Source: Escherichia coli | GTDB lineage: Bacteria; Pseudomonadota; Gammaproteobacteria; Enterobacterales; Enterobacteriaceae | Strand: one strand, 5' to 3' | Length of the DNA: 64,000 nucleotides | Assembly: GCF_041248615.1 (NCBI RefSeq) | Contig: NZ_CP158426.1 | Part shown: one piece after another, positions 1 to 64,000 of the stretch | Layout of the letters: every line of letters begins with the position of its first letter | Position numbering within the stretch: position 1 is the stretch's first letter | Translations under genes and position numbers: made by a program | The notes under the pieces: model-generated | What the model was told of the DNA's origin: nothing | Databases searched by the model: none | Seen by the model: the letters and a program-made list of their open reading frames with translations, nothing else

Positions 1-246
1 AGGCAGTTCGCCAAAGCGTTTGGCAACGGCCTCTCCGAGCAGAGTCGATTTATTACTCTCAATCACATCACGCAGTGAAACGATATCTCCGGCGGCATTC
101 TGCACTCGTGAACTGCTTTTTGGATGTGCGCCCATCCACAGCTCGGCCATCGGCTGGCTGGACGGATTTTCCATACCATAAAGTTCAGTCAACGCCGTTT
201 TGCTGCCCCAGGCATAGTTTTGCACTGAGTTAATGAGTTTTTGCAT
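1..246 (-). CDS. manA: Mannose-6-phosphate isomerase, 5' part only (N-terminal 82 codons; gene continues beyond window start)
   Basis: Reverse-strand translation from ATG (complement of 244-246) reads MQKLINSVQNYAWGSKTALTELYGMENPSSQPMAELWMGAHPK..., recognisable ManA N-terminus; divergent from fumA as in K-12. Confidence 0.85.
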   Translation of the reverse strand, partial: MQKLINSVQNYAWGSKTALTELYGMENPSSQPMAELWMGAHPKSSSRVQNAAGDIVSLRDVIESNKSTLLGEAVAKRFGELP

Positions 247-444
247 GATCAATCCCTGTTTTAATGTGGAAATTAATCCCGCTATTAAAGCAAGAATCCT
301 ACGGGAAGTAACCTGGAGCCGCAAAAAGTCGTACTAGTCTCAGTTTTTGTTAAAAAAGTGTGTAGGATATTGTTACTCGCTTTTAACAGGGCAACGGAAC
401 ACCCGCCCAGAGCATAACCAAACCAGGCAGTAAGTGAGAGAACA

Positions 445-2091
445 ATGTCAAACAAACCCTTTCATTATCAGGCTCCTTTTCCACTCAAAAAAGATGATAC
501 TGAGTATTACCTGCTAACCAGCGAACACGTTAGCGTATCTGAATTTGAAGGGCAGGAGATTTTGAAAGTCGCACCCGAAGCGTTAACTTTGTTGGCGCGT
601 CAGGCGTTTCATGATGCGTCATTTATGCTGCGTCCGGCTCACCAACAACAGGTGGCCGACATTCTGCGTGACCCAGAAGCCAGCGAAAATGATAAATATG
701 TGGCGCTGCAATTCCTGCGTAACTCCGACATCGCGGCGAAAGGCGTTCTGCCAACCTGTCAGGATACCGGCACCGCGATTATTGTTGGTAAAAAAGGGCA
801 GCGTGTATGGACCGGTGGCGGTGATGAAGCGGCGCTGGCACGCGGTGTCTATAACACTTATATCGAAGATAATCTGCGCTACTCGCAAAACGCGCCGCTG
901 GATATGTATAAAGAGGTGAATACTGGCACCAATCTACCAGCGCAGATCGATCTTTATGCCGTTGATGGCGACGAGTACAAATTCCTCTGTATCGCCAAAG
1001 GTGGCGGTTCGGCAAACAAGACGTATCTCTATCAGGAAACCAAAGCGTTACTAACGCCGGGGAAACTGAAAAATTACCTGGTTGAGAAGATGCGCACGCT
1101 GGGTACGGCGGCCTGTCCTCCGTATCATATTGCGTTCGTTATTGGTGGAACTTCTGCAGAAACGAACCTTAAAACGGTGAAACTGGCTTCCGCTAAATAC
1201 TATGATGAACTGCCAACGGAAGGGAATGAGCACGGACAGGCGTTCCGCGATGTGGAACTGGAAAAAGAATTGCTGATCGAAGCGCAAAATCTTGGTCTGG
1301 GTGCGCAGTTTGGCGGTAAATACTTCGCTCACGACATCCGCGTGATTCGCCTGCCACGTCACGGCGCATCCTGCCCGGTCGGTATGGGCGTCTCCTGCTC
1401 TGCTGACCGTAATATCAAAGCGAAGATCAACCGTCAGGGGATTTGGATCGAAAAACTGGAATATAATCCAGGCAAATATATCCCGGAAGAGCTGCGCAAA
1501 GCGGGAGAAGGCGAAGCGGTGCGCGTTGACCTTAACCGTCCGATGAAAGAGATCCTCTCACAGTTGTCGCAGTATCCCGTTTCTACACGCTTATCGCTTA
1601 ACGGCACGATTATCGTTGGTCGTGATATTGCTCACGCCAAACTGAAAGAGCGGATGGATAACGGTGAAGGGCTGCCGCTGTACATTAAAGATCATCCGAT
1701 TTACTACGCGGGTCCGGCCAAAACGCCGGAAGGTTATGCTTCCGGTTCTCTTGGCCCAACGACCGCCGGCCGGATGGATTCTTATGTCGATCAACTGCAA
1801 GCGCAGGGCGGAAGTATGATCATGCTGGCGAAAGGCAACCGCAGCCAGCAGGTGACGGATGCCTGTAAAAAACACGGCGGCTTCTACCTTGGCAGTATCG
1901 GTGGTCCGGCCGCTGTATTGGCGCAGGGTAGTATTAAGAGCCTGGAATGTGTTGAATATCCGGAACTGGGAATGGAAGCCATCTGGAAAATTGAAGTGGA
2001 AGATTTCCCGGCATTTATCCTTGTGGATGATAAAGGAAATGACTTCTTCCAGCAGATACAACTTACACAGTGCACCCGCTGTGTGAAATAA
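445..2091 (+). CDS. fumA: Fumarate hydratase class I (aerobic), 548 aa
   Basis: Track ORF 548 aa, [18 protein letters not shown]...; ATG at 445; intrinsic terminator follows. Confidence 0.96.
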
Positions 2092-2095
2092 ACAG

Positions 2096-2120
2096 AGCCG
2101 CCCTTCGGGGCGGTTTTTTT
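2096..2120 (+). terminator. Rho-independent terminator of fumA
   Basis: GC stem GCCGCCC/GGGCGG with TTCG loop followed by T7 run, 5 nt after fumA stop. Confidence 0.8.
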
Positions 2121-2233
2121 ACATGGCACGAAAGACCAAACATTTGTTATCAAATAGTAAATAATGAGTGAGCTAAAAGTTGCTTAACGAAAGCAAAACA
2201 GAAAGAAAAAATTAATCAGGTGAGGAGCAGGCC

Positions 2234-5941
<3,708 letters not shown>

Positions 5942-5944
5942 CGC

Positions 5945-6664
5945 TTATTCCCATGCATGAGGCGCAAAAAGATAGCCTTTGTTACGCACAGTTTTAATGC
6001 GATAAGGTTCTGCGGCGTTATCGAGCAGTTTTTTTCTTAACCGCGAAATAGCCACGTCCACGCTACGATCCAGTCCGTCATAACTGACGCCGCGTAAATT
6101 TTTCAGCAATGCATCGCGGTCCATGATTTGCCCGGCATGGGTAGCTAATTCCCACAATAATTCGAAATCAGCTGTCGAGAGCGAGATTTCAGTGTTAGCC
6201 AGGGTGACTACGCGGTTGATGGGATCGATGGTCAACGTGCCGAAATGCAGGGCTTTGTAGGGAGTCAGAGACGTTTCCTGAAGACCTTTGGTCAGTGTGG
6301 CTTGCTCATTCTGACGCAAATGCAAACGTAAACGCGCTAGCAAAACAGCAGGGGGCGTCGTTTTGAGAATATAGTCGCAGGCACCCATTTCCAGTGCCAG
6401 GATGTGGTTCATATCGCTATCGAGAGAGGTTAGAAGAACAATCGGTCCAGACCACTTTGCGCGTAAATCACGACAAATGGTCATGCCGTCCTTGCCTGGT
6501 AGCATGATGTCGAGTAACACCAAATCCGGATTTTCTCGCAAAATAGTTTCTTCGGCCCGGTCGCCGCGCGGTTCCACGGTAACCTGCATATCATGTTTTG
6601 CCAGGTACGCAGCAATCAGTGAACCGACTTCCGCATCATCTTCCACAAATACGATAGTGTTCAT
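5945..6664 (-). CDS. rstA: Two-component response regulator RstA (OmpR family), 239 aa
   Basis: Track ORF 259 aa; start placed at internal MNTIVFVEDD (complement ATG 6662-6664) giving 239 aa receiver + winged-helix domain. Confidence 0.9.
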   Translation of the reverse strand: MNTIVFVEDDAEVGSLIAAYLAKHDMQVTVEPRGDRAEETILRENPDLVLLDIMLPGKDGMTICRDLRAKWSGPIVLLTSLDSDMNHILALEMGACDYILKTTPPAVLLARLRLHLRQNEQATLTKGLQETSLTPYKALHFGTLTIDPINRVVTLANTEISLSTADFELLWELATHAGQIMDRDALLKNLRGVSYDGLDRSVDVAISRLRKKLLDNAAEPYRIKTVRNKGYLFAPHAWE

Positions 6665-6792
6665 AACATTCACGGTAGATATAAAAACGTCACAATACAC
6701 CGCGCTGTTTTTACTTACTATCAATCGTTTCTAAACAAGGTTTCATCAGGTATTCTACTGATAACTTGTTATGGAAGTGTTAAGGTAAAAAG

Positions 6793-7128
6793 ATGGGGCT
6801 GGTAATCAAAGCCGCGCTCGGTGCGCTGGTAGTGCTGTTGATTGGTGTTTTAGCAAAAACGAAAAATTATTATATCGCCGGGCTGATCCCACTTTTCCCG
6901 ACCTTTGCGCTCATCGCGCATTATATTGTTGCCAGCGAACGCGGCATTGAAGCCTTACGCGCAACCATCATTTTTAGCATGTGGTCGATTATTCCCTATT
7001 TTGTTTACCTGGTGTCGCTGTGGTATTTCACCGGAATGATGCGCTTACCCGCTGCTTTTGTTGGTTCTGTTGCGTGTTGGGGGATAAGCGCATGGGTGTT
7101 GATTATATGCTGGATAAAGCTGCATTAA
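6793..7128 (+). CDS. ydgC: GlpM-family small inner membrane protein, 111 aa
   Basis: Track ORF 111 aa, highly hydrophobic; position between rstA and folM. Confidence 0.85.
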   Translation: MGLVIKAALGALVVLLIGVLAKTKNYYIAGLIPLFPTFALIAHYIVASERGIEALRATIIFSMWSIIPYFVYLVSLWYFTGMMRLPAAFVGSVACWGISAWVLIICWIKLH

Positions 7129-7847
7129 CGCAGATGACGACCGCCATCAAGAGGGAAACTGCGTCCGGTGACAAAGCAGCTGGTAAGTAAGTAATCGACC
7201 AGGTCGATTACTTCTTTCTCGCCAGGCGCGGTTTTCATCAGTGATTTATTCAGCGCCTGTTGTCGATATTCGGCATCATCATGCTCATTAAACAGGATCA
7301 GCGATGGCGCAATAGAATTCACTTTCACTTCCGGTGCCAACTTGCGGGCAAACGAGCGGGTCATATTATCCAGTGCCGCTTTGCTTGCAGCATAGGCAAT
7401 ATGTTTGTCGCTACCGCGCTCCACCACATAATCGGTAAAGTGAATAATATCGCTGGCGGCGTGTCCGTGCCCACGCAGTAATCTTTCCAGGGCATGGTTG
7501 AGTAGATATGGGGTATTAACGTGGATCTGCATCATGCAAGCCAGTACGTCGGTCAGTGGTGTACTTGGTTTTTCTGCCATCCACGCGCTGGCGTTATGCA
7601 AAATAGCACGCAGGCCATGGGTGCTTTTTAGTACTTCATCGGCAAACGCCATCACACCGTCGTTGGTCGAAAAATCAGCCTGAATACACTGCGCACCTGC
7701 GTTAATCAGTCCATCAATGGCTGGATAGTGCGTCCGATAGCTGATAATCACCGGTTGCTTTTGATTAATGAAATGCCATGCGAGGGCGAGGCCGATGCGA
7801 CGACCACCGCCAGTAATTAATATTGGCAAGGGCTGGGCTTTACCCAT
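7125..7847 (-). CDS. folM: Dihydromonapterin reductase (SDR family), 240 aa
   Basis: Track ORF 240 aa with SDR Rossmann motif (ILITGGGRRIG); 4-nt convergent overlap with ydgC. Confidence 0.9.
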   Translation of the reverse strand: MGKAQPLPILITGGGRRIGLALAWHFINQKQPVIISYRTHYPAIDGLINAGAQCIQADFSTNDGVMAFADEVLKSTHGLRAILHNASAWMAEKPSTPLTDVLACMMQIHVNTPYLLNHALERLLRGHGHAASDIIHFTDYVVERGSDKHIAYAASKAALDNMTRSFARKLAPEVKVNSIAPSLILFNEHDDAEYRQQALNKSLMKTAPGEKEVIDLVDYLLTSCFVTGRSFPLDGGRHLR

Positions 7848-7883
7848 CGTTATCTCCTTTGCTATCCAACGATGGGATGAACG

Positions 7884-9266
7884 TTATCCCACCAGCATCC
7901 AGGTCGCCGGAACTGAGGCAATTAACAGCATGCCAATCAGCACCATTTCCTGACGATTCAGTACATTATCATGGGTATGCGTTTTACGCGCGTACAGGAA
8001 AACCAGCAGCCCCGGTGCATACAGAACAACGGATAACAGCAAGTGCATTGGACCAGAGGCGTACAATAACCATAAGCCATAAATGCAGGCACCGACACCT
8101 ACCGCTTTATGCAGTGGACGGGTTGCGATTTTCAGCAAGAACGCGCCGACCAGGAAATAGGGCACCAGAATCATTTCTGAGGCGATGGTCAGCAATGTGT
8201 TGTAATCGGAACCGGTCAGCCAGATGAGCACCAGACAAATTTGCACGCAGATGTTGGTCAGCCACAGTGAAGCGGATGGCGCAGCTTGTGCGTTCTGGCG
8301 CGCAAAAATGCGCGGGAATGCTTTATGAGTGGCGGCAAGGAACGGAACTTCTGCTGCCATGATGGTCCAGCTTAAGTACGCGCCGCAAACGGAAACGATC
8401 AAACCGGCAGCGATGATGATTTCGCCCCACGGTCCCATCATTTCCACCATCAGACCGGCCATTGACGGGTTACGAATTTCAGCCAGTTCAGGACGTGCCA
8501 CCACGCCCAGCGAAAGCAGCGTTACCAGCAAATAAACGCCCAGAGCGGAGAGAACCGCCAGCAGTGTCGCTTTGCCAACATCACGCTTATTACGCGCACG
8601 CGCAGAAACAACCACGGCACCTTCCACACCAATGAAAACCCACAGGGTGATCAGCATGGTGTTTTTCACCTGTTCCCACACGGGTACGCCAAGTGCAAGT
8701 CCGGTGAAGTCGAGCTTGAAGGTATCCAGTTTGAACATCATTATCGCCAGCACAACAAACAGACCCAACGGCAACAATTTTGCCAGTGTCGCCACAAGGT
8801 TAATGCTGGCAGCGGTTTGCACCCCGCGCAGGATCAAAAAGTGAACAATCCACAATAAAGCCGATGCACCGACGATCGATTGCCAGGTATTACCATCGCC
8901 AAACAGGCGCAATTCCGGCGTGTCCGTAAAAAAGCTTAACGCGGAAAAAACGATCACCAGATAGGAGACGTTGGCGATGACCGCGCACAGCCAGTATCCC
9001 CATGCGGAACAAAAGCCGATTAGCTCGCCAAACCCTTCGCGGGCATAGGTAAAGATACCGCCGTCAAGTTCGGGACGAATGCGCGTGAGGATCAGCATGG
9101 CAAAGGCCAGCAATAAAATGCCTGCGCCAGTAATACCCCAGCCGATGAGCAGTGCTGCCGGGCTGGCAACTGCCGCCATATTTTGCGGCAGACTGAAAAC
9201 ACCCGCGCCCAGCATTGAGCTTAATACCAGCGCGGTGAGTGCGCTCAGTCCCAGTTTCTTTTCCAT
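7884..9266 (-). CDS. ydgI: Putative arginine:ornithine antiporter (APC family), 460 aa
   Basis: Track ORF 460 aa polytopic membrane protein; synteny upstream of folM. Confidence 0.88.
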   Translation of the reverse strand: MEKKLGLSALTALVLSSMLGAGVFSLPQNMAAVASPAALLIGWGITGAGILLLAFAMLILTRIRPELDGGIFTYAREGFGELIGFCSAWGYWLCAVIANVSYLVIVFSALSFFTDTPELRLFGDGNTWQSIVGASALLWIVHFLILRGVQTAASINLVATLAKLLPLGLFVVLAIMMFKLDTFKLDFTGLALGVPVWEQVKNTMLITLWVFIGVEGAVVVSARARNKRDVGKATLLAVLSALGVYLLVTLLSLGVVARPELAEIRNPSMAGLMVEMMGPWGEIIIAAGLIVSVCGAYLSWTIMAAEVPFLAATHKAFPRIFARQNAQAAPSASLWLTNICVQICLVLIWLTGSDYNTLLTIASEMILVPYFLVGAFLLKIATRPLHKAVGVGACIYGLWLLYASGPMHLLLSVVLYAPGLLVFLYARKTHTHDNVLNRQEMVLIGMLLIASVPATWMLVG

Positions 9267-9400
9267 CGATATCCAGTGATTAAAACGTGATAAGAAGAAT
9301 AAATATTAGGGCAAAACGCATAAAAATGGAGTTTGCCACTGAAGCGCGGGATTTTACGAAGAGATGTGTCTGCATGCAATGGTCGCGGGGAAATTTGTGA

Positions 9401-9432
9401 CTAAAAATGCGAAAGGCGGCATCAAGCCGCCT
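9401..9432 (-). terminator. Rho-independent terminator downstream of ydgH
   Basis: Stem AGGCGGC/GCCGCCT with ATCAA loop; on the minus strand followed by U-rich tract (complement of CTAAAAATGCGAAA). Confidence 0.6.
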
Positions 9433-9451
9433 TATAGGAGTAACTGAATAG

Positions 9452-10396
9452 TTATTTATACAGATCTGCGCTGACGGTCAGGTTATTACCACGTTCCTGC
9501 CACTGGCGGGTGATGTGGTAATACTTAGCACCTTTCTTCGCGGCACGTTTCGCAACCTGATAGGAGACTTCGGTCATGTTGCCGTAGTTGCCAGAGAATT
9601 TGATGCTGTCGAACGGGACCATCATCGCTGCGGTCGCTTTGTTCAGTTCTTCGACTTTAGTGCCATCCGGGAGCGTGACGGTGTAACGCCCGCCTTTTGA
9701 TGACTGGGTTTCAAAGAAGCGACCGACTTCAGAACTTGGTGATGCGGTAGTCGCAACACCCGGGATCTCAACTTTCTTCGCGGCTTCGCCACCGGCAGCC
9801 AGAGCTGCACGTCCTGCTTCGGAATCTGCCGGGATCACATCCGGGCTCTGGACGATACGTTTCTTAGCATCTTTTTTATAGATGAATGCAGTAATACGCT
9901 GGTTGCCGCCCTGGTTGGCATCGATTTGACGAACGATGTAGAAAGAGTAGGCACCTTTCGCTTTTGCCGCTTTGGTGATGGCATCATTGACTTCTGGCTG
10001 GCTACGATAAAAGCCCTGGACGGTGACCGTGTCAAACGGTTCAATCAGAACGGCCTGATCTTTCGGCAGTTCGACAACCCCGTTAATTACGCGATTACTT
10101 GTTTCTTCTGCTTTTTCAGCATCGGCTTTATAGAGGTCAGCGACCACACGCCAGTTACCGCTGTTACCAAAATCAGAAGTGTCGACAACATAAAAAGAGG
10201 CGGCACCTTCTTTATCTGCGCGACGAGAAACGGCTTTCACCGCTTCGCCAATAGCATTAAAACGACCGGTAACCACTACACGGTCAAAAGGTTTAACCGC
10301 TGCCGCTTGCTCCGGTGTCAGTTCTGTTGCTGCGTTAACGGAGAATGCCGTAGCAGAAAGCAGTGCCGACGCCAGGAGGGTGTTCTTAAGCTTCAT
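9452..10396 (-). CDS. ydgH: Periplasmic protein YdgH (three DUF1471-like repeats), 314 aa
   Basis: Track ORF 314 aa with signal peptide and internally repeated ~90-aa modules. Confidence 0.88.
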   Translation of the reverse strand: MKLKNTLLASALLSATAFSVNAATELTPEQAAAVKPFDRVVVTGRFNAIGEAVKAVSRRADKEGAASFYVVDTSDFGNSGNWRVVADLYKADAEKAEETSNRVINGVVELPKDQAVLIEPFDTVTVQGFYRSQPEVNDAITKAAKAKGAYSFYIVRQIDANQGGNQRITAFIYKKDAKKRIVQSPDVIPADSEAGRAALAAGGEAAKKVEIPGVATTASPSSEVGRFFETQSSKGGRYTVTLPDGTKVEELNKATAAMMVPFDSIKFSGNYGNMTEVSYQVAKRAAKKGAKYYHITRQWQERGNNLTVSADLYK

Positions 10397-10856
10397 AAAA
10401 ATAATCCTTCGCCTTGCGCAAACCAGGTACTGGTATTGTTATTAACGAGAAACGTGGCTGATTATTGCATTTAAACGGTGTAACTGTCTGCGTCATTTTT
10501 CATATCACATTCCTTAAGCCAATTTTAATCCTGCTCAAATGACCGTCTATGCTTAAAAAACAGCCGTATCAGCATCAATACTACTGAAGCAACTGAATTG
10601 TATAAGTTAATTTAATGTTAAGTAGTGATTCGTGCCGGGGCGATGTCTCGTTTTACCTGACCGTCGAAGACAATTATCAGTCTTTATCCGGCGTTCTAAG
10701 GTGTTTATCCCACTATCACGGCTGAATCGTTAATATTTTGCGAGTTCACGCCGAAATACTGATTTTTGGCGCTAGATCACAGGCATAATTTTCAGTACGT
10801 TATAGGGCGTTTGTTACTAATTTATTTTAACGGAGTAACATTTAGCTCGTACATGA

Positions 10857-12452
<1,596 letters not shown>

Positions 12453-12459
12453 GGGGTAA

Positions 12460-13851
<1,392 letters not shown>

Positions 13852-13855
13852 CCCT

Positions 13856-13884
13856 GACGGCCTCTGCGGAGGCCGTCACTCTTT
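13856..13884. terminator. Hairpin shared by convergent pntB and tqsA (probable bidirectional terminator)
   Basis: GACGGCCTC/GAGGCCGTC perfect 9-bp stem with TGCG loop, followed by T-rich tract on plus strand; overlaps tqsA stop. Confidence 0.6.
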
Positions 13885-14910
13885 ATTGAGATCGCTTAAC
13901 AGAACGGCGATGCTTTGACCTCCCGCTGTTTGTTCAAGCGCAATTTTGACAATAATTGTCAACGGCACGGAAAGCAGCATACCCACCGGTCCTAACAACC
14001 ATCCCCAAAAAATCAACGACAAAAATACCACCAATGTCGAAAGCCCCAGCCCACGTCCCATGATGCGCGGCTCCAGAATATTGCCGAAGACCAGATTAAT
14101 CAGCAGATATCCCGCCAGCACCAACAACGCTTCGTAGAAGCCATTAAACACCAGTACCTGAGCGATAGGGGGAATTGCCGCGAGAACTGAACCAATATTC
14201 GGGATGTAATTAAGCGCAAAGGCCAGCAATCCCCAGACAAAAGCGAAGCGAACATCGAGTGCGGCGAGCATCGCCCAGGCGACCAGGCCGGTGATGATGC
14301 TGATGGCTGTTTTCAGCACCAGATAATGAGACACACTGTCAATCGCACGCTGAATCGCCGCCATCCCTTCAACCGGACGCGCCATCATTTGCTGAAATTT
14401 TCCGGGCAATTGTGGCACTTCGAGCAGCATAAACAGCACCGTCAGCAGCAATAAAAAGATTGATGACATGGCATTAGATAACTGCGTCAATAAGTTGGTG
14501 AGCAACGTCATCGCCGCGTTCGGATCAATGTAATGCGCCAGTTGGTCAACTGAGACGTCAATCCCTACGCGTTGCAACAACGGTTCAAGAGCTTGCAGCG
14601 GCGTCATAATAGAGTTGCGATATTGCGGTAACGTCCGCGTCAACTCGTTGAGTGCGGAACCCAGATAAGCTAACAGCAACACCATCGCCATCACGATGAT
14701 GGTCATCAAAATCGACACTGCCAGTACACGCGGCACACGCCAGCGGACCATGTGTTGCACCAGCGGGTTAAGAATAACAGCAATAAATAATGCGAGAATA
14801 AACGGCACGATGATCTCGGCGGCAAAACGGATACCGCAGAGAATAATGACCAGCATTCCCAACATAATGACGATTTTTAGGCCATTGAGCGTGATGATCG
14901 GCTTTGCCAT
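13876..14910 (-). CDS. tqsA: AI-2 transporter (AI-2E family), 344 aa
   Basis: Track ORF 344 aa polytopic membrane protein; synteny. Confidence 0.88.
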
Positions 14911-15321
14911 GCTTGTCCCCGTTTTTTCTTCCTTTGCTAATAATAATGTCTTTTTCGCTCCGTCATCATAACGAAAATCAAACCGCTCAGGTAAAGAAGT
15001 GAAAATATTTTGAGTTAATTCTTAAGCTATGATACAAATCAGGCGTGTTCAACTACCGAGGACAATTATCATCCGCGATGACGAGAAGCAACACTGCGGA
15101 TAATTGTAATATTATGGACAATTTGTTCAGGACGTTATTTTCTACATTTACCCATCTTCGTACCTCATCCACTATCTTGCTCGTAGGTGAGCAGCACTGG
15201 CGCAACGCGCTTTAGTCCTTTCTTCTGCTTAAGCTTGCGCTATGCGCGGGGCTTGACCACTTTACTTTGGTTTCGCTGAATTAAGCGAAAATTAAAATAA
15301 TTCTCTTGCAGGAGAAGGACA

Positions 15322-15687
15322 ATGTATATTTATTGGATTTTATTAGGTCTGGCTATTGCTACAGAAATTACCGGTACGCTGTCTATGAAATGGGCGAGCG
15401 TCAGTGAGGGAAATGGCGGCTTTATTTTAATGCTGGTGATGATTTCTCTGTCGTATATATTTCTCTCTTTCGCCGTTAAAAAGATCGCCTTAGGCGTGGC
15501 TTATGCGCTGTGGGAAGGTATCGGTATTTTATTTATTACCTTGTTTAGCGTTTTGTTATTCGACGAAAGTCTATCGCTGATGAAAATTGCCGGGTTAACC
15601 ACCCTGGTCGCCGGGATTGTATTGATCAAATCAGGTACCCGTAAAGCGCGTAAACCTGAACTGGAGGTGAACCATGGCGCAGTTTGA
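15322..15687 (+). CDS. mdtJ: Spermidine export protein MdtJ (SMR family), 121 aa
   Basis: Track ORF 121 aa, 4-TM SMR fold; RBS GGAGAAGG upstream; overlaps mdtI by 14 nt. Confidence 0.9.
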
Positions 15688-16003
15688 ATGGGTTCACGCC
15701 GCATGGCTGGCATTGGCAATCGTGCTGGAAATCGTTGCTAACGTCTTTTTGAAATTTTCTGACGGCTTTCGTCGCAAAATATTTGGCTTGCTCTCCCTGG
15801 CTGCGGTGCTGGCTGCCTTTAGTGCGCTTTCTCAGGCCGTTAAAGGGATCGACTTGTCTGTCGCTTATGCATTGTGGGGCGGGTTTGGTATTGCCGCCAC
15901 GTTAGCCGCAGGTTGGATCTTGTTTGGTCAACGGTTAAATCGTAAAGGCTGGATTGGCCTGGTGCTGCTGTTGGCTGGAATGATCATGGTGAAACTTGCC
16001 TGA
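15674..16003 (+). CDS. mdtI: Spermidine export protein MdtI (SMR family), 109 aa
   Basis: Track ORF 109 aa SMR-family protein; RBS GGAGGTG upstream. Confidence 0.9.
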
Positions 16004-16008
16004 TGAAC

Positions 16009-16050
16009 ACGCTGCCCGCGCTGTCGGGCAGCGTTTGAACATTATTTTTG
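16009..16050. terminator. Hairpin plus T-run between convergent mdtI and ydgD
   Basis: ACGCTGCCCG/CGGGCAGCGT 10-bp stem followed by TTGAACATTATTTTT. Confidence 0.6.
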
Positions 16051-16863
16051 CGACAGTTGATCCAGCCTGTCGCGAAAACCGGTAACAGAAATGGCCCGGT
16101 TATCGGCGCGCCAGCGATCTTTCGCGGCAGGAGCCGAACTTTGCACCCCAATTAATTGCCAGCCGTCATCGGTATGCAACATCAGAGGCGAACCGCTGTC
16201 ACCTGGCAAGGTATCGCACTGATGTGACATCACCGACGTTTGCGCCCAGCCAGTCACTTCACAGTTTTGATGACTGTACAACGTATCGAGATGATCTTCA
16301 GGGTATCCCGCCTGAGTCACTTTACGACCTGCTGCTTTTAATGCGGCGGTAAGCGCGGCTTTATCTCCCTCAAATAACGGCAACGGTGTAATGCCAGAAG
16401 GGGGATTACGTAGCACAATCAAACCGAAGTCCCACGGCGCAGCTGCGGGAGGAACAATCCAACCATCCCCATCTGCTTTTAACCGCTTTCCCAGTGTCGG
16501 GTCAACGCGGCCTTCTATGTCGTGGATCTCATAGCGCCAAAGACCTTTATTTGACACAAAACGCAGCGCCACCGCTTTATCGGCTTTACCCTTTGGCGGC
16601 GTCAATAAACAGTGTCCTGCCGTTAATGCCAGATTGGGTGCGATCAGCGTCGCCGTACATAAATTGCCGCTGGCCGTTTCCAGTTGGCCAACCGCATCCC
16701 ACGGTGATTGGGTCGTGTCATTCACTGGCACACGATCATCATGACCAAAAAACAGGGTGCTGACCTCATCGTTTGCCGATTTGGCAACGTCTGGTTTATC
16801 TGCAAACACAAAAGCAGACGTCAAACTAATTGCACCCAACACTACAGCAATGGTTGTACGCAT
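16042..16863 (-). CDS. ydgD: Secreted trypsin-like serine peptidase (S1 family), 273 aa
   Basis: Track ORF 273 aa with signal peptide, TAGHC histidine motif and GDSGSP serine motif. Confidence 0.85.
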
Positions 16864-16962
16864 ATCACACTCTGGTGGGTAATTATGATTATTAAAAGCA
16901 AACCCTCATAAATACTATAGACGGGACGGGATGAAAGTGGGAGTAAAATCAGATAACTACGA

Positions 16963-17046
16963 TCAGGAAAGATAAAAACGGGCGGCAATCAGTGCGCATA
17001 AAATAAGGATGATAAGAATGAACTCAAAGCGATAACGGCCCACCAT
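16963..17046 (-). CDS. ydgU: 27-aa hydrophobic small protein MVGRYRFEFILIILILCALIAARFYLS
   Basis: Manual translation; GGAGGG RBS 5 nt upstream of ATG; position between ydgD and asr matches my recollection of the K-12 small protein YdgU, identity not verified. Confidence 0.45.
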   Translation of the reverse strand: MVGRYRFEFILIILILCALIAARFYLS

Positions 17047-17138
17047 ACTACCCTCCGCTAAAGGCGGTGCTAAACGTTATCCGCTTAGCACCGTAATTTT
17101 CAGGCGCGAGGGGGCGCGCCAGCATTACTATTGATAAC

Positions 17139-17447
17139 TTACGCTGCGGGTTGTGCAGCAGGTTTTGCCGGTTGCTGATGGCTGTGTTTCTTGGCGTGTT
17201 TCTTCGCTGCCTGCGCTTTTTGTTCAGGAGCTTTCTGTTCAGCTTTGGCATTTTTATGATGCTTTTTAGCCGCCTGCGCTTTCTGGGCAGGTGCTGCTTT
17301 ATGCTGTTTTTTATGATGTGTGGTTTTCGCCGGCGCTGCTTTGGTGGTCGTCGCAGTCGGAGCAGGTGTGGTCGCAGTCTCTGCAGCAAAGGCAGCAGAA
17401 GACAGACCCATAGCAGCGGCAACAACCAGAGCTAATACTTTTTTCAT
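17139..17447 (-). CDS. asr: Acid shock protein, 102 aa, Ala/Lys/His-rich low-complexity periplasmic protein
   Basis: Track ORF 111 aa; start placed at [21 protein letters not shown] (complement ATG 17445-17447) giving signal peptide + KAQAAKKH repeats. Confidence 0.85.
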
Positions 17448-17829
17448 TGTCATACCCTCAATTTGTTTTTTCATTTAACCCCACTGCGGGGCCGTTGAAA
17501 TAACTATATCCCTGGGAATGGCAGACTTCCGTGAGTGGTTGGTTTCAGCGTGTAACGATATGTACAAACGCTGAATAAATTACAGCGTTGATAATAACGT
17601 ATTGTGACTTAAGGGAAATTTAGCTACCAATAATAGTAGTCTTGATCAGGTTAACTATTTTACTACTTACAAAGCGGTAGAATAACTGCGCATCAGTAAT
17701 AAATGACACACAGCAAAATGAATCCGTTTATTTGGGTACTTATAATCCTGATGACACTAGATGCGCTGCGGGAATTGGCTGGCGCTTCGTCTATTTTAGG
17801 ATGGCTATTAACGTTGGTTTGAGCAGGCA

Positions 17830-17871
17830 ATAAGTCCGGATGGGTATTTACCGCAGTCCGGACTTATTTTT
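17830..17871 (+). terminator. Plus-strand intrinsic terminator abutting the ynfM stop codon
   Basis: Perfect 11-bp stem ATAAGTCCGGA/TCCGGACTTAT with 16-nt loop followed by TTTT; orientation is plus although no annotated plus-strand gene lies upstream. Confidence 0.5.
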
Positions 17872-19124
17872 CAGGCGTGCAGACGACGATGCAAACGCGT
17901 CCCGACCAGCAGAGCAATGACCAGCATCAGAGCAATAAATGCGCCGACGCCGTTCCAGCCATAGTTATGCCAGAAAACACCACCCAGCGTCCCGGCAATA
18001 CTCGACCCCAGATAGTAACTGAACAGATACAGCGAGGAGGCCTGGCCTTTAGCGCGTTTTGCGCGGGGGCCGATCCAGCTGCTGGCAACGGAGTGGGCTG
18101 CGAAGAATCCGGCTGAGAAGAATAACATTCCGGCAAAGATCAGCCACAGCGAGCTAAATAAGGTCATCAGTAAACCAAACAGCATAACCCCCGTCGAAAA
18201 CAACATCACCGGACCGCGCCCATAGCGGGTGGTCATGGTTCCGGCTTTGGGTGAGCTCCATGTACCGGTCAAATAAGCCAGCGATAATAAGCCAACCACG
18301 GCCTGGCTGACATGCCAGGGGGAGAGCATCAACCGATAGCCGATGTAATTAAACAGCGTGACGAACGACCCCATCAGCAAAAAGCCTTCTGCGAACAATA
18401 ACGGTAATCCCCGGTCACGCCAGTGCAGACGAAAGTTGATAAACAACGTCTTAGGTCGCAGCGAAGTCGGGCGAAAATGGCGTGATTCAGGGAGGATTTT
18501 CCAGAACATTAACGCCGAGGCCAGCGCGAAACAACCGATTGCCGCCAGCGCAATTCGCCAGTTGAAAAAGTCCGTGAAGACACCGCTAATTAAGCGTCCG
18601 CTCATGCCGCCAATTGAGTTGCCGCTGATATACAACCCCATCGAAAAGGCCACGAAACTGGGGTGGATTTCCTCGCTAAGATAAGTCATGCCAACAGCTG
18701 CTACGCCACTTAACGAAAGCCCAATCAAGGCGCGCATAATCAAAATGCCGTGCCAGCTGGTCATCATTGTCGAAAGTAACGTACAAATGGAGGCCAACAG
18801 TAGCGCCGTGACCATCACTGGTTTGCGACCAATGGCATCGGATAACGGGCCAGTAAACAGCAAACCGATAGCCAACATCGCCGTGGAAATGGACAGTGAA
18901 ATACTACTGTTCGCGGGCGTTAAGCCAAACTCCTGCGAAAGCACCGGAAGGATAGGTTGCACACAATAGAGAAGTGCGAAGGTTGCCAGTCCGGCAGAGA
19001 ACAGCGCCAGGGTGACGCGCATAAATTGCGGCGTACCGCGTTTAATAAATTGATTTGGCTGAGAAATGCTTTGCTTGTCAGTGTCGCTTGCCGGAGCGCC
19101 ATCAACAGTTGTAGTACGGCTCAC
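17871..19124 (-). CDS. ynfM: MFS transporter, 417 aa
   Basis: Track ORF 417 aa, 12-TM MFS-like; synteny. Confidence 0.88.
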   Translation of the reverse strand: MSRTTTVDGAPASDTDKQSISQPNQFIKRGTPQFMRVTLALFSAGLATFALLYCVQPILPVLSQEFGLTPANSSISLSISTAMLAIGLLFTGPLSDAIGRKPVMVTALLLASICTLLSTMMTSWHGILIMRALIGLSLSGVAAVGMTYLSEEIHPSFVAFSMGLYISGNSIGGMSGRLISGVFTDFFNWRIALAAIGCFALASALMFWKILPESRHFRPTSLRPKTLFINFRLHWRDRGLPLLFAEGFLLMGSFVTLFNYIGYRLMLSPWHVSQAVVGLLSLAYLTGTWSSPKAGTMTTRYGRGPVMLFSTGVMLFGLLMTLFSSLWLIFAGMLFFSAGFFAAHSVASSWIGPRAKRAKGQASSLYLFSYYLGSSIAGTLGGVFWHNYGWNGVGAFIALMLVIALLVGTRLHRRLHA

Positions 19125-19230
19125 TTGAAATCCTTGCTAAATATGCCTGTGGATCAGGCTTATGAATAGATTAGGAAAATGGAATTGTTCTGTCTAATAT
19201 ATTAATAATCTCAAATAAGATGTTTTAAAT

Positions 19231-20124
19231 ATGAATATTGAACTTCGTCATCTGCGTTACTATGTTGCTGTTGCAGAAGAGCTGCATTTCGGGCGCGCCG
19301 CTGCCCGCCTGAATATTTCGCAACCGCCGCTAAGTCAGCAGATTCAGGCACTGGAGCAACAAATCGGTGCCCGACTGCTGGCACGAACTAATCGCAGTGT
19401 ATTGCTGACGGCAGCAGGAAAACAGTTTCTTGCAGATAGTCGGCAAATCCTGTCAATGGTGGATGACGCTGCCGCTCGCGCTGAAAGACTGCATCAGGGT
19501 GAAGCGGGGGAGTTGCGCATTGGTTTTACTTCGTCCGCTCCTTTTATTCGGGCAGTGTCCGATACGTTATCGCTGTTTCGCCGTGATTATCCCGATGTCC
19601 ATTTACAAACCCGCGAAATGAACACTCGCGAGCAAATCGCTCCGCTCATTGAAGGAACGCTGGATATGGGATTGCTGCGTAACACAGCGTTACCGGAGAC
19701 GCTTGAACACGCAGTCATCGTCCATGAACCGCTTATGGCGATGCTCCCGCACGATCATCCCTTGGCAAATAACCCGAGTGTAACGCTGGCTGAACTGGCG
19801 AAAGAACCCTTTGTCTTTTTTGATCCGCACGTAGGGACAGGGCTGTATGACGATATTCTCGGGCTGATGCGACGTTACAATTTGACGCCCGTCATCACTC
19901 AGGAGGTGGGTGAGGCAATGACCATCATCGGTCTGGTTTCCGCTGGTCTGGGTGTTTCAATTTTGCCTGCGTCATTTAAACGTGTTCAGCTCAACGAAAT
20001 GCGCTGGGTGCCGATTGCTGAAGAGGATGCGGTTTCTGAAATGTGGTTGGTCTGGCCGAAACACCATGAACAAAGTCCGGCTGCGCGTAACTTTCGTATT
20101 CATCTGCTGAATGCTCTCAGGTGA
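19231..20124 (+). CDS. ynfL: LysR-family transcriptional regulator, 297 aa
   Basis: Track ORF 297 aa with N-terminal LysR HTH (MNIELRHLRYYVAVAEELHFGRAAARLNISQPPLSQQIQALE); divergent from ynfM. Confidence 0.88.
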   Translation: MNIELRHLRYYVAVAEELHFGRAAARLNISQPPLSQQIQALEQQIGARLLARTNRSVLLTAAGKQFLADSRQILSMVDDAAARAERLHQGEAGELRIGFTSSAPFIRAVSDTLSLFRRDYPDVHLQTREMNTREQIAPLIEGTLDMGLLRNTALPETLEHAVIVHEPLMAMLPHDHPLANNPSVTLAELAKEPFVFFDPHVGTGLYDDILGLMRRYNLTPVITQEVGEAMTIIGLVSAGLGVSILPASFKRVQLNEMRWVPIAEEDAVSEMWLVWPKHHEQSPAARNFRIHLLNALR

Positions 20125-20258
20125 GGGAAATTTCAGCGAAAAAGCCCGAAAAATGTGCTGTTAATCACATGCCTAAGTAAAAATTTGACGACACGTATTG
20201 AAGTGCTTCACCATAGCCTACAGATTATTTCGGAGCGCGAAAATATAGGGAGTATGCG

Positions 20259-21479
20259 GTGGTTGCTGAAAATCAGCCTGGGCACATTGATCAAATAAAG
20301 CAGACCAACGCGGGCGCGGTTTATCGCCTGATTGATCAGCTTGGTCCAGTCTCGCGTATCGATCTTTCCCGTCTGGCGCAGCTGGCTCCTGCCAGTATCA
20401 CTAAAATTGTCCGTGAGATGCTCGAAGCACACCTGGTGCAAGAGCTGGAAATCAAAGAAGCGGGGAACCGTGGCCGTCCGGCAGTGGGGCTGGTGGTTGA
20501 AACTGAAGCCTGGCACTATCTTTCTCTGCGCATTAGTCGCGGGGAGATTTTCCTTGCTTTGCGCGATCTGAGCAGCAAACTGGTAGTGGAGGAGTCGCAG
20601 GAACTGGCGTTAAAAGATGACTCGCCATTGCTGGATCGTATCATTTCCCATATCGATCAGTTTTTTATCCGCCACCAGAAAAAACTTGAGCGTCTGACTT
20701 CGATTGCCATTACCTTGCCGGGAATTATTGATACGGAAAATGGTATTGTACATCGCATGCCGTTCTATGAGGATGTAAAAGAGATGCCGCTCGGCGAGGC
20801 GCTGGAGCAGCATACCGGCGTACCGGTCTATATTCAGCATGATATCAGCGCATGGACGATGGCAGAGGCCTTGTTTGGTGCCTCACGCGGGGCGCGCGAT
20901 GTGATTCAGGTTGTTATCGATCACAACGTGGGGGCGGGCGTCATTACCGATGGTCATCTGCTACACGCAGGCAGCAGTAGCCTCGTGGAAATAGGTCACA
21001 CGCAGGTCGACCCGTATGGGAAACGCTGTTATTGCGGGAATCACGGCTGCCTCGAAACCATCGCCAGTGTGGACAGTATTCTTGAGCTGGCACAGCTGCG
21101 TCTCAATCAATCCATGAGCTCGATGTTACATGGACAACCGTTAACCGTGGACTCATTGTGTCAGGCGGCATTGCGCGGCGATCTACTGGCAAAAGACATC
21201 ATTACCGGGGTAGGCGCGCATGTCGGTCGCATTCTTGCCATCATGGTGAATTTATTTAACCCACAAAAAATACTGATTGGCTCACCGTTAAGTAAAGCGG
21301 CAGATATCCTCTTCCCGGTCATCTCGGACAGCATCCGTCAGCAGGCCCTTCCTGCGTATAGTCAGCACATTAGCGTTGAGAGTACTCAGTTTTCTAACCA
21401 GGGTACGATGGCAGGGGCTGCGCTGGTAAAAGACGCGATGTATAACGGTTCTTTGTTGATTCGTCTGTTGCAGGGTTAA
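20259..21479 (+). CDS. mlc: ROK-family global regulator Mlc (DgsA), 406 aa, GTG start
   Basis: Track ORF 406 aa MVAENQPGHIDQIKQTNAGAVYRLIDQ...; GTG at 20259. Confidence 0.92.
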   Translation: MVAENQPGHIDQIKQTNAGAVYRLIDQLGPVSRIDLSRLAQLAPASITKIVREMLEAHLVQELEIKEAGNRGRPAVGLVVETEAWHYLSLRISRGEIFLALRDLSSKLVVEESQELALKDDSPLLDRIISHIDQFFIRHQKKLERLTSIAITLPGIIDTENGIVHRMPFYEDVKEMPLGEALEQHTGVPVYIQHDISAWTMAEALFGASRGARDVIQVVIDHNVGAGVITDGHLLHAGSSSLVEIGHTQVDPYGKRCYCGNHGCLETIASVDSILELAQLRLNQSMSSMLHGQPLTVDSLCQAALRGDLLAKDIITGVGAHVGRILAIMVNLFNPQKILIGSPLSKAADILFPVISDSIRQQALPAYSQHISVESTQFSNQGTMAGAALVKDAMYNGSLLIRLLQG

Positions 21480-21603
21480 CATTTTTTAACTGTTCTACCA
21501 AAATTTGCGCTATCTCAATTTGGGCCAGGAAAGCATAACTTAGACTTTCAAGGTTAATTATTTTCCTGGTTTATATTTGTGAAGCATAACGGTGGAGTTA
21601 GTG

Positions 21604-22299
21604 ATGCTGAAGCGTTTCTTTATTACCGGTACAGACACTTCTGTAGGGAAAACGGTGGTTTCCCGCGCATTGCTACAAGCGTTAGCCTCCCAGGGAAAAA
21701 CGGTTGCGGGATATAAACCCGTAGCGAAGGGGAGCAAAGAGACACCCGAAGGGCTGCGTAATAAAGATGCCCTGGTGTTGCAGAGTGTTTCAACCATCGA
21801 ACTGCCTTATGAAGCAGTTAATCCTATCGCGTTAAGCGAAGAAGAAAGTAGCGTGGCGCACAGTTGCCCAATCAATTACACCCTCATTTCAAACGGCCTG
21901 GCAAACCTGACCGATAAAGTCGATCATGTGGTGGTAGAAGGGACTGGCGGCTGGCGCAGTCTGATGAATGATTTGCGTCCGCTCTCTGAATGGGTGGTGC
22001 AGGAACAACTGCCGGTATTGATGGTTGTCGGTATTCAGGAAGGTTGCATTAACCATGCACTGCTAACAGCTCAGGCGATCGCCAACGACGGGCTACCGCT
22101 CATTGGCTGGGTGGCTAACCGAATCAATCCAGGACTGGCGCATTATGCGGAAATCATTGATGTGCTCGGTAAAAAACTTCCGGCACCGCTCATTGGTGAA
22201 CTGCCTTATCTGCCGCGCGCCGAACAGCGTGAACTGGGGCAATACATCCGCTTAGCTATGCTGCGCAGTGTGCTGGCGGTAGATAGAGTCACGGTGTAA
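21604..22299 (+). CDS. ynfK: Dethiobiotin synthetase paralogue (BioD-like), 231 aa
   Basis: Track ORF 235 aa; start placed at [17 protein letters not shown] (ATG 21604) with P-loop; 3' end overlaps clcB 3' end by 48 nt. Confidence 0.85.
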
Positions 22300-23508
22300 A
22301 GTCCGCGAAATTACCGACGCAATTACGCAGGCAATCAATAAACCGGGGAGTAGCTGATACTCCCCGGTCATTTCACATATCATCAACGTCGACATAATCG
22401 GCGCGTGCGTGGTTGCCGCCAACAGTGTCGCCATCCCGGTCAATCCGAGTAAAAGCGTAATTTCTTCGCCATCAGGGAACCATAATCCCAGGCTACGACC
22501 ATACAACATGCCAATGGCAAGACCGATAAATAGCGTCGGTGTAAAGACACCACCGGGCGCGCCAGAACCACTACTCGCCAGCACGGCAAACAGTTTACAG
22601 AGGAAGATCCCGGCAATGATCATTAACAGTGGCGGGGCGGTTAAAAAGGATTGTACGGTGCTATAGCCGTTGCCCCACACTGCAGGTGTGAACAGGGAAA
22701 GCAGCCCCACGATCAACCCGCCCAGTGCCAGTTGCCAGGGCGGCGCAAGTTTGAGACTCACAAATCCACGATGACAGGCGTTCATTAACGTTAACAACAG
22801 TGGTCCGCACAGACCTGCCAGCACACCTGTACTGATAATCAGCGCATAGTCACGAGCCTGAACCGTCACTGAGAGTTGTACGCTGTAGAGTAACGCGTCG
22901 CTATGATTAATCAGATTGCTAACCAGCAACGCCACGACGGCGGAAATAATCACCGGGCCGAGAGAGGCCAACATCATAGTGCCAAACAGCACTTCGGCTA
23001 TAAATAAACTGCCAGCAAGCGGGGCGCGATAGGCCGCAGCCATTCCCGCCGCAGCTCCACAGGCGATCCATAATTTCCACTCCTGGCGTGGCGTAAAACG
23101 TTGGGCAAAACAGGAGGCGGCAAGGGCAGCTAAAAGAATCATCGCACCTTCGCGACCAATTGCACTGCCGCTGGTTACTACCAGCAGAGAGGCAAGCGAT
23201 TTAACCAGGCTTGCTGCGTAATCGAACTGCCCATCGGTTTGCAACGCTTCCATGTAATCGGTCGGCGCATGAGGGCGTTGCTGGGTAAATTTCTGCCAGC
23301 CCATCAGCAACAAACCCGCCGCCAGTCCGCCGAGCGCCGGAGTTAGCAGCCGTCGCCACGGGGAAAGATTTGTCGCTGCATTGACCAGACTGCCCGAGTC
23401 ATTATTGAGGAACAACCACTCCAGTAGCAGCATCGTATGACGAAACCCGGCAACGGCAAAGGCCGCGAGAATACCGACGACTGTTGCGATAAGCAGACGG
23501 CGGAACAT
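22252..23508 (-). CDS. clcB: ClC-family voltage-gated chloride channel, 418 aa
   Basis: Track ORF 438 aa; start placed at [12 protein letters not shown] (complement ATG 23506-23508); GSAIGREG and GGVFTP ClC motifs present. Confidence 0.88.
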
Positions 23509-23702
23509 AGTGCGCAGATCCGGATAGATGTGTAGATGATGCATGAGCAGAAATGGGCAATGAAACACGGGCGACTATTTTGCGGCAAAAGAAGCCAGAC
23601 GCAAAAGCAGTGCGTGCTTTAAGAGATAAAAAAACGTGACACTGTAACCTATTATTGCCGAATTGCGCGTAATCGCCACCATCCGGCAATATTACGGTGA
23701 TT

Positions 23703-24317
23703 CTATCGAAAGAGTGGTTTAACCGCGACAGGAATTAACAGTTGTGATTGCCATTGCGCCAGCGTTAAGCGAGCCAGTTCACCCAGTGCACGGTAGAAAG
23801 GGTGTTCTGCTTTTTCGATAAAAACGTCAAGAAAACGTGTTGACCACGGAAAAAGGTGCCATGCCAGCAATTCTTCGCATTCTGTCTGGCGACCATTCTC
23901 CGCCAACCACGCAGCCATCAACAGCAGTGAACCAAAATGATCTTCCGGTTCGTTTTGCTTCATTTCAAACTGAATGCCTTTCTCGCGCATCCACTGACGA
24001 AGTGCCAATGTTGAATCGCCAAACAGCACAGATTCGCGATCCAGCCAGACCGACCCCCACGGCGGTGATGGCAGAGCCCACGGACCGACAAACAAACGCT
24101 GCCAGGCCTGGGCGTGAGTCTCTTCACACTGTGTCTGAAAAGCCGTCACCAGCGGCGCTAATGACGCTTCTGGTAGAGGCCACTGAGTTTCCCAGCCGTC
24201 ACGGGTGAGTACCGCAACCAGAGGTGCGGCTTCCGCACTCTCTGGAGCGTAATAAAACAGCGCGCCCAACACGCGCGCCGCGACAGAAAAATTATCTTGC
24301 TGTGAAAAATGGGTCAT
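23703..24317 (-). CDS. dmsD: Tat proofreading chaperone DmsD, 204 aa
   Basis: Track ORF 207 aa; start placed at MTHFSQQDNFSVAARVLGALFYY; follows ynfEFGH. Confidence 0.9.
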   Translation of the reverse strand: MTHFSQQDNFSVAARVLGALFYYAPESAEAAPLVAVLTRDGWETQWPLPEASLAPLVTAFQTQCEETHAQAWQRLFVGPWALPSPPWGSVWLDRESVLFGDSTLALRQWMREKGIQFEMKQNEPEDHFGSLLLMAAWLAENGRQTECEELLAWHLFPWSTRFLDVFIEKAEHPFYRALGELARLTLAQWQSQLLIPVAVKPLFR

Positions 24318-24359
24318 TCCTAACATCCTGAAATGTGCGGGTTGCCCCGCACCAATTTG

Positions 24360-25214
24360 TTAACCTGCAATAGCCATTCCTACCGTCATGTGCAGGCCAT
24401 AAAAGAGCACACGCCCGATCATCTCACCGCCAAGTATGAGGATTAGCCCCAGAACAAGTCCGGCAACGTGAGGTTCACGGCGACGAATGAGCGGACAAAG
24501 CCAGCATCCTAGACCTGCGCATAACAATACCACACGCCAGACCTGTAAGGAGGCGTAATCTGGTACCAGTGCGCTGGCTTGTTGTACGGATGAGTGAATA
24601 GACGCCAGAGACAAACCTTGCAGCACAATCACCCCGGCACAAGCGATCAGCGCCAGAACGCTAATGATGGCAAATGGTGTGGTATTAAATGTAACGCGGG
24701 CTGCCCGCAGAATTGTGGCAGCAAGTATTGGACCGCTCAACAATACTGTCAGGAAGAAAGCCAGCGTAGTGTAACCGTTATACCAGGTTGGCACTGTGTC
24801 GATTTGATACACGCAGGTCATCATCCAGACGAAAATGACGCCGAGCGCCATGCTGACAAGTAACCAGAGTTTCCCCAACGCTTGCGGCATTTTACCGATG
24901 ACTGCCACCAGCCACCATAATCCGCCAACGGCAAAAAATATGGAACCGGCAGCAATCTCGTTACTCAGACCAGAAGCTCCGATTCGATTCAGCGAGTTAA
25001 ACGCTCGCAGTGGCGATCCCAGGTGCATGACAGAGGCAATAAACCCGATGCCCATCAACAGCCAGAGGAAAAACATGCCACGGACAATACGCTGACGGTC
25101 TGCGTCATTATTGGCGGCGAACCAGCCAATTCCGCTAACAATCAGCGCGCCTACTACGCATTGACCCAATACGGTAAAGATAACCAGTGGCCATTCATGC
25201 CATCCATTTCCCAT
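24360..25214 (-). CDS. ynfH: DmsC-like membrane anchor subunit of DMSO-reductase paralogue, 284 aa
   Basis: Track ORF 364 aa; start placed at MGNGWHEWPLVIFTVLGQ (complement ATG 25212-25214), 1 nt after ynfG stop. Confidence 0.88.
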   Translation of the reverse strand: MGNGWHEWPLVIFTVLGQCVVGALIVSGIGWFAANNDADRQRIVRGMFFLWLLMGIGFIASVMHLGSPLRAFNSLNRIGASGLSNEIAAGSIFFAVGGLWWLVAVIGKMPQALGKLWLLVSMALGVIFVWMMTCVYQIDTVPTWYNGYTTLAFFLTVLLSGPILAATILRAARVTFNTTPFAIISVLALIACAGVIVLQGLSLASIHSSVQQASALVPDYASLQVWRVVLLCAGLGCWLCPLIRRREPHVAGLVLGLILILGGEMIGRVLFYGLHMTVGMAIAG

Positions 25215-25215
25215 T

Positions 25216-25833
25216 TTACACTTCCTCCGGATTAGCCAGATAACCAGTGGTATCGCCGGTCGGGCGGCTGTTGGCGTTAGGTTTGATAACGATATTGGGT
25301 TTTGTGAAATGCGCGCGCGGTAGTGGCGCGACGGCAGCCAGAGTGCCGTGCTTCTGGCGCAGCTCTTCAATTGGACCGAACTCAAGTGCACGCAGCGGGC
25401 AGGATTCGACACATATGGGTTGTTTCCCCTCGGCGACGCGCGAATAACAACCATCGCACTTCGTCATGTGTCCTTTTTCAGCATTGTACTGTGGCGCGCC
25501 GTACGGACAAGCCATGTGGCAGTAGCGGCAGCCGATACAAACATCTTCATCAACCACCACAAAGCCATCTTCACGCTTATGCATTGCGCCGCTGGGGCAG
25601 ACTTTTGTACATGCGGGGTCATCGCAATGGTTACAGGAGATGGAGAGATAATAAGCGAACACGTTCTGGTGCCAGACGCCATTATCTTCCTGCCAGTCGC
25701 CGCCAGCATATTCATAAATACGGCGGAAACTGACTTCCGGGCCAAGATCTTTAAAATCTTTGCACGCCAGTTCGCAGGTTTTACAGCCAGTACAGCGGCT
25801 GGAATCGATAAAAAATCCATATTGTGTGGTCAT
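25216..25833 (-). CDS. ynfG: DmsB-like 4Fe-4S ferredoxin subunit, 205 aa
   Basis: Track ORF 205 aa with four CxxCxxCxxxCP clusters. Confidence 0.92.
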   Translation of the reverse strand: MTTQYGFFIDSSRCTGCKTCELACKDFKDLGPEVSFRRIYEYAGGDWQEDNGVWHQNVFAYYLSISCNHCDDPACTKVCPSGAMHKREDGFVVVDEDVCIGCRYCHMACPYGAPQYNAEKGHMTKCDGCYSRVAEGKQPICVESCPLRALEFGPIEELRQKHGTLAAVAPLPRAHFTKPNIVIKPNANSRPTGDTTGYLANPEEV

Positions 25834-25843
25834 GGGCTACTCC

Positions 25844-28270
25844 TTAAACCTTTTCGATCTGGACAAGATTGCTGTGCGACGGGTTTCCCTTTGCCAGCGG
25901 TGAAGGGCGGTGAGAGGTCAGAATATTGATACTGCCGCCGTGATCGACCCGGTCACCAAACATATCCGCTTTAAGCCACGCACCTTGCCCGATGGCGGTA
26001 ACGCCAGGCAGAATACGCGGAGTCACTTTTGCGGCAATCAGCATTTCTCCATTATTGTTAAATACCCGCACGGTATCGCCATGACGGATACCGCGTGCCT
26101 GAGCATCAATAGGGTTGATCCACACCTCTTGTGGGCAGGCCTGCTGTAACACATCAATATTGCCGTAGCTGGAGTGGGTACGCGCTTTGTAGTGGAAGCC
26201 CGTTAGCTGCAGTGGATAGGTTTTCCGCAGGGGATCGTCCCAGCCATCAAAACCTGGGGTATACGCAGGAAGGGGATGAATAATTTCATCTTTTTTCAAT
26301 TCCCAGGTATCCGCAATCGTCGCCAGTCGTTCAGAATAAATTTCGATTTTCCCCGAAGGTGTTTTCAACGGGTTTGCCTGTGGATCTTCACGGAATGCGC
26401 GGAAAGCGACGTAGTGTTCTTCCGGGCATTTTTTCTTAAAGATCCCGGTCGTTTTCATCTCCTCGTAGTCGGGCATCTCAGGGTTACGTTCCTTCGTTTT
26501 CGCATGGAGATATTTGATCCATTCGTGCTGACTGCGGCCTTCAGTAAAGGTTTGATAAACGTCTGGTCCTAAGCGTTTGGCGACTTCGCTCAGCATCCAG
26601 TAGATGGGTTTGCGTTCAAATTTTGCTGAGGTTGCGGGTTGGGCGAGGATCACATAGCCCATATTCCCGGCAGATTCGTGAGAGATAAGGTCTTCTTGCT
26701 CTGTTGGCATCAGGTCGGGCAACAGGATATCGCAATACTTAGCCGAGGCAGTCATGAAGTGGTCAATGCCAACAATCATCTCGCACTTGCTGTCATCCTG
26801 AAGCACCTCATGGGTGTGATTGATGTCGCCATGTTGATTGATCAATGTGTTACTGGCGTAGCACCATAAAAACTTGATGGGGACATCCAGTTTTTCTTTT
26901 CCACGAACACCATCACGGGTCGCGGTCATTTCCGTACCGTGGTCGATGGCATCTGTCCATGTAAAGACGGAAATCTGCGTTTTAACAGGATTCTCAAGCA
27001 TCGGGAACCATTCTACCCCCAGATCCCAGCTACCTTCGCGTACACCTGAGTTGCCGCCGTTTATGCCGACGTTACCGGTGAGAACGGAAAGCATGGCAAT
27101 AGCGCGGGACGTTTGTTCGCCGTTGGAGTGTCGTTGTGGCCCCCAACCCTGACAAATATAAGCAGGTTTTGCTGAACCGATCTCTCGTGCCAACTGGATA
27201 ATTTTTTCTGCCGGTATGCTGGTGATTTTTGCTGCCCATTCCGGCGTTTTAGCTATGCCGTCAGGCCCTTCGCCCAGAATATAGGCTTTATAATGCGCGT
27301 TACGTGGTGCGTTGGCGGGCAGCGTTTTTTCATCGTAACCAACACAATATTTGTCGAGAAATGGCTGATCGACCATGTTTTCAGTAATCAGTACCCAGGC
27401 AATCGCACAGGCCAGTGCGCCATCGGTGCCTGGGCGAATTGGCAGCCATTCATCTTCACGCCCGGCAGCAGTGTCGTTATAACGTGGATCGATGACGATC
27501 ATACGTGCGTTTGAACGTTCTCGGGCTTGCTCGACGTAGTAAGTGACACCACCGCCGCTCATCCGGGTTTCTGCCGGGTTATTTCCGAACATAACGACCA
27601 GTTTCGTATTGGCTATATCATCCGGGCTGTTGCCATCATTGGCACCGAACATATAACTCATTGCGGCACTGATCTGTGCGGTACTGTAGCTGCCATAGCG
27701 ACTGAGAAAACCACCGCAAGAGTTCATCAGACGGTACGGGACGTTTGAGTTGGTGATGTTTCCGCCATCTACGCCTGTTCCATAGAGAACATGTACAGCC
27801 TCATTGCCGTAATCTTTTAGGATCCGCCGAAGATTATCACTGATGGTATCCAGGGCTTCGTCCCAACTTATCCGTTCAAATTTACCTTCACCGCGCTTGC
27901 CGACGCGCTTCATGGGATATTTCAACCTATCAGGATGATTCATCCGTCGGCGGATAGAGCGCCCGCGTAAACACGCTCGAACCTGATGATTACCGTAGAC
28001 GTCGTCACCTGTCGTATCAGACTCCACCCAGTACACGGTGTCATCTTTCACATGCAAACGTAACAGACAGCGGCTCCCGCAGTTAACGGTGCAGGAACTC
28101 CAGACCGCTTTCTCTTCTACCGGTGCCTCTGCCGCTCGGACCATTTGGGAAAATGGCAGAGTGAAAGCACTGCTTGCCAGCGCGAGACTGCCAAGTGCGG
28201 AGGTTTTCATCAGACTTCTACGGCTGATTTCAGCCTTCATGAGCGCCTCTGTGGTATGGATTTTCATCAT
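25844..28270 (-). CDS. ynfF: DmsA-like molybdopterin oxidoreductase catalytic subunit (Tat signal), 807-808 aa
   Basis: Track ORF 808 aa with twin-arginine motif (SRRSLMKTSALGS) and Mo-bisMGD domain; start may be the second Met. Confidence 0.9.
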   Translation of the reverse strand: MMKIHTTEALMKAEISRRSLMKTSALGSLALASSAFTLPFSQMVRAAEAPVEEKAVWSSCTVNCGSRCLLRLHVKDDTVYWVESDTTGDDVYGNHQVRACLRGRSIRRRMNHPDRLKYPMKRVGKRGEGKFERISWDEALDTISDNLRRILKDYGNEAVHVLYGTGVDGGNITNSNVPYRLMNSCGGFLSRYGSYSTAQISAAMSYMFGANDGNSPDDIANTKLVVMFGNNPAETRMSGGGVTYYVEQARERSNARMIVIDPRYNDTAAGREDEWLPIRPGTDGALACAIAWVLITENMVDQPFLDKYCVGYDEKTLPANAPRNAHYKAYILGEGPDGIAKTPEWAAKITSIPAEKIIQLAREIGSAKPAYICQGWGPQRHSNGEQTSRAIAMLSVLTGNVGINGGNSGVREGSWDLGVEWFPMLENPVKTQISVFTWTDAIDHGTEMTATRDGVRGKEKLDVPIKFLWCYASNTLINQHGDINHTHEVLQDDSKCEMIVGIDHFMTASAKYCDILLPDLMPTEQEDLISHESAGNMGYVILAQPATSAKFERKPIYWMLSEVAKRLGPDVYQTFTEGRSQHEWIKYLHAKTKERNPEMPDYEEMKTTGIFKKKCPEEHYVAFRAFREDPQANPLKTPSGKIEIYSERLATIADTWELKKDEIIHPLPAYTPGFDGWDDPLRKTYPLQLTGFHYKARTHSSYGNIDVLQQACPQEVWINPIDAQARGIRHGDTVRVFNNNGEMLIAAKVTPRILPGVTAIGQGAWLKADMFGDRVDHGGSINILTSHRPSPLAKGNPSHSNLVQIEKV

Positions 28271-28327
28271 TACTCACTTATTGCTTTTCAAACAAAATGT
28301 CATGTCAGAATTTATGGTTGTAGTGGG

Positions 28328-30754
28328 TTATATTTTTTCGATCTCGACCAGATTAGTGTGCTGCGGGTTTCCCTTCGCCAGTGGTGAAGGGCGCAGAGTG
28401 GTTAGCGTATTCACACAGCCGCCATGGTCGATTTTATCGCCAGACATATTGGCCTCGTGCCAGGCTCCCTGGCCCATAGCGCTAACCCCAGGGAGAATGC
28501 GTGGTGTCACTTTGGCTGGTAGCCGAACTTCGCCACGATGGTTATACACCCGCACCATATCGCCGTTGGCAATCCCACGTTTCTGTGCATCTATAGGGTT
28601 GATCCACACCTCCTGACGGCAGGCAGCCTTCAGGACATCAATGTTGCCGTAGGTCGAGTGAGTACGGGATTTGTAATGGAAACCAAACAGTTGCAGTGGG
28701 AAGGTTCTACGTTCAGGGGAGTCCCAGCCTTCAAAGGTTGAGGCATAAACTGGCAGTGGGCTTATCACTTCATCTTTTTCCAGTTCCCAGGTACGGGCAA
28801 TTTCCGCCAGCTTGCTGGAATAAATTTCAATCTTACCGGAAGGCGTTTTAAGTGGATTTGCCTCGGGGTCGTCACGAAATGCTTTGTAGGCGACAAAATG
28901 ACCATTGGGATCTTTACGCTTATAGATACCCATTTTTTTCAGTTCGTCGTAAGACGGTAACGCCGGATCTTTGGCAAGCATTTTGGCGTACAGATGTTGT
29001 AACCATTGTTCCTGCGTGCGACCTTCTGTGAACTTTTGATAGACGTCAGGTCCAAGACGTTTCGCGACCTCACTCAGGATCCAGTAAATCGGTTTGCGTT
29101 CGAATTTTTCGCTGGTGACTGGCTGAAGGAAAATGAGATATCCCATGTTACCGGCGTAGTCGTTAGGAATAATATCTTCCTGCTCAACGGTCATCAGGTC
29201 TGGCAGCAGAATGTCGGCATATTTTGCCGATGAGGTCATAAAGTTTTCGATGACCACAATCATTTCGCATTTCGATTCGTTCTGCAGAATTTCATGCGTT
29301 TTGTTGATGTCAGAATGCTGATTAACCAGGGTATTTCCCGCGTAGTTCCAGATGAACTTAATGGGCACATCCAGTTTATCTTTGCCCCGGACGCCGTCGC
29401 GGATTGCCGTCATTTGCGGGCCATGATCGATAGCATCCGTCCAGCTGAAGCAGGAGATTGACGTTTTGACCGGATTATCCAGCACCGGTAGGCGTTCTAT
29501 GGTAATGGTATAGGTCGATTCACGCGCGCCACTATTCCCGCCGCTGATGCCGACATTGCCCGTCAAAATAGGCAACATAGCAATAGCGCGTGCGGTCAGC
29601 TCACCGTTTGCCTGGGGTTGCGGCCCCCAGCCCTGGCAGATATAAGCGGGTTTTGCTGTGCCAATTTCACGCGCCAGCTTGATGATACGGTCCACCGGGA
29701 TACCGGTAATTTGCGAAGCCCACTGCGGCGTTTTCGCTGTTTTATCATCACCTTCACCAAGAATATAGGCTTTATAGTGACCATTTTTTGGTGCATCTGC
29801 GGGTAAGGTTTTTTCGTCATAGCCGACGCAGTATTTATCGAGAAAAGGTTGATCAACGAGATTTTCGTTAATCAATACCCAGGCAATACCCGCAACCAGC
29901 GCGGCATCGGTGCCCGGGCGAATAGGTAGCCATTCGTCTTCACGACCAGCAGCTGTATCGGTATATCGCGGATCGATAACAATCATTTTTGCGTTCGATT
30001 TCTCGCGCGCTTTTTCAAGAAGATAAGTGATGCCACCGCCGCTCATGCGGGTTTCTGCCGGGTTGTTACCAAACATCACGACCAGCTTGCTGTTTTCAAT
30101 ATCCGTGGTGCTGTTGCCATCATTACTGCCGTAGGTGTAGGGCATGGCACAGGAAATTTGCGCGGTGCTGTAGGAGCCATACTGGTTGAGTGAACCGCCG
30201 TAGCAGTTCATCAGGCGTTTGACCGCCGAGGCGGATGGCGAAGAGCGGGTCATATTGCCGCCAACGATCCCTGAAGAGTACTGAATATATACAGCCTCAT
30301 TGCCATATTGTTCGACGGTTTTTTTCAGGCTACTGGCGATAGTATCCAGGGCTTCATCCCAGCTAATCCGTTCGAATTTGCCTTCGCCGCGTTTGCCCAC
30401 GCGTTTCATTGGGTAATTCAAGCGATCGGGATGATTAATACGCCGACGGATGGAGCGACCGCGCAAACAGGCACGTACTTGATGATTGCCATACTCGTCG
30501 TTGCCGGTGTTGTCAGTTTCCACCCAGGTCACTTCATTATCTTTAACATGCAGACGAAGTGCACAGCGGCTACCACAGTTGACGGAACAGGCACCCCAGA
30601 CCACTTTCTCGCTGGCCTGCTGTACCGCTGCCGCTGCACTGCGCAGGGTGAACGGTAAAGAAAAACCGCCTGCAGCCAGCGCCAGAGAACCTATCGCGGT
30701 AGATTTAACGAGTGTTCTGCGGCTGATGCCCACCATTTGTTCATTTTTGGACAT
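28328..30754 (-). CDS. ynfE: DmsA-like molybdopterin oxidoreductase catalytic subunit (Tat signal), 808 aa; selenate reductase paralogue
   Basis: Track ORF 808 aa, paralogous to ynfF (about 75% nt identity at 3' ends by eye); twin-arginine motif SRRTLVKSTAIGS. Confidence 0.9.
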   Translation of the reverse strand: MSKNEQMVGISRRTLVKSTAIGSLALAAGGFSLPFTLRSAAAAVQQASEKVVWGACSVNCGSRCALRLHVKDNEVTWVETDNTGNDEYGNHQVRACLRGRSIRRRINHPDRLNYPMKRVGKRGEGKFERISWDEALDTIASSLKKTVEQYGNEAVYIQYSSGIVGGNMTRSSPSASAVKRLMNCYGGSLNQYGSYSTAQISCAMPYTYGSNDGNSTTDIENSKLVVMFGNNPAETRMSGGGITYLLEKAREKSNAKMIVIDPRYTDTAAGREDEWLPIRPGTDAALVAGIAWVLINENLVDQPFLDKYCVGYDEKTLPADAPKNGHYKAYILGEGDDKTAKTPQWASQITGIPVDRIIKLAREIGTAKPAYICQGWGPQPQANGELTARAIAMLPILTGNVGISGGNSGARESTYTITIERLPVLDNPVKTSISCFSWTDAIDHGPQMTAIRDGVRGKDKLDVPIKFIWNYAGNTLVNQHSDINKTHEILQNESKCEMIVVIENFMTSSAKYADILLPDLMTVEQEDIIPNDYAGNMGYLIFLQPVTSEKFERKPIYWILSEVAKRLGPDVYQKFTEGRTQEQWLQHLYAKMLAKDPALPSYDELKKMGIYKRKDPNGHFVAYKAFRDDPEANPLKTPSGKIEIYSSKLAEIARTWELEKDEVISPLPVYASTFEGWDSPERRTFPLQLFGFHYKSRTHSTYGNIDVLKAACRQEVWINPIDAQKRGIANGDMVRVYNHRGEVRLPAKVTPRILPGVSAMGQGAWHEANMSGDKIDHGGCVNTLTTLRPSPLAKGNPQHTNLVEIEKI

Positions 30755-30853
30755 AACTCACTCCCTGTTCTTTATCGTTATATAAAAGTTTATATATTGA
30801 ATATTTAGCGCGCTAACAATAGAGGGAGTCTACCTATTTTGGGTTAAGAATTA

Positions 30854-30867
30854 TTAATCCATATCAA
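30854..30867. promoter_or_regulatory. Candidate FNR half-palindrome site upstream of ynfE
   Basis: TTAAT-CCAT-ATCAA (consensus TTGAT-N4-ATCAA, 9/10) about 106 bp upstream of ynfE ATG. Confidence 0.35.
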
Positions 30868-30913
30868 TAGAAGGGTATGAGTAATAAGGTGGGATTATGT
30901 TGTATGTTCAAAT

Positions 30914-30936
30914 CGCCGGATGTGTCGTATCCGGCG
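30914..30936 (-). terminator. Hairpin downstream of ynfD (weak terminator candidate)
   Basis: CGCCGGA/TCCGGCG stem with 9-nt loop; only a modest U-tract on minus strand. Confidence 0.35.
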
Positions 30937-30952
30937 TGCAATCGATAATGTA

Positions 30953-31258
30953 TTACTGCGGTTCGGCAGGCGCGCCATCCTGGGTAGACTGCGCGGGAGC
31001 AGAGACGTTACCGCTGGTGGTGCGGGTGTAGAGAATTTTATGCGTATCATTAGCGCAATGCCCGACGACCTGGGAATCAGGCTGATCAACCTGGTCATTG
31101 GGTACAATACTTAACGTGAAGCTGCTTTCGGGAACGCCATTATTGATAATGCGCTGTGATATATCGCTCTGTATGCGCTCACAGGATCCCGGCGCGGCGA
31201 GTACCGCGGGTGAGGCGAGGGCGAGCAGAAGCGCGGCACAGCAGGTTGAGAGTTTCAT
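30953..31258 (-). CDS. ynfD: DUF1161 family secreted protein, 101 aa
   Basis: Track ORF 115 aa; start placed at MKLSTCCAALLLALASPAVLA signal peptide (complement ATG 31256-31258). Confidence 0.8.
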   Translation of the reverse strand: MKLSTCCAALLLALASPAVLAAPGSCERIQSDISQRIINNGVPESSFTLSIVPNDQVDQPDSQVVGHCANDTHKILYTRTTSGNVSAPAQSTQDGAPAEPQ

Positions 31259-31365
31259 CATAAGCTCCTTACGCGAAGATAACTTCTTTAAGCATAGCAT
31301 TTAACGTGTAAAGTACTGTATTTGCTACTATGATTGAGAATCATCTCTACTCTCTGGTGACTGTT

Positions 31366-32076
31366 GTGAAATACAAATTACTGCCATGCTTACTCGCGAT
31401 ATTCCTCACAGGATGTGACCGCACAGAGGTAACACTTTCATTTACCCCTGAGATGGCCAGTTTCTCTAATGAATTCGATTTTGATCCGCTGCGTGGTCCG
31501 GTAAAAGATTTCACTCAGACATTAATGGATGAGCAAGGTGAAGTGACGAAACGTGTTTCGGGGACTTTGTCGGAAGAAGGCTGTTTTGATTCACTCGAAT
31601 TACTGGATCTGGAAAATAATACCGTGGTCGCTCTGGTACTGGACGCCAATTATTACCGTGATGCCCAGACACTGGAGAAAAGAGTTCGTTTGCAGGGAAA
31701 ATGCCAGCTTGCTGAATTACCTTCTGCCGGGGTGAGCTGGGAAACCGATGATAATGGCTTTGTGATTAAAGCCAGCAGCAAACAGATGCAGATGGAATAT
31801 CGCTATGATGATCAGGGGTATCCGCTGGGTAAAACCACGAAAAGTAACGACAAAACATTATCTGTCAGCGCCACGCCATCAACGGATCCGATCAAAAAAT
31901 TAGATTACACAGCGGTTACTTTACTGAATAATCAACGGGTTGGTAATGTAAAACAGAGCTGCGAATATGACAGTCACGCCAATCCGGTGGACTGTCAGCT
32001 AATCATTGTTGATGAAGGAGTAAAACCCGCCGTCGAACGGGTTTACACCATCAAAAATACTATCGATTATTATTAA
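31366..32076 (+). CDS. ynfC: UPF0257 lipoprotein, 236 aa (GTG start; alternative ATG at 31330)
   Basis: Track ORF 248 aa; lipoprotein signal KYKLLPCLLAIFLTGC begins at GTG 31366. Confidence 0.78.
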   Translation: MKYKLLPCLLAIFLTGCDRTEVTLSFTPEMASFSNEFDFDPLRGPVKDFTQTLMDEQGEVTKRVSGTLSEEGCFDSLELLDLENNTVVALVLDANYYRDAQTLEKRVRLQGKCQLAELPSAGVSWETDDNGFVIKASSKQMQMEYRYDDQGYPLGKTTKSNDKTLSVSATPSTDPIKKLDYTAVTLLNNQRVGNVKQSCEYDSHANPVDCQLIIVDEGVKPAVERVYTIKNTIDYY

Positions 32077-32078
32077 TG

Positions 32079-32639
32079 CTATTGTGCGGTCGGCTTCAGT
32101 AGAGTCTGACCCGGTGTTTTGTGCTCTGCCAGATACTGATGCTGGAATATGCACATGCGAATGGCATTACGATATTGACCATTAATAAAGAACTCGTGCA
32201 TCAATTCACCTTCAACCGTAAAGCCAAGCTTGCGGTAAATGTGAATCGCTTTTTCATTCTCTTTATCAACGATCAGATACAGCTTATAGAGATTGAGAAC
32301 GGTGAAGCCATAGTCCATTGCTAATTTGGCGGCACGGGTTGCCAGACCTTTCCCTTGATACTCCGGGGAGATAATTATCTGAAATTCTGCGCGGCGATGA
32401 ACATGGTTAATTTCCACCAGCTCCACCAGACCGGCTTTTTCGCCGTCACATTCCACCACAAAGCGCCGTTCGCTCTGATCGTGAATATGCTTATCGTACA
32501 GATCAGAGAGTTCAACAAAGGCTTCGTAGGGTTCCTCAAACCAGTAACGCATCACACTGGCGTTATTGTCGAGTTGATGTACATAGCGTAAATCTTCACG
32601 CTCCAGCGGGCGTAGCTTAACACTGTGGGCGCTTGGCAT
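32079..32639 (-). CDS. speG: Spermidine N1-acetyltransferase, 186 aa
   Basis: Track ORF 186 aa [23 protein letters not shown]..., GNAT fold. Confidence 0.95.
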
Positions 32640-32673
32640 AACGTGTCCTTACATTCCTTAAATCAATAACAGG

Positions 32674-33015
32674 TTAGGGGGTAATAACGCGGCCAGTTCG
32701 ACGGTCCAGGCAGCGCAAAGTATTTGGCTCCCAGTAGGCATTGATGTTGGCGCTTTGCTCACATTTATCGCGGTTATCAAAAGCGGCGTCGGCTTTATCC
32801 CACTCTTTTTCAGTGCGTTTATTCACTTTCTGGCGCAGATTGCGCGTGTCATTCCATTGCTCTTTTTCCATAGCGGCGTGCTGGCGGCTTTGTGCACTGT
32901 CGCCAGACTCAATCACCAGTTTGTTAGTTTCGGCATGAACAGTTGTGCTCAATGCCAGTGCGCAAGGCAGCAGAAAAGCGAGCAGGCCAATTCGTTTGCT
33001 GAGAGTAATTTTCAT
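32674..33015 (-). CDS. ynfB: UPF0482 secreted protein, 113 aa
   Basis: Track ORF 113 aa with signal peptide; synteny. Confidence 0.85.
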
Positions 33016-33149
33016 AATTCATTCCCTGTGTGAATGATTAAAGGTGATTCTACACCATCCAGTGCGAACGCAAAACGTACCAGGAGGATGTTTATATTGA
33101 TGATATTATGTCGTCCTATAACTATACATGAAGTCAATAAGTGACAAAG

Positions 33150-33476
33150 ATGATTAAAACAACGTTACTATTTTTTGCTACTGCGCTGTGTGAAATTATT
33201 GGATGCTTTCTGCCCTGGTTGTGGTTAAAACGAAACGCCAGTATCTGGCTGTTGCTTCCGGCGGGGATTTCTCTGGCACTGTTTGTCTGGTTGTTAACGT
33301 TGCATCCTGCGGCGAGTGGGCGTGTTTACGCGGCTTATGGTGGCGTTTATGTCTGCACGGCGTTGATTTGGCTGCGTGTTGTGGATGGCGTGAAACTGAG
33401 TCTTTATGACTGGACGGGGGCGTTGATTGCGCTTTGCGGCATGTTGATCATTGTTGCGGGCTGGGGGCGCGCGTAA
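33150..33476 (+). CDS. ynfA: UPF0060 small membrane protein, 108 aa
   Basis: Track ORF 111 aa; start placed at [19 protein letters not shown] (ATG 33150). Confidence 0.85.
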
Positions 33477-33520
33477 GGACATAAATCCATTTTATCAATA
33501 AGATACAAGTAAGTGTCAGC

Positions 33521-33552
33521 TGACAAAAGATATTCTATTTCATCTTTTGTCA
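33521..33552. promoter_or_regulatory. Perfect inverted repeat TGACAAAAGAT-N10-ATCTTTTGTCA upstream of rspA (candidate operator)
   Basis: 11-bp arms, 10-bp spacer, centred about 145 bp upstream of rspA ATG; overlaps shorter palindrome GTCAGCTGAC. Confidence 0.4.
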
Positions 33553-33681
33553 ACCATTCACGGCGCAAATATACGCCTTTTTTTGTGATCACTCCGGCTT
33601 TTTTTGATCTTTATACTTGTATGGTAGTAGCTCAGTTGCGTAGATTTCATGCATCACGACAAGCGATGCAAGGAATCGAAC

Positions 33682-34896
33682 ATGAAGATCGTAAAGGCTG
33701 AAGTTTTTGTTACCTGTCCGGGGCGTAATTTCGTCACATTAAAAATCACTACTGAGGACGGTATTACGGGCCTTGGGGATGCCACCCTCAATGGACGTGA
33801 GCTTTCCGTGGCCTCTTATTTGCAGGATCACCTTTGTCCGCAGCTTATTGGTCGCGATGCGCACCGTATCGAAGATATCTGGCAGTTTTTCTATAAAGGT
33901 GCTTACTGGCGTCGCGGTCCGGTTACGATGTCGGCCATTTCAGCGGTTGATATGGCGCTGTGGGATATTAAAGCCAAAGCTGCCAACATGCCGCTTTACC
34001 AGTTACTCGGCGGCGCGTCTCGTGAAGGGGTGATGGTTTATTGCCATACCACCGGTCACAGTATTGATGAAGCTCTGGATGATTATGCCCGTCATCAGGA
34101 GCTGGGATTCAAAGCCATCCGCGTGCAGTGCGGAATCCCTGGTATGAAAACCACCTACGGCATGTCGAAAGGCAAAGGTCTGGCTTATGAACCCGCAACC
34201 AAAGGACAGTGGCCGGAAGAGCAGCTGTGGTCGACGGAGAAATACCTCGATTTCATGCCGAAATTGTTTGACGCGGTACGTAACAAGTTTGGTTTTAATG
34301 AACATTTGCTGCATGACATGCACCATCGCTTAACGCCTATTGAAGCGGCGCGCTTTGGTAAAAGCATTGAAGATTATCGCATGTTCTGGATGGAAGACCC
34401 GACGCCTGCGGAAAACCAGGAATGCTTCCGTCTCATTCGCCAACATACCGTCACACCCATCGCGGTGGGTGAAGTCTTCAACAGCATCTGGGACTGCAAG
34501 CAACTGATTGAAGAGCAACTTATCGATTATATCCGCACTACGCTGACCCACGCGGGTGGCATTACCGGTATGCGCCGGATTGCCGATTTTGCTTCGCTGT
34601 ATCAGGTACGTACTGGCTCACACGGTCCTTCCGATTTGTCACCAGTCTGCATGGCTGCGGCGCTGCACTTTGATCTGTGGGTCCCCAATTTCGGTGTCCA
34701 GGAATACATGGGTTATTCCGAACAAATGCTCGAAGTCTTCCCGCACAACTGGACTTTCGATAACGGCTATATGCATCCGGGAGACAAACCGGGTCTTGGC
34801 ATCGAATTCGATGAAAAGCTGGCGGCGAAATATCCCTATGAACCTGCTTATCTGCCAGTCGCACGTCTGGAAGATGGCACGCTGTGGAACTGGTAA
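33682..34896 (+). CDS. rspA: Starvation-sensing protein RspA (enolase superfamily, mannonate dehydratase-like), 404 aa
   Basis: Track ORF 415 aa; start placed at [17 protein letters not shown] (ATG 33682) with AGGAA RBS. Confidence 0.92.
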
Positions 34897-34907
34897 GGAG
34901 TAAGATA

Positions 34908-35927
34908 ATGAAAAGCATTTTAATTGAAAAACCGAATCAACTGGCAATTATCGAACGCGAAATACCTACCCCGTCAGCGGGTGAAGTACGAGTAAAAGTG
35001 AAACTTGCCGGAATTTGTGGTTCAGATAGCCATATTTATCGTGGGCATAATCCTTTTGCGAAATATCCGCGCGTCATTGGACATGAATTTTTTGGCGTCA
35101 TTGATGCAGTGGGTGAAGGCGTGGAAAGCGCCAGAGTCGGTGAACGCGTTGCTGTCGATCCGGTGGTCAGCTGTGGGCATTGCTATCCGTGCTCTATAGG
35201 TAAGCCGAACGTTTGTACAACACTGGCTGTATTAGGTGTGCACGCTGACGGTGGTTTCAGTGAATATGCCGTGGTTCCGGCAAAAAATGCGTGGAAAATT
35301 CCTGAAGCAGTGGCCGATCAATATGCGGTGATGATCGAACCTTTTACCATTGCGGCGAACGTAACCGGTCATGGTCAACCGACTGAAAATGATACCGTTC
35401 TGGTTTACGGTGCCGGTCCAATCGGCCTGACGATCGTTCAGGTATTAAAAGGCGTCTATAACGTTAAAAATGTGATTGTTGCCGATCGCATTGATGAACG
35501 ACTGGAAAAAGCGAAAGAGAGCGGGGCTGACTGGGCGATTAATAACAGCCAGACACCGCTTGGCGAGATTTTCGCTGAAAAAGGCATAAAGCCGACATTA
35601 ATTATCGATGCGGCTTGTCATCCTTCTATCCTGAAAGAGGCCGTAACTCTGGCTTCTCCAGCGGCACGTATTGTATTGATGGGCTTCTCCAGTGAACCGT
35701 CTGAAGTGATTCAGCAAGGAATTACCGGAAAAGAACTCTCTATTTTCTCTTCACGCTTAAATGCAAATAAATTCCCGGTCGTTATCGACTGGTTAAGTAA
35801 AGGGTTAATTAAACCAGAAAAATTAATTACCCATACGTTTGATTTCCAGTATGTTGCTGATGCCATTAGTTTATTTGAACAGGATCAAAAACATTGCTGC
35901 AAAGTCTTACTCACTTTTTCTGAATAA
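34908..35927 (+). CDS. rspB: Starvation-sensing protein RspB (Zn-dependent alcohol dehydrogenase family), 339 aa
   Basis: Track ORF 347 aa; start placed at MKSILIEKPNQ (ATG 34908) with TAAGGAG RBS; GHEFFG and GCG motifs. Confidence 0.92.
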   Translation: MKSILIEKPNQLAIIEREIPTPSAGEVRVKVKLAGICGSDSHIYRGHNPFAKYPRVIGHEFFGVIDAVGEGVESARVGERVAVDPVVSCGHCYPCSIGKPNVCTTLAVLGVHADGGFSEYAVVPAKNAWKIPEAVADQYAVMIEPFTIAANVTGHGQPTENDTVLVYGAGPIGLTIVQVLKGVYNVKNVIVADRIDERLEKAKESGADWAINNSQTPLGEIFAEKGIKPTLIIDAACHPSILKEAVTLASPAARIVLMGFSSEPSEVIQQGITGKELSIFSSRLNANKFPVVIDWLSKGLIKPEKLITHTFDFQYVADAISLFEQDQKHCCKVLLTFSE

Positions 35928-35984
35928 TACCAATAACGGCGAGTAAGTAGTACGCATCTTACCTCTTTTTTAGAGATAACCATT

Positions 35985-37352
35985 ATGACAATAGAAAAAC
36001 ACGAAAGAAGCACTAAGGATTTGGTGAAAGCAGCAGTATCGGGATGGCTGGGCACAGCGCTTGAATTTATGGATTTCCAGTTATATTCGCTCGGCGCAGC
36101 GTTAGTGTTTCATGAAATATTTTTTCCTGAATCATCAACGGCAATGGCGTTAATTCTGGCAATGGGAACCTACGGTGCAGGTTATGTGGCGCGTATTGTC
36201 GGAGCATTTATTTTCGGCAAAATGGGCGACAGAATCGGGCGTAAAAAAGTACTCTTTATTACCATCACCATGATGGGGATCTGTACCACCTTAATTGGTG
36301 TGTTACCGACCTATGCACAGATTGGTGTTTTTGCACCCATCTTGCTGGTGACGCTGCGTATTATTCAGGGATTGGGTGCAGGTGCGGAAATTTCCGGTGC
36401 CGGTACGATGCTGGCGGAATATGCGCCAAAAGGTAAGCGCGGAATTATCTCCTCATTTGTGGCTATGGGGACTAACTGCGGAACCTTGAGCGCAACGGCA
36501 ATCTGGGCCTTTATGTTCTTCATTCTCAGTAAAGAGGAACTGCTTGCGTGGGGATGGCGTATACCGTTCCTGGCGAGCGTTGTCGTGATGGTCTTTGCTA
36601 TCTGGTTGCGTATGAATCTGAAAGAAAGCCCGGTCTTTGAGAAGGTTAACGACAGCAACCAACCGACAGCAAAACCTGCACCTGCTGGTAGCATGTTCCA
36701 GAGCAAATCCTTCTGGCTGGCAACAGGGCTGCGTTTTGGTCAGGCTGGTAACTCCGGTTTAATTCAGACTTTCCTTGCAGGCTATTTAGTGCAGACGTTA
36801 TTGTTTAACAAAGCAATTCCAACAGATGCATTGATGATTAGTTCGATTCTCGGCTTTATGACCATTCCGTTCCTTGGTTGGTTATCCGATAAAATTGGTC
36901 GCCGGATCCCGTATATTATTATGAATACCTCCGCGATTGTGCTGGCATGGCCAATGCTTTCTATCATCGTAGATAAAAGCTATGCCTCGAGCACCATTAT
37001 GGTTGCACTGATTGTGATTCATAACTGTGCGGTGCTGGGATTATTTGCTCTGGAAAACATTACCATGGCAGAAATGTTCGGCTGTAAAAACCGCTTTACC
37101 CGGATGGCTATTTCTAAAGAAATTGGTGGTCTTATCGCTTCCGGTTTTGGTCCTATCCTGGCGGGTATTTTCTGCACCATGACGGAATCCTGGTATCCGA
37201 TCGCCATTATGATCATGGCATATTCAGTGATTGGTTTAATCTCTGCGCTGAAAATGCCAGAAGTGAAAGACCGTGATTTAAGTGCACTGGAAGATGCCGC
37301 GGAAGATCAACCGCGTGTTGTAACAGCTGCGCAACCTTCAAGAAGTCTGTAA
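35985..37352 (+). CDS. ydfJ: MFS (metabolite:H+ symporter-like) transporter, 455 aa, intact
   Basis: Track ORF 455 aa; lies directly after rspB, whereas in K-12 (from memory) this gene is disrupted by the Qin prophage. Confidence 0.82.
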   Translation: MTIEKHERSTKDLVKAAVSGWLGTALEFMDFQLYSLGAALVFHEIFFPESSTAMALILAMGTYGAGYVARIVGAFIFGKMGDRIGRKKVLFITITMMGICTTLIGVLPTYAQIGVFAPILLVTLRIIQGLGAGAEISGAGTMLAEYAPKGKRGIISSFVAMGTNCGTLSATAIWAFMFFILSKEELLAWGWRIPFLASVVVMVFAIWLRMNLKESPVFEKVNDSNQPTAKPAPAGSMFQSKSFWLATGLRFGQAGNSGLIQTFLAGYLVQTLLFNKAIPTDALMISSILGFMTIPFLGWLSDKIGRRIPYIIMNTSAIVLAWPMLSIIVDKSYASSTIMVALIVIHNCAVLGLFALENITMAEMFGCKNRFTRMAISKEIGGLIASGFGPILAGIFCTMTESWYPIAIMIMAYSVIGLISALKMPEVKDRDLSALEDAAEDQPRVVTAAQPSRSL

Positions 37353-37357
37353 ATCCT

Positions 37358-37392
37358 CCATCCCTTCTCTTACCGGAGAGGGGATTTTTTAT
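37358..37392 (+). terminator. Rho-independent terminator of ydfJ
   Basis: Stem ATCCCTTCTC/GAGAGGGGAT (one mismatch) followed by T7 run. Confidence 0.6.
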
Positions 37393-37441
37393 TCATATAA
37401 CAAAACATGCAGCTTGCCATATTTAAATTTAAGGAATTGTT

Positions 37442-38902
37442 ATGGGAAATAATTTGTTATCAGCAAAAGCGACACTCCCTGTTTATGATCGTAATAACCT
37501 GGCCCCAAGAATTGTTCATTTAGGCTTTGGTGCATTTCACCGTGCGCATCAGGGCGTGTATGCCGATATTCTTGCTACAAAACATTTCAGTGATTGGGGA
37601 TATTATGAGGTCAATTTAATCGGCGGCGAACAGCAAATTGCCGATTTACAACAGCAAGATAATCTTTATACCGTTGCGGAAATGTCGGCCGATGCGTGGA
37701 CGGCTCGCGTCGTTGGCGTCGTTAAAAAAGCCTTGCACGTACAGATTGATGGCTTAGAAACCGTGTTGGCTGCGATGTGTGAACCGCAAATCGCGATTGT
37801 CTCTCTGACAATCACCGAAAAAGGGTATTTCCACTCTCCGGCGACCGGACAGTTAATGCTCGATCACCCGATGGTCGTTGCCGACGTACAAAATCCCCAC
37901 CAGCCGAAAACTGCAACAGGGGTGATTGTCGAGGCGCTGGCTCGCCGTAAAGCGGCAGGACTTCCCGCATTTACCGTCATGTCATGTGACAACATGCCAG
38001 AAAACGGTCATGTTATGCGTGACGTTGTCACTTCCTACGCGCAAGCTGTTGATGTAAAACTGGCACAATGGATCGAAGAAAACGTGACTTTCCCATCAAC
38101 AATGGTGGACCGTATTGTGCCCGCAGTGACGGAGGATACGCTGGCGAAAATCGAACAACTTACCGGTGTGCGCGATCCTGCTGGCGTTGCCTGTGAACCT
38201 TTCCGCCAGTGGGTAATAGAAGATAACTTTGTTGCCGGACGTCCGGAATGGGAAAAAGCGGGAGCCGAACTGGTTAGTGATGTGCTGCCTTATGAAGAGA
38301 TGAAGTTGCGCATGCTCAACGGCAGTCATTCATTCCTGGCGTATCTGGGGTATCTTGCCGGATATCAGCACATTAATGACTGCATGGAAGATGAACATTA
38401 TCGTCATGCAGCGTATGCCTTGATGTTGCAGGAACAAGCGCCGACGTTGAAAGTGCAGGGTGTTGATTTGCAAGATTACGCTAACCGATTAATTGAACGC
38501 TATAGCAACCCGGCGCTACGTCATCGAACCTGGCAGATTGCGATGGATGGCAGCCAGAAATTGCCACAGCGGATGTTGGATTCTGTTCGCTGGCATCTGG
38601 CGCATGACAGCAAGTTCGATCTGCTGGCGCTGGGCGTCGCAGGTTGGATGCGTTATGTGGGTGGTGTTGATGAACAGGGAAATCCGATAGAAATCAGTGA
38701 CCCACTGTTACCTGTTATTCAGAAGGCTGTACAAAGTAGTGCCGAAGGGAAAGCGCGCGTCCAGTCATTGCTGGCGATTAAGGCGATCTTTGGTGATGAT
38801 TTGCCAGACAATAGCTTGTTTACTGCAAAAGTGACGGAAGCGTACTTGTCTTTATTAGCGCATGGTGCGAAAGCGACCGTGGCGAAATATTCCGTGAAGT
38901 AA
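37442..38902 (+). CDS. ydfI: Mannitol dehydrogenase-family oxidoreductase, 486 aa
   Basis: Track ORF 486 aa with long-chain mannitol/fructuronate dehydrogenase N-terminal Rossmann motif. Confidence 0.88.
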
Positions 38903-38929
38903 AAAAGCAATGCCGCCATCGGCGGCATT
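38901..38929 (-). terminator. Rho-independent terminator of ydfZ
   Basis: Stem AATGCCGCC/GGCGGCATT with ATC loop; on minus strand followed by U6 (complement of AAAAAA 38901-38906). Confidence 0.7.
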
Positions 38930-38936
38930 CACACGC

Positions 38937-39140
38937 TTAGTTCATGCCGAGACGAATCAGGTCCAGAGGTGCCAGTTTCTCTTCACAACCTTCAACAACT
39001 ACGGTTTTTCCGCGGCGGATTTGCTCAGCGGTCAGACCTTCAGTATCAATCGACAGGATCTTGCCAGTGTGACCGGTGCCGCTAACCATAACACGGCTGC
39101 CAGTGGTGATTGCGTTACGGTTACGATCGTAGGTCGTCAT
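38937..39140 (-). CDS. ydfZ: Small protein YdfZ, 67 aa
   Basis: Track ORF 67 aa [29 protein letters not shown]... Confidence 0.85.
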
Positions 39141-39316
39141 AGGTGTTTTCTCCTTTCTGATTTACAGTCGAAGCCCACGTAACGGGCGCAATATAAATAC
39201 TCCTGTCGAGTGAAATATTTTTTGTTTTTGATCAAGCTCACATCTTTTTTGATGCATGCATGAGCCATAAGGCGGGGGGAAAGACTCTCACCCCGGATGG
39301 GATGAGAGGAAATGAA

Positions 39317-40003
39317 TTACTCTTCGCTAAACCAGTCGCTGTTTTCCTGGCGGATCTGGCGCACGGATTCGCTGATTTCCTGCAAATGTTGCGTCATTGC
39401 ACGTTCTACCGCATCGCCATCACGTTTTTGCAGGGCAGAGAAAATATCAAGATGCTGGCGTAACAGCATTTCTGGTGGAGAAACGTGGTCGAAACTCATA
39501 TAGCGCACGCGATCAACGGTCGCTTTCAGGTTCTCAATGGTATCCCACGCCAGTTGACAGTCGGCAATCTGGGTCAGGAGTTGATGGAAGTTGTCATCAA
39601 GTTCAAAAAAATCATCCAGTTGCTTGCGCTCAATGGCAATGCGTTGCTGGTGAAGATTTTGTTCCAGTTGGTAGCACTGGCTTTCGGTAATCATGCTCGC
39701 CGCCCGACGCGCCACCGCGCACTCAATGGCCTGACGGATAAAACTGCCGTTGCGCACCTGGGCCATGGAAATTTTGTTGACGTAGCTGCCACGCTGCGGA
39801 CGAATTTGAATCAGGCCGTTTTCCGCCAGTTTAATAAAGGCTTCACGAACCGGCTGGCGTGACACATTGAAACGAACAGAAACTTCTTTTTCCGACAACG
39901 GTGTGCCTGGTGCAATCAGGCAATGGACAATGTCGCGACGAAGAATACGATAAATCTGCTGATTGACAGGCTGTGTGGGATTAAGTTGCGTTTCGACGGT
40001 CAT
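39317..40003 (-). CDS. ydfH: GntR/FadR-family transcriptional regulator (RspR), 228 aa
   Basis: Track ORF 228 aa with N-terminal GntR HTH and FCD domain. Confidence 0.9.
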
Positions 40004-40091
40004 TCGTTCTTGCTTGTGAGTGAGTTAACTGCATGAGTCTACCACTTTTTTGTGACAAGCAATAACCCGGCAGTTACGCCGGGTATAAAAA

Positions 40092-40838
40092 TTACTGACG
40101 GTGGACATTCAGTCCGGCATAGCTTTGGGTAACCGGCATCATTTCCAGGGTATTGATATTGACGTGAGCAGGCAGCGTTGACACCCACCAGACGGCTTCG
40201 CTGACATCTTCTGGCGTCAATGCAACGGTATTTTGATAGGTTTTTTCCGCTTTACCGTCATCGCCTTTAAAGCGGACATTGGAAAACTCGGTGCCACCCA
40301 CCAGACCCGGCTCGATGTCGGTGACGCGCACCGCCGTACCATGCAGGTCCGTACGCAGATTCAGGCTAAACTGACGAACAAACGCTTTCGTCGCACCGTA
40401 AACGTTACCACCGGCATACGGCCAGCTGCCTGCCGTTGAGCCAATGTTAATAATATGACCATGATTACGTTCAACCATACCCGGTAAGACGGCGCGCGTC
40501 ATATATACCAGGCCTTTGTTGTTGGTATCAATCATCGTTTCCCAGTCTTCAACGCTGGCTTTATGCGCAGGCTCCATGCCCAACGCCAGACCGGCATTAT
40601 TTACCAGGATATCAATATTGCACCACTCGGCAGGAAGCGATGCCAGCATCTCTTCAATAGCGGCGCGGTTGCGAACGTCCAGTTGGGCGATATACAGATT
40701 ATCTCCCAGTTCGTCTTTTAACTCCTGCAACCGCTCCTGGCGACGGCCAGTGGCGATAACTTTATGCCCTTGTTGAATAAAACGACGAGTAATGCATTCA
40801 CCAAAACCTGCCGTTGCTCCAGTTACTAAAACGATCAT
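40092..40838 (-). CDS. ydfG: NADP-dependent 3-hydroxy acid dehydrogenase (SDR), 248 aa
   Basis: Track ORF 253 aa; start placed at MIVLVTGATAGFG (complement ATG 40836-40838). Confidence 0.9.
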   Translation of the reverse strand: MIVLVTGATAGFGECITRRFIQQGHKVIATGRRQERLQELKDELGDNLYIAQLDVRNRAAIEEMLASLPAEWCNIDILVNNAGLALGMEPAHKASVEDWETMIDTNNKGLVYMTRAVLPGMVERNHGHIINIGSTAGSWPYAGGNVYGATKAFVRQFSLNLRTDLHGTAVRVTDIEPGLVGGTEFSNVRFKGDDGKAEKTYQNTVALTPEDVSEAVWWVSTLPAHVNINTLEMMPVTQSYAGLNVHRQ

Positions 40839-40974
40839 CTCACTGTTCCTCAACGCTTTTGTGTGTCAATAACATAGCACGTGATGCTTAAGAGCGGGTA
40901 ATACTGGTTTGCAAGATTGCACTCCGTTATCAGTAAGCCTACGCTATGGAACACCTCGCGTTCAGGAGAAGAAA

Positions 40975-43020
40975 ATGACAACAATGAATCCTTTCCTTGT
41001 GCAAAGCACACTGCCGTATCTGGCTCCCCATTTTGATCAAATTTCCAATCATCACTATCGCCCGGCATTCGATGAGGGAATGCTGCAAAAGCGGGCAGAA
41101 ATTACTGCCATCGCGCTTAACCCGCAAACGCCTGATTTCAACAATACTATTCTGGCACTGGAACAAAGCGGAGAATTACTTACCCGCGTTACCAGCGTCT
41201 TTTTTGCGATGACTGCGGCGCATACCAATGATGAATTACAGCGTCTTGATGAACAGTTTTCCGCTGAACTGGCGGAACTGGCTAATGATATCTATCTGAA
41301 CGGTGAATTATTCGCGCGGGTAGATGCTGTCTGGCAACGCCGTGAATCCCTGGGGCTTGATAGTGAATCCATCCGCCTGGTGGAGGTGATTCATCAACGT
41401 TTTGTCCTTGCCGGAGCCAAACTTGCGCAAGCTGATAAAGCAAAATTAAAAGTACTGAATACAGAAGCTGCGACCCTGACCAGCCAGTTTAACCAGCGGT
41501 TACTGGCAGCAAATAAATCCGGCGGTCTGGTTGTGAACGATATCGCGCAGCTGGCAGGAATGAGTGAACAAGAGATAGCGCTGGCGGCAGAGGCGGCTCG
41601 CGAGAAAGGTCTGGATAACAAATGGCTGATTCCGCTGCTGAATACCACCCAGCAACCAGCGCTTGCTGAACTGCGCGATCGCGCGACGCGTGAAAAACTG
41701 TTCACTGCGGGCTGGACGCGAGCGGAAAAAAATGATGCCAATGATACCCGCGCTATCATTCAACGTCTGGTGGAGATCCGTGCGCAGCAGGCGAAACTGC
41801 TTGGTTTTCCTCATTATGCCGCATGGAAAATCGCCGATCAGATGGCAAAAACACCTGAAGCAGCACTCAACTTTATGCGGGAAATTGTTCCAGCGGCGCG
41901 TCAACGTGCGAGCGATGAATTAGCCTCCATACAGGCGGTTATCGATAAGCAGCAAGGCGGGTTTAGCGCGCAGCCGTGGGACTGGGCATTTTATGCCGAA
42001 CAGGTACGGCGGGAAAAATTTGATCTTGATGAGGTGCAGCTCAAGCCATATTTTGAATTAAACACGGTGTTGAATGAAGGTGTATTCTGGACCGCGAATC
42101 AGCTCTTCGGTATTAAGTTTGTCGAACGTTTTGATATTCCTGTCTACCATCCTGACGTTCGTGTGTGGGAAATTTTTGATCATAATGGCGTGGGGCTGGC
42201 GTTATTTTACGGTGATTTCTTCGCCCGTGATTCAAAAAGCGGCGGTGCATGGATGGGCAATTTTGTTGAGCAATCAACGCTTAATGAAACGCACCCGGTA
42301 ATTTATAACGTTTGCAATTATCAGAAACCCGCTGCCGGTGAGCCTGCGTTGTTACTCTGGGATGATGTCATAACCTTATTCCATGAATTTGGTCATACGC
42401 TGCACGGCCTCTTTGCCCGCCAGCGTTATGCCACGCTTTCCGGCACCAACACGCCGCGTGATTTTGTCGAATTTCCGTCGCAAATCAACGAACACTGGGC
42501 AACGCATCCGCAGGTATTCGCTCGCTACGCCCGGCATTATCAGAGCGGGGCAGCAATGCCTGACGAACTGCAACAGAAAATGCGTAATGCCAGCCTGTTC
42601 AATAAAGGGTATGAGATGAGCGAACTGCTTAGCGCCGCACTTCTCGATATGCGCTGGCATTGCCTGGAAGAAAACGAAGCAATGCAGGATGTCGATGATT
42701 TCGAATTGCGGGCGCTGGTGGCAGAAAATATGGATCTTCCCGCTATACCGCCACGCTATCGCAGCAGTTATTTCGCCCATATTTTTGGTGGCGGATATGC
42801 CGCAGGTTATTACGCTTATCTGTGGACGCAAATGTTGGCCGATGATGGTTACCAGTGGTTTGTTGAGCAGGGCGGATTAAAGCGTGAAAATGGGCTGCGT
42901 TTTCGCGAGGCGATCCTTTCCAGAGGTAACAGCGAGGATCTGGAACGCCTGTATCGACAATGGCGCGGTAAGGCACCTCAGATTATGCCGATGCTGCAAC
43001 ATCGTGGCTTGAACGTATAA
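40975..43020 (+). CDS. dcp: Dipeptidyl carboxypeptidase II (M3 family), 681 aa
   Basis: Track ORF 703 aa; start placed at MTTMNPFLVQ (ATG 40975) with AGGAGAAG RBS; HEFGH zinc motif present. Confidence 0.93.
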   Translation: MTTMNPFLVQSTLPYLAPHFDQISNHHYRPAFDEGMLQKRAEITAIALNPQTPDFNNTILALEQSGELLTRVTSVFFAMTAAHTNDELQRLDEQFSAELAELANDIYLNGELFARVDAVWQRRESLGLDSESIRLVEVIHQRFVLAGAKLAQADKAKLKVLNTEAATLTSQFNQRLLAANKSGGLVVNDIAQLAGMSEQEIALAAEAAREKGLDNKWLIPLLNTTQQPALAELRDRATREKLFTAGWTRAEKNDANDTRAIIQRLVEIRAQQAKLLGFPHYAAWKIADQMAKTPEAALNFMREIVPAARQRASDELASIQAVIDKQQGGFSAQPWDWAFYAEQVRREKFDLDEVQLKPYFELNTVLNEGVFWTANQLFGIKFVERFDIPVYHPDVRVWEIFDHNGVGLALFYGDFFARDSKSGGAWMGNFVEQSTLNETHPVIYNVCNYQKPAAGEPALLLWDDVITLFHEFGHTLHGLFARQRYATLSGTNTPRDFVEFPSQINEHWATHPQVFARYARHYQSGAAMPDELQQKMRNASLFNKGYEMSELLSAALLDMRWHCLEENEAMQDVDDFELRALVAENMDLPAIPPRYRSSYFAHIFGGGYAAGYYAYLWTQMLADDGYQWFVEQGGLKRENGLRFREAILSRGNSEDLERLYRQWRGKAPQIMPMLQHRGLNV

Positions 43021-43031
43021 ACACCACCAAT

Positions 43032-43061
43032 GGCTGGCCTGGAGAAATCGCCAGGCCAGCC
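43032..43061 (+). terminator. Strong hairpin 12 nt after dcp stop (terminator-like, no U-tract)
   Basis: Perfect 11-bp stem GGCTGGCCTGG/CCAGGCCAGCC with 8-nt loop. Confidence 0.4.
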
Positions 43062-43384
43062 TGGTTAGAGCAGTAATTGCAGCAGCTGGGCGAGGGCAAA
43101 CCTCACCGCTAATGCTAATACCGTTTCGCAGTCGCCAGCAAAATTACTTTTTTTGTATACCCTTCCGTTATAATAATTTTCAAATTTATAAATCTGATTG
43201 TTCTGAAATATGTTTAAGACTCTTTAATCTTCTTCTTACTTTAGTGAGTAAAATTCTCTGAATATTTGACAGCTAGTTGCCTGATTTTAAATGCCTTATA
43301 ACAATTGGCAGTATTCTTATTTGTCAATTATAAAAATAGCAACCAGACTTAATAAGTCAAACCAAACGCAATTAAGGAGTCAGT

Positions 43385-43777
43385 ATGAAATTTCAGGCCA
43401 TTGTATTAGCAAGTTTTCTTGTCATGCCTTATGCGTTGGCAGATGACCAGGGCGGATTAAAACAGGATGCAGCGCCACCGCCGCCTCATGCAATAGAAGA
43501 TGGCTATCGCGGAACCGATGATGCAAAAAAAATGACCGTTGATTTCGCAAAAACCATGCATGATGGCGCTTCGGTTTCACTACGCGGTAATTTGATTTCT
43601 CACAAAGGAGAGGACCGTTACGTTTTTCGCGATAAGAGCGGTGAAATTAATGTTGTTATTCCTGCGGCAGTCTTTGATGGACGAGAAGTTCAGCCGGACC
43701 AGATGATCAACATTAGCGGCAGTCTGGATAAGAAAAGCGCGCCGGCCGTCGTTCGGGTCACTCATTTGCAGAAATAA
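43385..43777 (+). CDS. ydeI: Periplasmic OB-fold stress-resistance protein, 130 aa
   Basis: Track ORF 130 aa with signal peptide [19 protein letters not shown]; AAGGAG RBS. Confidence 0.85.
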
Positions 43778-44031
43778 AAATAAATTAGCCTGATGGCCTG
43801 AACTACTGGGCCATTAGGGTATTGGGTTATGCTATTTGTCATCCTTTTAATTGCGATAATGCAGGCTTAATTTACAGAATTAAACACTTTTTTATCTGCT
43901 GATTTTGTTTCAAATCACAATGTTATCTCAGAGATGACTCATAACTTCGGATTTCTATGAAAATATTGACGTAATTTTGCTTTTCTCCCGTTAGAATAGC
44001 GCGCACAAGGAACTGTGAAAAAGGAGTGGCA

Positions 44032-44943
44032 ATGATCAAGAAGACAACGGAAATTGATGCCATCTTGTTAAATCTCAATAAGGCTATCGATGCCCACTAC
44101 CAGTGGCTGGTAAGTATGTTTCACAGCGTGGTCGCGAGAGATGCCAGTAAGCCAGAAATAACGGATAACCATTCTTATGGACTGTGCCAGTTTGGTCGGT
44201 GGATTGATCATCTGGGGCCACTCGATAACGATGAATTACCTTATGTTCGGCTAATGGATTCTGCCCATCAACATATGCATAACTGTGGTCGGGAATTAAT
44301 GTTGGCTATTGTTGAAAATCACTGGCAGGACGCGCATTTCGACGCCTTTCAGGAAGGGTTGCTTTCTTTTACTGCGGCATTAACCGATTACAAAATTTAT
44401 TTGCTGACGATCCGTAGCAATATGGATGTTTTGACGGGATTGCCGGGTCGTCGGGTTCTTGATGAATCCTTTGATCATCAGTTACGCAACGCTGAGCCTC
44501 TGAATCTTTATTTAATGTTGTTGGATATTGACCGATTTAAATTGGTTAATGATACCTACGGGCATTTAATCGGCGATGTAGTATTACGCACCCTGGCAAC
44601 TTACTTAGCCAGTTGGACGCGCGATTACGAAACGGTTTATCGCTACGGTGGCGAAGAATTTATCATTATTGTCAAAGCGGCTAATGATGAAGAAGCATGT
44701 CGTGCAGGTATCAGAATTTGCCAGTTAGTCGATAACCATGCCATCACACATTCTGAAGGGCATATCAACATTACCGTGACAGCAGGTGTCAGTCGCGCAT
44801 TTCCTGAAGAGCCTCTGGATGTGGTCATTGGAAGAGCAGACCGGGCAATGTATGAGGGTAAGCAAACCGGAAGAAATCGCTGCATGTTTATTGACGAACA
44901 AAATGTGATTAACCGAGTTTCAGCTCCGTTTAACATTCATTGA
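44032..44943 (+). CDS. dgcZ: Zinc-sensing diguanylate cyclase DgcZ (GGDEF), 296 aa
   Basis: Track ORF 305 aa; start placed at MIKKTTEID (ATG 44032) with AAGGAG RBS; RYGGEEF active-site motif. Confidence 0.9.
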   Translation: MIKKTTEIDAILLNLNKAIDAHYQWLVSMFHSVVARDASKPEITDNHSYGLCQFGRWIDHLGPLDNDELPYVRLMDSAHQHMHNCGRELMLAIVENHWQDAHFDAFQEGLLSFTAALTDYKIYLLTIRSNMDVLTGLPGRRVLDESFDHQLRNAEPLNLYLMLLDIDRFKLVNDTYGHLIGDVVLRTLATYLASWTRDYETVYRYGGEEFIIIVKAANDEEACRAGIRICQLVDNHAITHSEGHINITVTAGVSRAFPEEPLDVVIGRADRAMYEGKQTGRNRCMFIDEQNVINRVSAPFNIH

Positions 44944-44967
44944 GAAAACTGATGCTACTGTGTCAAC

Positions 44968-45065
44968 GATCCGTTATCAGTGCAGGAAAATGCCTGTTAG
45001 CGTAAAAGCAAAACACAAATCTATCCATGCAAGCATTCACCGCCGGTTTACTGGCGGTTTTTTTT
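44968..45065 (+). ncRNA. mgrR: Candidate PhoP-dependent small RNA MgrR (~98 nt)
   Basis: Intrinsic terminator (CCGCCGG/CTGGCGG stem + T8) ends at 45065; PhoP-box-like CGTTTA-N5-CATTGA at 44927-44943 and -10-like TACTGT place a TSS near 44968, giving ~98 nt; adjacent to mgtS as I recall for K-12. Confidence 0.55.
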
Positions 45066-45140
45066 CGCCGTCATAAAAATCAGGCCCCTTGTACACAACT
45101 GTAACAAGGGGCCGGTTAGGTGAGGGATTATCTCCGTTCA

Positions 45141-45236
45141 TTAGTCATCCCATTTGTGGCTGAAATACGCGGCCAGAAAACCAGAAAATAAAATTATTCC
45201 CAGTACGGCCATAAAAACATTCATATTACCCAGCAT
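45141..45236 (-). CDS. mgtS: Small membrane protein MgtS (YneM), 31 aa
   Basis: Manual translation MLGNMNVFMAVLGIILFSGFLAAYFSHKWDD with GGAGGG RBS upstream; matches recalled MgtS sequence. Confidence 0.7.
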   Translation of the reverse strand: MLGNMNVFMAVLGIILFSGFLAAYFSHKWDD

Positions 45237-45362
45237 TATTTCCCTCCGTTTATGGTGTGGTGTGTTTCCTCGCTTACCTTAATTTTCATCTCAATGAGAA
45301 AGATATTAGCAGAGGTAACCTAAACGAAGGATGAATTAAATCTTTATTGTGTTCGACTTAAA

Positions 45363-46550
45363 TCAACAAAGCGCGGGCTGCCCCCACGGTCTTGCACGAA
45401 TTCCTTTTAACATCAGCACCCACGCAGCAATGATCACCAACGCTAAGATGATAAACAGCGAGAAAGGCGGCAGACTGGTAAGCACTATGCCACTCACTAA
45501 TGGGTTAATCGCCGCACCAAGCCAGCCTAAAGACTGAGCGGAAAAATAGCTGGCTTTCATTCCTGGCGGCGCAATATGGTCAATCAACATATACTCGCCC
45601 GGCGCATAAATGATTTCACCGACAGTAAATACCGCAGCTGACATACCCCACAATAGCAGGCTGTTGCCGGAAAAAATAAAACCAACCAGACCGATGACGA
45701 AACAGAGGGTGCCTGCTGTCATCAGCGCGCGGATGTTAGCCGGGTTAAGTCGGCGTCCCACGGAATATTGCAACGTAACTACCATGGCAGCATTAACCGG
45801 AAGAACAACCGCAACCACCTTTTCGGCAAAATCACCATCAGCAATCACCATCACATATTGTGAAATGCATGAAGCAAATGCGCCGCTAACAAAGGAAGCC
45901 AGAAAACCAGAGCAGGTAAACCACAACAGTGCTTTATCTTGTAATAAAACTTTCGGCGACCAGACACTGCCTGTTTCCGTGGCGATGATTTTCTCGCTGC
46001 GCTTTACCCAAATTTGAATGAAAAGCATGGGAAACGCGGAACAGATAGCTGCCAGCCAGAAGGGCAGATTGATGCTCTGCATCACCAACAGCGTGCCGAG
46101 CGGCGGACCGATGGTCCAGCCAATGTTTAGCATGGTGTAGTTGATTGAGAAGATTTTCGTTTTGCTGGTGGACGAAAGATTGTCGGCAAACCAGGCTTTC
46201 AACACGGTAGCAAAAACGGAATAGGCGCAGTTAATAAGGGCAAAAAAGAGCACCACCAGCGTCACGTTATTCACTAAAGGAATGGCAATAAAACCACTGG
46301 CGAAGGCGGTAATTGCCAGTAACATATAGCGTTTCTTGTCGAACTTATCCGCCAGGATACCAAAACCGAGGCTAAAAACGACGCCAATAGTGAGCGCAAT
46401 TGTCATCGCATAACCGATTAGATTGACACTCAGGTTGTACTGGCGACTCAAGTAAATGGTCATAAACGGCAGCGTAGCGCCGCGTCCGATGGTTAATAAC
46501 AACGACGAGGTAAGAAGGGCGCTGGTAGAGCGTCGTAGGGATAAGTTCAT
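45363..46550 (-). CDS. ydeE: MFS transporter, 395 aa
   Basis: Track ORF 395 aa, 12-TM MFS. Confidence 0.88.
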   Translation of the reverse strand: MNLSLRRSTSALLTSSLLLTIGRGATLPFMTIYLSRQYNLSVNLIGYAMTIALTIGVVFSLGFGILADKFDKKRYMLLAITAFASGFIAIPLVNNVTLVVLFFALINCAYSVFATVLKAWFADNLSSTSKTKIFSINYTMLNIGWTIGPPLGTLLVMQSINLPFWLAAICSAFPMLFIQIWVKRSEKIIATETGSVWSPKVLLQDKALLWFTCSGFLASFVSGAFASCISQYVMVIADGDFAEKVVAVVLPVNAAMVVTLQYSVGRRLNPANIRALMTAGTLCFVIGLVGFIFSGNSLLLWGMSAAVFTVGEIIYAPGEYMLIDHIAPPGMKASYFSAQSLGWLGAAINPLVSGIVLTSLPPFSLFIILALVIIAAWVLMLKGIRARPWGQPALC

Positions 46551-46744
46551 TTGTCTGTCCGGCAGTGCGTTTCGTTATGTTTTGTTTTAGAGATGTAAAG
46601 AAATAGCATGGCAAAAATCCGAAGTATAGCGACTTATTTGCGCATTAATGCCGTCGTAATCGGCGACTAACGAATCAACTGTTAAAGAAAAGTAAATTCA
46701 GCTAAGTTGATTGCTTACAAAAGATGAAATTCAGAGGCGGTAGA

Positions 46745-47644
46745 ATGTCGCGAAAAGATGGGGTGTTGGCGCTACTGGTAGTGGTCGTATGGGGGCTAAA
46801 TTTTGTGGTCATCAAAGTGGGGCTTCATAACATGCCACCGCTGATGTTGGCCGGTTTGCGCTTTATGCTGGTTGCTTTTCCGGCTATCTTTTTTGTCGCA
46901 CGACCGAAAGTACCACTGAATTTGCTGCTGGGGTATGGATTAACCATCAGTTTTGCGCAGTTTGCTTTTCTTTTTTGTGCCATTAACTTCGGTATGCCTG
47001 CTGGACTGGCTTCGCTGGTGTTACAGGCACAGGCGTTTTTTACTATCGTGCTTGGCGCGTTTACTTTCGGTGAGCGACTGCATGGCAAACAATTGGCGGG
47101 GATCGCCTTAGCGATTTTTGGCGTACTGGTGTTAATCGAAGATAGTCTGAACGGTCAGCATGTGGCGATGCTCGGCTTTATGTTGACCCTGGCGGCAGCA
47201 TTTAGTTGGGCGTGTGGCAACATCTTCAATAAAAAGATCATGTCGCACTCAACGCGTCCGGCGGTGATGTCGCTGGTAATCTGGAGCGCTTTAATCCCAA
47301 TCATTCCCTTCTTTGTTGCCTCGCTGATTCTCGATGGTTCCGCAACCATGATTCACAGTCTGGTTACTATCGATATGACCACCATCTTGTCTCTGATGTA
47401 TCTGGCGTTTGTGGCGACAATTGTTGGTTATGGGATCTGGGGGACGTTACTGGGACGCTATGAAACCTGGCGGGTTGCACCGTTATCGTTACTGGTGCCC
47501 GTAGTAGGACTGGCAAGTGCGGCACTATTGTTGGATGAACGCTTAACGGGTCTACAATTTTTCGGGGCGGTGCTCATTATGACCGGGCTGTATATCAATG
47601 TATTTGGCTTGCGGTGGCGTAAAGCGGTAAAGGTTAGAGGCTAA
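46745..47644 (+). CDS. eamA: Cysteine/O-acetylserine exporter (DMT family), 299 aa
   Basis: Track ORF 306 aa; start placed at MSRKDGVLALLVVVVWG (ATG 46745). Confidence 0.9.
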   Translation: MSRKDGVLALLVVVVWGLNFVVIKVGLHNMPPLMLAGLRFMLVAFPAIFFVARPKVPLNLLLGYGLTISFAQFAFLFCAINFGMPAGLASLVLQAQAFFTIVLGAFTFGERLHGKQLAGIALAIFGVLVLIEDSLNGQHVAMLGFMLTLAAAFSWACGNIFNKKIMSHSTRPAVMSLVIWSALIPIIPFFVASLILDGSATMIHSLVTIDMTTILSLMYLAFVATIVGYGIWGTLLGRYETWRVAPLSLLVPVVGLASAALLLDERLTGLQFFGAVLIMTGLYINVFGLRWRKAVKVRG

Positions 47645-47649
47645 ACCAT

Positions 47650-47693
47650 ACGCACAGAATGTGATGTCAGCACTCTGTGCGTCTGCTTTTATC
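47650..47693 (+). terminator. Rho-independent terminator of eamA; island-side regulator stop codon lies inside its T-tract
   Basis: Stem CGCACAGA/TCTGTGCG with 15-nt loop followed by TCTGCTTTTATC. Confidence 0.6.
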
Positions 47694-48387
47694 GCGGGAA
47701 AAAGTACTTTACCTGGAACTCGAAAATATTGCTGTAAAGTAACGAATAATCCAGCGGAATAGAGTTACTGTCCACAGCCTGGGTCTGAATTTTAAGTATG
47801 GGATCCCGTGGGCTGATCCGTAAAATACTGGCGATTTCTGGGGTAGGAAAAGTAGGGGAGAAAGTTTCAAAGGTGCCAATGATTTTGATCCCGCATTCGT
47901 TCTCAATATACGAAAATTTGGATTTTTGCATATGTGCTACGGTTAAATCAGGAAAACGTGCCACTGACATCCACGTTTCTTCTAATTGTGCTGCATTATC
48001 CTCAATGAATCGCAGTCTCTTTATGTAATAAACCTGCTCACCAGTCACTAAATTCAGCTCAGTCGCAATAGGGGGAGAAGCATCCTGCACTTCAAATTTC
48101 ATAATCTGACTTCCTGCCTCCTTGCCGCTTTTATGCGCAATTTCACTGAAGCTGTTCATGTGATCAATGTGTGCAACAAAATTCTTTTTTTGAATATATG
48201 TTCCTGAACCATGCTTTCTATGAATAATTCCTTCGCCTTCCAGCAAGGATAATGCCTTACGCAGGGTATTACGCGAAACATTATAACGAACAGCGAGTTC
48301 AGCTTCTGACGGCAACAAATCACCAACATGCCATGAATAGCCATTGATCTCGGATTTAAGTAAGCGGGCAATCTTTTGAAAAATCAC
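47689..48387 (-). CDS. GntR/HutC-family transcriptional regulator with UTRA effector domain, 232 aa (bgcR-like), GTG start
   Basis: Track ORF 232 aa; N-terminal GntR HTH (LPSEAELAVRYNVSRNTLRKALSLLEGEGII) ; divergent from the PTS operon. Confidence 0.85.
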   Translation of the reverse strand: MIFQKIARLLKSEINGYSWHVGDLLPSEAELAVRYNVSRNTLRKALSLLEGEGIIHRKHGSGTYIQKKNFVAHIDHMNSFSEIAHKSGKEAGSQIMKFEVQDASPPIATELNLVTGEQVYYIKRLRFIEDNAAQLEETWMSVARFPDLTVAHMQKSKFSYIENECGIKIIGTFETFSPTFPTPEIASILRISPRDPILKIQTQAVDSNSIPLDYSLLYSNIFEFQVKYFFPR

Positions 48388-48502
48388 TTTTGCACCTTTT
48401 AAGAGCCATTGAAAACAAGGAGTTGAGTCCTGATTGGTTTATCGTATGGTCGAGTCGTTTAATTATCACCCTGATGTTGAACAACTTTAGTGCTGTATTA
48501 CT

Positions 48503-48518
48503 GTGATCAATGTACCAG
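48503..48518. promoter_or_regulatory. Candidate CRP site in the PTS operon promoter
   Basis: TGTGA-TCAATG-TACCA (8/10 to TGTGA-N6-TCACA); a TATGAT -10-like hexamer at 48539-48544 would place it near -41.5. Confidence 0.3.
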
Positions 48519-48560
48519 GACGTATAGCTACTGCGGGATATGATATTTACACAATGTAAT

Positions 48561-48574
48561 CTGTTATATACCAG
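48561..48574. promoter_or_regulatory. Candidate HutC-type operator (imperfect palindrome) immediately upstream of EIIB RBS
   Basis: CTGTTATATACCAG resembles GT-N-TA-N-AC style HutC-family operators; overlaps predicted 5' UTR. Confidence 0.25.
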
Positions 48575-48585
48575 TAAGGGAAAAT

Positions 48586-48897
48586 ATGAAAAAGATATTG
48601 TTAGTTTGCGCTGCGGGCATGTCAACCAGTATGCTGGTTAAACGTATGATTGATCATGCTAACGCTATTTCACTTGAAGTTAATATTTCCGCATTGGCGA
48701 TTGCAGAGGCTAAAGGGAAAATTAAAAATAACGAAGTTGACGTTGTTTTACTTGGCCCGCAAGTTCGCTTTCAGAAACCAGAGATTGAAGCTGTTGCACA
48801 GGGGAAAATGCCTGTAGCTGTTATCGAGATGAAAGACTATGGCACCATGAACGGACAGGCAGTTCTTGAATTTGCGATGAAACTACTGCAAGAGTAA
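48586..48897 (+). CDS. PTS lactose/cellobiose-family EIIB component, 103 aa (bgcE-like)
   Basis: Track ORF 103 aa MKKILLVCAAGMSTSMLV... with phosphorylatable Cys in LLVCAAGMSTS motif. Confidence 0.9.
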   Translation: MKKILLVCAAGMSTSMLVKRMIDHANAISLEVNISALAIAEAKGKIKNNEVDVVLLGPQVRFQKPEIEAVAQGKMPVAVIEMKDYGTMNGQAVLEFAMKLLQE

Positions 48898-49010
48898 GAA
48901 TCTAATATTATTAAACTATTACCTGAACTAACTTTTCACACATCATAAAATGGATATGGCATACATGCTTTATTGGGATGTATAAATATCCAGAACAACA
49001 GGTATAAAAA

Positions 49011-50333
49011 ATGGGATTAATGACCTCATTCGAACGTGGAATGGAACGTTTTCTTGTTCCAGTTGCTATCAAGTTAAACTCACAAAAACATGTTGCAGCG
49101 GTGAGAGATGGATTCGTTTTTACGTTTCCAATTATCATGGCAAGCTCATTAATTATATTAATTAACTTTGCCATATTATCGCCCGACGGCTTTATTGCCG
49201 GGCTGCTGCATCTGAACCGCGTTTTCCCCAACCTTGAAAAAGCACAAGCTATTTTTACTCCGGTAATGAATGGCTCTGTAAATATCATGTCAATTATGAT
49301 TGCTTTCCTGGTCGCCAGAAATATGGCGATTAGCTATGAGCAAGATGATCTTTTATGCGGATTAACGGCAATAGGAGCATTTTTTATTGTTTATACGCCA
49401 TATCAGATGATAGATGGGCAAGCATTCCTGACGACCAAATATCTCGGCGCACAGGGGTTGTTTGTTGCTGTTATCGTTGCATTAATCACCAGTGAAATAT
49501 TTTGTCGCTTAGCTCGAAACCCAAAAATCACCATAACGATGCCGGCAGCTGTACCTCCTGCGGTATCGCGTTCATTTAAAGTTTTATTGCCAATATTTTT
49601 TGTCATGGTGTTCTTTTCCGCACTTAATTATTGCCTGACACTGATATCCCCGGCAGGATTAAACGATCTCATTTACACATTAATCCAGACGCCGCTCAAA
49701 CATATGGGAACGAATATCTTTGCGGTAATTATCCTGGGGGCTGTGGGTAATTTCCTGTGGGTGCTGGGGATCCACGGACCTAATACCACCTCGGCAATTC
49801 GAGAAACTGTTTTTTCTGAGGCTAATCTGGAGAATCTCTCCTGGGCCGCTCAACACGGCACTACCTGGGGCGCGCCATATCCGATTACCTGGACTTCTAT
49901 TAATGATGCATTCGCCAACTGCGGCGGTTCAGGTATGACGTTGGGGTTATTGTTGGCTATTTTTATCGCGTCTAAGCGTGCGGAATACCGTGATCTGGCA
50001 AAAATGTCGTTTATCCCCGGTATTTTCAATATCAATGAACCGATAATGTTCGGCCTTCCTATTGTACTTAACCCCATCATGATGGTGCCGTTTATTCTGG
50101 TTCCCATTGTTAACTGTGCCATTGGTTACTTCTTTGTTTCGATGGAAATTATTCCACCGGTTGCTTATGCCGTGCCCTGGACTACGCCCGGACCTTTAAT
50201 TGCTTTCCTCGGAACCGGGGGAAACTGGTTGGCGTTACTGGTGGGTTTTTTATGTTTAGGTGTGGCGACAATGATCTATTTACCTTTTGTTATTGCCGCC
50301 AACAAGGTCAATAACATGACAACTAACGGATAA
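49011..50333 (+). CDS. PTS lactose/cellobiose-family EIIC permease, 440 aa (bgcF-like)
   Basis: Track ORF 440 aa polytopic membrane protein with EIIC-type layout. Confidence 0.88.
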   Translation: MGLMTSFERGMERFLVPVAIKLNSQKHVAAVRDGFVFTFPIIMASSLIILINFAILSPDGFIAGLLHLNRVFPNLEKAQAIFTPVMNGSVNIMSIMIAFLVARNMAISYEQDDLLCGLTAIGAFFIVYTPYQMIDGQAFLTTKYLGAQGLFVAVIVALITSEIFCRLARNPKITITMPAAVPPAVSRSFKVLLPIFFVMVFFSALNYCLTLISPAGLNDLIYTLIQTPLKHMGTNIFAVIILGAVGNFLWVLGIHGPNTTSAIRETVFSEANLENLSWAAQHGTTWGAPYPITWTSINDAFANCGGSGMTLGLLLAIFIASKRAEYRDLAKMSFIPGIFNINEPIMFGLPIVLNPIMMVPFILVPIVNCAIGYFFVSMEIIPPVAYAVPWTTPGPLIAFLGTGGNWLALLVGFLCLGVATMIYLPFVIAANKVNNMTTNG

Positions 50334-50354
50334 TCCCATTTACACAGGAAGGAG

Positions 50355-50672
50355 ATGTTGATGTTTGCAGATGAAGAACTTGTTATGGAGTTACTGATCA
50401 ACGCGGGACAGGCACGTTCTGATGCGATGGAAGCCATACGTTGTGCCGGGCAAAAAGACTGGCAGGGCGCAACTCAGCTAATGGCCAGTTCGGAATTAGC
50501 CTGTCTTCAGGCACATAAGATTCAGACCGCGTTAATTAGTCAGGATGAAGGTTGTGGCAAAATAGAAGTTAATTTAATTCTGGTTCATGCACAGGATCAT
50601 TTGATGAATGCAATATTATGCCAGGATTTAGCCAGGGAAATTATTTCATTAAGAAAAGAGCTCCATGCCTGA
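50355..50672 (+). CDS. PTS lactose/cellobiose-family EIIA component, 105 aa (bgcI-like)
   Basis: Track ORF 105 aa, all-helical EIIA-lac type with conserved His in VHAQDHLM; AGGAAGGAG RBS. Confidence 0.9.
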   Translation: MLMFADEELVMELLINAGQARSDAMEAIRCAGQKDWQGATQLMASSELACLQAHKIQTALISQDEGCGKIEVNLILVHAQDHLMNAILCQDLAREIISLRKELHA

Positions 50673-50676
50673 TTTT

Positions 50677-50702
50677 TTCCTCCAGTGCGATAGCTGGAGG
50701 AA
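50677..50702 (+). other. Intra-operon stem-loop between EIIA and porin genes
   Basis: Perfect 9-bp stem TTCCTCCAG/CTGGAGGAA, 8-nt loop, preceded by T6 and followed by AUUAUUACACUCUU, ending 26 nt before porin ATG. Confidence 0.45.
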
Positions 50703-50724
50703 ATTATTACACTCTTAAGGATAA

Positions 50725-54845
<4,121 letters not shown>

Positions 54846-54874
54846 TGAGACTTCAGGAAGATATTACGGAGATA

Positions 54875-54898
54875 TCAGGCTCTGTGATCAGAGCCTGA
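54875..54898 (-). terminator. Hairpin downstream of marB (terminator candidate for marRAB)
   Basis: 10-bp stem TCAGGCTCTG/CAGAGCCTGA with 4-nt loop, 7 nt beyond marB stop. Confidence 0.5.
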
Positions 54899-54904
54899 CA
54901 ATAA

Positions 54905-55123
54905 CTACATAGCGTGTTGATTATAATAGGGCACGCCGAGCGCATCCGACTTATCACTGCCAGTACCCATGTGATTTAAATCAAACGGTGGTTGTTCCTG
55001 CGATGGGGGAACAACCACGACATTGGCACAGGAAGTAACAACCGGCTGCGTGGTTTGTTCCGCAATGCCCTGCGTGGAAAAGAGAATAAACGCAGCTGCT
55101 ATTGCGGATAAAAGTGGTTTCAT
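54905..55123 (-). CDS. marB: Multiple antibiotic resistance protein MarB, 72 aa
   Basis: Track ORF 72 aa MKPLLSAIAAAFILFSTQGIAEQTTQPVVTSCANVVVVPP... Confidence 0.9.
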   Translation of the reverse strand: MKPLLSAIAAAFILFSTQGIAEQTTQPVVTSCANVVVVPPSQEQPPFDLNHMGTGSDKSDALGVPYYNQHAM

Positions 55124-55154
55124 GATTGCCTCAGTGACGTTGTCACGTTATCAA

Positions 55155-55538
55155 CTAGCTGTTGTAATGATTTAATGGATGTAAAAAGCGCGATTCGCCC
55201 TGCATATTGGTCATCCGGTATTTATGTGGCGGAACATCAAAGTAATTTTTGAAGGTTCGGGTCAGAGTTTGTTGCGACTCGAAGCCATATCGTTCTGCCA
55301 GATAGAGTATCGGCTCGTTACTTTCCTTCAGCTTTTGCGCGATTTCCGTCATCTTACGGCTGCGGATGTATTGGCCTAATGAATGACCGGTTTCTTTTTT
55401 AAACATCCGTTGCAGGTGCCATTTAGAGTAACCCGAACGCTCTGACACTTTCTCCAGTGACAGTGGCGATTCCAGGTTGTCCTCGATCCAGTCCAAAATG
55501 CTATGAATGGTAATAGCGTCAGTATTGCGTCTGGACAT
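55155..55538 (-). CDS. marA: AraC-family activator MarA, 127 aa (alternative start 55544 gives 129 aa)
   Basis: Track ORF 129 aa [48 protein letters not shown]... Confidence 0.93.
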
Positions 55539-55558
55539 CGTCATACCTCTTTTTTTGT

Positions 55559-55993
55559 TTACGGCAGGACTTTCTTAAGCAAATGCTCAAGTGTTGCCAC
55601 TTCGTCCGCCGTCAGGTTTTTTGTTAATTCTTGATGCAGGTCCTGGCCAACTAATTGATGGCATTGTTCACATATTGCCGCGCCGCTGGTGGTAAGTTTT
55701 ACCAGTACGCCGCGCTTGTCATTCGGGTTCGGCAACCTTTCCACCCAGCCTTTACAGACCAGGCGATCCAGCATACGGGTCAGCGCCCCCAGGTCGACCG
55801 ATAACACTCTTTTCAGTTCAACCGGAGTAATACACGCCGCGCAGCGGATAGAGCAGAGCACCTTAAACTGTGCCGCGGTAATATCCAGCGGAGACAGATA
55901 CTCGTTAAGCAGGCGATCTTTCTTCTGATTAACCATATGGATTAAGCGACCCAATGGAATAATTTCATTGAACAGATCGCTGGTACTTTTCAC
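55559..55993 (-). CDS. marR: Repressor MarR, 144 aa, GTG start
   Basis: Track ORF 144 aa [33 protein letters not shown]... Confidence 0.93.
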
Positions 55994-55998
55994 ATTAG

Positions 55999-56010
55999 TT
56001 GCCCTGGCAA
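55999..56010. promoter_or_regulatory. MarR operator palindrome (marO site II)
   Basis: TTGCCCTGGCAA palindrome 6 bp upstream of marR start. Confidence 0.8.
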
Positions 56011-56033
56011 GTAATTAGTTGCAGGGGATAATA

Positions 56034-56045
56034 TTGCCCAGGCAA
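56034..56045. promoter_or_regulatory. MarR operator palindrome (marO site I)
   Basis: TTGCCCAGGCAA palindrome. Confidence 0.8.
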
Positions 56046-56067
56046 GTATAAGTCAAATGAATGAATT

Positions 56068-56092
56068 GACCGATGCCACGTTTTGCTAAATC
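56068..56092 (-). promoter_or_regulatory. marbox (MarA/SoxS/Rob binding site) of the marRAB promoter
   Basis: Minus-strand GATTTAGCAAAACGTGGCATCGGTC matches recalled marbox. Confidence 0.7.
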
Positions 56093-56204
56093 GGTTCAAG
56101 TTTTGGTCAGTGCGATGCAAGGCTAGCTAAAGAGTGACACTTTATCGTTGTTTACCCCTTATACTTTTCGCTGATAACCCAGATACACAGGATAACAACC
56201 ACCA

Positions 56205-56870
56205 ATGTTAGATTTATTTAAAGCAATTGGCCTGGGGCTGGTGGTGTTACTACCGTTAGCTAACCCATTAACAACTGTCGCGTTATTTCTTGGCCTGGCA
56301 GGCAACATGAACAGTGCCGAACGTAATCGTCAGTCGTTGATGGCCTCGGTGTACGTCTTTGCCATCATGATGGTGGCGTATTACGCCGGGCAACTGGTGA
56401 TGGATACATTTGGCATTTCGATTCCCGGTCTGCGAATTGCAGGCGGCTTAATCGTCGCGTTTATCGGTTTTCGGATGCTCTTTCCGCAACAGAAAGCAAT
56501 TGATTCACCGGAAGCGAAAAGCAAGTCGGAAGAGCTGGAAGATGAACCCAGCGCCAATATTGCTTTTGTACCACTGGCAATGCCAAGTACCGCCGGTCCG
56601 GGAACCATAGCGATGATTATTAGCTCGGCGTCCACAGTGCGTCAGAGTTCAACCTTTGCTGATTGGGTACTGATGGTTGCGCCGCCGCTGATCTTTTTCC
56701 TGGTGGCGGTTATTTTGTGGGGAAGTCTACGCAGCTCTGGCGCAATTATGCGGCTGGTGGGTAAGGGGGGCATTGAAGCGATCTCCCGTCTGATGGGATT
56801 CCTGCTGGTATGTATGGGGGTGCAGTTTATTATTAACGGCATCCTGGAAATCATTAAAACGTACCACTAA
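56205..56870 (+). CDS. marC: MarC-family inner membrane protein, 221 aa
   Basis: Track ORF 221 aa; divergent from marRAB. Confidence 0.92.
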
Positions 56871-56894
56871 AAAAGGCCCGAATGGGCCTTTCAA

Positions 56895-58085
56895 CTATTG
56901 CGTCTGTTCTTCGAGTGTCACTGGCCAGCGGCGGAAAATGATGATTGACCATATTAACGCGGCAAAAGCAGGCACCGCGCCCACATAACCAATCATCGAC
57001 ATTGACCAGTGCAGACTGACCTGATTACCTACCAACGCACCCGCGCCGATTCCAATATTAAATATCCCGGAGAATAGCGCCATCGCGACGTCGGTAGCAT
57101 CTGGTGCCAGCGCCAGCACTTTAACCTGCATACCAAGCCCGATGATCATCATCGCTATCCCCCAGAAAATACTCAGCACCCCGAGGTGTATTTCACTGTT
57201 CGCCGCAGGTAGCAGCAGTGCCAGGCACACCAGCAACAGCGCAATCGCCGTACTTACCAACGCAGACGCATACTGATTACCCAGTTTACCGAAAATCACG
57301 CTGCCAATAATGCCCGCACCACCGAGTAATAACAGTAATGCCGTGGCAAAGTTGGCGCTGAATCCCGCAATGTTTTGCACAAAAGGCTCGATATAGCTGT
57401 ATGCCGTGTAATGGGCGGTGACAACCACCACAGTTAACAAATAAATGCTCATCAATGCCGGGCGGCGGAATAATAGCGGGAGGCTTTTCAGCGAACCGGA
57501 ATGCTCACTGGGCAGTAAGGGAAGTAACTTAATCAGGCACAAAAGGGTGATAAGCGCCCCGATACCAATCGCGAAGAAGGTCATTCGCCAACCGAAATAC
57601 TGCCCCACAATGCGCCCGAGAGGTAAACCTAAGACCATCGCCAGTGCAGTACCGGTGGCAATTAAACTCAATGCCTGTGCTCGCTTCCCGGCCGGAGCCA
57701 TACGGATCGCCAAAGACGCCGTAATCGACCAGAAAATCGCATGTGCAAAAGCCACACCAATGCGACTGATCACCAGAACGGTAAAACTCCACGATAAAAA
57801 CGACAGTACGTGGCTGGCAATAAACACCACAAACAGGCAGATCAGTAATTTGCGCCGTTCAACCTGGCTGGTCATTAACATAAAAGGCAATGACATTAGC
57901 GCTACTACCCATGCGTAAATGGTCAACATAATGCCGACCTGAGCGGTTTGCATGTGAAAACTTTGCGCAATGTCAGAGAGCAGGCCAACTGGGACAAATT
58001 CGGTGGTGTTGAAGATGAAGGCGGCGACTGCCAGCGTAACGACCCGTAGCCACGCCACTTTGCGGGAAACAGTGTTTGTTGTCAT
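56895..58085 (-). CDS. sotB: Sugar efflux MFS transporter SotB (YdeA), 396 aa
   Basis: Track ORF 396 aa, 12-TM MFS. Confidence 0.9.
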
Positions 58086-58234
58086 AACAGATTATCGGGT
58101 GAGTTGCGAAAAAGTGATGAAATGATCTTAAAACGGTTAATGATGTGAATACAATGCATTTGTGATCTGGATCGCGTTTTCCGTTTCTCTGACGCTGATT
58201 CTTTCACGCGTCAGAGAGTCGGTCACATCACGGT

Positions 58235-59350
58235 TTAATAACGTTCAGGGAGGTCTGGCGTTTTGGAGGTTGCGGGTATAGGTGGTCTGACAGGGGAGCG
58301 AGGCCTGTTTTTCACCAGGTCTTCATGAGTAACTTTTGGCGGCGTTTCATTTTTTACAAAAAGTTTGAGGGTCTTGCACGCCATATGTTTGATAATTTTA
58401 TCATCACTTAATGATGCTGGCATCAACACGTCAATCAAATCACTTTCATTGGGATTCATAAATTGGTGATAGTGCAATAACATATTGGCGAAAAATAAAA
58501 ATAAGTCCTGAAAATGTGGAAAATCTTGTTCTGCTAAAATGGATAAAAAGCAGATGCAGACTTCGGGTAGTACATGTTTGTTAGAACCTAGTGAATCCAT
58601 CAGACTTTGCAATAAATCCTCTTTTAATTCGCTGTCCGTTATGTCGAGAATAGCGGTGAGCAAGTTAGGTTCTTTATTCCCGAACCATCTGTGAACCTCA
58701 GAGTTATTCCATAATCGGGGGAGTATGACAAAATTACCGCGAGAGATAAAATTCAGGACAAGCAAATCAAACTGGCGTAAGTAATCTGCAGCGGTATGGT
58801 GATCCGGATGCAGGGGTTCAATATGTGGCGTATGCGCTCTTTTGATAGGAACGCCAGGGTTGATCATTGGAAATTGTTCAATAAAATCATTCAGAAACAG
58901 AAAGAGTACACGCTCGACGCCGGTCTGAAATACGCGCCCCATAGTGACAGGCTTTGGGTTGGGAGCGCAAAAAATATTAATTTCCCCATCATGGCGGAAA
59001 TTATCTAAATAAATAGGGCTTAAATTTATTACTACCTGAAATTCAATATTTTCTTTGTGTCTTCCATTCCTGGCAGGATAAGTGAGTTTAAATTGAACTT
59101 TTTCATTGTATAGCGTGTCGTTACCCCGGAAAGAGGTTCTCTGAATATATGATAAGTTATCAAGGTTATTAAATATCTTTTTTGTGGCTGAGCTGATGTT
59201 TAAAGACGTACGCCACTCTTCATCACATATTATTGTACTTAGCGCATCAATAAAATCCTTTAAAACTTCTTTTACCTGAGGTGCAATATTACGAACGGGA
59301 AAATCATCAGGAAGAGATATGTAATTGCTGATGCTTACTGGCGTAACCAT
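58235..59350 (-). CDS. yneK: Uncharacterized protein YneK, 371 aa
   Basis: Track ORF 371 aa; position between sotB and yneJ. Confidence 0.8.
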   Translation of the reverse strand: MVTPVSISNYISLPDDFPVRNIAPQVKEVLKDFIDALSTIICDEEWRTSLNISSATKKIFNNLDNLSYIQRTSFRGNDTLYNEKVQFKLTYPARNGRHKENIEFQVVINLSPIYLDNFRHDGEINIFCAPNPKPVTMGRVFQTGVERVLFLFLNDFIEQFPMINPGVPIKRAHTPHIEPLHPDHHTAADYLRQFDLLVLNFISRGNFVILPRLWNNSEVHRWFGNKEPNLLTAILDITDSELKEDLLQSLMDSLGSNKHVLPEVCICFLSILAEQDFPHFQDLFLFFANMLLHYHQFMNPNESDLIDVLMPASLSDDKIIKHMACKTLKLFVKNETPPKVTHEDLVKNRPRSPVRPPIPATSKTPDLPERY

Positions 59351-59433
59351 ATTTGCCCCATATAGTCATAAGTCATCGGAGCATCACTATATAGAGCATA
59401 TTAGCCGCAAGAACTATCAAAAATAGCTCATTG

Positions 59434-60309
59434 CTAACTCTGTTTTGCCGAGTCAGACACATCCAGTAGTTGAATAAATGCCTCAAGCGGACGCGTTTTT
59501 GCACCGCGACGCCAGACCAGCCATGTTGTTAACCAACGCCATTGCTCAGCTAACGGCCACGCCTCAACCTGGTGATGCCCCGGCATACTTTCCAGCATAG
59601 AGCGCGGAATAAGCGCAATACCTGCTCCTGCGACCACACAGGCCAACATTCCGTGATAAGACTCCATCTCATGGATAGTTCCCGGAGCGGCACCGTCAGC
59701 ATGAAACCAGCTCTCGAAGTGGCGACGATACGAACAATTGGCGCGGAAGGCATAAATGTTACTGCCATTAACCTGACTGGCGCGGGTTACTGGCGCATGT
59801 CCTTGTGGCGTGACGATCATCAGCTCCTCGCGGTACACCGGTATCCCGTCAATGGCAGTATGGTTAATGGGCCCATCAATAAACGCTGCATTCAGTTTTC
59901 CCTCCAGCACACCTTCCAGCATAGTGCCGGAAGGGCCGGTGGAAAGTGAAAACTGAATTTTGGGATAACGACGGTTAAATTCCGCCAGCGTGGCCGGAAT
60001 GCGCACTGCAGCGGTGCTTTCCAGCGAACCAAGAGAAAATAAACCTTGCGGCTCATCGCCAGCGACAACGCTCCGCGCTTCATCCACTAACGCGAGAATT
60101 TGTTGGCTATAGCGTAAAAAGTTATGCCCGGCAGGCGAGAGACGTAAACGCTGATTCTCGCGAATAAACAGATCAACCCCCAGTTCTGTTTCCAGCTGGC
60201 GTAGACGGGTAGTGAGATTCGACGGCACGCGATGCACTTTTGCTGCAGCCTGGGTAATGCTGCCAGCTTCGGCAACCGCGTTGAACATCTCCAGTTGGGT
60301 CAGATCCAT
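59434..60309 (-). CDS. yneJ: LysR-family transcriptional regulator, 291 aa
   Basis: Track ORF 291 aa with LysR HTH ([40 protein letters not shown]); divergent from sad. Confidence 0.88.
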
Positions 60310-60409
60310 GGCATTCTCAATTCGTGAATAAGTGGCTTAATATTATTCATTTTCAAGCAAGAGTAAATCTGCGTATATTTTTACCATAACCCATAAAGGA
60401 GATACCCCG

Positions 60410-61798
60410 ATGACCATTACTCCGGCAACCCATGCAATTTCGATAAATCCTGCCACTGGTGAACAACTTTCTGTGCTGCCGTGGGCTGGCGCTGACGATA
60501 TAGAAAACGCACTTCAACTGGCGGCAGCAGGCTTTCGCGACTGGCGCGAGACAAATATAGATTATCGTGCTGAAAAACTGCGTGATATCGGTAAGGCTCT
60601 GCGTGTCCGTAGCGAAGAAATGGCGCAAATGATCACCCGTGAAATGGGCAAACCAATCAACCAGGCGCGCGCTGAAGTGGCGAAATCGGCGAATTTGTGT
60701 GACTGGTATGCAGAACATGGTCCGGCAATGCTGAAGGCGGAACCTACGCTGGTGGAAAATCAGCAGGCAGTTATTGAGTATCGACCGTTGGGGACAATTC
60801 TGGCGATTATGCCGTGGAATTTTCCGTTATGGCAGGTGATGCGTGGCGCGGTTCCCATCATTCTTGCAGGTAACGGCTACTTACTTAAACATGCGCCGAA
60901 TGTGATGGGCTGTGCACAGCTCATTGCCCAGGTCTTTAAAGATGCGGGTATCCCACAAGGCGTATATTGCTGGCTGAATGCCGACAACGACGGCGTCAGT
61001 CAGATGATTAAAGACTCGCGCATTGCTGCTGTCACGGTGACCGGAAGTGTTCGTGCGGGAGCGGCTATTGGCGCACAGGCTGGAGCGGCACTGAAAAAAT
61101 GCGTACTGGAACTGGGCGGTTCGGATCCATTTATTGTGCTTAACGATGCCGATCTGGAACTGGCGGTTAAAGCGGCGGTAGCCGGACGTTATCAGAATAC
61201 CGGACAGGTTTGTGCAGCGGCAAAACGCTTTATCATCGAAGAGGGAATTGCTTCGGCATTTACCGAACGTTTTGTGGCAGCTGCGGCAGCCTTGAAAATG
61301 GGCGATCCCCGTGACGAAGAGAACACTCTCGGACCAATGGCTCGTTTTGATTTACGTGATGAGCTGCATCATCAGGTGGAGAAAACCCTGGCGCAGGGTG
61401 CGCGTTTGTTACTGGGCGGGGAAAAGATGGCTGGGGCAGGTAACTACTATCCGCCAACGGTTCTGGCGAATGTTACCCCAGAAATGACCGCGTTTCGGGA
61501 AGAAATGTTTGGCCCCGTTGCGGCAATCACGATTGCGAAAGATGCAGAACATGCACTGGAACTGGCTAATGATAGCGAGTTCGGCCTTTCAGCGACCATT
61601 TTTACCACTGACGAAACACAGGCCGGACAGATGGCGGCACGTCTGGAATGCGGTGGGGTGTTTATCAATGGTTATTGTGCCAGCGACGCGCGAGTGGCCT
61701 TTGGTGGCGTGAAAAAGAGTGGCTTTGGTCGTGAGCTTTCCCATTTCGGCTTACACGAATTCGGTAATATCCAGACGGTGTGGAAAGACCGGATCTGA
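60410..61798 (+). CDS. sad: NAD-dependent succinate-semialdehyde dehydrogenase, 462 aa
   Basis: Track ORF 462 aa aldehyde dehydrogenase family (ELGGSDP, catalytic Cys in GQVCAAAKR); AAGGAG RBS. Confidence 0.92.
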
Positions 61799-61861
61799 CG
61801 CTACATATTCAGCTCTGATATACTCGCAGGTCTTTTCAGACCTGCGGTCCAGGAGTAGAAA

Positions 61862-62788
61862 GTGGCAGTCGCCATGGATAATGCAATTTTAGAAAACATC
61901 TTGCGGCAAGTGCGGCCGCTCATTGGTCAGGGTAAAGTCGCGGATTATATTCCGGCGCTGGCTACGGTAGACGGTTCCCGATTGGGCATTGCTATCTGTA
62001 CCGTTGACGGACAGCTTTTTCAGGCCGGAGACGCGCAAGAACGTTTTTCCATTCAGTCTATTTCCAAAGTGCTGAGTCTCGTTGTCGCCATGCGTCATTA
62101 CTCCGAAGAGGAAATCTGGCAACGCGTCGGCAAAGATCCGTCTGGATCACCGTTCAATTCTTTAGTGCAACTGGAAATGGAGCAGGGTATTCCGCGTAAT
62201 CCGTTTATTAATGCCGGTGCGCTGGTGGTCTGCGATATGTTGCAAGGGCGATTAAGCGCACCACGGCAACGTATGCTGGAAGTCGTGCGCGGCTTAAGCG
62301 GTGTGTCTGATATTTCCTACGATACGGTGGTAGCGCGTTCCGAATTTGAACATTCCGCGCGAAATGCGGCTATCGCCTGGCTGATGAAGTCGTTTGGCAA
62401 TTTCCATCATGACGTGACAACCGTTCTGCAAAACTACTTTCATTACTGCGCTCTGAAAATGAGCTGTGTAGAGCTGGCCCGGACGTTTGTCTTTCTGGCT
62501 AATCAGGGGAAAGCTATTCATATTGATGAACCTGTGGTGACGCCAATGCAGGCGCGGCAAATTAACGCACTGATGGCGACCAGTGGTATGTACCAGAACG
62601 CGGGGGAGTTTGCCTGGCGGGTGGGACTACCGGCGAAATCTGGCGTTGGTGGCGGTATTGTGGCGATTGTTCCGCATGAAATGGCCATCGCAGTCTGGAG
62701 CCCGGAACTGGATGATGCCGGTAACTCGCTTGCGGGCATTGCTGTCCTTGAACAATTGACGAAACAACTAGGGCGTTCGGTTTATTAA
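61862..62788 (+). CDS. glsB: Glutaminase 2, 308 aa, GTG start
   Basis: Track ORF 308 aa [34 protein letters not shown]... (serine-dependent glutaminase family, SISK motif). Confidence 0.9.
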
Positions 62789-63147
62789 TGCAGTCTCTCG
62801 ATCCACTCTTCGCGCGTTTATCCCGTTCAAAATTTCGCTCTCGGTTTCGTTTGGGCATGAAAGAGCGTCAGTATTGTCTGGAGAAAGGCGCGCCAGTCAT
62901 CGAACAACATGCGGCGGATTTTGTCGCTAAACGTCTTGCTCCGGCATTACCGACTAATGACGGTAAGCAAACCCCCATGCGCGGGCATCCGGTGTTTATC
63001 GCTCAGCACGCCACTGCAACCTGTTGTCGCGGTTGTCTGGCTAAGTGGCATAACATTCCGCAGGGTGTTTCGTTAAGCGAGGAACAACAACGTTATATCG
63101 TGGCGGTAATCTATCACTGGTTGGTTATACAGATGAATCAGCCATGA
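62788..63147 (+). CDS. yneG: DUF4186 family protein, 119 aa
   Basis: Track ORF 119 aa; ATG overlaps glsB stop (TAATG). Confidence 0.8.
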   Translation: MQSLDPLFARLSRSKFRSRFRLGMKERQYCLEKGAPVIEQHAADFVAKRLAPALPTNDGKQTPMRGHPVFIAQHATATCCRGCLAKWHNIPQGVSLSEEQQRYIVAVIYHWLVIQMNQP

Positions 63148-63285
63148 TAATTGCGGAAAACGATAAAATAGCATTCCCAGGATATCTTTATTTGCCGCCG
63201 CTGTCAGCGAACATGCTATCCTTTATAAGAATTTACTTATTACGTTGAGATAATTGCCACCCGCAATTGTATGGACAGATAATTA

Positions 63286-64000
63286 ATGCATGTACAGCCC
63301 ATTTCAACTTTCCGTTTGTTCCAGGAAGGTCATCTGCTACGTAATAGCATCGCTATTTTTGCGCTAACCACGCTGTTCTATTTCATTGGTGCAGAGTTAC
63401 GGCTGGTTCACGAACTTTCTCTTTTCTGGCCGCTGAATGGCGTAATGGCGGGGGTGTTTGCCCGCTATGTCTGGCTTAATCGGCTGCATTACTATGCGAT
63501 CAGTTATGTGGCGATGCTGGTTTATGATGCCATAACCACCGAATGGGGGCTGGTTTCACTGGCTATCAATTTCTCCAATATGATGTTTATTGTTACCGTC
63601 GCCTTACTGGTCGCGCGGGATAAGCGTCTGGGGAAAAATAAGTACGAACCAGTAAGTGCCTTACGGCTATTTAATTACTGTCTGATTGCCGCATTATTAT
63701 GCGCTATTGTCGGGGCGATTGGTTCGGTCAGTATTGATAGTCTGGATTTCTGGCCTTTGCTTGCGGACTGGTTCAGTGAGCAATTCTCAACGGGCGTGTT
63801 GATCGTGCCTTGTATGCTGACGTTGGCTATTCCGGGAGTGCTGCCGCGCTTTAAAGCAGAACAGATGATGCCCGCCATCGCGCTTATTGTGTCGGTTATT
63901 GCCTCGGTAGTCATTGGCGGAGCGGGGAGTCTGGCGTTCCCACTGCCTGCATTAATCTGGTGTGCAGTGCGCTATACGCCGCAGGTAACATGTCTGTTGA
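63286..64000 (+). CDS. dgcF: Membrane-anchored diguanylate cyclase DgcF (YneF), N-terminal part only (runs off window end)
   Basis: Manual translation from ATG 63286 is open to the window end (MHVQPISTFRLFQEGHLLRNSIAIFALTT..., multi-TM); not in track because no stop. Confidence 0.7.
   Translation, partial: MHVQPISTFRLFQEGHLLRNSIAIFALTTLFYFIGAELRLVHELSLFWPLNGVMAGVFARYVWLNRLHYYAISYVAMLVYDAITTEWGLVSLAINFSNMMFIVTVALLVARDKRLGKNKYEPVSALRLFNYCLIAALLCAIVGAIGSVSIDSLDFWPLLADWFSEQFSTGVLIVPCMLTLAIPGVLPRFKAEQMMPAIALIVSVIASVVIGGAGSLAFPLPALIWCAVRYTPQVTCLL

Follow-up and report, generated by a model that had tools for sequence, protein, structure and literature searches.

A 27-codon open reading frame (ORF) located between asr and ydgD, in the 64,000-nucleotide stretch of Escherichia coli DNA analyzed here (contig NZ_CP158426.1, called 'the window' hereafter), is samT, formerly named ydgU, a member of the YdgU/SamT family and an already known gene. 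We consider, with a probability of about 0.9, that samT occupies the second place in an RstA-activated asr-samT operon, and that its product binds the sensor kinase RstB, closing a negative feedback loop. The features on which this reading is built are collected in Table 1.

Table 1. Positions of samT, of the elements that surround it and of the rstAB genes in the window
Feature	Position	Strand	Basis
samT (ydgU, b4601), coding sequence	16963..17046	-	ORF, translation, identity with K-12, NCBIfam match, conservation
Shine-Dalgarno sequence GGAGGG	17051..17056	-	sequence; 4 nt 5' of the samT ATG
Second intergenic hairpin, CGGUGCUAAGCG-GAUAA-CGUUUAGCACCG	17065..17093	-	predicted fold; 12-bp stem
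First intergenic hairpin, GGCGCG-CCCCCU-CGCGCC	17103..17120	-	predicted fold; just 3' of the asr stop codon
asr, acid-shock periplasmic protein, first gene of the asr-samT operon	17139..17447	-	RefSeq annotation, NCBIfam, Pfam
125-aa ORF, TTG start, +1 frame of asr, artefact	17048..17425	-	ORF listing
RstA box TACATATCGTTACA	17551..17564	-	exact match to TACATNTNGTTACA, asr promoter region
rstB, sensor kinase	4640..5941	-	NCBIfam RstB equivalog, 832.6 bits (cut-off 478); annotation
rstA, response regulator activating the asr-samT promoter	5945..6664	-	NCBIfam RstA equivalog, 485 bits (cut-off 330); annotation

Identity of the ORF and its start region

When ORFs were listed down to a floor of 20 amino acids, the interval between asr and ydgD (16042..16863, minus strand) was found to hold an ORF that starts with ATG, extends over 27 codons followed by TGA, and encodes MVGRYRFEFILIILILCALIAARFYLS. 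The first-pass annotation of this DNA had claimed a 27-codon ORF with a strong ribosome binding site (RBS) between these two genes, had proposed that it was YdgU, and had ascribed its absence from the ORF track to a 60-aa cutoff. The ORF is indeed present, on the minus strand, which had been left unstated, and the reason given for its omission fits the default ORF minimum of 60 aa. As for the proposed identity, it is upheld by comparison with K-12, by two NCBIfam models and by RefSeq annotation, as follows.

The product of K-12 b4601 is MVGRYRFEFILIILILCALITARFYLS, to which the window peptide is identical at 26 of 27 residues. The one difference is at residue 21, an alanine here and a threonine in K-12; a single synonymous change is found in addition. 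The upstream RBS is the same in both strains, and so are the two intergenic hairpins, apart from one loop base. Locus, gene length and operon are likewise shared with the K-12 gene (b4601; NF052476; PMC13425233), as are the RstA box 5' of asr and the proximity of rstAB. In the MG1655 annotation, ydgU (b4601) occupies the same position as the window ORF. The peptide was matched by NCBIfam models NF052476, small_YdgU (70.3 bits for a cut-off of 24) and NF011341 (74.5 bits for a cut-off of 66), its residues 1 to 27 aligning with profile positions 1 to 27, that is, over the full length of the YdgU/SamT equivalog; no Pfam model was matched by the 27-aa peptide. All sampled E. coli genomes but one carry a RefSeq coding sequence at the ORF site, named either 'hypothetical protein' or 'small membrane protein YdgU', and the one genome devoid of it is the strain interrupted by IS2 described below. 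The window peptide also has the hallmarks of the family, namely a length of 26 to 27 residues, a basic N-terminus of the form M-x-x-R-Y-x-F-E, one hydrophobic helix and a conserved Cys17; the residues R4, Y5, F7, E8, C17 and F24 are all present. The position is that of the family as well: same strand, 3' of asr, 5' of ydgD, and preceded by its own Shine-Dalgarno sequence.

Upstream of samT, the minus strand reads ...GCGGAGGGTAGTATGGTG. GGAGGG (17056..17051) is followed by the spacer TAGT (17050..17047) and then by the ATG (17046..17044), so that 4 nt separate the ATG from GGAGGG, and 5 nt separate it from the GGAGG core. The GGAGGG announced by the first-pass annotation was therefore found, and its spacing, described there as ideal, lies on the short side of the good range. 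By its sequence, this Shine-Dalgarno element is a strong one.

Two other small ORFs of the window were noted. Between asr and ynfM, on the plus strand, a 39-aa hydrophobic ORF (17703..17822) encodes MTHSKMNPFIWVLIILMTLDALRELAGASSILGWLLTLV; its RefSeq entries differ between strains, one having a 23-aa hypothetical protein and a second one a 39-aa 'KPN_01571 family protein'. This ORF is another candidate small membrane protein hidden by the 60-aa cut-off. The second, at 15045..15215 on the plus strand, 5' of mdtJ, is annotated differently by the two sources, as the 56-aa 'protein YdgV' in RefSeq and as the 33-aa MdtU in K-12. Translation of MdtU is reported to control mdtJI expression (PMC10746267).

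Conservation and selection

A 701-bp segment of the window is 100% identical to E. coli strain CFSAN018748, and a match to the samT region was obtained in 5422 of 5426 complete genomes of this species. A broader comparison was carried out on 80 loci from species-representative genomes, spanning Escherichia, Citrobacter, Kosakonia, Kluyvera, Buttiauxella, Cedecea, Erwinia, Pantoea and Mixta. These loci were anchored on ydgD, and samT orthologues were located by tblastn of the peptide in the ydgD flanks. In 78 of the 80 loci, the peptide is encoded just 5' of ydgD and in the same orientation. Among these samT-bearing loci, asr lies upstream in 74 and ydgD downstream in all 78. The ORF measures 26 to 27 codons, with three exceptions, two loci having 25 codons and one having 29; the start codon is ATG in 75. 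GGAG or a similar purine-rich core was present 4 to 9 nt 5' of the start in each of the 75 distinct orthologous upstream sequences.

The first-pass annotation had designated the frame and RBS in other Enterobacteriaceae as the place to look, together with possible frameshifts or stops in close relatives. The counts above speak for conservation of both elements, and the frame proved to be intact at the loci of all six other Escherichia species, and at loci out to Erwiniaceae.

The pattern of substitutions was then considered. Codon-position entropies, computed on 73 distinct nucleotide sequences, were 0.84, 0.34 and 1.32 for the first, second and third position, respectively, the third being the most variable. 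The pooled pN/pS ratio was 0.34 in frame, compared to 1.08 and 1.94 in the shifted frames. Stops were encountered in most sequences in four of the five alternative frames, and in about half of them in the +2 frame. At the protein level, among 57 distinct orthologues, E8 and C17 are invariant, while R4, Y5, F7, L11, I15 and F24 are nearly so, and the usual type of substitution replaces one hydrophobic residue by another. Position 21 is an alanine in 40 of these proteins and a threonine in 17, which indicates that both E. coli alleles are natural variants; the A21 form of the window strain would be expected to behave like the T21 SamT of K-12.

An ORF of this size is unremarkable by itself, since 54 ORFs of at least 20 aa were listed in the surrounding 3 kb, and samT might be considered as a chance ORF lying in the 3' untranslated and terminator region of asr, with no product. 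It is conservation that lifts samT above chance: frame, length, start codon and Shine-Dalgarno sequence are kept from Escherichia to Erwiniaceae, variation peaks at third codon positions, and both ribosome profiling and tagging have been published (PMC10746267, PMC11429745). Cross-species conservation, substitution pattern and published expression data together refute a chance origin, whose probability we regard as negligible. On these comparisons, samT behaves as a real gene under purifying selection, from Escherichia to Erwiniaceae.

The same tests were informative for the 125-aa ORF that overlaps asr. It crosses the asr stop codon and both hairpins, and it ends at a TAG placed between the Shine-Dalgarno sequence and the ATG of samT. 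For seven Escherichia sequences, pN/pS was 0.16 when read in the asr frame, compared to 1.45 in the +1 frame. The latter is free of stops over 117 to 128 codons in Escherichia and over 100 to 105 codons in two Citrobacter loci. Most other genera have only 35 to 94 open codons in this +1 frame, two outliers reaching 107 and 111, while the frame of asr is open throughout. When asr codons were shuffled, the +1 frame was fully open in 103 of 5000 trials (2%). The openness of this frame is mildly unusual, yet it provides no evidence of coding. No Pfam or NCBIfam family was matched by the 125-aa product, and the ORF is unannotated in the RefSeq records examined. Given the pN/pS of 1.45, the frame broken in most genera beyond Escherichia and Citrobacter and the lack of a family match, we reject the 125-aa ORF as a real overlapping gene, in agreement with the first-pass annotation, which had called this minus-strand ORF an artefact.

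Expression and proposed function in the RstA circuit

The product of the first gene of the operon, Asr, is matched by the NCBIfam model acid_shock_Asr (99.1 bits) and by the Pfam model Asr. The RstA box consensus, TACATNTNGTTACA, is reported in the literature. It has only one exact match in the window, 117 nt 5' of the asr ATG. With up to two mismatches, and with the core TACA-N4-GTTACA, a box situated 110 to 128 nt 5' of asr was seen in 72 of the 78 loci that carry samT, the most frequent distance being 118 nt; the background level, for up to two mismatches, was 4 of 1560 windows drawn from the same loci. In two Franconibacter loci devoid of asr, the box is present at a comparable distance 5' of samT. 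The genes rstA and rstB are both intact in the window, and full-length relative to their equivalog models. SamT shares with kinase feedback inhibitors as a class its transcription by its own two-component system, as judged by an RstA box that is exact and conserved, and by the published dependence on RstA (PMC13425233).

A body of published work, carried out in K-12, bears on this gene. In a 2026 Nucleic Acids Research paper, ydgU was renamed samT and the asr-samT operon was described; induction of both genes at pH 5 depended on RstA (PMC13425233). When samT alone was supplied in trans, from a heterologous locus, negative feedback on the asr promoter was restored, and this feedback was lost in rstA D52A, rstA D52E and rstB mutants (PMC13425233). 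In a two-hybrid assay, T18-SamT gave a strong signal with T25-RstB, and a weaker one with PhoQ and EnvZ (PMC13425233). By ribosome profiling, ydgU was third among the genes induced at pH 4.4, with a log2 fold change of 9.22, and it was placed in the asr transcription unit (PMC10746267). Under Mg2+ limitation, induction of ydgU was found to be PhoQ-dependent and driven by the region 5' of asr, promoter activity directly 5' of ydgU being negligible (PMC11429745). In the same study, GFP-YdgU was located at the cell periphery, and neither deletion nor overexpression of ydgU resulted in a growth phenotype under low Mg2+ (PMC11429745). The mechanism linking SamT to RstB is as reported by one laboratory, from genetics and from a two-hybrid assay with overproduced fusions, in K-12.

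Taken together, the circuit would operate as follows. At acid pH, or at low Mg2+ where PhoQP would raise rstAB, phosphorylated RstA would bind the box 5' of asr. Those transcripts that read beyond both hairpins 3' of asr would carry samT, which would be translated from its own strong Shine-Dalgarno sequence into a 27-residue peptide, spanning the inner membrane once with its N-terminus in the cytoplasm. SamT would then bind RstB, probably by means of its transmembrane segment, and lower the phosphotransfer to RstA; this negative feedback would follow the design of MgrB on PhoQ.

The spacer between asr and samT was examined for structures. Its predicted fold has a minimum free energy of -39.6 kcal/mol (z = -2.64) and contains the two hairpins of Table 1. 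The first recurs in other Escherichia, and one Citrobacter locus has it too. The second ends 18 nt before the samT ATG, and its tail, CCUUUAGC, is a weak U-tract in E. coli. A search for perfect stems detected a hairpin at this second position in about 65 of 79 loci. Its shape in Buttiauxella and Erwiniaceae is that of a canonical terminator, AAACACCCGG...CCGGGUGUUUCUUU and also AAACACCCGG-loop-CCGGGTGTTTCTTT, leading directly into GGAG. In the window, a simple promoter and terminator scan of 16700..17800 called no minus-strand terminator and no sigma-70 promoter-like site, which indicates that the E. coli hairpin 5' of samT does not amount to a textbook terminator. An Rfam scan of 16700..17900 (E <= 1) returned no RNA family match, so that no sRNA, riboswitch or antisense RNA of a known type takes part. 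Partial termination at the hairpin that precedes the RBS may set the ratio of Asr to SamT, SamT being the minor product.

A short ORF with a strong RBS, carried on the 3' part of the asr transcript, adjoining hairpins and lying 5' of ydgD, could also be a leader peptide or upstream ORF, in which translation, rather than the product, controls ydgD expression or the stability of the asr mRNA. We rejected this reading because selection bears on the amino acids (pN/pS of 0.34, with residues invariant across two families) and because SamT works in trans (PMC13425233); moreover, the 99-nt gap to ydgD holds no overlapping structure. A role as leader peptide is therefore very unlikely.

Even less likely is a relationship with type I toxins in the style of Hok, Ibs, Ldr or DinQ, by which SamT would depolarize the membrane under stress. 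SamT does resemble these peptides in being very short, hydrophobic, single-helical and stress-induced. However, its overexpression was reported to be harmless, with a negligible effect on growth, unlike that of DinQ in the same study (PMC11429745). No antisense RNA or other family is found by Rfam in 16700..17900, and samT is a single-copy core gene with fixed synteny. Membership in the type I toxins was accordingly discarded, on the RNA scan and the overexpression data.

The operon-encoded feedback inhibitor remains our preferred reading, and SamT may then be compared with two known systems. MgrB, a 47-aa inner-membrane feedback inhibitor of PhoQ, shares with SamT the logic of the circuit, each being a small single-pass membrane protein whose transcription is driven by a two-component system and which restrains the kinase of that system (PMC13425233). 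SamT is 20 residues shorter than MgrB, with almost nothing outside the membrane, and BLASTP of SamT against MgrB gave no alignment at E <= 100. MgrB has a periplasmic tail with conserved cysteines, whereas the single conserved Cys of SamT is inside the helix; mgrB is monocistronic, unlike samT, which is second in its operon. On sequence grounds, SamT is an analogue of MgrB and not a member of its family. The second system is UgtS-UgtL of Salmonella, a pair of small proteins that modulates PhoQ: as with asr-samT, one operon encodes a positive and a negative modulator of the system by which it is transcribed (PMC13425233). The difference is that UgtS antagonizes UgtL, whereas the actions of Asr and SamT are independent (PMC13425233).

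Exceptional loci and the linkage to ydgD

Some loci depart from the common arrangement. In Franconibacter pulveris (locus L021, 2691..2899) and F. helveticus (L023, 2707..2898), the asr ORF is absent, while a 25-codon samT and its Shine-Dalgarno sequence are intact. The RstA box is found 128 and 111 nt 5' of samT in these two species, and a -10-like TATAGT is kept as well. The Franconibacter loci thus have the appearance of a natural asr deletion that left samT under the asr promoter. That box and samT were kept when asr was lost fits a role of SamT linked with RstA signalling, and not with Asr.

In Intestinirhabdus alba (L011, about 2790..2880), asr is present, and the sequence at the samT site is GGAGGGGTATTC-ACG-CAA-CAT-CGG-CGT-TTT-AAG: ACG stands in place of the start codon, and the otherwise invariant E8 is replaced by a lysine. 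By these substitutions, this samT copy is likely to be a pseudogene. Neither asr nor samT is found in Tenebrionibacter. In Buttiauxella warmboldiae, asr was lost and the ATG of samT is replaced by ATA, which is directly preceded by a GTG in the same frame. Within E. coli, the sole interruption of samT among the 5422 genomes with a match is an IS2 inserted at about codon 19 in strain ESBL_DR28 (NZ_CP067250.1; L084, 2586..3990). Mangrovibacter (L067, 1763..2767; L068, 1748..2769) has two asr-like genes flanking samT, the first on its upstream side and the second on the ydgD side; the second lies between samT and ydgD and accounts for a gap of approximately 750 nt between them.

In most of the 78 samT-bearing loci, samT is placed 97 to 120 nt 5' of ydgD, on the same strand. 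In the window, the spacer (16864..16962, minus strand) is 99 nt long, and its degree of conservation between genera is unusual. Over 42 distinct spacers, conservation of the motif TTTTACTCCC.CTTT-N8-CCCGTCTATAGT reaches 90% or more, and the ydgD leader AATAATCATAATT..CCCAC.CAGAGNGTGATATG recurs from Escherichia to Mixta. An 11-bp direct repeat, TTTTACTCCCA / CTTTCATCCCG, is also present in the spacer, directly 5' of a TATAGT -10-like hexamer that has no good -35. Such a combination of repeat and TATAGT is the layout that would be expected for the site of an OmpR/PhoB-family activator.

The tight linkage of samT and ydgD (78 of 80 loci) is left unexplained by the RstB model. It could mean that SamT mainly serves ydgD, which encodes a secreted trypsin-like peptidase, either as a membrane partner or regulator of YdgD or within an asr-samT-ydgD acid-response unit, the effect on RstB being secondary or derived from overexpression. 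The short and regular distance is consistent with such a role, as is the fact that the simple scan detected no intrinsic terminator 3' of samT on the minus strand; in addition, deletion of ydgD was reported to affect acid resistance (PMC13339887), and the two-hybrid assay is somewhat promiscuous (PMC13425233). Against it, samT alone complements the feedback from a heterologous locus, in a manner that needs RstB-RstA phosphotransfer (PMC13425233), and the conserved TATAGT-containing motif of the spacer resembles a promoter belonging to ydgD itself. The linkage was moreover established on loci found via ydgD, and so within genomes that carry this gene. We therefore hold a main role in ydgD function to be unlikely, though less so than the leader peptide.

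A more speculative proposal, to which we lend limited credence, concerns both the hairpin and the linkage. The terminator-like hairpin, conserved from Escherichia to Pantoea and extended by a U-rich tail as far as the samT Shine-Dalgarno sequence, might be a tunable attenuator that sets the ratio of Asr, an abundant chaperone, to SamT, a feedback peptide of low dose. The almost universal adjacency of samT and ydgD, with its conserved spacer motif, might reflect that the periplasmic peptidase YdgD is functionally connected with SamT or with RstBA signalling. Neither the attenuator hairpin nor the samT-ydgD link is mentioned in the 2026 paper (PMC13425233).

The gene studied here was already known, as b4601 and from curated HMMs, and it has been described since 2026 as a feedback brake on the RstB-RstA acid response. 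Its analysis illustrates that a genuine 27-codon gene hidden by ORF-length cut-offs can be recovered from raw sequence, and that a longer, spurious ORF can be dismissed. Finally, the co-conservation of the RstA box, the RBS and the peptide across two bacterial families, together with the Franconibacter loci in which the promoter drives samT directly after the loss of asr, brings modest support to the published model, in which SamT would restrain the kinase of the system that activates its own operon.

Follow-up and report, generated by a model that had tools for sequence, protein, structure and literature searches.

The intergenic region described here lies in a 64,000-nt stretch of the Escherichia coli chromosome (the window). 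It is preceded by the minus-strand genes ydgD, ydgU and asr, holds a small open reading frame (ORF) on the plus strand, and is followed by ynfM (minus strand) and ynfL (plus strand). The small ORF extends from an ATG at 17718-17720 to a TGA at 17820-17822, and its translation, as read from the window, is MNPFIWVLIILMTLDALRELAGASSILGWLLTLV. Its stop codon is followed by 7 nt (17823-17829), then by a stem in which 17830-17840 can pair with 17857-17867, and finally by a T-run ending at 17871. The coordinates of the ORF, its peptide, the 7-nt spacing and the perfect 11-bp stem, all of which had been given in the original prediction, proved exact on direct reading. The features of the locus are the following.

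17139..17447, minus strand: asr, which lies upstream in divergent orientation in Escherichia and Salmonella; elsewhere this place is mostly taken by another gene
17624..17640, no strand assigned: conserved upstream motif CTACCAATAATAGTAG, with core ACCATAATAG and a small dyad, recognised by its recurrence in relatives
17677..17683, plus strand: GTAGAAT, a candidate -10 element ~35 nt before the ATG, proposed from its conservation
17703..17717, plus strand: an upstream in-frame ATG with five extra codons (MTHSK), found in Escherichia only
17718..17822, plus strand: small-protein gene (34 codons plus TGA), recognised as an NF033695 member, by its conservation and by its Salmonella ortholog mia-38
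17829..17871, no strand assigned: predicted bidirectional terminator hairpin with an 11-12 bp stem, a 16-nt loop, a T-run on the plus strand and an A-run on the ynfM strand
17871..19124, minus strand: ynfM, a major facilitator superfamily (MFS) exporter gene and convergent neighbour, whose stop codon shares one position with the T-run, namely its final T

The reading frame contains two possible ATG start codons, and opening it at ATG 17703 would give a protein of 39 aa. In non-Escherichia genera, the position of MTHSK is occupied by a stop or by unrelated sequence, and the ORF begins at MNP; ATG 17703 is probably not the real start. Because every ortholog copy starts with an ATG at MNP, the Met of MNPF being the start in 26/26 orthologs, ATG 17718 is the right start codon, as had been chosen originally. 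It had also been pointed out that no clear Shine-Dalgarno sequence precedes this ATG, and the upstream sequence, acacagcaaaATG, indeed contains none.

Conservation of the small ORF as a coding sequence

In the 3 kb around the small ORF, 50 ORFs of at least 20 aa were listed. ORF length alone is uninformative, and the significance of the small ORF therefore comes from its conservation. The ynfM loci of 80 Enterobacteriaceae species were collected, and homologs were looked for in all six reading frames. In 26 of the 80 species, which belong to ~10 genera including Escherichia, Salmonella, some Citrobacter, Klebsiella, Raoultella, Kosakonia, Phytobacter and Pluralibacter, an ortholog adjoins the 3' end of ynfM and is encoded on the other strand. 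Outside Escherichia, this ortholog has a length of exactly 30 aa in all loci but one.

The variation among the orthologous loci is of the type expected for a coding sequence. Entropy at codon positions 1, 2 and 3 is 0.89, 0.33 and 1.33, respectively, which amounts to a three-base period, and the uncorrected pN/pS is 0.34 in frame vs 0.55-2.2 in the other five frames. Similarly, ungapped nucleotide identity is 0.65 within the coding sequence (CDS) vs 0.30, i.e. essentially random, in the 90 nt upstream. Between genera, dN/dS is 0.14 (Jukes-Cantor; dS is saturated at this distance), and the corresponding ratio within Escherichia is 0.17. An analysis of purifying selection in relatives had been proposed together with the original prediction, and the small ORF came through it with dN/dS values of ~0.14-0.17 between flanks that cannot be aligned. 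It is this conservation in relatives, rather than the length of the ORF, that settles its gene status. Judged from these comparisons, the small ORF is very probably a genuine protein-coding gene, belonging to the KPN_01571 family (NF033695).

Damaged alleles of the gene are tolerated: 73 of 5426 E. coli genomes, ATCC 25922 among them, carry a 13-nt deletion by which the ORF is cut short after residue 21, and frameshifted variants of the ORF occur in Salmonella.

Family membership, annotation, and translation in Salmonella

The peptide encoded by the small ORF matches NCBIfam entry NF033695 with 64.0 bits (E 7e-18) over model positions 1-29 of 30, the curated cut-off being 35 bits. This entry carries the short name trnsprt_adja_30 and the product name 'KPN_01571 family protein'; family members from Salmonella, Klebsiella, Cronobacter and Enterobacter score 64-72 bits on the same model. 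The window protein displays the MNP...DAxRE...G core of the family and, like the Klebsiella pneumoniae member, has a ynfM-type MFS neighbour. It differs from the family in that the Escherichia form has 34 aa instead of 30, owing to a C-terminal LTLV/LTLS extension, and in that its gene is devoid of the Shine-Dalgarno-like GGGAG/GGGG seen in Klebsiella and Raoultella.

As for annotation, we drew a sample spread across the 5422 E. coli RefSeq genomes in which the region occurs, and obtained 29 rows covering the region as a whole. A CDS is annotated under the small ORF in 28 of these 29 genomes, where PGAP names it either 'KPN_01571 family protein' or 'hypothetical protein'. An older annotation, in a genome with the same sequence as the window, covers just the C-terminal 23 codons. 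The K-12 MG1655 record has no gene at the corresponding place (1671105 to 1671001, minus strand), although the frame is uninterrupted there. The small ORF had originally been described as unannotated, which is accurate for the K-12 MG1655 record but not for nearly all E. coli RefSeq genomes, in which it is a PGAP CDS with a curated NCBIfam match. The small gene is thus already known, as an annotated family without assigned function, and a literature search returned no paper on the function of the KPN_01571 family protein or of mia-38.

The ortholog mia-38 of Salmonella Typhimurium 14028s is one of 130 unannotated ORFs that were identified by ribosome profiling in 2017 (Baek et al., G3, PMC5345727). 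According to Table S10 of that study (PMC5345727), its ribosome density is 8062 RPKM in LB and 3656 in rich defined medium, 647 at pH 5.8 and 0 in low Mg, its mRNA stays at ~800-1200 throughout conditions, and a putative ribosome-binding site (RBS) is listed for it (agg, spacing 10). The main text of PMC5345727 does not discuss mia-38. It is the positional ortholog of the window gene and encodes a 30-aa protein, MNPIIWVVFTLLALDAIREVMGVSSLTGLW, that scores 71 bits on NF033695. About half of its residues are shared with the E. coli protein, and the listed putative RBS is a further difference between the two genes.

We also searched supplement texts, each possibly incomplete, for signs of the small ORF. 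Neither its sequence nor its K-12 coordinates were found in the texts available for the acid-stress Ribo-seq study of Schumacher 2023, the Ribo-RET study of Stringer 2021 or PIRT-seq, and that of the Salmonella census of Venturini 2020 had no match to its sequence or coordinates. Likewise, the supplement text of the Term-seq study of Adams 2021, as far as available, lists no 3' end at the K-12 coordinates of the hairpin. As evidence on the expression of the small ORF in E. coli, these negatives are weak.

A different reading of the locus is that it encodes a non-coding sRNA, or that a chance ORF happens to stand before a plain ynfM terminator. ORFs of such size are indeed common by chance, the hairpin is placed where a ynfM terminator would be, and the supplement texts searched yielded no expression in E. 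coli. Against this stand the three-base period, the dN/dS of 0.14-0.17, the 30-codon length kept across genera between unalignable flanks, the match to a curated family, and the ribosome footprints in Salmonella. A scan of positions 16800-18400 against Rfam, with E values up to 10, gave only three chance-level matches, inside ynfM, and thus no sRNA family at the small ORF. On these comparisons, the non-coding or chance reading appears already largely refuted, and we consider it highly improbable.

The hairpin shared with ynfM and the upstream region

The hairpin that follows the small ORF presents in its sequence what is expected of an intrinsic terminator, namely a stable GC-containing hairpin followed by TTTTT. 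As RNA of the plus strand, it folds with -26.8 kcal/mol vs -12.6 +/- 2.7 for 200 shuffled sequences (z -5.2), 0 of which were as good, and as RNA of the minus strand with -25.4 kcal/mol (z -6.6). A twelfth pair, A17829-T17868, is possible. A simple terminator scan did not call the hairpin, its loop limit being 8 vs the 16-nt loop present here. The stop codons of the small ORF and ynfM converge with 48 nt between them. On the plus strand, the ynfM stop codon corresponds to 17871-17873, its final base pairing with the T at 17871 that closes the T-run. A hairpin is present between both stop codons in nearly all of the 26 orthologous loci, and within Escherichia, including E. whittamii, the stem shows paired changes on both arms.

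Because the hairpin folds equally well on the minus strand and abuts the ynfM stop codon, it is a predicted terminator common to the small gene and to the convergent ynfM. The original prediction had presented it as the small gene's own terminator, which does not fit a structure that folds at -25.4 kcal/mol on the minus strand directly 3' of ynfM. Bidirectional intrinsic terminators between convergent genes are well established, and the present one resembles them in consisting of one GC-cored hairpin flanked by an A-run and a T-run in a convergent gap of 48 nt. It departs from the typical arrangement in that the U-tract is good on the strand of the small gene only (TTTTT), the tail on the ynfM strand being UUAUUGCC and lying partly inside the stem.

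The proximity of the stop codon to this hairpin opens the way to a cis-regulatory reading, in which ribosomes near the hairpin would hinder the folding of the terminator, and the resulting readthrough, either antisense into ynfM or forward into leuE at paralogous loci (described below), would tune the expression of the exporter. A spacer of 7 nt separates the stop codon from the stem in E. coli (3-4 nt in Klebsiella, Raoultella and Pluralibacter), a paralog lies directly upstream of leuE, and 17-26% of the residues in the family peptides are leucines, all of which would suit such a role. However, among orthologs the distance from stop to hairpin varies from 3 to ~26 nt, purifying selection acts on the amino-acid sequence and not merely on the act of translation, and the small ORF has no same-strand downstream gene in the window. 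Moreover, the conserved core, which comprises residues 1-29, is positioned from the N terminus and not from the stop codon, Escherichia having 4 additional C-terminal residues and the LeuE-linked paralogs 12-14. We therefore regard cis-regulation by the act of translating the ORF as very unlikely. A related candidate, a leader or arrest peptide, was rejected, nothing but the terminator lying downstream on the plus strand and the C-terminal length varying by +4 to +14 residues. Since the conserved core is anchored to the N terminus while the C-terminal length varies, the sequences point to the mature peptide, rather than to a nascent-chain effect anchored to the stop codon, as the functional product.

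Upstream of the small ORF, GTAGAAT is invariant in five Escherichia species. Although the flanks have diverged, a -10-like hexamer is equally far from the ATG in Citrobacter (TAGAAT), Salmonella (TAATAT) and Klebsiella/Raoultella (TAAACT). Because this hexamer keeps its position despite the diverged flanks, its conservation suggests that the small gene may have its own promoter and a ~28-nt leader starting from the -10-like box at 17678-17683. A consensus promoter scan did not call GTAGAAT, and there is no good -35. Further upstream, the CTACCAATAATAGTAG motif is found again before the small ORF in Citrobacter, Salmonella, Kosakonia and Phytobacter, irrespective of which gene precedes it; a second -10 and a site for a regulator are possible roles. 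Shine-Dalgarno-like sequences are found in Raoultella (GGGAG), Klebsiella (GGGG) and one distant member of the family (AAGGGG), and neither in E. coli nor in Kosakonia.

Taken together, the gene would be transcribed separately, from the -10-like box at 17678-17683, with a ~28-nt leader that has no Shine-Dalgarno sequence and an ORF of 34 codons (the family norm being 30), and the hairpin would end both its transcript and that of the convergent ynfM. Three elements of this description are what we infer (promoter, leader length, termination at the hairpin); the rest of the gene identification comes from the sequence.

A helical peptide with a candidate exporter partner

Modelled by AlphaFold2 with the family alignment, the peptide is a single helix spanning residues 3-33 (mean pLDDT 90.6). 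The invariant or near-invariant positions are M1, N2, P3, W6, L11, D15, A16, R18, E19, G22 and S25. These conserved residues are not significantly clustered on one face of the helix, a clustering as strong being obtained in 2528 of 10,000 permutations. The only charges, D15, R18 and E19, are all in the middle of the helix, the ends of which carry none. The mean Kyte-Doolittle hydropathy of the window peptide is borderline (1.66), and Hessa-type insertion sums, calculated with no positional term, are +5 to +7 kcal/mol for the family (+5.25 for the window peptide), compared with -1.5 to -2.9 for AcrZ, YdgU and MgtS, and +2 for TisB. A search of Pfam with four family members gave no matches. The peptide had originally been described as a single predicted transmembrane helix; a single long helix is indeed predicted, but with D15, R18 and E19 in its middle and an insertion sum of +5 to +7 the transmembrane part of that description is weak. 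On these predictions, the membrane assignment of the peptide is insecure. If the helix is in the membrane, a partner or self-association would probably be needed to bury the charges.

The genomic contexts of the family bear on what such a partner could be. A profile search of 1.84 billion representative proteins gave 51 matches, and the KPN_01571 family is therefore narrow. Its members are found in four genomic contexts, with scores of 64-72 bits on NF033695 in all of them.

Context A: at the 3' end of ynfM, as in the window, K. pneumoniae and Kosakonia
Context B: paralogs of 42-44 aa, on the same strand as and just upstream of the LeuE gene, between yciY and yciI
Context C: in Cronobacter, between yebY and a phosphatase gene, with no adjoining transporter
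Context D: beside a LysR-type regulator gene, with no adjoining transporter

In context A, the upstream neighbour is asr in Escherichia and Salmonella, and an M32 carboxypeptidase gene in most other genera, where asr, if detected, lies beyond the carboxypeptidase gene. Context B is found in Enterobacter ludwigii, E. cancerogenus, Lelliottia amnigena and Huaxiibacter, the neighbour being the gene of the leucine exporter LeuE (NF008201, 315 bits). In Huaxiibacter, which has the LeuE-linked copy and no ynfM-linked copy, the paralog and leuE are separated by a gap of 49 nt without a hairpin. In E. ludwigii, a gene encoding an Exc2-family lipoprotein lies between the two. Adjacency to a transporter gene, evident at the window locus in a 34-aa protein gene convergent with ynfM, is thus not universal in the family, and ynfM itself occurs without the small ORF in 54 of the 80 species. 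Among E. coli RefSeq genomes, the small ORF has a median of one place per genome. The plasmid records matched by tblastn appear to be chromosomes, or pieces of chromosomes, deposited as plasmids (four of them measure 4.8-5.4 Mb, and all are non-mobilizable), and the single match in phages is a 1.7-kb fragment record. The KPN_01571 family is not on genuine plasmids or phages.

These observations bear on the reading, mentioned originally along with that of an sRNA, that the locus is a type I toxin-like gene. Its product would be a small hydrophobic peptide that damages the membrane, and weak translation signals or an antisense RNA would keep it from being made. The peptide is a short hydrophobic helix, it has the ~30 aa and the few charges within the helix that recall TisB, the E. 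coli ORF is without a Shine-Dalgarno sequence, inactivated alleles occur, and the family occupies at least four unrelated chromosomal contexts. However, the gene is present in one copy per genome, is absent from genuine plasmids and phages and is syntenic across ~10 genera, which together with its coding-type variation sets it apart from the toxin-like or sRNA genes that had been proposed. No Rfam sRNA lies in or beside it, no antitoxin RNA was found, and no repeat or antisense unit was seen in the 270-nt upstream region. Comparison with TisB by hhalign gives a probability of 1.3%, and no Pfam toxin family is matched. Furthermore, mia-38 is translated in ordinary rich media, which is unexpected for a tightly repressed toxin. 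Overall, a toxin of this kind is an unlikely product of the locus, although a less remote one than cis-regulation by translation of the ORF.

The reading that we prefer is that the selected product is the peptide itself, a predicted single α-helix of ~30 residues with an invariant MNP N terminus, hydrophobic flanks and an invariant D15-A16-x-R18-E19...G22 core. This helix would insert in the inner membrane or lie on it, and would act on a larger membrane protein through contact between helices. The foremost candidate for this partner would be the neighbouring metabolite exporter, which is YnfM here and LeuE in the paralogous loci. The idea of an exporter partner comes from the gene neighbourhood, since the ORF stays at ynfM while its other flank changes and occupies an operon-like position before leuE. 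It is weakened by the presence of ynfM alone in 54 of 80 species, by contexts C and D, which have no transporter, and by the 13-nt deletion alleles. We therefore advance only tentatively that the peptide is a membrane-associated helix that binds a larger membrane protein, with the adjacent exporter as the first candidate.

Small proteins that bind transporters are well known, examples being AcrZ with AcrB, MgtS with MgtA, and KdpF in KdpFABC. They resemble the KPN_01571 family in being single-helix peptides of ~30-50 aa encoded beside or near a transporter gene, and the position of the LeuE-linked paralogs suggests the head of an operon, which is where kdpF stands. On the other hand, they have no sequence relationship to the window peptide, and whereas each has a clean hydrophobic span with terminal charges, the charges of the KPN_01571 family are in mid-helix only. 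For this family the comparison rests on gene neighbourhood, and two of its contexts have no transporter. A bolder and more doubtful extension of the exporter-partner idea is that the 30-residue D-A-x-R-E helix might be an accessory or regulatory subunit shared by two unrelated exporter superfamilies, acting with the MFS protein YnfM in Escherichia, Salmonella and Klebsiella, and with the LysE-family protein LeuE in E. ludwigii, E. cancerogenus, Lelliottia and Huaxiibacter. If this were true, the buried charges would be satisfied only in a complex with the transporter.

In E. coli K-12, the small gene (1671105 to 1671001, minus strand) is a well-supported candidate for inclusion in the reference annotation. 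It would otherwise be one more uncharacterised small protein, and it does not define a novel type of system. That the KPN_01571 family is met repeatedly next to two different exporter genes provides a concrete hypothesis on how it may act.

Sequence elements between asr and the small gene

The region separating asr from the plus-strand small gene (17718-17822), together with the start and downstream flank of asr, contains the following features (window positions).

16963-17046, minus strand: ydgU, a known small membrane protein gene (27 aa) downstream of asr
17448-17474, minus strand: extension of asr from an in-frame upstream ATG at 17474
17481-17493: hairpin CCCCACTGCGGGG, just upstream of the asr ATG at 17474
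17552-17567, minus strand (that of asr): candidate RstA box TACATATCGTTACA
17624-17640: motif CTACCAATAATAGTAG, with the core ACCATAATAG

In Citrobacter, Salmonella, Kosakonia, and Phytobacter, too, the small ORF is preceded by the motif CTACCAATAATAGTAG, independently of the identity of the upstream gene. Its dyad arms are short and vary complementarily (CCCA/TGGG in Salmonella, CCTA/TAGG in Citrobacter). The motif may serve as another -10 element or as the site of a regulator. The candidate RstA box, which agrees with the RstA box consensus (TACATNTNGTTACA), lies between asr and the candidate promoter of the small gene. Translated from the ATG at 17474, Asr would have 111 aa, versus 102 aa in the annotated form. 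Downstream, ydgU is named either "stationary phase-induced protein" or "hypothetical protein" by PGAP, and an acid-stress Ribo-seq study describes it as the small ORF with the strongest acid induction (PMC10746267).

RNA 3' end within ynfM

On the other side of the small gene, Adams et al. 2021 tabulate, from Term-seq, an RNA 3' end inside the convergent exporter gene ynfM.

K-12 position 1669718, plus strand of K-12 (window about 19105): RNA 3' end in ynfM

This end lies 19 nt into the coding sequence, a hint that transcripts may be terminated early or processed right where ynfM begins.

Family members at other loci

Members of the KPN_01571 family (NF033695), to which the small gene belongs, also occur at the following places (coordinates of each comparison locus).

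About 3001-3135 in L085-L092 and L095, same strand as a LeuE-type exporter gene: paralogs of 42-44 aa
3001-3135 in L093 and L099: member in a Cronobacter-type context, with yebY on one side and a gene for a PphA-like phosphatase on the other
3106-3198 in L097: member next to a gene for a GcvA-like LysR regulator

The 42-44 aa paralogs, found in Enterobacter ludwigii, E. cancerogenus, Lelliottia amnigena, and Huaxiibacter chinensis, are flanked by yciY and the LeuE-type gene, with an Exc2-family lipoprotein gene inserted before the latter in some species. Huaxiibacter has the LeuE-linked copy and lacks the ynfM-linked one. Neither the Cronobacter-type context nor that of L097 includes a transporter. 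The L097 member, which has a GTG start preceded by an AAGGGG Shine-Dalgarno sequence, is extended to 65 aa by gene callers.

Alleles, loss, and replacement of the small gene

Within E. coli, the G28E allele of the small protein is very common among the protein clusters (P0012). Relative to the window, ATCC 25922 (L084) has a 13-nt deletion (GGCGCTTCGTCTA, 17773-17785) that leaves the truncated protein MNPFIWVLIILMTLDALRELAF; 73 of the 5426 complete E. coli genomes carry it, including several UPEC strains. In E. coli S19-141 (NZ_CP075640.1), the small gene and ynfM both seem to be lost: of the 461-nt query, only the 157 nt nearest asr match, and an annotated LysR-family gene adjoins asr.

In Superficieibacter, Intestinirhabdus, and relatives (L056, L065, L066, and L081), asr directly adjoins the 3' end of ynfM, and no small ORF intervenes. 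The Citrobacter freundii complex instead has a multi-helix hydrophobic ORF at this position. Given this asr-ynfM adjacency in some species and the multi-helix ORF in the C. freundii complex, the small gene has undergone loss or replacement several times.

Follow-up and report, generated by a model that had tools for sequence, protein, structure and literature searches.

Conserved convergent overlap of ynfK and clcB in Enterobacteriaceae, with a hairpin in clcB codons at the probable end of the ynfK transcript

Rho-dependent transcripts of Escherichia coli end just past stable stem-loops that lack a U-run and protect against exonucleases (Dar & Sorek 2018, PMC6061677). The bidirectional terminators described by SEnd-seq are single GC-rich stem-loops with A/T flanks, which lie between the boundaries of convergent genes and fold in both transcripts (Wang et al., 10.1101/2022.10.23.513370). 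In antiparallel dual-coding genes, two conserved proteins are encoded on opposite strands under reciprocal codon constraint, with stops supplied by antisense Leu codons. The convergent genes ynfK and clcB share traits with each of these. Like the stem-loops of Dar and Sorek, the one that follows ynfK is stable, has no U-run, is followed directly by a 3′ end and shows bicyclomycin (BCM)-sensitive read-through; unlike them, it consists wholly of codons of the convergent gene and is co-constrained with a protein motif, and its protection against exonucleases is putative. It has the convergent setting, the single GC-rich stem, the A/T flanks and the folding in both transcripts of the SEnd-seq terminators, but it lies inside one CDS, beyond the overlap. 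As a dual-coding pair, ynfK and clcB differ in that their overlap is short, confined to C-terminal tails, set in the most permissive register and formed by two old, well-characterised families, with no novel overprinted gene.

We consider it probable that ynfK and clcB form a genuine and very old tail-to-tail pair of the Enterobacteriaceae, in which the ynfK transcript ends after a hairpin in clcB codons, largely in a Rho-dependent manner. The overlap is already annotated in RefSeq and leaves the function of both proteins as it is. The main addition beyond the overlap coordinates is the transcript-end hairpin, which is an ordinary kind of feature. The features of the locus are listed in Table 1.

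Table 1. Features of the ynfK/clcB locus. Positions are those of the window, the whole 64,000-nt stretch of E. coli DNA (contig NZ_CP158426.1) that was analysed.
Feature	Position	Strand	Basis
ynfK (K-12 name bidA; PGAP label bioD), 231-aa BioD paralogue	21604..22299	+	ORF and RefSeq CDS
clcB, ClC-type chloride channel/antiporter	22252..23544	-	ORF and RefSeq CDS
ynfK/clcB dual-coding overlap, 48 nt	22252..22299	both	ORFs and per-codon table of both frames
clcB stop TAA, complement of YnfK Leu217 TTA	22254..22252	-	ORF
ClcB Tyr410 codon TAC (YnfK Val226 GTA on the + strand)	22279..22281	-	alignment to ClcA 1kpl
ynfK stop TAA, complement of ClcB Leu404 TTA	22297..22299	+	ORF; same stop in 80 loci
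Putative ynfK 3′ UTR, antisense to clcB codons 378-403	22300..22376	+	published terminus
Rho region peak, 'primary ynfK, antisense clcB'	22309	+	PMC7815308, K-12 1666514 (-)
Hairpin, 11-bp stem, 5-nt loop	22342..22368	+	terminator scan, fold, covariation

Within the overlap, each gene has 15 sense codons and its own stop, with YnfK L217-V231 facing ClcB L404-S418. The frames are in codon-antiparallel register with common codon boundaries, ynfK position 1 lying opposite clcB position 3. Read opposite YnfK from L217, ClcB gives stop-S-H-Q-A-T-H-Q-R-Y-I-S-D-R-H-L404. The same ends are annotated in RefSeq for an identical genome, for another strain and for K-12 MG1655, where clcB (1665315..1666571) and bidA (b1593; 1666524..1667219) also overlap by 48 nt. 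The original prediction, a convergent 48-nt overlap of the last 16 codons of both genes, is thus borne out by ORF ends, codon register and RefSeq ends alike, its 16 codons being the 15 sense codons plus the stop. Positions 21500-23700 match NZ_OW967178 at 100% identity. Of the 5426 complete E. coli genomes, 5415 carry them at 95% identity or more, and the overlap region was found in 5410.

The length of the overlap is unremarkable. Antisense stops in this register arise only from TTA, CTA and TCA codons, and a 15-codon open antisense run has a probability of ~0.54-0.59 in ynfK/clcB, so we rejected the idea that the overlap is improbable by its length alone. What goes beyond chance is its conservation. 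We scored 82 loci (80 species loci plus the window, L001 and L002, minus L083), and clcB overlapped ynfK in 66 of them, across Escherichia, Salmonella, Citrobacter, Klebsiella, Enterobacter, Kluyvera, Raoultella and Buttiauxella. The overlap was 48 nt at 36 loci (Escherichia, Klebsiella, Kluyvera, Raoultella, Buttiauxella and others), 45 nt at 15 (Salmonella and Citrobacter), 66 nt at 11 (Enterobacter and Leclercia) and 39 nt at a single locus of Raoultella terrigena. Three further loci, with a ClcB nonsense codon at Q412, retained 27 nt. At the 16 loci without an overlap, clcB was not intact; the clcB 3′ stump of one locus (L011) was scored -51.

ClcB is a well-supported member of its family. 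It scored 874.7 bits against the ClcB equivalog model NF002437 (cut-off 425) over model positions 2-429 of 429, and the Pfam Voltage_CLC domain spans residues 72-414 of the 430-aa form that starts at 23544 in RefSeq; the K-12 start, at 23508, gives 418 aa. Residues 7-410 align to residues 38-445 of ClcA (1kpl), which places Tyr410 on Tyr445. Tyr445, the tyrosine conserved in ClC proteins, coordinates chloride in ClcA. Tyr was present at position 410 in all 65 loci compared. ClcB likeness to ClcA (ClC-ec1) extends up to this Tyr, but ClcB ends 8 residues past it and ClcA 28. Of the 471 positions of the ClcA model ClcB reaches no further than 445, and of the 577 positions of the ClcB-like model no further than 433. 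Within genera the clcB stop is conserved, and in every genus ClcB ends 7-14 aa past the invariant Tyr, which itself lies inside the overlap.

YnfK scored 134.2 bits against TIGR00347 bioD (cut-off 83.3), which places it in that family, and 106.6 bits against Pfam AAA_26 (cut-off 27). Its residues 1-220 align with all 221-224 residues of E. coli BioD (PDB 1a82/1dts; E 5e-65), so that the whole BioD fold is matched, but 11 C-terminal residues extend beyond the paralogue. The putative activity comes from the K-12 RefSeq product name alone, 'dethiobiotin synthetase BidA'. In an AlphaFold2 model, mean pLDDT was 91, with the BioD fold confidently predicted, and pLDDT fell below 50 at residues 226-231, opposite ClcB D-S-I-Y. 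Almost all of the best 120 database relatives, from Salmonella, Citrobacter, Klebsiella, Raoultella, Kosakonia, Kluyvera, Buttiauxella and other genera, were 231-232 aa long, with the tail consensus L-x-x-V-h-A-V-D-R-[VI]-x-A. At 80 of 80 species loci YnfK had 231 aa and the ynfK stop fell at the same codon. Comparing both C-termini with orthologues, as proposed with the original prediction in search of an extension of either protein, gave a mixed result: YnfK is 11 aa longer than BioD but equally so in every orthologue, and ClcB is shorter at its C-terminus, not longer, than ClcA and ClcB-like relatives.

The YnfK tail is under selection of its own and is more than a passenger. At the 16 loci without an intact clcB, YnfK remained 231 aa long and D-R-[VI]-L-A was retained, with D227 and R228 each kept at 14 of 16, [VI]229 kept and A231 present at all 16. 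The third positions of the tail codons were free at these loci (1.4-1.9 bits).

We then compared per-site entropy at ynfK codon positions 1, 2 and 3 over 65 loci. The ynfK-only part gave 0.20/0.04/1.16, as under normal purifying selection on YnfK, and the clcB-only part gave the mirror pattern, 1.21/0.30/0.64, as under selection on ClcB. The eight overlap codons beside the ynfK stop followed the ClcB pattern (0.99/0.25/0.45), and ClcB D-S-I-Y was nearly invariant there. In the distal seven codons (1.04/0.38/1.20), both tails were under loose constraint. Codons 223-231 formed the strongest synonymous-constraint window of ynfK, in which V226 was GTA in 58 of 58 cases, the most extreme synonymous constraint in the gene, and A231 was GCG in 55 of 56. 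In clcB, codons 374-382 ranked first for synonymous constraint, the overlap codons 404-412 second and codons 385-393 third.

Each stop also fixes a rare Leu codon in the partner gene. ClcB L404 was encoded by TTA 49 times and by CTA 12 times (n = 61) and never by the common CTG, because the L404 codon has to supply the ynfK stop. The mutual constraint suggested in the original prediction is thus upheld by frozen synonymous sites in both genes and by the stops, with ClcB as the stronger partner. The dual-coding overlap is genuine: both frames and both stops are conserved, and both frames are under selection. The proximal part is dominated by the ClcB frame, through the motif R-T-L-x-x-D-S-I-Y that includes Tyr410, and YnfK reads the antisense of this motif as a flexible 11-residue tail beyond its BioD fold.

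The hairpin lies outside the overlap and is written in clcB codons 380-389 (M-T-G-E/Q-Y-x-L-L-P-G). Counted from the ynfK stop it is 43-69 nt downstream, and it precedes the clcB stop by 115 nt. It is the main element of the local fold (-28.8 kcal/mol; z -5.1 in the ynfK sense). Stem positions were paired in 93% of cells in an alignment of 64 loci (57 distinct sequences), compared with only 19-44% in slid-register controls. One stem pair switches between C-G (33), G-C (17) and U-G (3) in a compensatory manner, and a second occurs as G-C, G-U and A-U. The covariation score was reached by 0 of 500 shuffles, a control that ignores phylogeny, and it derives mainly from one base pair with perhaps one or two independent switches. 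In loci of Enterobacter hormaechei and E. cloacae, the covarying pair is mismatched.

The hairpin also leaves its mark on clcB codon choice. The main C-G/G-C switch couples a change of ClcB E383 (GAG) to Q (CAG) with a synonymous change of Leu387 from CTC to CTG. Of the 14 conserved Thr positions of clcB, only Thr381 had a codon of zero entropy, ACC in 61 of 61 loci; of the 16 conserved Pro positions, only Pro388 did, with the rare CCC in 61 of 61. Gly382 used the rare GGG or GGA in 60 of 61.

Published transcript maps place the ynfK 3′ end at this hairpin. Supplementary Data 2 of TRS (PMC10687069), from one re-analysed dataset, includes a 3′ terminus classed as primary for ynfK, at K-12 1666447 (range 1666442-1666455, - strand) with a signal of 0.83 and adjusted p values of 4e-15, 4e-9 and 2e-11. 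Converted via the K-12 sequence, the terminus falls at 22376 (range 22368-22381), the C of ...CUCCCCGGUCAUUUCAC, 8 nt beyond the last paired base. The transcript thus ends 77 nt beyond the ynfK stop and, with the 48 nt of the overlap, has ~125 nt complementary to clcB mRNA. Adams et al. (PMC7815308, supplementary file 2) report a Rho region at the end of ynfK with a Rho score of 4.2 (p 1.5e-6). Upstream/downstream reads there were 85/11 without BCM and 292/159 with BCM, so that the downstream/upstream ratio rose from 13% to 54%; these values were measured in 800-nt windows, a coarse resolution, and the peak lies upstream of the hairpin. The curated Term-seq 3′ ends of the same study have no entry for ynfK or clcB, and neither gene occurs in the supplements of PMC12207403.

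The hairpin does not read as a canonical intrinsic terminator of ynfK. The GC-rich stem-loop is present, but the tract after the stem in the ynfK sense, UCAUUUCAC, is not a U-run, the terminator scan made no call on the + strand, and the rise in read-through with BCM does not fit Rho independence. This poor U-tract is limited by the opposite ClcB codons. The ynfK end instead shows both marks of a protective stem-loop, BCM-sensitive read-through and a precise 3′ end after a stem-loop that lacks a U-run.

Most likely, the hairpin defines the end of the ynfK transcript. Transcription of ynfK would pass the overlap, run 77 nt further antisense to clcB, and end at, or be trimmed back to, the hairpin. 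In E. coli, termination would depend largely on Rho, with intrinsic termination weak at most, and the hairpin would serve as a stable 3′ stem-loop by which the mRNA end is marked and protected. Rho would keep antisense transcription from going further into clcB. From the position and evolution of the hairpin we infer that it causes or protects the ynfK 3′ end, and clcB may be affected as well. The original prediction had also raised transcriptional interference between the two genes, which is plausible.

The loci that have lost clcB amount to a natural experiment. Four of them (L011, L023, L052 and L059) keep only the last 56-109 clcB codons, which overlap ynfK and now abut dmsD. In two other lineages, Trabulsiella (L047 and L079) and Lelliottia (L057), a hairpin-only remnant, CCGGGCAG...CTGCCCGG, is plainly derived from clcB and has shifted nearer to the ynfK stop; the L047 remnant has also kept the tail CAUUUCAC. 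The hairpin thus survives the loss of clcB at three loci. In Citrobacter amalonaticus (L017, and probably also L010), a similar hairpin, CCGGGGAGC...GCUCCCCGG, is followed by 7-8 U, which makes it a canonical intrinsic terminator at both loci (z -4.4 and -3.6). Two Kosakonia loci (L040 and L041) have unrelated canonical terminators after the ynfK stop. Judged by eye, a hairpin follows soon after the ynfK stop at most clcB-less loci, four of which were folded. U-runs occurred only at the clcB-less loci L010, L017, L040 and L041.

Several loci freed from the clcB coding constraint have a U-run after the hairpin.

How the arrangement arose is a separate matter. A single junction may have created it, with the native 3′ ends of both genes lost, reciprocal overprinting of the two tails, and ynfK taking clcB codons as its terminator hairpin; we regard this origin as possible but rather doubtful. 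ClcB would then have been cut to 8 residues past the Tyr and given a new tail from antisense ynfK, and the last ~6 residues of YnfK, antisense to D-S-I-Y, would have come under selection in their own right later. A Pantoea orthologue of YnfK (65% identity) keeps the ynfM-ynfL-mlc-ynfK synteny and has a permease downstream in place of clcB, and its YnfK tail is of like length and other sequence. BioD-family C-termini vary in length by 0-14 aa. The short ClcB C-terminus, the tail and synteny of Pantoea and the variable BioD tails together allow a single-junction origin without proving it. If it holds, the RNA structure of ynfK dictates clcB codons and even an amino acid, E/Q383.

On another reading of the hairpin, polymerases converging from ynfK and clcB collide at it as at a bidirectional terminator, with mutual repression of the two genes by interference or by pairing of their 3′ ends over at least 125 nt. 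The genes are convergent, the stem-loop is flanked by an A-rich tract and, on its other side, by a tract containing T, and E. coli stem-loops have been described that set the place where convergent polymerases collide head-on (bioRxiv 10.1101/2022.10.23.513370). Nor does clcB seem to have a terminator of its own inside ynfK: past the clcB stop the RNA gave no significant fold (z +0.76), and no dip in synonymous variation marked one in ynfK codons 170-222. However, stopping clcB 115 nt before its stop would yield a non-stop mRNA, the data searched showed no clcB 3′ end or expression effect, and the Rho dependence of the ynfK end is foreign to the collision model. We therefore consider collision at the hairpin unlikely, although it can coexist with a largely Rho-dependent ynfK end. 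As a class, bidirectional terminators were rejected as a label for this hairpin, which sits within clcB and has no clcB-sense 3′ end listed.

The hairpin might alternatively be selected for the clcB mRNA, where it could stabilise the message, make ribosomes pause or act as an intragenic attenuator that responds to translation. In clcB-sense RNA it folds about equally well (z -4.4), the tract after the stem, UUUAUUGAUUG, is more U-rich, and the scan called the inverted repeat (22341-22369) on that strand alone. The A.C mismatches of the + strand at the apical and basal pairs also become G.U in clcB-sense RNA. Against these points, 22 wobbles within the 8-bp core fit G.U in ynfK-sense RNA and 2 in clcB-sense RNA, and the better conserved flank is the ynfK-sense 3′ side. 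The published 3′ end belongs to the ynfK strand, and neither PMC7815308 nor PMC10687069 lists a clcB-sense 3′ end at the hairpin. The hairpin-only remnants stand beside ynfK at three loci that lack clcB, and others have U-run hairpins there. A role in the clcB message is accordingly quite improbable.

That the overlap is an annotation artefact or strain-specific read-through, with one gene ending earlier in most relatives, as the original prediction had allowed, is refuted, since the extra 11 aa of YnfK relative to BioD, the low pLDDT of its last residues and the few lineages with ClcB truncated at Q412 are outweighed by a ynfK stop that is constant in 80 of 80 loci, listed orthologues of almost uniformly 231 aa, a ClcB end 7-14 aa past the Tyr in every genus, the agreement of RefSeq and K-12 annotation on both ends and the retention of D227, R228 and A231 after clcB loss.

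On the reading that we prefer, a real pair with a largely Rho-dependent ynfK end, ~125 nt would carry three layers: two protein C-termini, two stops supplied by Leu codons and a transcript-end hairpin. 'Silent' recoding or deletion at the clcB 3′ end, including standard knock-outs, may thus change ynfK/bidA expression, and the reverse is possible too. The locus is also a compact system for the co-evolution of Rho-dependent 3′ ends with coding constraint, because clcB-less relatives have a U-run after the hairpin beside ynfK. A literature search for the ynfK-clcB overlap, the embedded hairpin or 'bidA' found no specific paper. Compared with Rfam at a permissive threshold, 21400-23800 gave only SR6_antitoxin at chance level (23 bits against a gathering score of 55; E 0.57). 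On the + strand past the hairpin (22369-22528), C and G fractions were 0.30 and 0.21, a C-over-G excess too mild to demonstrate a rut site, though in keeping with one. With regard to its expression, ynfK is a direct target of activation by FNR (PMC3688515).

The ClcB C-terminus is cut short in three of the compared loci, one labelled 'E. coli strain E69' and the others from two Superficieibacter species. All carry a stop at ClcB Gln412 (418-residue K-12 numbering), which reduces the overlap with ynfK to 27 nt. These alleles suggest that the final 7 ClcB residues are dispensable. On the ynfK strand, a second in-frame stop, TAA, follows the ynfK stop at a distance of 14 codons, at window positions 22339-22341 opposite ClcB Leu390, whose codon is TTA in 38 of the 61 loci. 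Any ynfK read-through would be capped there, just ahead of the hairpin at 22342-22368.

Many E. coli ClcB database clusters (P0130 and ~30 others) are 393 or 405 aa long. These lengths arise from an in-frame deletion of 25 residues (sequence not shown), and the shortened proteins would lack a membrane helix; both the clcB 3' end and the ynfK overlap are intact in these alleles. Four separate genomes retain only a 3' remnant of clcB, 56-109 codons long, and the gene was wholly missing in the loci of Kosakonia, Trabulsiella, Lelliottia, Pseudescherichia vulneris, and Intestinirhabdus.

The annotated clcB start also differs between sources. A 3' end following a hairpin has been mapped in the clcB 5' UTR at K-12 position 1665250 (+) (Supplementary Data 2 of PMC10687069). 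This 3' end looks like the dmsD terminator, and clcB may therefore need either read-through or a promoter of its own.

Coordinates of clcB and ynfK features (L-numbers, compared loci; L083, K-12)
Feature	Position	Strand	Remark
ClcB 25-residue in-frame deletion	window 22807-22881		clcB codons 210-234
ClcB Gln412-stop allele	L004 (E69) 3170-3196; same positions in L060 and L065 (Superficieibacter)
clcB 3' stump	~3155-3460 in each of L011, L023, L052, L059		directly adjoins dmsD
clcB start, PGAP	window 23544		430 aa
clcB start, K-12	window 23508		418 aa
clcB longest ORF	window 23568		GTG; 438 aa
3' end in clcB 5' UTR	window ~23573	-	between dmsD and clcB
b1593/bidA	NC_000913.3 1666524-1667219; L083 2025-2720

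The K-12 RefSeq record now names b1593 (ynfK) bidA, 'dethiobiotin synthetase BidA', and PGAP calls the gene bioD in other strains; no use of the name bidA was found in open-access papers. Two record titles are probably the result of mislabelling or contamination: CACSKA010000003.1 (L037), titled Chryseobacterium sp. 18061, carries a typical Enterobacteriaceae mlc-ynfK-clcB locus, and CAAEVH010000055.1 (L014), titled uncultured Raoultella, is identical to Citrobacter braakii (L015) over the 165 nt compared.

What the first reader, a model, noticed from the sequence alone, without database searches (positions are those of the whole stretch)
25844..30754. Tandem paralogous molybdoenzyme genes ynfE and ynfF
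Two adjacent 808-codon Tat-dependent DmsA-like genes share the same architecture and roughly 75% nucleotide identity where I compared the 3' ends by eye. This is an ancient tandem duplication upstream of single ynfG, ynfH and dmsD genes. The identity is high enough to matter for read mapping but probably too diverged for frequent homologous recombination.
Basis: seen in the sequence. Interest (0 to 1): 0.25.

Follow-up and report, generated by a model that had tools for sequence, protein, structure and literature searches.

The report
Known ynfE/ynfF paralogous reductase genes
Two neighbouring E. coli genes for selenate/tellurate-reducing molybdenum enzymes are old, roughly 70%-identical copies of each other; this is standard, already-annotated biology, and this genome shows no recent sequence exchange between them.

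Summary
Window 28328-30754 is ynfE and 25844-28267 is ynfF, both on the minus strand. They are the first two genes of the E. coli ynfEFGH-dmsD operon (100% match to strain NRZ14408).

They share one domain architecture, a twin-arginine signal and a four-cysteine motif.

Third codon positions are only 47% identical. The longest shared exact run is 20 nt, and no window shows raised identity, so there is no gene-conversion tract. The genes share no 21-mer, and no 100-nt window reaches 85%, so read cross-mapping is not a concern.

"Ancient" is supported. "Tandem duplication" is not demonstrated. Of 80 related Enterobacterales loci, only four carry the ynfE-ynfF pair, and most carry ynfE alone. F-type genes are the sole catalytic gene of their operons in Providencia, Aeromonas and a Pasteurellaceae genome.

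Outside this window, rare E. coli and Salmonella isolates carry in-register ynfE::ynfF hybrid genes. In addition, 546 of 5426 complete E. coli genomes carry an internally deleted ynfF.

Verdict: already known, low interest.

The parts
28328..30754 (-). ynfE: Tat-exported molybdopterin/[4Fe-4S] catalytic subunit (808 aa), first gene of the operon
   Evidence: ORF. RefSeq annotation in the 100%-identical record. Three Pfam domains. NCBIfam YnfE model scores 1790.7 against a cutoff of 1675, while the YnfF model scores 1471.7, below its cutoff of 1650.
25844..28267 (-). ynfF: paralogous catalytic subunit (807 aa as annotated; an in-frame ATG at 28270 would give 808)
   Evidence: ORF. Annotation. 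Pfam. NCBIfam YnfF model scores 1775.2 against a cutoff of 1650, while the YnfE model scores 1481.9, below its cutoff of 1675.
28268..28327 (-). ynfE-ynfF spacer (60 nt from the ynfE stop to the annotated ynfF ATG)
   Evidence: Sequence. No terminator-like hairpin was predicted here, which is consistent with co-transcription. The spacer is unrelated to the ~100-nt spacer in Salmonella arizonae.
25216..25833 (-). ynfG: four-cluster ferredoxin subunit, starting 10 nt after the ynfF stop
   Evidence: Annotation. Pfam Fer4_11. It is 94% identical to DmsB in protein but only 42% at four-fold sites.
24360..25214 (-). ynfH: membrane anchor subunit (DmsC family)
   Evidence: Annotation. Pfam DmsC, E = 1.4e-127.
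23703..24317 (-). dmsD: Tat proofreading chaperone
   Evidence: Annotation. Pfam Nitrate_red_del. The literature reports that DmsD binds the YnfE, YnfF and DmsA signal peptides (PMC5203670).
30854..30867 (-). FNR-like inverted repeat (TTGATATGGATTAA, 1 mismatch to TTGAT-N4-ATCAA), 100-113 nt upstream of the ynfE ATG
   Evidence: Pattern search and sequence. FNR control of the operon is taken from Xu et al. 2009 as cited in PMC10845959. The match alone is weak evidence: 61 matches occur in the window against ~41 expected by chance.
29615..29617 (-). ynfE codon 380: CCC (Pro) here, CGC (Arg) in K-12
   Evidence: Arg is present in the other 55 of 56 aligned YnfE/YnfF/DmsA sequences.
28593..28612 (-). 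Longest stretch identical between the two genes (20 nt, GAGGTGTGGATCAACCCTAT); its ynfF counterpart lies at 26109-26128
   Evidence: one search confirms there is no shared 21-mer.

Best explanation
This is the ordinary ynfEFGH-dmsD operon of Escherichia coli.

ynfE and ynfF encode two alternative catalytic subunits of the DmsA/YnfE/YnfF branch of the DMSO reductase family. Each has a twin-arginine signal peptide, an N-terminal four-cysteine [4Fe-4S] site and molybdopterin-binding domains.

By inference from DmsABC and from published genetics, the pathway runs as follows. Each pre-protein is held by the chaperone DmsD while the cofactor is inserted. It is then exported by Tat together with the ferredoxin YnfG and docks on the quinol-oxidising anchor YnfH. 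This gives two isoenzymes, E-G-H and F-G-H, that reduce selenate and tellurate under anaerobiosis. Transcription starts at an FNR-dependent promoter upstream of ynfE.

The two genes are old paralogues. Their split is deeper than the spread of the YnfE clade across Enterobacterales. Purifying selection keeps them distinct (dN/dS about 0.1), and no sequence exchange is detectable in this genome. The adjacency arose once, before Escherichia and Salmonella diverged. How it arose is not resolved.
For: Identity: the window is 100% identical to E. coli NRZ14408, with RefSeq names ynfE, ynfF, ynfG, ynfH and dmsD. Each protein passes its own NCBIfam model and fails the other's. Domains are; the signal and Cys motifs are visible.

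Divergence:
- 70.8% protein and 69.6% nucleotide identity; codon positions 1/2/3 are 78.7/83.4/46.8% identical.
- pN 0.185, pS 0.71.
- Four-fold sites are 42% identical, against 27% expected from composition alone.

No conversion:
- The longest exact run is 20 nt, and 150-nt windows (step 75) range 59-78%.
- The identity profile along the gene is the same in E. coli, Salmonella and C. amalonaticus, and the paralogue identity never exceeds 0.80.

Age and single origin of the adjacency:
- The pair is present in E. coli, E. albertii, Salmonella, C. amalonaticus and Pseudocitrobacter.
- The E. coli and Salmonella ynfE genes share the same derived 3' end (...EKI*).
- Clades are YnfE (bootstrap 92%), F-type (100%) and DmsA (100%).

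Function, from the literature:
- E. coli delta-ynfEF cannot reduce selenate (PMC12724226).
- YnfE is the main contributor in Salmonella, and DmsD binds both signal peptides (PMC5203670).
- FNR control is cited in PMC10845959.
Against: Nothing contradicts the identification. Caveats:
- No enzyme activity or expression was tested here.
- The YnfE of this strain carries R380P at a position that is otherwise invariant in the family, so its activity is uncertain.
- The FNR site is a one-mismatch consensus match.
- The trees are neighbour-joining on corrected p-distances with midpoint rooting and no outgroup.
- Some family members look mosaic, for example P0071, which weakens any tree-based dating.
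Confidence: 0.93

Rival explanations
1. Origin. A single ancestral A gene duplicated in place, in front of ynfG, before the Enterobacterales radiated. Most lineages later lost ynfF, and some non-Enterobacteriaceae lineages lost ynfE.
For: - The genes are adjacent, on the same strand, and share one set of partner genes.
- E and F are slightly closer to each other (71%) than either is to DmsA (67%).
- Midpoint rooting puts E and F together.
- Loss of ynfF does happen. E. whittamii lacks it although E. coli and E. albertii both have it. Deletions also remove it in living populations.
Against: - It requires many independent clean losses of ynfF. 76 of the 80 sampled loci lack an F-type gene next to ynfE, and all 40 first-position genes tested (36 of them from loci without ynfF) are E-type along essentially their whole length.
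- It also requires loss of ynfE in Providencia, Aeromonas and Pasteurellaceae.
- Yersiniaceae have ynfE next to a DmsA-clade gene, not an F-type gene.
Confidence: 0.4
2. Origin by juxtaposition. E-type and F-type genes were already separate lineages. The E. coli arrangement arose when an E-type gene came to lie upstream of an F-type A-B-C-D operon, or when two tandem operons were fused by deletion. This happened in an ancestor of Escherichia and Salmonella, or earlier.
For: - F-type genes are the only catalytic gene of complete A-B-C-D operons in Providencia, Aeromonas and [A.] rossii, with the same 10-nt A-to-B spacing as E. coli ynfF-ynfG.
- Whole paralogous operons do sit in tandem: Budvicia has ynfE-G-H followed by dmsA-B-C-dmsD, and [Enterobacter] lignolyticus has dmsABC followed by F-type-B-C.
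- ynfE occurs in five different contexts: E-G-H-D, E-D, E-F-G-H-D, E-DmsA-type-G-H-D and E-G-H-DmsA-B-C-D.
- The YnfF signal-peptide n-region resembles that of DmsA, whereas that of YnfE differs (PMC5203670).
- The B/C subunit trees do not track the type of the A gene.
Against: - No donor or insertion scar was identified.
- The same data fit duplication followed by losses.
- The sample is the 80 best YnfE matches only, so it is biased toward Enterobacteriaceae.
Confidence: 0.4
3. The pair is recent, or is being homogenised by gene conversion, so tracts of very high identity exist that would drive frequent recombination and mis-mapping.
For: None in this window. In other isolates, in-register hybrids show that the two genes can recombine.
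Against: - The longest identical run is 20 nt, and there is no shared 21-mer.
- Third positions are 47% identical.
- Paralogue identity is the same (about 70-71%) in E. coli and Salmonella.
- The hybrids are deletions with crossovers in 5- and 11-nt identical tracts, not conversion patches.
Confidence: 0.01
4. One of the two copies is functionally dead or dispensable ballast in this strain.
For: - YnfE here has R380P at a position where Arg is present in the other 55 of 56 aligned sequences.
- ynfF is a deletion pseudogene in 546 of 5426 complete E. coli genomes.
- A pangenome study lists ynfE and ynfF among the most often pseudogenised metabolic genes (PMC13322260).
- YnfF contributes little to selenate reduction in Salmonella.
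Against: - Both reading frames are intact here.
- Both show strong purifying selection between E. coli and Salmonella arizonae: dN is 0.082 for ynfE and 0.051 for ynfF, so ynfF is the better conserved of the two.
Confidence: 0.1

Closest known systems
E. coli K-12 ynfEFGH-dmsD operon (Lubitz & Weiner 2003; Guymer et al. 2009; Fujita et al. 2021, as cited in PMC12096835 and PMC5203670)
   Same: Same genes, order, spacing and flanks (ynfD upstream, clcB downstream). The pair is 98.1% identical in nucleotides to MG1655.
   Different: YnfE differs from K-12 at 11 residues, including R380P; YnfF differs at 1 residue.
E. coli DmsABC (DMSO reductase)
   Same: Same three-subunit design, Tat export, DmsD dependence and domain architecture. 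YnfG is 94% identical to DmsB.
   Different: DmsA is 67% identical to both YnfE and YnfF, and YnfH is 58.5% identical to DmsC. DmsABC lies at a separate locus next to serS, with one catalytic gene and no chaperone gene.
Salmonella enterica ynfEFGH-dmsD (PMC5203670)
   Same: Same tandem pair, with the same paralogue identity (71% reported). The ynfE 3' end has the same derived ...EKI* ending.
   Different: The E-F spacer is about 100 nt and unrelated in sequence. Orthologue identities to E. coli are 87% for YnfE and 92% for YnfF.
Single-catalytic-gene relatives: ynfE-ynfG-ynfH-dmsD of Enterobacter, Klebsiella, Kluyvera and Citrobacter freundii group; Enterobacter cloacae SrnABCD (PMC12724226)
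   Same: An E-type catalytic gene with the same partners. srnA complements E. coli delta-ynfEF.
   Different: There is no ynfF, and the E-type gene abuts ynfG directly with the ...KV*-10 nt-ATG junction that E. coli has after ynfF. I did not compare SrnA itself with these loci.

Membership tests
DmsA/YnfE/YnfF subfamily of the DMSO reductase family (TIGR02166) | Whole-protein score above the curated cutoff (777.7 bits) | tested here: met
   YnfE scores 1391.1 bits and YnfF scores 1286 bits.
DmsA/YnfE/YnfF subfamily | Domain order Molybdop_Fe4S4 - Molybdopterin - Molydop_binding | tested here: met
   All three Pfam domains are above their gathering scores in both proteins.
DmsA/YnfE/YnfF subfamily | N-terminal twin-arginine (Tat) signal peptide | tested here: met
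   GISRRTLVKS in YnfE and EISRRSLMKT in YnfF, each followed by a hydrophobic stretch (alignment). Export itself was not tested.
DmsA/YnfE/YnfF subfamily | N-terminal four-cysteine [4Fe-4S] motif | tested here: met
   CSVNCGSRC...RAC in YnfE and CTVNCGSRC...RAC in YnfF, aligned in both.
DmsA/YnfE/YnfF subfamily | Mo-bis(MGD) cofactor, its protein ligand, and selenate/tellurate reductase activity | not testable with these tools
   No solved structure of a close relative exists; the best PDB matches are TorA/DorA at E around 1e-75. Activity is known only from the literature.
YnfE (NCBIfam NF041885) versus YnfF (NF041884) | Each protein passes its own model's cutoff and not the other's | tested here: met
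   YnfE scores 1790.7 (cutoff 1675) on its own model and 1471.7 (cutoff 1650) on the YnfF model. YnfF scores 1775.2 (cutoff 1650) on its own model and 1481.9 (cutoff 1675) on the YnfE model.
ynfEFGH-dmsD operon | Co-oriented ferredoxin, DmsC-type anchor and DmsD chaperone genes directly downstream | tested here: met
   gaps between genes are 1-60 nt (10 nt ynfF-ynfG, 1 nt ynfG-ynfH, 42 nt ynfH-dmsD, 60 nt ynfE-ynfF).
In-situ tandem gene duplicate | Adjacent, same orientation, homologous over the full length | tested here: met
In-situ tandem gene duplicate | The two copies are each other's closest paralogues | tested here: inconclusive
   E-F identity is 71%, against 67% for each gene versus DmsA. 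Midpoint-rooted NJ trees group E with F, but no outgroup was used.
In-situ tandem gene duplicate | The two copies co-occur across the taxa that descend from the duplication | tested here: not met
   Only 4 of 80 ynfE loci have ynfF. F-type genes occur without ynfE in Providencia, Aeromonas and [A.] rossii.
Gene-conversion / concerted evolution between tandem paralogues | Tracts of identity well above the gene-wide level, or paralogues closer than orthologues | tested here: not met
   The longest exact run is 20 nt and the maximum 150-nt identity is 82%. The quartet scan shows no raised window.

The most novel reading that the evidence does not exclude
The ynfE-ynfF pair may be a natural substrate for homeologous recombination that repeatedly makes in-frame hybrid catalytic subunits.

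- In-register E(N-terminal)::F(C-terminal) genes of 808 or 812 aa occur with at least six crossover points in E. coli and five in Salmonella.
- Out-of-register in-frame fusions are carried by whole lineages.
- One Salmonella lineage has a DmsA-YnfE-YnfF triple hybrid at the serS locus.
- The loss of ynfF in Escherichia whittamii has the footprint of such a crossover in the last shared 10 nt.

If some hybrids are active, this would be natural domain shuffling of a molybdoenzyme. It would also explain the patchy distribution of ynfF.
Probability: 0.25. Interest if true: 0.4.

Novelty: already known. Interest (0 to 1): 0.15.

Why it matters
For this window it matters little. The pair is annotated and has been studied genetically, and it poses no mapping or assembly hazard.

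The wider comparison is of modest use in three ways:
- It warns that 'tandem duplication' should not be read off adjacency alone. The E-type and F-type genes have separate, wide and patchy distributions.
- It shows that the locus is a frequent site of gene loss and rearrangement in E. coli and Salmonella populations. This bears on studies that treat ynfF as present, for example work in ST131 strains.
- It flags natural hybrid alleles, and an R380P allele, that could be used to probe which parts of the protein set substrate preference.

Tried and rejected
1. Gene-conversion tracts between ynfE and ynfF. I used sliding windows, longest exact runs, k-mer sharing and a six-sequence scan with Salmonella and C. 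amalonaticus. None were found. The six 'flagged' windows are simply the most conserved protein segments, and the same peaks appear in all three species.

2. Conversion between ynfG and dmsB, suggested by 94% protein identity and a second megablast place per genome. Four-fold sites are only 42% identical, the same as for E/F. The similarity therefore reflects constraint, with a single 38-nt identical run.

3. Dating by synonymous divergence. This is not usable, because even the E. coli-Salmonella orthologues are saturated here (pS 0.72-0.80).

4. Looking for hybrids in complete genomes. The two partial-coverage candidates (H147, H148) turned out to be a mobile-element insertion in ynfE and an IS-associated deletion, not hybrids. 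A 100-nt query across the P0040 junction did not discriminate by coverage, because it matches ynfF at 88%. No complete genome matched it at 95% or more, so that hybrid is absent from the 5426 genomes.

5. Whether the single-copy E-type genes of other genera are old mid-gene hybrids. They are not: all 40 tested are E-type along their length.

6. The idea that the element splitting ynfE marks the STEC prophage site 'Z2577'. The papers I could read list Z2577 but do not say which gene it is, so this is unverified.

7. The primary paper on the ynfE promoter (Xu et al. 2009) is not held. FNR control is therefore cited second-hand.

8. No maximum-likelihood tree program or outgroup was available, so the trees are NJ with bootstrap only.
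Full report
WHAT IS THERE

The ORF list shows two 808-codon ORFs at exactly the stated coordinates, both on the minus strand. The 8-kb stretch around them is 100% identical to the chromosome of E. coli NRZ14408 and at least 95% identical to nearly all of 5426 complete E. coli genomes.

RefSeq annotates the stretch, in order of transcription, as follows:
- ynfE, window 28328-30754
- ynfF, 25844-28267 (807 aa from the second ATG)
- ynfG, 25216-25833
- ynfH, 24360-25214
- dmsD, 23703-24317

ynfD lies upstream and clcB downstream. The upstream gene is therefore the one at the higher coordinates.

CHECK OF THE OBSERVATION

- blastp of the two products gives 70.5% identity over 801 residues, E = 0. 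blastn gives 70.8% over 2286 nt.
- A codon-aware alignment gives 70.8% protein and 69.6% nucleotide identity. Codon positions 1/2/3 are 78.7/83.4/46.8% identical.
- The last 150, 300 and 600 nt are 73.3, 72.7 and 70.7% identical. 'Roughly 75% at the 3' ends' is slightly high but fair.
- Both proteins have Molybdop_Fe4S4, Molybdopterin and Molydop_binding domains. Both have an SRRxLxK twin-arginine signal and an aligned CxxxCxxxC...C motif.
- Each passes NCBI's model for its own name and fails the other's: YnfE scores 1790.7 (cutoff 1675) versus 1471.7 (cutoff 1650) on the YnfF model, and YnfF scores 1775.2 (cutoff 1650) versus 1481.9 (cutoff 1675) on the YnfE model.

GENE CONVERSION AND MAPPING

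- The longest run identical in both genes is 20 nt. Identity in 150-nt windows (step 75) runs from 59 to 78%, and third-position identity stays at 34-60% throughout.
- No 21-mer is shared. No 100- or 150-nt window reaches 85%, and the best 150-nt window is 82%.
- In a six-sequence comparison with Salmonella arizonae and Citrobacter amalonaticus, paralogue identity rises and falls in the same places in all three species and never exceeds 0.80. This is the pattern of shared protein constraint, not of exchange.

AGE

- Four-fold degenerate sites are 42% identical, against 27% expected from base composition.
- By Nei-Gojobori, pN = 0.185 and pS = 0.71.
- Synonymous sites cannot date the split, because even the E. 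coli-Salmonella orthologues are saturated at this locus (pS 0.72 and 0.80).
- Non-synonymous distance is more useful. E versus F is 0.21. E. coli versus Budvicia YnfE is 0.16. E. coli YnfF versus the Providencia F-type protein is 0.16.
- Between E. coli and Salmonella, YnfF (dN 0.051) is better conserved than YnfE (dN 0.082). Neither is decaying in those lineages.

DISTRIBUTION, AND WHY 'TANDEM DUPLICATION' IS NOT ESTABLISHED

One scan of species-representative genomes with YnfE returned 80 Enterobacterales loci, which I annotated by tblastn.
- Most have ynfE-ynfG-ynfH-dmsD with no second catalytic gene.
- Several Enterobacter and Lelliottia loci have only ynfE-dmsD.
- The E-F pair appears only in Salmonella arizonae and diarizonae, Citrobacter amalonaticus and Pseudocitrobacter faecalis. 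A further look-up added E. albertii.
- Serratia, Rahnella and Ewingella have ynfE followed by a gene of the DmsA clade.
- Budvicia has ynfE-G-H followed by dmsA-B-C-dmsD.

Neighbour-joining trees give three clades: YnfE (bootstrap 92%), F-type (100%) and DmsA (100%).

A protein search with YnfF found F-type proteins at 76-82% identity in Providencia rettgeri, an Aeromonas, [Actinobacillus] rossii and [Enterobacter] lignolyticus. They are F-like over most of their length. In the first three, the F-type gene is the only catalytic gene of an A-B-C-D operon. In the last, it heads a second operon directly after dmsABC.

The anchor-subunit tree follows taxonomy rather than the type of catalytic gene. 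The two anchor copies within Budvicia, and within [E.] lignolyticus, are nearly identical to each other. Modules of these operons have therefore been reshuffled or homogenised.

The 3' junction is informative.
- Every single-copy ynfE ends ...EIEK[V/A]*, followed by 10 nt and the ynfG ATG. This is the same junction that E. coli has after ynfF.
- The E. coli and Salmonella ynfE genes both end ...EKI*, followed by unrelated spacers.
- The adjacency therefore has one origin that predates the Escherichia-Salmonella split.

Whether that origin was a duplication in place followed by many losses, or a later juxtaposition of two already distinct genes, cannot be decided from these data. I give the two readings equal weight.

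HOW IT WORKS

Shown here:
- The sequence features above.
- The absence of a predicted terminator between ynfE and ynfF.
- A one-mismatch FNR-type inverted repeat at 30854-30867, 100-113 nt upstream of the ynfE start.

From the literature:
- The operon is FNR-regulated (Xu et al. 2009, as cited in PMC10845959).
- DmsD binds the YnfE, YnfF and DmsA signal peptides. In Salmonella, YnfE carries most of the selenate reductase activity, while YnfF contributes little (PMC5203670).
- ynfEF are also implicated in tellurate reduction (Fujita et al. 2021, as cited in PMC12096835).

Inferred: there are two alternative complexes, E-G-H and F-G-H, built like DmsABC.

WHAT HAPPENS TO THE PAIR IN POPULATIONS (outside this window)

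Among 5426 complete E. coli genomes, ynfE is at least 80% covered in 5111 and ynfF in only 4739. In 546 genomes, ynfF carries the same pair of internal deletions, corresponding to window 25926-26199 and 26974-27553. RefSeq annotates it as a frameshifted pseudogene, for example in strain MNCRE44. In other genomes ynfE is split by an integrase-bearing element or removed by IS-associated deletion. A recent pangenome study independently lists ynfE and ynfF among the most often pseudogenised metabolic genes (PMC13322260).

The protein search also returned proteins that are YnfE at the N-terminus and YnfF at the C-terminus.
- Some are in register: 808 aa in E. coli with at least six different crossover points, and 812 aa in Salmonella with at least five.
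- Others are out of register but in frame (946-1206 aa). One of these is found on 95 contigs, and another on 33 contigs including a 5.07-Mb one.

For two in-register hybrids I read the DNA. The locus is ynfD-hybrid-ynfG-ynfH-dmsD. In one, 432 E-type informative sites are followed by 312 F-type sites. The crossovers lie in identical tracts of 11 and 5 nt.

These are rare deletion products, mostly singletons in draft assemblies, and the hybrid I tested is absent from all complete genomes.

Escherichia whittamii lacks ynfF although E. coli and E. albertii have it. Its ynfE switches from E-type to the F-type tail within the last shared 10 nt. This is what a terminal crossover would leave, although retention of an ancestral junction cannot be excluded by sequence alone.

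VERDICT

The finding is real, correctly named and already known. The corrections are:
- the strand;
- the length of ynfF (807 aa as annotated);
- about 70% identity rather than 75%;
- no mapping hazard;
- 'tandem duplication' is unproven as the mechanism of origin.

Interest is low for the window itself. The hybrids and the patchy distribution are worth a note but lie outside it.

Noticed in passing
window 29615-29617 (ynfE codon 380, minus strand): This strain's YnfE has Pro (CCC) where K-12 has Arg (CGC), in the motif QGWGPQR. Arg is present in the other 55 of 56 aligned YnfE/YnfF/DmsA sequences. Only two complete genomes match the window's 8-kb ynf region at about 100%. YnfE differs from K-12 at 11 residues, YnfF at only 1.
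   Followed up: partly
L002 (E. coli MNCRE44) 1501-3070; corresponds to window 25926-26199 and 26974-27553: ynfF is a pseudogene with two internal deletions (274 and 580 bp). The second deletion junction is present in 546 of 5426 complete E. coli genomes. Experiments that assume an intact ynfF in such strains may need checking.
   Followed up: yes
L087, L088, L089 (E. coli draft assemblies); proteins P0023-25, P0038-40, P0043, P0048; Salmonella P0028-36, P0052: A single in-register ynfE::ynfF hybrid gene replaces the pair, with many different crossover points. The two crossovers read at DNA level lie in 11-nt and 5-nt identical tracts.
   Followed up: partly
proteins P0001-P0018 (E. coli): Out-of-register but in-frame ynfE-ynfF fusions of 946-1206 aa. 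P0012 is on 95 contigs, and P0003 is on 33 contigs including a 5.07-Mb one. P0011 is an internal partial duplication of ynfE, and P0020 is an internal deletion of ynfF.
   Followed up: partly
L090 (Salmonella enterica GCA_011748485.1) 8001-10457: An 818-aa gene is DmsA at the N-terminus, YnfE in the middle and YnfF at the C-terminus. It sits between serS and ynfG-ynfH-dmsD and is listed in 64 blocks of the collection. This implies a large rearrangement between the dmsA and ynf loci in one Salmonella lineage.
   Followed up: partly
L003 7516-7820 and L095 3999-4001; corresponds to window about 29342-29362: A mobile element splits ynfE at about nt 1393-1413 in some strains: one with a site-specific integrase in GPEC1031, and one with a KilA-N gene in VG12A2. 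The two fragments overlap by about 21 nt, as an attachment-site core would. ynfE gives about 290 more matched places than records across the complete genomes. I suspected this is the STEC prophage site called Z2577 but could not verify it.
   Followed up: partly
L007 (Escherichia whittamii) 7001-10052: This species has ynfE-ynfG with no ynfF, although E. coli and E. albertii (L098) both have the pair. Its ynfE is E-type up to GAGATCGAAAA and then continues with the tail and spacer that E. coli has after ynfF.
   Followed up: partly
window 25216-25833 (ynfG) versus K-12 dmsB (L006 2721-3338): The proteins are 94% identical, yet four-fold sites are only 42% identical. This is very strong constraint rather than conversion. 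A single 38-nt identical run explains why megablast finds a second place per genome.
   Followed up: yes
L086 (Budvicia) 10048-10899 and 14166-15017; L093 ([Enterobacter] lignolyticus) 5876-6739 and 10060-10923: Where two paralogous operons lie in tandem, their anchor-subunit genes are almost identical to each other while the catalytic genes belong to different clades. This suggests conversion or recent copying of the B-C module.
   Followed up: no
L008, L013, L015, L025, L032 and others: Several Enterobacter and Lelliottia genomes have ynfE followed directly by dmsD, with no ynfG or ynfH. The enzyme there presumably borrows DmsB and DmsC.
   Followed up: no
L057 (record labelled Chryseobacterium sp. 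18061): This locus carries an Enterobacteriaceae-type ynfE (84% identical to E. coli YnfE) followed by dmsD, so the record looks mislabelled or contaminated.
   Followed up: no
window about 35985-37352 (ydfJ; L001 14486-15853): ydfJ is annotated as one intact 1368-nt gene followed by ydfI. From memory, K-12 has the Qin prophage in this neighbourhood, so this strain appears to lack it. I did not check this.
   Followed up: no

Follow-up and report, generated by a model that had tools for sequence, protein, structure and literature searches.

The stretch of DNA analysed here (the window) comprises 64,000 nt of Escherichia coli (GCF_041248615.1, contig NZ_CP158426.1). Within it, the 205-bp spacer between ynfA and rspA contains an inverted repeat, which begins 45 bp past the ynfA stop codon and ends 130 bp before the ATG of rspA. 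Promoter positions are given relative to the rspA transcription start site (TSS), a C located 30 bp upstream of the ATG (PMC8249747), corresponding to window position 33652. The features of the locus are as follows.

33150–33476, plus strand: ynfA, 108 aa, upstream neighbour of the palindrome.
33477–33573, no strand: segment of about 97 bp found only in Escherichia, from the ynfA stop to GCGCC-T7-GTGATC, which holds the palindrome.
33514–33525, no strand: overlapping perfect 12-bp palindrome TGTCAGCTGACA, read from the sequence.
33521–33531, no strand: left arm TGACAAAAGAT, −131 to −121 relative to the rspA TSS.
33532–33541, no strand: spacer or loop of 10 bp, ATTCTATTTC, between the arms.
33542–33552, no strand: right arm ATCTTTTGTCA, −110 to −100 relative to the rspA TSS.
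33547–33575, plus strand: TTGTCA-17-TATACG (hexamers 33547–33552 and 33570–33575), a predicted rspAB promoter (PMC3946193).
33562–33585, plus strand: decayed intrinsic terminator of ynfA, GGCG-N8-CGCC followed by T7.
33580–33607, plus strand: CRP activator site with TGTGA at 33584–33588 (TGTGATC 33584–33590), centre −60.5 (Reg-Seq 2020).
33613–33622, plus strand: RspR (YdfH) box ATACTTGTAT at about −35 (PMC8249747; Reg-Seq 2020), present in 73 of 80 loci.
33682–34896, plus strand: rspA, 404 aa, a ManD-family dehydratase, downstream neighbour of the palindrome.
39317–40003, minus strand: GntR-family regulator gene, 228 aa, beside ydfG and about 5.8 kb from the palindrome.

On the 3' side of rspA the gene order is rspB, an intact ydfJ-type transporter gene, ydfI and then the GntR-family gene, which we take to be ydfH/rspR. 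Its distance from the palindrome agrees with the roughly 6 kb given in the first-pass annotation of this DNA. As ydfJ is intact, the source strain lacks the Qin prophage.

As read from the window, the inverted repeat spans 33521–33552 and has the form TGACAAAAGAT-N10-ATCTTTTGTCA, with all 11 positions of the arms paired and its centre at −115.5. The first-pass annotation had described a perfect 11-bp repeat with a 10-bp spacer at 33515–33552. The existence of the repeat and its dimensions are confirmed, and so is its right-hand end, whereas the start had been set 6 nt too far left, since the extra GTCAGC belongs to the overlapping TGTCAGCTGACA. The distance to rspA, estimated at about 130–160 bp, was correct: with the ATG at 33682, the arms lie 130–161 bp upstream. 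TGTCAGCTGACA and the left arm have TGACA in common, and a stretch of 39 bp holds three TGTCA/TGACA pentamers. The GC content of the arms is 27%, and the right arm is directly followed by ACCATTCAC. The arms provide two symmetric half-sites at a fixed spacing, as a dimeric operator demands. Their conserved 9-bp cores are separated by a gap of 14 bp and have centres 23 bp apart, which would place them roughly on the same face of the helix.

To judge the repeat against chance, we counted perfect inverted repeats whose arms measure 11 bp or more and whose spacers do not exceed 20 bp, both in the window and in 60 dinucleotide-preserving shuffles. The shuffles contained a mean of 0.28 such repeats per 64 kb; analytically, 0.32 are expected per window and 0.002 in the 205-bp ynfA-rspA spacer. 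Given the latter value, the palindrome is not a chance match: it is both symmetric and non-random. The window holds six such repeats in total, and four of the other five lie directly beyond the ends of open reading frames. Repeats of this size are thus ordinary at gene ends, and the claim that this one is unusually long for an intergenic region was overstated. A regulon of half-sites was sought in the window, where the 16 matches found correspond to chance level (17.9 expected).

RspR and CRP had been put forward as the obvious binders of the palindrome, the former being encoded 5.8 kb away and repressing rspAB, the latter activating it. Genomic SELEX of RspR gave a single peak in the ynfA-rspA spacer, and on a 500-bp probe the protein protected a single region from DNase I, 31 bp long with ATACnnGTAT at its centre (Shimada et al. 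2021, PMC8249747). The −35 hexamer TTGTAT (33617–33622) overlaps the box and is followed by the −10 hexamer TAGATT (33641–33646) and the TSS C at 33652. In Reg-Seq 2020 (PMC7567609), the CRP site was assigned to −57 to −30 in the coordinates of that study (33580–33607) and the YdfH site to −28 to +2 (33609–33639). The palindrome lies outside both the 31-bp RspR footprint and the Reg-Seq YdfH site; RspR and CRP therefore occupy positions of their own.

The motifs lead to the same result. ATACnnGTAT is absent from 33514–33552, and the box at 33613–33622 is the only one in the upstream 400 bp. Likewise, TGTGA-N6-TCACA is absent from the arms: the TGTCA/TGACA pentamers are spaced 2 and 22 rather than 6 and differ from TGTGA at the G needed by CRP, which acts at TGTGA 33584–33588. 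The rare haplotype of the source strain alone carries ATACAAGTA at 33503–33511, the reverse complement of the RspR-box core. This candidate for a second RspR box was rejected, as it is polymorphic at three of its nine positions and reads ATAAGAGGA in K-12.

The two proposals also differ from the palindrome in their conservation. Eighty rspA loci were compared, one per species, from Escherichia, Citrobacter, Enterobacter, Klebsiella, Kluyvera, Buttiauxella, Rahnella and others, and the palindrome was searched for with up to two mismatches per arm and spacers of 8–12 bp. It was found in none of the 80 upstream regions of other species, three other Escherichia clades included. ATACnnGTAT is present 64–81 bp 5' of the ATG in 73 of the 80 loci. 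A TGTGA half-site occurs in every aligned upstream region, with TGTGATC invariant in the alignment, and GCGCC-T6/7-GTGATC and ATACTTGTATGGTAGT are retained across genera. The first-pass annotation had named conservation across species as one check on its proposal, and had stated that a palindrome not conserved in other enterobacterial rspA promoters would speak against it. With the palindrome in 0/80 and the RspR box in 73/80 regions, the assignment to RspR or CRP fails by that standard, and we consider it very improbable that the palindrome is an operator of RspR or a CRP site.

The palindrome is restricted to E. coli, and whatever it does is therefore a recent addition outside the conserved regulon. 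The Escherichia-only segment in which it lies, about 97 bp long, is single-copy in E. coli, changes fast and has diverged strongly in other Escherichia clades. Compared with Citrobacter and Enterobacter it is an insertion, and in these genera a GCGCC-T-run terminator directly follows the ynfA stop. Among the 60 loci with ynfA upstream, 25 have a spacer of only 107–112 bp, and the distance from the ynfA stop to TGTGA is hypervariable among genera (107 to more than 260 bp); at the position of the palindrome, other genera have GC hairpins unrelated to it or a REP-like element. Closer to E. coli, the left arm carries three changes in the nearest clade, that of Escherichia sp. MOD1-EC7003, which reduces the pairing to 8/11, and TGTCAGCTGACA is lost there. 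The segment is unrecognisable in E. whittamii and in the SCPM-O-B-8794 clade. At the homologous place, other Escherichia clades have weaker A-run/T-run repeats of 7 bp (loci L154, L167 and L181) or 6 bp (L005).

Within E. coli, the perfect form of the repeat is a minority allele. The exact 48-mer 33513–33560, with A at 33530, occurs in 273 complete E. coli genomes, about 5%, whereas the 48-mer with G at this position (TGACAAAAGgT, 10/11 pairing) occurs in 4,631–4,632 of the 5,376 genomes having the region. Overall, 33530 is A in the source strain and G in approximately 86–93% of E. coli genomes. The palindrome is thus perfect, as the first-pass annotation had it, in the allele of the source strain and imperfect in most of the species. 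In a metagenome sample of 97 E. coli sequences, retrieved via an anchor outside the repeat, G was found in 95 and A in two, and among the fetched E. coli haplotypes all but ETEC4068 have G. The nearest outgroup, MOD1-EC7003, has G at the homologous position, and A is therefore the derived state. On grounds of symmetry, the A allele is predicted to make a symmetric site stronger.

Position 33537, in the spacer, is A or G, with G in Nissle-type strains and 14 of the 97 metagenome sequences. TGTCAGCTGACA is retained in most sampled E. coli haplotypes, with a T-to-C change at 33514 in 3/97 sequences and in O145. The right arm showed zero polymorphism in the 97 sequences, and with a mean pi of 0.006 and 0.000, as compared to 0.019–0.032 in the flanks, polymorphism within the spacer is lowest in the arms. 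This difference is not significant, as one non-singleton segregating site was observed in 22 bp where about 1.9 were expected (an estimate from counts). The perfect 9/9 core with its 14-bp gap is present in all sampled E. coli except one singleton contig; strain 2020CK-00188, which is divergent, has unchanged 9-bp arms, and 6 of its 14 inner bases differ.

The palindrome lies 5' of the ynfA terminator, and ynfA transcripts should therefore include it. That terminator is decayed in the source strain, and an intact version, GGCGCA-N4-TGCGCC with T6–7, is retained in cryptic Escherichia clades. The palindrome itself is no terminator, as its arms have a GC content of 27% and no T-run follows on the 3' side. 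A role as an intrinsic terminator was accordingly rejected: there is neither a GC stem nor a T-run, and a terminator scan did not report it.

It could instead be a neutral quasi-palindrome in a fast-evolving spacer, whose only effect is an AU-rich stem-loop in the 3' UTR of ynfA, with the footprint reported near −100 (see below) being unrelated or a false positive. The perfect allele would then have arisen by a single transition, possibly a template-switch 'correction'. Template-switch correction of quasi-palindromes is a known mutational mechanism in E. coli. The location 45 bp past the ynfA stop is in line with such an origin, as are the position just beyond open reading frames of four of the remaining five perfect repeats (11 bp or longer), the hypervariability between the ynfA stop and TGTGA with its unrelated GC hairpins and REP-like element in other genera, and the weaker A-run/T-run repeats of other Escherichia clades, which fit a labile structure. 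The plus-strand RNA hairpin has a folding energy of −11.4 kcal/mol (z = −4.4), and the common G allele keeps 11 pairs via a G-U wobble at −10.8 kcal/mol. Reg-Seq 2020 saw nothing at the palindrome in nine conditions, and the difference in arm polymorphism is not significant.

However, the minus-strand RNA folds better than the plus strand, with −17.9 kcal/mol for the A allele and −13.7 kcal/mol for the G allele, and for this reason the wobble evidence picks neither strand. Among these pairs, the A/G site favours the plus strand and the flanking pairs the minus strand. The AU-rich stem is not followed by a U-tract, hence it forms no terminator. The term-seq supplement searched lists no 3' end or small RNA for ynfA, and an Rfam 15 covariance search returned no match (best score 16.1 bits against a gathering score of 80, E = 5.5). 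A hairpin role is hypothetical, and the neutral reading leaves the repressor-like footprint reported at the right arm unexplained. On balance, we regard neutrality as somewhat unlikely.

Symmetric arms around a short spacer also resemble the core sites of tyrosine recombinases, and the segment around the palindrome is, as noted, inserted when compared with Citrobacter and Enterobacter. In O145 strain RM8995-C1, a prophage integrase fragment abuts position ~33570, and in strain 582 an IS3-family element is inserted at ~33512. The palindrome might accordingly be a remnant or terminus of a mobile element, or else a site of recombination, e.g., a phage attachment site, MITE, IS end or REP. Against this stands its single-copy occurrence in 5,376 genomes, by which a repeat family or MITE was rejected, and none of the 50,697 phage records searched contains a match. 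Viral contigs gave 23 matches to the 9-bp-arm pattern; 19 of these are host flanks, namely the E. coli ynfA-rspA locus and all with the G allele, and the remaining four are unrelated, which is about the number expected by chance on a rough estimate. The O145 junction joins a truncated integrase 18 bp outside the repeat and thus reflects a deletion rather than an attachment site; together with the 0 matches in phage records, this led us to reject a phage attachment site. The IS insertion in strain 582 leaves the repeat intact and was seen in this one strain only. Single-copy occurrence, no phage match and no Rfam match thus remove the repeat, attachment-site and known-RNA readings, and a mobile-element origin in any form is hardly credible.

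Two mutational scans bear on the palindrome. The zero position of Reg-Seq 2020 (PMC7567609) is ATG−45, i.e., 33637, and the mutagenised stretch from −115 to +45 (33522–33682) covered 31 of the 32 bp of the palindrome in the K-12 G allele. No site was called in the palindrome in any of nine conditions (heat shock, iron, arabinose, LB, anaerobic, trehalose, zinc, xylose-arabinose and xanthosine), the automated calls all falling between −57 and +17 (33580–33654). The table of that study contains a DeoR entry for rspA; no coordinates were found for it, and the called sites all lie within 33580–33654. In the per-base footprint for arabinose, −115 to −85 has a mean mutual information of ~1e-4 and a maximum of 4.8e-4, similar to the neighbouring background. 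Peaks in the same footprint reach 1.2–2.4e-3 at TGTGA and 1.0–2.8e-3 at the right half of the RspR box.

The second scan used genome-integrated libraries in 39 conditions (Roschinger et al., bioRxiv 10.1101/2025.05.13.653802, 2026 version). This preprint lists rspAp among eight promoters with a new orphan site and describes a repressor-like footprint at approximately −100, whose binding protein is not named, with the CRP and RspR sites both visible besides it. Its Supplementary Note puts CRP at −60.5 and RspR at −35. These two positions set the TSS at 33652, and −100 thus equals 33552, where the right arm ends. Converted to window coordinates, the reported repressor-like footprint therefore falls on this arm, which spans −110 to −100. 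The mutagenised interval from −115 to +45 corresponds to 33537–33697, with the right arm inside and the left arm outside, so that the full symmetry was invisible in this experiment. The palindrome shows no activator-like signature at a class I or class II position, its centre being at −115.5, the reported −100 signature repressor-like and the Reg-Seq 2020 signal at background level, and the fact that both known sites are seen apart from it further argues against RspR or CRP at the palindrome. The more general proposal of a site for a dimeric regulator, on the other hand, gains from the footprint on the right arm, while RspR and CRP as the named candidates fell away.

The outer end of the right arm, TTGTCA at −105 to −100, is at the same time a −35-like hexamer. 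The pair TTGTCA-17-TATACG was listed for a genomic SELEX peak of RpoD holoenzyme in the ynfA/rspA spacer (Shimada et al. 2014, PMC3946193). Measured by sigma-70 criteria, hexamers at 17-bp spacing are present, the −10 hexamer lacks its final T, and no TSS is mapped there. Due to the missing T, the pair escaped our promoter scan, and as a promoter it was not confirmed by primer extension or Reg-Seq 2020. The functional unit could nonetheless be a non-productive polymerase site overlapping the CRP site, with the symmetry being incidental. If the site acts as a decoy, mutation of the −35-like hexamer would raise rspA expression and thereby mimic the loss of a repressor.

Several observations fit such a site: the listing names exactly this pair, the position of TTGTCA matches the 'approximately −100' of the preprint, the −10 hexamer without its final T argues for poor open-complex formation, and both hexamers arose in E. 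coli proper only, other clades having TTTAGA and TATGCG. However, the hexamers were assigned by inspection under a low-resolution peak, and the true promoter TTGTAT-18-TAGATT (TSS 33652) explains this peak equally well. In Reg-Seq 2020, magnitudes are at most 1.4e-4 across TTGTCA (−90 to −85 in 2020 coordinates) and at most 2.2e-4 across TATACG (−67 to −62). The preprint describes one site and no −35/−10 pair, and a polymerase site leaves the left arm and the perfect symmetry unexplained. We consider this explanation improbable.

Our preferred interpretation, held tentatively, is that the palindrome is a lineage-specific candidate operator for a further repressor of rspAB. Put more broadly and with the same reserve, it may be a young, E. 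coli-specific cis-element forming the far-upstream part of the rspAB promoter. A protein-binding site in general is plausible, with the footprint of the preprint as one independent, unreplicated hint. We rank the operator first, the neutral quasi-palindrome second and the non-productive polymerase site third.

Several findings argue for an operator. The arms match at 11/11 positions in the source strain and 10/11 in most E. coli, with 0.002 such repeats expected in the spacer. The −100 footprint of the preprint falls on the right arm, which is invariant in 97 sequences, and strain 2020CK-00188 has kept its 9-bp arms intact. The arms are AT-rich with no T-run, unlike terminator hairpins, and the palindrome is single-copy, with no match in phage records or Rfam. 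On the opposite side stand its presence in 0/80 loci of other species, the null result of Reg-Seq 2020 over 31 of the 32 bp, the imperfect common allele (10/11), the non-significant contrast in arm polymorphism and the chance frequency of the half-site (16 vs. 17.9 expected in the window). The sole positive functional support is one sentence and one figure legend in the preprint, in which no protein is named.

As to the mechanism, the repressor would touch both 9–11-bp arms, either as one symmetric dimer or as two dimers. Once bound, the repressor would dampen CRP-dependent activation from upstream, and it may do so via anti-activation, looping or blocked upstream contacts of the RNA polymerase alpha subunit (alpha-CTD). 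Because the left arm lay outside the tested construct, it is only by extension that we infer a protein recognising the whole palindrome behind the −100 footprint, and the protein's identity, oligomeric state and mode of repression are likewise putative.

A more far-reaching scenario, to which we assign a low probability, is that the candidate operator arose de novo within the lifetime of the species, in the ynfA 3' UTR/terminator spacer, as a third and lineage-specific input beside the conserved CRP and RspR. The same 32 bp may then double as a stem-loop of the ynfA mRNA. If so, the A allele at 33530 would be a natural operator up-mutation, and the locus would represent a dated case of the birth of a regulatory site with both alleles segregating.

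rspAB serves as a 'gold standard' promoter, for whose control CRP and the single-target repressor RspR were supposed to account completely. The −100 repressor input was published without a sequence rationale, and the palindrome arm offers a defined candidate operator. It comes with testable handles, namely an affinity probe, two mutable arms and two natural alleles. Should the palindrome turn out to be inert, it would illustrate that a perfect palindrome seen near a promoter in a single strain may represent an uncommon allele of a quasi-palindrome that is not conserved.

Among known operators, the build of the palindrome resembles that of the MlrA operator at csgD, AAAATTGTACA-N12-TGTACAATTTT, where MlrA is an activator. 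Both have AT-rich 11-bp arms that are 10–12 bp apart, and their sequences are unrelated. The HprR/CusR box at hiuH reads CATTACAAAATTGTAATG (PMC9302797). The palindrome arms TGACAAAA and TTTTGTCA match its halves TTACAAAA and TTTTGTAA at seven of eight positions each. The half-sites TGACAA and TTGTCA are 20 bp apart in the palindrome, though, and not 2 bp as in the box, on which grounds CusR and HprR were rejected as binders. By genomic SELEX, both are single- or dual-target regulators with no peak at rspA.

At the promoter itself, the RspR operator (PMC8249747) is likewise palindromic and lies in the same promoter region, and RspR represses the same operon. The palindrome differs from it in sequence, in position (−116 vs. 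−35) and in conservation across genera. Like the class I CRP site of rspAp (−60.5), it precedes the core promoter; it is 55 bp more distant, and its signature is repressor-like rather than activator-like.

The polymerase-site alternative has its counterpart in lac P2, a non-productive polymerase site that is placed in this manner relative to lac P1 and overlaps the CRP site. The rspAp element likewise combines a near-consensus −35 (TTGTCA), a 17-bp spacer and a poor −10 upstream of and overlapping the CRP site. It differs from the lac P2 type in giving no signal in Reg-Seq 2020, and the polymerase occupancy there is putative.

For the candidate operator, the closest parallels are auxiliary operators upstream of CRP-activated promoters, e.g., CytR with its anti-activation at deoP2 and the upstream operators of gal and lac. 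Compared to these, the site at rspAp is confined to one species, and its protein, its partner operator and any cooperation with CRP are hypothetical. In both cases a repressor-like element is positioned upstream of the CRP site, from where RNA polymerase is not directly occluded, and as in such systems, looping or anti-activation would be needed at rspAp.

Besides the palindrome (inverted repeat 33521-33552, in the spacer between ynfA and rspA), five inverted repeats in the window have perfectly matched arms, each 11-12 bp long. Of these, four are found immediately beyond the ends of ORFs and probably serve as terminators.

Other perfect inverted repeats in the window
7189-7213, perfect inverted repeat with a 1-bp spacer, inside an ORF
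17829-17868, perfect inverted repeat, just past an ORF end
22342-22368, perfect inverted repeat, just past an ORF end
43032-43061, perfect inverted repeat, just past an ORF end
54988-55018, perfect inverted repeat, just past an ORF end

The intrinsic terminator of ynfA is intact in the cryptic Escherichia clades (loci L003, L005, L154, L167 and L181), where it reads GGCGCA-N4-TGCGCC followed by T6-7. In E. coli proper it has decayed (window 33562-33585), with TACGCC in the window strain and a further alteration to CACAGCGC in K-12-type haplotypes. Because of this decay, ynfA transcription may read through and reach the rspA promoter region. One E. coli strain, 2020CK-00188 (L113), carries six changes clustered in the inner 14 bp of the palindrome (equivalent of 33530-33543) and, 3' of it, the cryptic-clade features, i.e., the intact terminator, T6 and CTCTGGC. 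This combination suggests a recombinant tract derived from another Escherichia clade.

The ynfA-rspA spacer also shows repeated gain of unrelated sequence, since in Pseudocitrobacter faecalis (L037) a REP-like element, GCCGGATAAGGCGTAATGCCGCATCCGGC, takes the place of the segment that bears the palindrome in E. coli. In E. coli strain 582 (L088, 1-300), an IS3-family element has inserted directly left of the palindrome (window ~33512/33513), its end reading TGAACCGCCCCGGGAATCCTGGAGACTA on the reverse strand. The insertion has spared both the palindrome and the rspA promoter. In E. coli O145 RM8995-C1 (L001, 6001-6800), a truncated prophage integrase is followed by an excisionase, an exonuclease and dicB. 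The junction of this integrase with host DNA is located 18 bp right of the palindrome (window ~33570), lacks the rspA promoter and the rspA start, and looks like a deletion that extends into the spacer from a Qin-like prophage. In E. coli O157:H7 F8492 (L086, 354-397), the rspA annotation covers only an 87-bp 5' fragment, a pseudogene missing the C-terminus, and the rspA operon appears disrupted.

Genomic SELEX with NtrC gave a moderate peak (41%) for the rspA/ynfA spacer at K-12 coordinate 1,653,158, and a second peak is listed for ydfI/ydfK (PMC8743547). Inspection by eye of the spacer revealed no NtrC-like motif. For rspA, the main-text architecture table of the 2020 Reg-Seq study gives one new site together with the entry 'Mass-Spectrometry (DeoR)' (PMC7567609). 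The supplementary site lists examined contain neither a third rspA site nor coordinates for one, and the DeoR entry may be a table inconsistency.

The sequence ATACAAGTA (window 33503-33511) matches TACTTGTAT, the core of the RspR (YdfH) box, exactly in reverse-complement orientation and lies 110 bp upstream of that core. It is restricted to the rare haplotype of the window strain, the polymorphic positions being 33506, 33507 and 33510; K-12 carries ATAAGAGGA.

Follow-up and report, generated by a model that had tools for sequence, protein, structure and literature searches.

Introduction

Does the rspB–ydfJ junction of this Escherichia coli chromosome represent a vacant integration site of the Qin prophage, and may the intact ydfJ found next to it encode a working transporter? 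Integration of Qin is known to be site-specific and to hit the 5′ end of ydfJ, which deprives the gene of its promoter and truncates 28 N-terminal codons; of 638 strains, 48% have this prophage (PMC6379469). Qin is assigned to ydfJ in strains W, K-12, B, and Crooks (PMC3032704), and in strain SE11 a lambda-like prophage was described between ydfJ and rspB (PMC2608844). The neighboring repressor RspR controls rspAB negatively, the palindrome ATACnnGTAT being footprinted upstream of rspA, and in K-12 it is Qin that separates rspR from rspAB, which is not the case in some relatives (PMC8249747). An empty Qin site accompanied by intact ydfJ is therefore nothing new: it has already been described (PMC6379469, PMC8249747) and is common and ordinary. 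Here, we addressed where exactly the prophage enters in K-12, whether the empty site of the strain under study is ancestral or restored, and what the uninterrupted gene cluster is likely to do.

Results and Discussion

The rspB–ydfJ region and its surroundings

The window, i.e., the whole analyzed stretch of 64 kb, matches base for base positions 2627672-2691671 of NZ_LT599825.1 (E. coli NRZ14408), and the PGAP annotation of this record was used. According to it, manA, fumB, fumC, and tus are found at one end of the window, and sad, glsB, and yneG at the other. Since the gene of the terminus-site binding protein, tus, lies within the window (3634-4563), the locus belongs to the part of the chromosome around the replication terminus, which in K-12 harbors a cluster of several lambdoid prophage sites (Rac, Qin). 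Features of the cluster in question are collected in Table 1.

Table 1. Coordinates of the features of the rspA–rspR segment, numbered from the first nucleotide of the window.
Feature	Position	Strand	Evidence
RspR box ATACTTGTAT, rspA promoter region	33613..33622	+	Motif scan, PMC8249747
rspA, D-mannonate dehydratase (ManD) subgroup of the enolase superfamily	33682..34896	+	PGAP, NF043051
rspB, Zn-dependent sugar-acid dehydrogenase	34908..35927	+	PGAP, NF007489
rspB–ydfJ spacer, 57 bp	35928..35984	+	Sequence, terminator scan
ydfJ, 455 aa, MHS-family MFS metabolite:H+ symporter (predicted)	35985..37352	+	ORF list, PGAP, TIGR00883, Pfam MFS_1
ydfJ codons 1-28, missing from the K-12 ydfJ ORF	35985..36068	+	K-12 alignment, protein comparison
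attB core TTATGGATTTC, unoccupied	36067..36077	.	attB/attP/attL/attR alignment
ydfJ codon 335, TCG (Ser)	36987..36989	+	Allele and ortholog comparison
Intrinsic-terminator-like hairpin with T-run, directly after the ydfJ stop	37360..37385	+	Terminator scan, fold
ydfI, mannitol-dehydrogenase family, fructuronate-reductase-like	37442..38902	+	NF011611, PGAP
rspR (ydfH), GntR/FCD repressor of the rspA promoter	39317..40003	-	Pfam, PGAP, PMC8249747

The ORF list and the sequence bear out the earlier note, made from the sequence alone, in that rspB terminates with the stop codon at 35925-35927 and is followed by a full-length ydfJ opened by ATG and running uninterrupted over 455 codons; PGAP attributes its product to WP_001590156.1, “MHS family MFS transporter YdfJ”. 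The same is true for the absence of phage genes, none of which is annotated across the 64 kb in the identical record. The sole mobile element that PGAP gives for the window is an IS3 transposase (53100-54328).

Position of the Qin insertion within ydfJ

In K-12 MG1655, the annotated order is rspB (b1580), ynfP (b4534, 36 codons), Qin, and ydfJ (b1543, 427 aa), with “cryptic prophage Qin” occupying 20,469 bp (1632277-1652745) from ydfK (b1544) to intQ (b1579). This agrees with the layout given in the earlier note, namely, about 20 kb of Qin (b1544-b1579) separating rspB from a truncated ydfJ, and the K-12 chromosome accordingly has no contiguous rspB–ydfJ junction. Alignment with the window defines both borders of the insertion: at the rspB side homology extends up to ...GAATTTATGGATTTC, at the ydfJ side it is found from TTATGGATTTCCAGTTA... 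onward, and the 11-mer TTATGGATTTC is the only sequence common to the two junctions. This 11-mer spans codons F28-M29-D30-F31 of ydfJ. Since the core shared by both K-12 junctions is a part of the gene, Qin resides inside ydfJ (codons 28-31) rather than between rspB and ydfJ, as had been supposed; what remains of that proposal is that the site is unoccupied here and represented by a single attB.

Protein comparison leads to the same picture. YdfJ of K-12 begins at Met29, inside the core, and differs from the corresponding part of the window protein (residues 29-455) only in having P335 and R447; chance plays no role in an agreement that reflects homology. With the restart at Met29, 28 residues are lost, so that the expected absence of about 30 N-terminal codons from K-12 ydfJ takes an exact value, the one reported earlier (PMC6379469). 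The opposite part of the gene is retained in YnfP, composed of YdfJ residues 1-31 (MTIEKHERSTKDLVKAAVSGWLGTALEFMDF) and five phage-derived codons (KSHAC). Thus, ynfP (b4534; positions 30729-30839 of the K-12 locus L001) is a chimeric ORF (…EFMDF+KSHAC) made by prophage insertion and no independent gene; no counterpart ORF is present in the window. It is K-12, then, that shows the derived, disrupted state, and its 427-aa “YdfJ” and “YnfP” are two halves of one gene.

A vacant attB and the phages predicted to use it

Flanking the core in the window are the bacterial arms of K-12 attL (left) and K-12 attR (right), while the core itself is present at the site in one copy with neither int nor phage genes adjoining it (alignment, PGAP). 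The missing partner of the recombination could be taken from free or inducible phages, since the Qin integrase remnant together with the att arm is 98.9-99.9% identical to the respective region of mEp460_ev081, Tritos, HannyBb, and PhiR42_1 (98.9% for the mEp460_ev081 integrase compared to the intQ remnant), and 91-93% identity was registered between the Qin integrase region and several Stx2a-converting phages. In the four-way alignment, attP of mEp460_ev081, located next to int, reads as the phage arm of attR, the core, and the phage arm of attL, the window attB reads as the bacterial arm of attL, the core, and the bacterial arm of attR, and exactly the 11-mer TTATGGATTTC is common to attB, attP, attL, and attR. 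This reciprocal exchange of arms around the core indicates that a canonical attB for an integrase of the Qin/mEp460 type lies vacant in the window. This attB is expected to admit mEp460-like phages as well as some Stx2a-converting phages with related integrase.

Compared to the Qin (Kim) site in ydfJ of K-12, the window shows no difference in the bacterial flanks and the 11-bp core, but it is unoccupied and has ydfJ whole (455 aa) instead of being divided into ynfP (36 aa) and ydfJ (427 aa). Other elements behave in a similar way: e14 and phage 21 in icd and Rac in ttcA likewise rely on integration by tyrosine recombinase at a short intragenic core and show patchy occupancy, but insertion of e14 results in a duplicated icd 3′ end, and Rac affects TtcA only by varying its N-terminus (PMC6379469). 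Unlike them, phages of the Qin type do not restore the 5′ end of ydfJ, the downstream ORF restarting at an internal Met with its promoter lost.

In O157:H7 F8797, lambdoid tail-fibre and DUF1076 genes adjoin a ydfJ flagged by PGAP as “missing N-terminus”. At its ydfJ-proximal end (locus L005, 3471-5471), this ydfJ-site prophage has three tandem genes of DUF1076-domain proteins and a lom-like gene. Judging from such cargo, the same attB hosts cargo-rich lambdoid phages in pathogens.

Frequency and ancestry of the empty site

To place the strain among others, 5,426 complete E. coli genomes were surveyed with a 121-bp probe centered on the core. The junction is uninterrupted in 2,011 of them (37%), and in 62%, i.e., nearly all others, homology breaks at window position 36062. 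The K-12-type attL junction was recognized at coverage of at least 80% in 2,723 of the 5,426 genomes; this 50% matches the 48% known for Qin (PMC6379469). In further genomes, O157:H7 for example, the integrase found at this position is more diverged.

The survey, the K-12 alignment, and the MG1655 annotation together rule out two other explanations, for which no support was found: that the K-12 layout given in the earlier note is wrong, which is incompatible with the two parts of ydfJ being kept apart in MG1655 by annotated Qin of 20,469 bp, and that a prophage collapsed out of the assembly, which would have to apply to 2,011 independent complete genomes sharing the uninterrupted junction.

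Orthologs of YdfJ having 455-460 aa and 82-85% identity are encoded in Citrobacter, Enterobacter, Lelliottia, Leclercia, and Superficieibacter. For outgroup synteny, two genomes found by exact-protein look-up, those of C. portucalensis and E. kobei (YdfJ of 455-458 aa), were compared to the window, and all three follow the common order ynfD-ynfC-speG-ynfB-ynfA-rspA-rspB-ydfJ-ydfI-ydfZ-(usp)-rspR-ydfG-dcp. Since this order is uninterrupted in Citrobacter and Enterobacter, the empty state is ancestral.

Nevertheless, an ancestral arrangement might also be regained if the lineage once held a prophage of the Qin type at ydfJ and was “cured” by precise Int/Xis-mediated excision, an event that regenerates exactly the attB of the window. 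Live phages with near-identical integrase do exist (mEp460, Tritos, HannyBb, and PhiR42_1, at least 98.9%; some Stx2a-converting phages, 91-93%), and occupancy of the ydfJ site is patchy across E. coli, so that both gain and loss are plausible in general. For this particular lineage, past excision seems very unlikely, because the site is empty in every one of the closest relatives (99.0-99.5% identity over the 5.4-kb cluster), the same arrangement recurs in other genera, and neither a scar nor a duplicated core nor any phage remnant is seen at the window site. Retention of the ancestral empty state appears to be the simplest reading of these sequences. With a probability of roughly 90%, we consider the window to carry an ancestral unoccupied attB, with rspA, rspB, and ydfJ contiguous and YdfJ being a symporter that, as its context suggests, most likely imports a hexonate. 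That the strain retains the ancestral rspAB–ydfJ–ydfI cluster matters little by itself beyond bookkeeping.

Gene cluster, its regulation, and the likely substrate

Protein families assigned to the neighbors of ydfJ are coherent with sugar-acid metabolism. RspA scores 744 bits against the ManD equivalog NCBIfam NF043051 (cutoff 550), RspB scores 692 bits against the equivalog NF007489, with threonine, inosose, and L-idonate 5-dehydrogenases being the next-best named models, in keeping with a Zn-dependent polyol/sugar-acid dehydrogenase, and YdfI reaches 653 bits against NF011611 of the fructuronate reductase subfamily (cutoff 603). RspR combines the GntR and FCD domains of Pfam. Its motif ATACNNGTAT has one match only in the window, the RspR box ahead of rspA, and the block around this box shows no variation in Citrobacter and Enterobacter. 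Terminator scanning revealed no terminator-like structure in the 57-bp rspB–ydfJ spacer. The hairpin placed after ydfJ consists of an 11-pair stem followed by TTTTTT and has folding energy of -16.4 kcal/mol (z = -2.8, with 0 of 200 shuffled sequences being as stable). From this we infer that rspA, rspB, and ydfJ may constitute one transcription unit under RspR.

The orthologous cluster of E. coli CFT073 was reportedly assigned by Wichelecki et al. in 2014 (Biochemistry 53:5692) to a cryptic L-gulonate pathway, said to proceed from L-gulonate via D-fructuronate and D-mannonate to KDG. The set of genes attributed to CFT073 (RspA, RspB, and RspD/YdfI) is the same as that of the window, with a ManD-subgroup dehydratase, a Zn-dehydrogenase, a reductase of the mannitol-dehydrogenase family, a GntR repressor, and an MFS transporter located among them; a role of the transporter in that pathway is proposed from context. 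On the basis of this genomic context, the compound taken up by YdfJ is probably a sugar acid, either L-gulonate, the leading candidate, or one related to it.

A working scheme can be drawn as follows. Where phage is absent, rspA, rspB, and ydfJ would be read contiguously, ydfJ being preceded by no terminator and followed by the terminator-like hairpin, beyond which lie ydfI and rspR. YdfJ would bring in the hexonate, and the neighboring enzymes would convert it to 2-keto-3-deoxygluconate, RspB acting presumably as dehydrogenase, YdfI as a fructuronate-reductase-like enzyme, and RspA as mannonate dehydratase. Upon integration of the Qin type, as in K-12, ydfJ is separated both from its own first 28 codons and from the rspA promoter controlled by RspR. 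Work on the substrate of YdfJ and on the “cryptic” L-gulonate pathway is best placed in strains free of Qin, this one among them.

YdfJ as a transporter under purifying selection

YdfJ matches TIGR00883 (MHS) with 462.2 bits at the cutoff of 443.45, its residues 23-418 covering profile positions 1-400 of 400, and Pfam MFS_1 with 131 bits. MFS motif A (GxxxD[RK]xGR[RK], between TM2 and TM3) is represented by GKMGDRIGRK at residues 78-87 and is invariant in orthologs. By family membership, YdfJ is a predicted metabolite:H+ symporter of the MHS family (TC 2.A.1.6), to which ShiA, ProP, and KgtP belong as well. The ShiA and ProP models align with YdfJ over nearly full length, but their scores are far under the equivalog cutoffs (270 versus 538 and 225 versus 544, respectively), thus defining YdfJ as a distinct ortholog group. 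A sequence search among solved structures returned only distant MFS matches (phosphate transporters and SV2A, E ~1e-5), carrying no information on the substrate, and no transport or growth data for YdfJ were found in the accessible literature.

Among intact ydfJ alleles from different phylogroups, dN/dS is 0.02-0.05, implying that the gene is kept by strong purifying selection. The N-terminal portion contributes to this constraint. In 26 enterobacterial orthologs, residues 12-49 are almost wholly invariant, and 15 of the 17 positions within 12-28 are invariant, V18 being nearly so; what K-12 has lost is therefore a piece of the core under constraint. This missing segment also includes E27, the acidic residue of the MHS TM1 motif. 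An AlphaFold2 model built with 26 close orthologs is all-helical and of low confidence (pLDDT 42, pTM 0.37), and a single helix spanning residues 10-46 in it can be taken as a hint only. Kyte–Doolittle scanning found multiple hydrophobic segments, resolving neither TM1 nor 12 helices.

Substitution of the conserved proline in this strain

The intact ORF, the MHS score, and the low dN/dS all speak for the suggestion of the earlier note that ydfJ may encode a functional transporter; what qualifies it is a near-unique P335S substitution. Codon 335 of the window specifies Ser, and Pro occupies this position in K-12, O104:H4, and Z247, as well as in 25 of 25 aligned orthologs from other genera. The exact 61-mer containing the Ser335 codon occurs in just 2 of ~5,190 complete E. 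coli genomes (NRZ14408 and NZ_OW967178.1). One might suppose on these grounds that the ORF is intact yet the transporter is impaired or inactive through the private substitution, ydfJ being an incipient pseudogene of a cryptic pathway. We regard this as unlikely, given that ydfJ has no frameshift or stop codon, that residue 335 lies outside any recognized MFS motif, and that in the low-confidence model it starts a predicted helix after a short loop. Replacement of Pro by Ser at a helix N-cap is often tolerated. In view of this very rare replacement of a conserved proline, we consider YdfJ of this strain a likely, though not assured, functional transporter. A second private change of the protein, R447T, belongs to its variable C-terminal tail.

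A conserved block upstream of ydfJ

Within the rspB–ydfJ spacer, an 18-nt sequence GTAGTACGCATCTTACCT (35947-35964) is near-invariant in E. coli, Citrobacter, and Enterobacter, being kept although wobble positions near it have diverged. In E. kobei, it comes after a terminator-like hairpin. Neither a second copy within the window nor a match to any Rfam family was detected, and its assignment as an RspR box was rejected for the lack of a motif match. Judging by its conservation, the block may be a regulatory element for ydfJ.

Combining this block with the occupancy data, a broader proposal may be formulated, which we find unlikely. Occupancy of the ydfJ attB by phages of the Qin type would act as a species-wide on/off polymorphism for uptake and catabolism of sugar acids, so that only ~37% of strains, those with the empty site including the present one, would be able to take up L-gulonate or a related hexonate via YdfJ with RspR in control, lysogens (K-12, B, W, and O157:H7) would be unable to do so, and the block at 35947-35964 would be an undescribed regulatory element of the transporter.

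Other differences from K-12

Two more departures from K-12 were observed in the window. Between eamA and marB, which adjoin each other in K-12, the window contains ~7.2 kb (47689-54848) absent from K-12 and encoding a GntR regulator, PTS components IIB/IIC/IIA of the lactose/cellobiose type, a carbohydrate porin, and a family-1 glycoside hydrolase, the gene of the latter being split by the IS3-family element at 53100-54328. Between dcp and ydeI, only an 81-bp remnant of ydeJ is left (43065-43145, annotated as “2-oxo-tetronate isomerase”, partial), whereas the gene is complete (519 bp) in K-12 and O157:H7.

Follow-up and report, generated by a model that had tools for sequence, protein, structure and literature searches.

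A 475-bp deletion scar in place of ydeJ (rdsA) between dcp and ydeI, shared by one third of complete Escherichia coli genomes

YdeJ is one of the three PncC/CinA paralogues of E. coli; it is reported to carry substitutions at catalytic positions and to have no NMN deamidase activity (PMC3855486). In Salmonella, the ydeJ promoter is repressed by negative supercoiling in vivo as well as in vitro, and deletion of the gene leaves the DNA more negatively supercoiled, hence its new name rdsA (PMC7387798). The locus described here retains the orthologous 3′ end of this single-domain CinA/PncC family gene, which is known as b1537 in K-12 and as STM14_1830 in Salmonella. The lost gene codes for a catalytically inactive PncC paralogue, for which damping of negative supercoiling has been shown in Salmonella. 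Intact E. coli YdeJ matches both Pfam CinA (PF02464) and NCBIfam NF002972, and its closest solved structure is PDB 5KOL (E = 9e-109), deposited as 'Uncharacterized protein'.

The product name of YdeJ differs among databases. RefSeq/PGAP and the NCBIfam equivalog NF002972 use '2-oxo-tetronate isomerase', and the K-12 record uses 'PF02464 family protein YdeJ'. In the literature searched, b2739 is the E. coli protein characterised as 2-oxo-tetronate isomerase (EC 5.3.1.35; PMC12506659), and the enzyme goes by the name OtnI (PMC12994016). For YdeJ the isomerase name looks like a misnomer that belongs to the unrelated YgbM/OtnI (b2739), and metabolic inference from it would mislead.

The dcp–ydeI interval and the ydeJ remnant

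We analysed a 64-kb stretch of E. coli DNA, hereafter called the window. It is 100% identical to positions 2627672–2691671 of the chromosome of E. coli NRZ14408 (NZ_LT599825.1), which the title of its genome paper presents as a clinical isolate resistant to carbapenem and colistin (PMC5365728). RefSeq gives the gene order around the interval as rspR, ydfG, dcp, a partial pseudogene, ydeI, dgcZ, mgtT, mgtS and ydeE. The features of the locus, in window coordinates, are as follows.

40975–43020, plus strand: intact dcp, encoding peptidyl-dipeptidase Dcp, to the left of the scar (ORF list; RefSeq annotation of NZ_LT599825.1; ATG and TAA checked)
43026–43065, no strand: G+C-rich hairpin between the convergent stops of dcp and the ydeJ remnant, putative shared bidirectional terminator (fold)
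43065–43145, minus strand: 3′ remnant of ydeJ (rdsA), 26 codons plus stop (tblastn; translation; RefSeq pseudo-CDS 'missing N-terminus')
43143–43144, no strand: deletion junction, CAGCAAAA / TTACTTTT (alignments including mafft; 60-bp junction probe)
43144–43384, plus strand: 241 bp that survive of the divergent ydeJ–ydeI spacer and today lie upstream of ydeI (alignment with the K-12 spacer)
43385–43777, plus strand: intact ydeI, encoding a periplasmic OB-fold protein of YdeI/OmdA type, to the right of the scar (Pfam, NCBIfam and RefSeq; BOF PF04076, E = 4.9e-41; NF007471, 258.9 bits against a cut-off of 179)

The TAA stop of dcp occupies 43018–43020 and the ATG of ydeI begins at 43385, so the interval between them (43021–43384) is exactly the 364 bp given in an earlier note on this DNA. 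That note had also stated that neither strand holds an ORF of 60 aa or more, and the only ORFs touching the interval on either strand are indeed 38, 49 and 51 aa long. The K-12 gene order that it gave (ydeI b1536, ydeJ b1537, dcp b1538) agrees with the K-12 record. Its proposal that ydeJ is absent was compared with K-12 MG1655, where the dcp–ydeI gap is not 364 bp but 837 bp and contains the 519-bp ydeJ, and with a tblastn search of the window, which returned nothing beyond the C-terminal remnant (best other match, E = 0.3); the absence reading withstood both. A blastn search of the window with the missing 475 bp likewise gave no match. The proposal holds for a functional gene but not for a clean absence, since the last 26 codons and the stop of ydeJ survive at 43065–43145.

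By tblastn, YdeJ residues 147–162 match window positions 43145–43098. The remnant translates to NFAGDCETVLALAVRFALAQLLQLLL followed by the stop, as against HFAGDCETVLALAVRFALAQLLQLLL and stop in K-12, and the two are identical except for the junction codon; the peptide is identical to residues 148–172 of K-12 YdeJ. True homology to ydeJ covers the 79 bp from 43065 to 43143, and the first annotated codon crosses the junction. Position, strand, frame and stop codon are all those of the intact gene. Of a full-length protein of about 172 aa, with its CinA domain (PF02464) at residues 19–170, only residues 147–172 are encoded, and the GTG start with the 35 bp upstream of it lies within the missing segment. 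No YdeJ can be made from the window locus, and the remnant itself is presumably silent.

Alignment to two intact alleles, K-12 and strain GDSC2239PM (locus L002), placed a single 475-bp gap in the window. Intact ydeJ occupies 3264–3782 of L002 and the missing segment 3343–3817, which takes in 440 bp of the 519-bp ydeJ together with the 35 bp that precede the GTG start. The lost coding part consists of codons 1–146 and two bases of codon 147 (85% of the CDS). The breakpoints share 1 bp (T) of microhomology, which leaves the placement of the junction ambiguous by 1 bp. At the 43143/43144 junction we found neither foreign bases nor the remnant of an IS, and no inverted repeat or duplicated target site either; nothing there has the form of an IS- or transposon-mediated deletion. 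Because only one base is shared and foreign sequence is lacking, we infer a simple illegitimate deletion as the molecular mechanism rather than an IS-mediated one.

We therefore consider the 364-bp interval, with a probability of about 95%, to be the scar of one illegitimate (non-homologous, non-IS) 475-bp deletion in an ancestor of many E. coli. In the proposed course of events, a single deletion would have removed the first 440 bp of ydeJ/rdsA together with the 35 bp upstream of its start, and with the latter the ribosome-binding site and probably the -10 element as well. What remains is the putative convergent terminator hairpin of dcp and ydeJ, a dead 79-bp tail of ydeJ and 241 bp of the divergent spacer. 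None of the observations speaks against the deletion as such.

Frequency, nested deletion and origin of the scar allele

As a frequency sample we used 5,426 complete E. coli genomes, which were searched with a 60-bp junction probe (blastn, word size 11), counting only contiguous matches. The ydeJ-scar junction was contiguous in 1,799 genomes (33%), and another 3,594 matched only the left 31 bp of the probe. With megablast the same probe undercounts, giving full matches in only 151 genomes, which we attribute to the 28-base seed, to low-complexity masking of the A/T runs and to two left-arm SNPs in most deletion alleles. The deleted 475-bp segment was present in 3,618 genomes. Together, the junction-bearing and the segment-bearing genomes number 5,417, exactly as many as have the dcp 3′ end, so that practically all ydeJ-less E. 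coli carry the same scar; short of strict proof, this equality also suggests that no junction-bearing genome holds ydeJ elsewhere. The scar is real and not an artefact of assembly or annotation, and an assembly collapse is very unlikely here given 1,799 independent complete assemblies. A 'strain-specific deletion', one of the two options in the earlier note, is thus right as to the deletion and wrong as to its restriction to one strain.

Among the named strains, K-12 and O157:H7 strains have an intact ydeJ, and the allele of the window is also that of 042 and IAI39. CFT073 and one ST131 isolate carry the ydeJ junction and flanks of the window, identical in both, plus a second deletion of 506 alignment columns (window 43189–43692). 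The second deletion removes 196 bp upstream of ydeI, with its promoter, and ydeI codons 1–102, whereas ydeI is intact in the window. It leaves the last 90 bp of the gene (3385–3474 of locus L003 and 36258–36347 of locus L005, both outside the window) and is flanked by 4–5 bp of TTCA microhomology. Its junction was contiguous in 1,039 of the 5,426 genomes. Subtracting these from the 1,799 yields about 760 window-like genomes, so that about 66.7% of the sample is intact, about 14% window-like and 19.1% doubly deleted. An independent estimate agrees, as the ydeI 5′ region was found in 4,371 genomes; the interval itself was matched at 95% identity or more in 765. With the first deletion only, the window lacks YdeJ/RdsA and keeps ydeI; in one sub-lineage, that of CFT073 and ST131, the second deletion would additionally have taken the ydeI promoter and codons 1–102. 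YdeI/OmdA is needed for antimicrobial-peptide resistance in Salmonella. With ydeJ and ydeI both truncated, the CFT073 and ST131 lineages are without both neighbours.

RefSeq already annotates the ydeJ fragment as a pseudogene in NRZ14408, 042, IAI39, CFT073 and ST131. The fragment has what a pseudogene remnant should have, namely syntenic 3′-end homology on the same strand with the same stop, a complete gene in outgroups and breakpoints that are identical between carriers. It is exactly one of the E. coli gene remnants that PGAP flags as 'incomplete; partial in the middle of a contig; missing N-terminus', and compared with the usual members of that class there is nothing unusual about it; the only extra is the nested second deletion. 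A literature search found nothing tying ydeJ to phylogroup. These results indicate that the loss of ydeJ is an ancient, common, ordinary and already annotated gene-loss polymorphism.

We then compared five deletion alleles, those of the window, 042, IAI39, CFT073 and ST131, by mafft. The 475-column gap was identical to the base in all five, and each has a T in place of the A of intact alleles at the site 29 bp to the left of the junction. In 042, IAI39, CFT073 and ST131 the remnant shows the amino-acid changes VL>AF, R>K, LA>PT and L>R, as might be expected of dead sequence under relaxed constraint. In the window the remnant hardly differs from the intact K-12 allele, whereas several derived substitutions are common to the other four deletion alleles. 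This pattern suggests either recombination in the flanks or an early-branching haplotype, and it hints at mosaicism. Over the columns common to all alleles the window interval is closest to 042 (97.4%); in the ydeI 5′ region the window is 99.0% identical to 042 and, marginally closer, 99.2% identical to IAI39.

The distribution over lineages is where a recurrent deletion has to be weighed, in which a hotspot would have given the same loss more than once, in separate lineages or in this strain alone. We take K-12 to belong to phylogroup A, O157:H7 to E, 042 to D, IAI39 to F, and CFT073 and ST131 to B2; the comparison covers these few named strains, with 042 as the phylogroup D reference. On that assignment the allele occurs in three phylogroups (D, F and B2) that do not always form one clade. 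Some rooted trees place phylogroup D nearer to A/B1/E than to B2/F, and if D does lie there, strict vertical inheritance is insufficient and recombination or ancestral polymorphism is needed. Recurrence nevertheless seems very improbable to us, as the breakpoints are base-identical in five alleles with a mere 1 bp of microhomology to guide repeated events, the linked T is common to all of them, and 1,799 genomes give a contiguous match to the junction probe. The shared T and the identical breakpoints fit a scar that arose once and whose flanks later underwent some homologous recombination, and given the flank pattern the distribution of the scar allele need not be purely vertical. After one ancestral deletion, the scar allele would have come down to about one third of present E. 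coli by inheritance, perhaps with some transfer through homologous recombination as well.

The surviving interval and other features of the window

The earlier note described the interval as a strong hairpin after dcp followed by AT-rich, promoter-like sequence. The hairpin was borne out: 43026–43065 folds at -30.6 kcal/mol, against -18.2 ± 2.9 kcal/mol in shuffled sequences (z = -4.2), around a perfect G+C-rich core of 11 bp in which 43032–43042 pair with 43051–43061. It is present in every aligned allele, with a few base differences between them. As for an intrinsic terminator, the G+C-rich stem-loop is there and a T-run directly after the stem is not. A terminator scan made no call at 43026–43065 on either strand; the plus-strand tail reads TGGTTAGAG, and it is the lack of a canonical T-run on this strand that leaves the hairpin uncalled by such a simple scan. 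From its position between two convergent stops, the hairpin may serve as a shared bidirectional terminator.

The sequence from 43144 to 43384 corresponds to the K-12 spacer minus the 35 bp nearest ydeJ. It is AT-rich as described (27% GC, against 49% for the whole window), but 'promoter-like' fared less well, as a sigma-70 consensus scan found no plus-strand site, and two minus-strand sites where 1.5 were expected from shuffles. Since the scan did not exceed chance, we claim no position for the ydeI promoter, and the region counts as promoter-like by its homology to the K-12 spacer, not by motif statistics. The 241 bp are 97–99% identical to other alleles. The surviving spacer would still serve as the ydeI upstream region, and ydeI is probably still expressed in the window strain, presumably without change, judging from sequence conservation. 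The ydeI–ydeJ spacer is a reported binding target of RcdA (PMC3535384). For the RcdA box TTGTnnACA we found only sites with one mismatch; one in K-12 falls within the deleted 35 bp, and a different one occurs in the window at 43153.

A 49-aa ORF (43112–43261, plus strand) crosses the junction and is a by-product of the deletion; neither the promoter scan nor Rfam gave evidence of its expression. Instead of being an inert scar, the interval could have gained a new function through this ORF or through a small RNA, considering that the deletion has fused sequence on either side of the junction into one ORF and that the region is kept in about 760 genomes. We regard such a gain as highly implausible. 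The ORF is short, AT-rich and mostly made of old spacer, no promoter-like site was found on the plus strand, and the only Rfam match within 42500–46000 is STnc560, further downstream. Moreover, the B2-type allele loses the distal part of the ORF (window 43189 onward), so that it is unconserved among carriers of the deletion. An inert scar is the reading that we retain.

Several further observations were made outside the interval. STnc560, an Hfq-binding sRNA, matches at 44934–45147 on the plus strand just downstream of dgcZ (Rfam, 281.9 bits, E = 1e-65), overlying the position of the K-12 sRNA mgrR, antisense to the end of mgtT. At the 3′ end of dgcZ (44920–44943), the usual stop TAA, found in K-12, 042, IAI39 and CFT073, is TCA in the window. 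DgcZ is consequently 303 rather than 296 aa long, with a 7-residue tail (SAPFNIH), and the extension enters the start of the STnc560 match. Between eamA and marB (47689–54848) lies an island encoding a GntR regulator, PTS IIB/IIC/IIA, a carbohydrate porin and a glycoside hydrolase, missing in K-12 and present in CFT073 and IAI39. Its family 1 glycosyl hydrolase, annotated as 6-phospho-beta-glucosidase in the latter two strains, is split in the window by an IS3-family element (53100–54328). At the rspB–ydfJ junction (35927–35985) the two genes adjoin with no prophage between them, as in CFT073, and E. coli 042 has a large Qin-like prophage and a truncated ydfJ at this site.

Direction of the event and its meaning for E. 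coli

To establish polarity, we scanned one-genome-per-species contigs with a degenerate pattern for the YdeJ motif TTAESCTGGKLA. The scan identified 16 loci, including six from Enterobacterales (two subspecies of Salmonella, two species of Silvania, Intestinirhabdus alba and one Enterobacter sp.) but not a single one from another Escherichia species; this is enough for polarity, not for dating the event within the genus. In Salmonella enterica subsp. diarizonae (L020), S. enterica subsp. arizonae (L015) and I. alba (L019), dcp, ydeJ and ydeI are adjacent and in the same order. Both Salmonella loci also agree with intact E. coli in how the three genes are oriented relative to one another; I. 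alba has ydeJ and ydeI divergent as in E. coli, with the dcp match on the other strand relative to them. This outgroup synteny indicates that presence of ydeJ is ancestral and that the window state is a deletion. The structure of the protein points the same way. Intact YdeJ is a single CinA domain (PF02464, residues 19–170, E = 2.7e-47) and the break falls at residues 146/147; a split domain whose tail stays in place and in frame argues for deletion rather than insertion.

The earlier note's other option, an insertion in K-12, would mean that ydeJ entered an originally short spacer in K-12-like strains and that the window shows the ancestral state. It can appeal to the existence of two states and to the frequency of the ydeJ-less one (33%), but we reject it as next to impossible on the ydeJ remnant (26 codons plus stop, in frame) and the dcp–ydeJ–ydeI order in S. 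arizonae, S. diarizonae and I. alba, together with a breakpoint that cuts the CinA domain and ends of the 475 bp that are free of mobile-element features.

Taken alone, the finding has little importance; it closes the question of the short interval, which stems from a real and ancient deletion. A wider biological reading, to which we give only a slender chance, is that one third of E. coli would naturally be without RdsA/YdeJ, in Salmonella a negative-feedback regulator of supercoiling, including 042, IAI39, CFT073 and ST131, the tested representatives of lineages rich in extraintestinal pathogens, and that the B2-type strains (CFT073, ST131) would then have lost the adjacent YdeI, a stress and antimicrobial-peptide protein, in a second nested step. 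If the role of RdsA is the same in E. coli, the presumed physiological effect of the loss would be that these lineages have a different supercoiling set-point or have compensated for it. Studies of YdeJ/RdsA in K-12 or Salmonella do not carry over to about 33% of E. coli. The two nested junctions, at 43143/43144 and at TTCA in the CFT073/ST131-type, are simple markers of the lineages that carry them, and, if this reading is true, both scars would serve as clean markers, typable by PCR, for deep lineages of E. coli.
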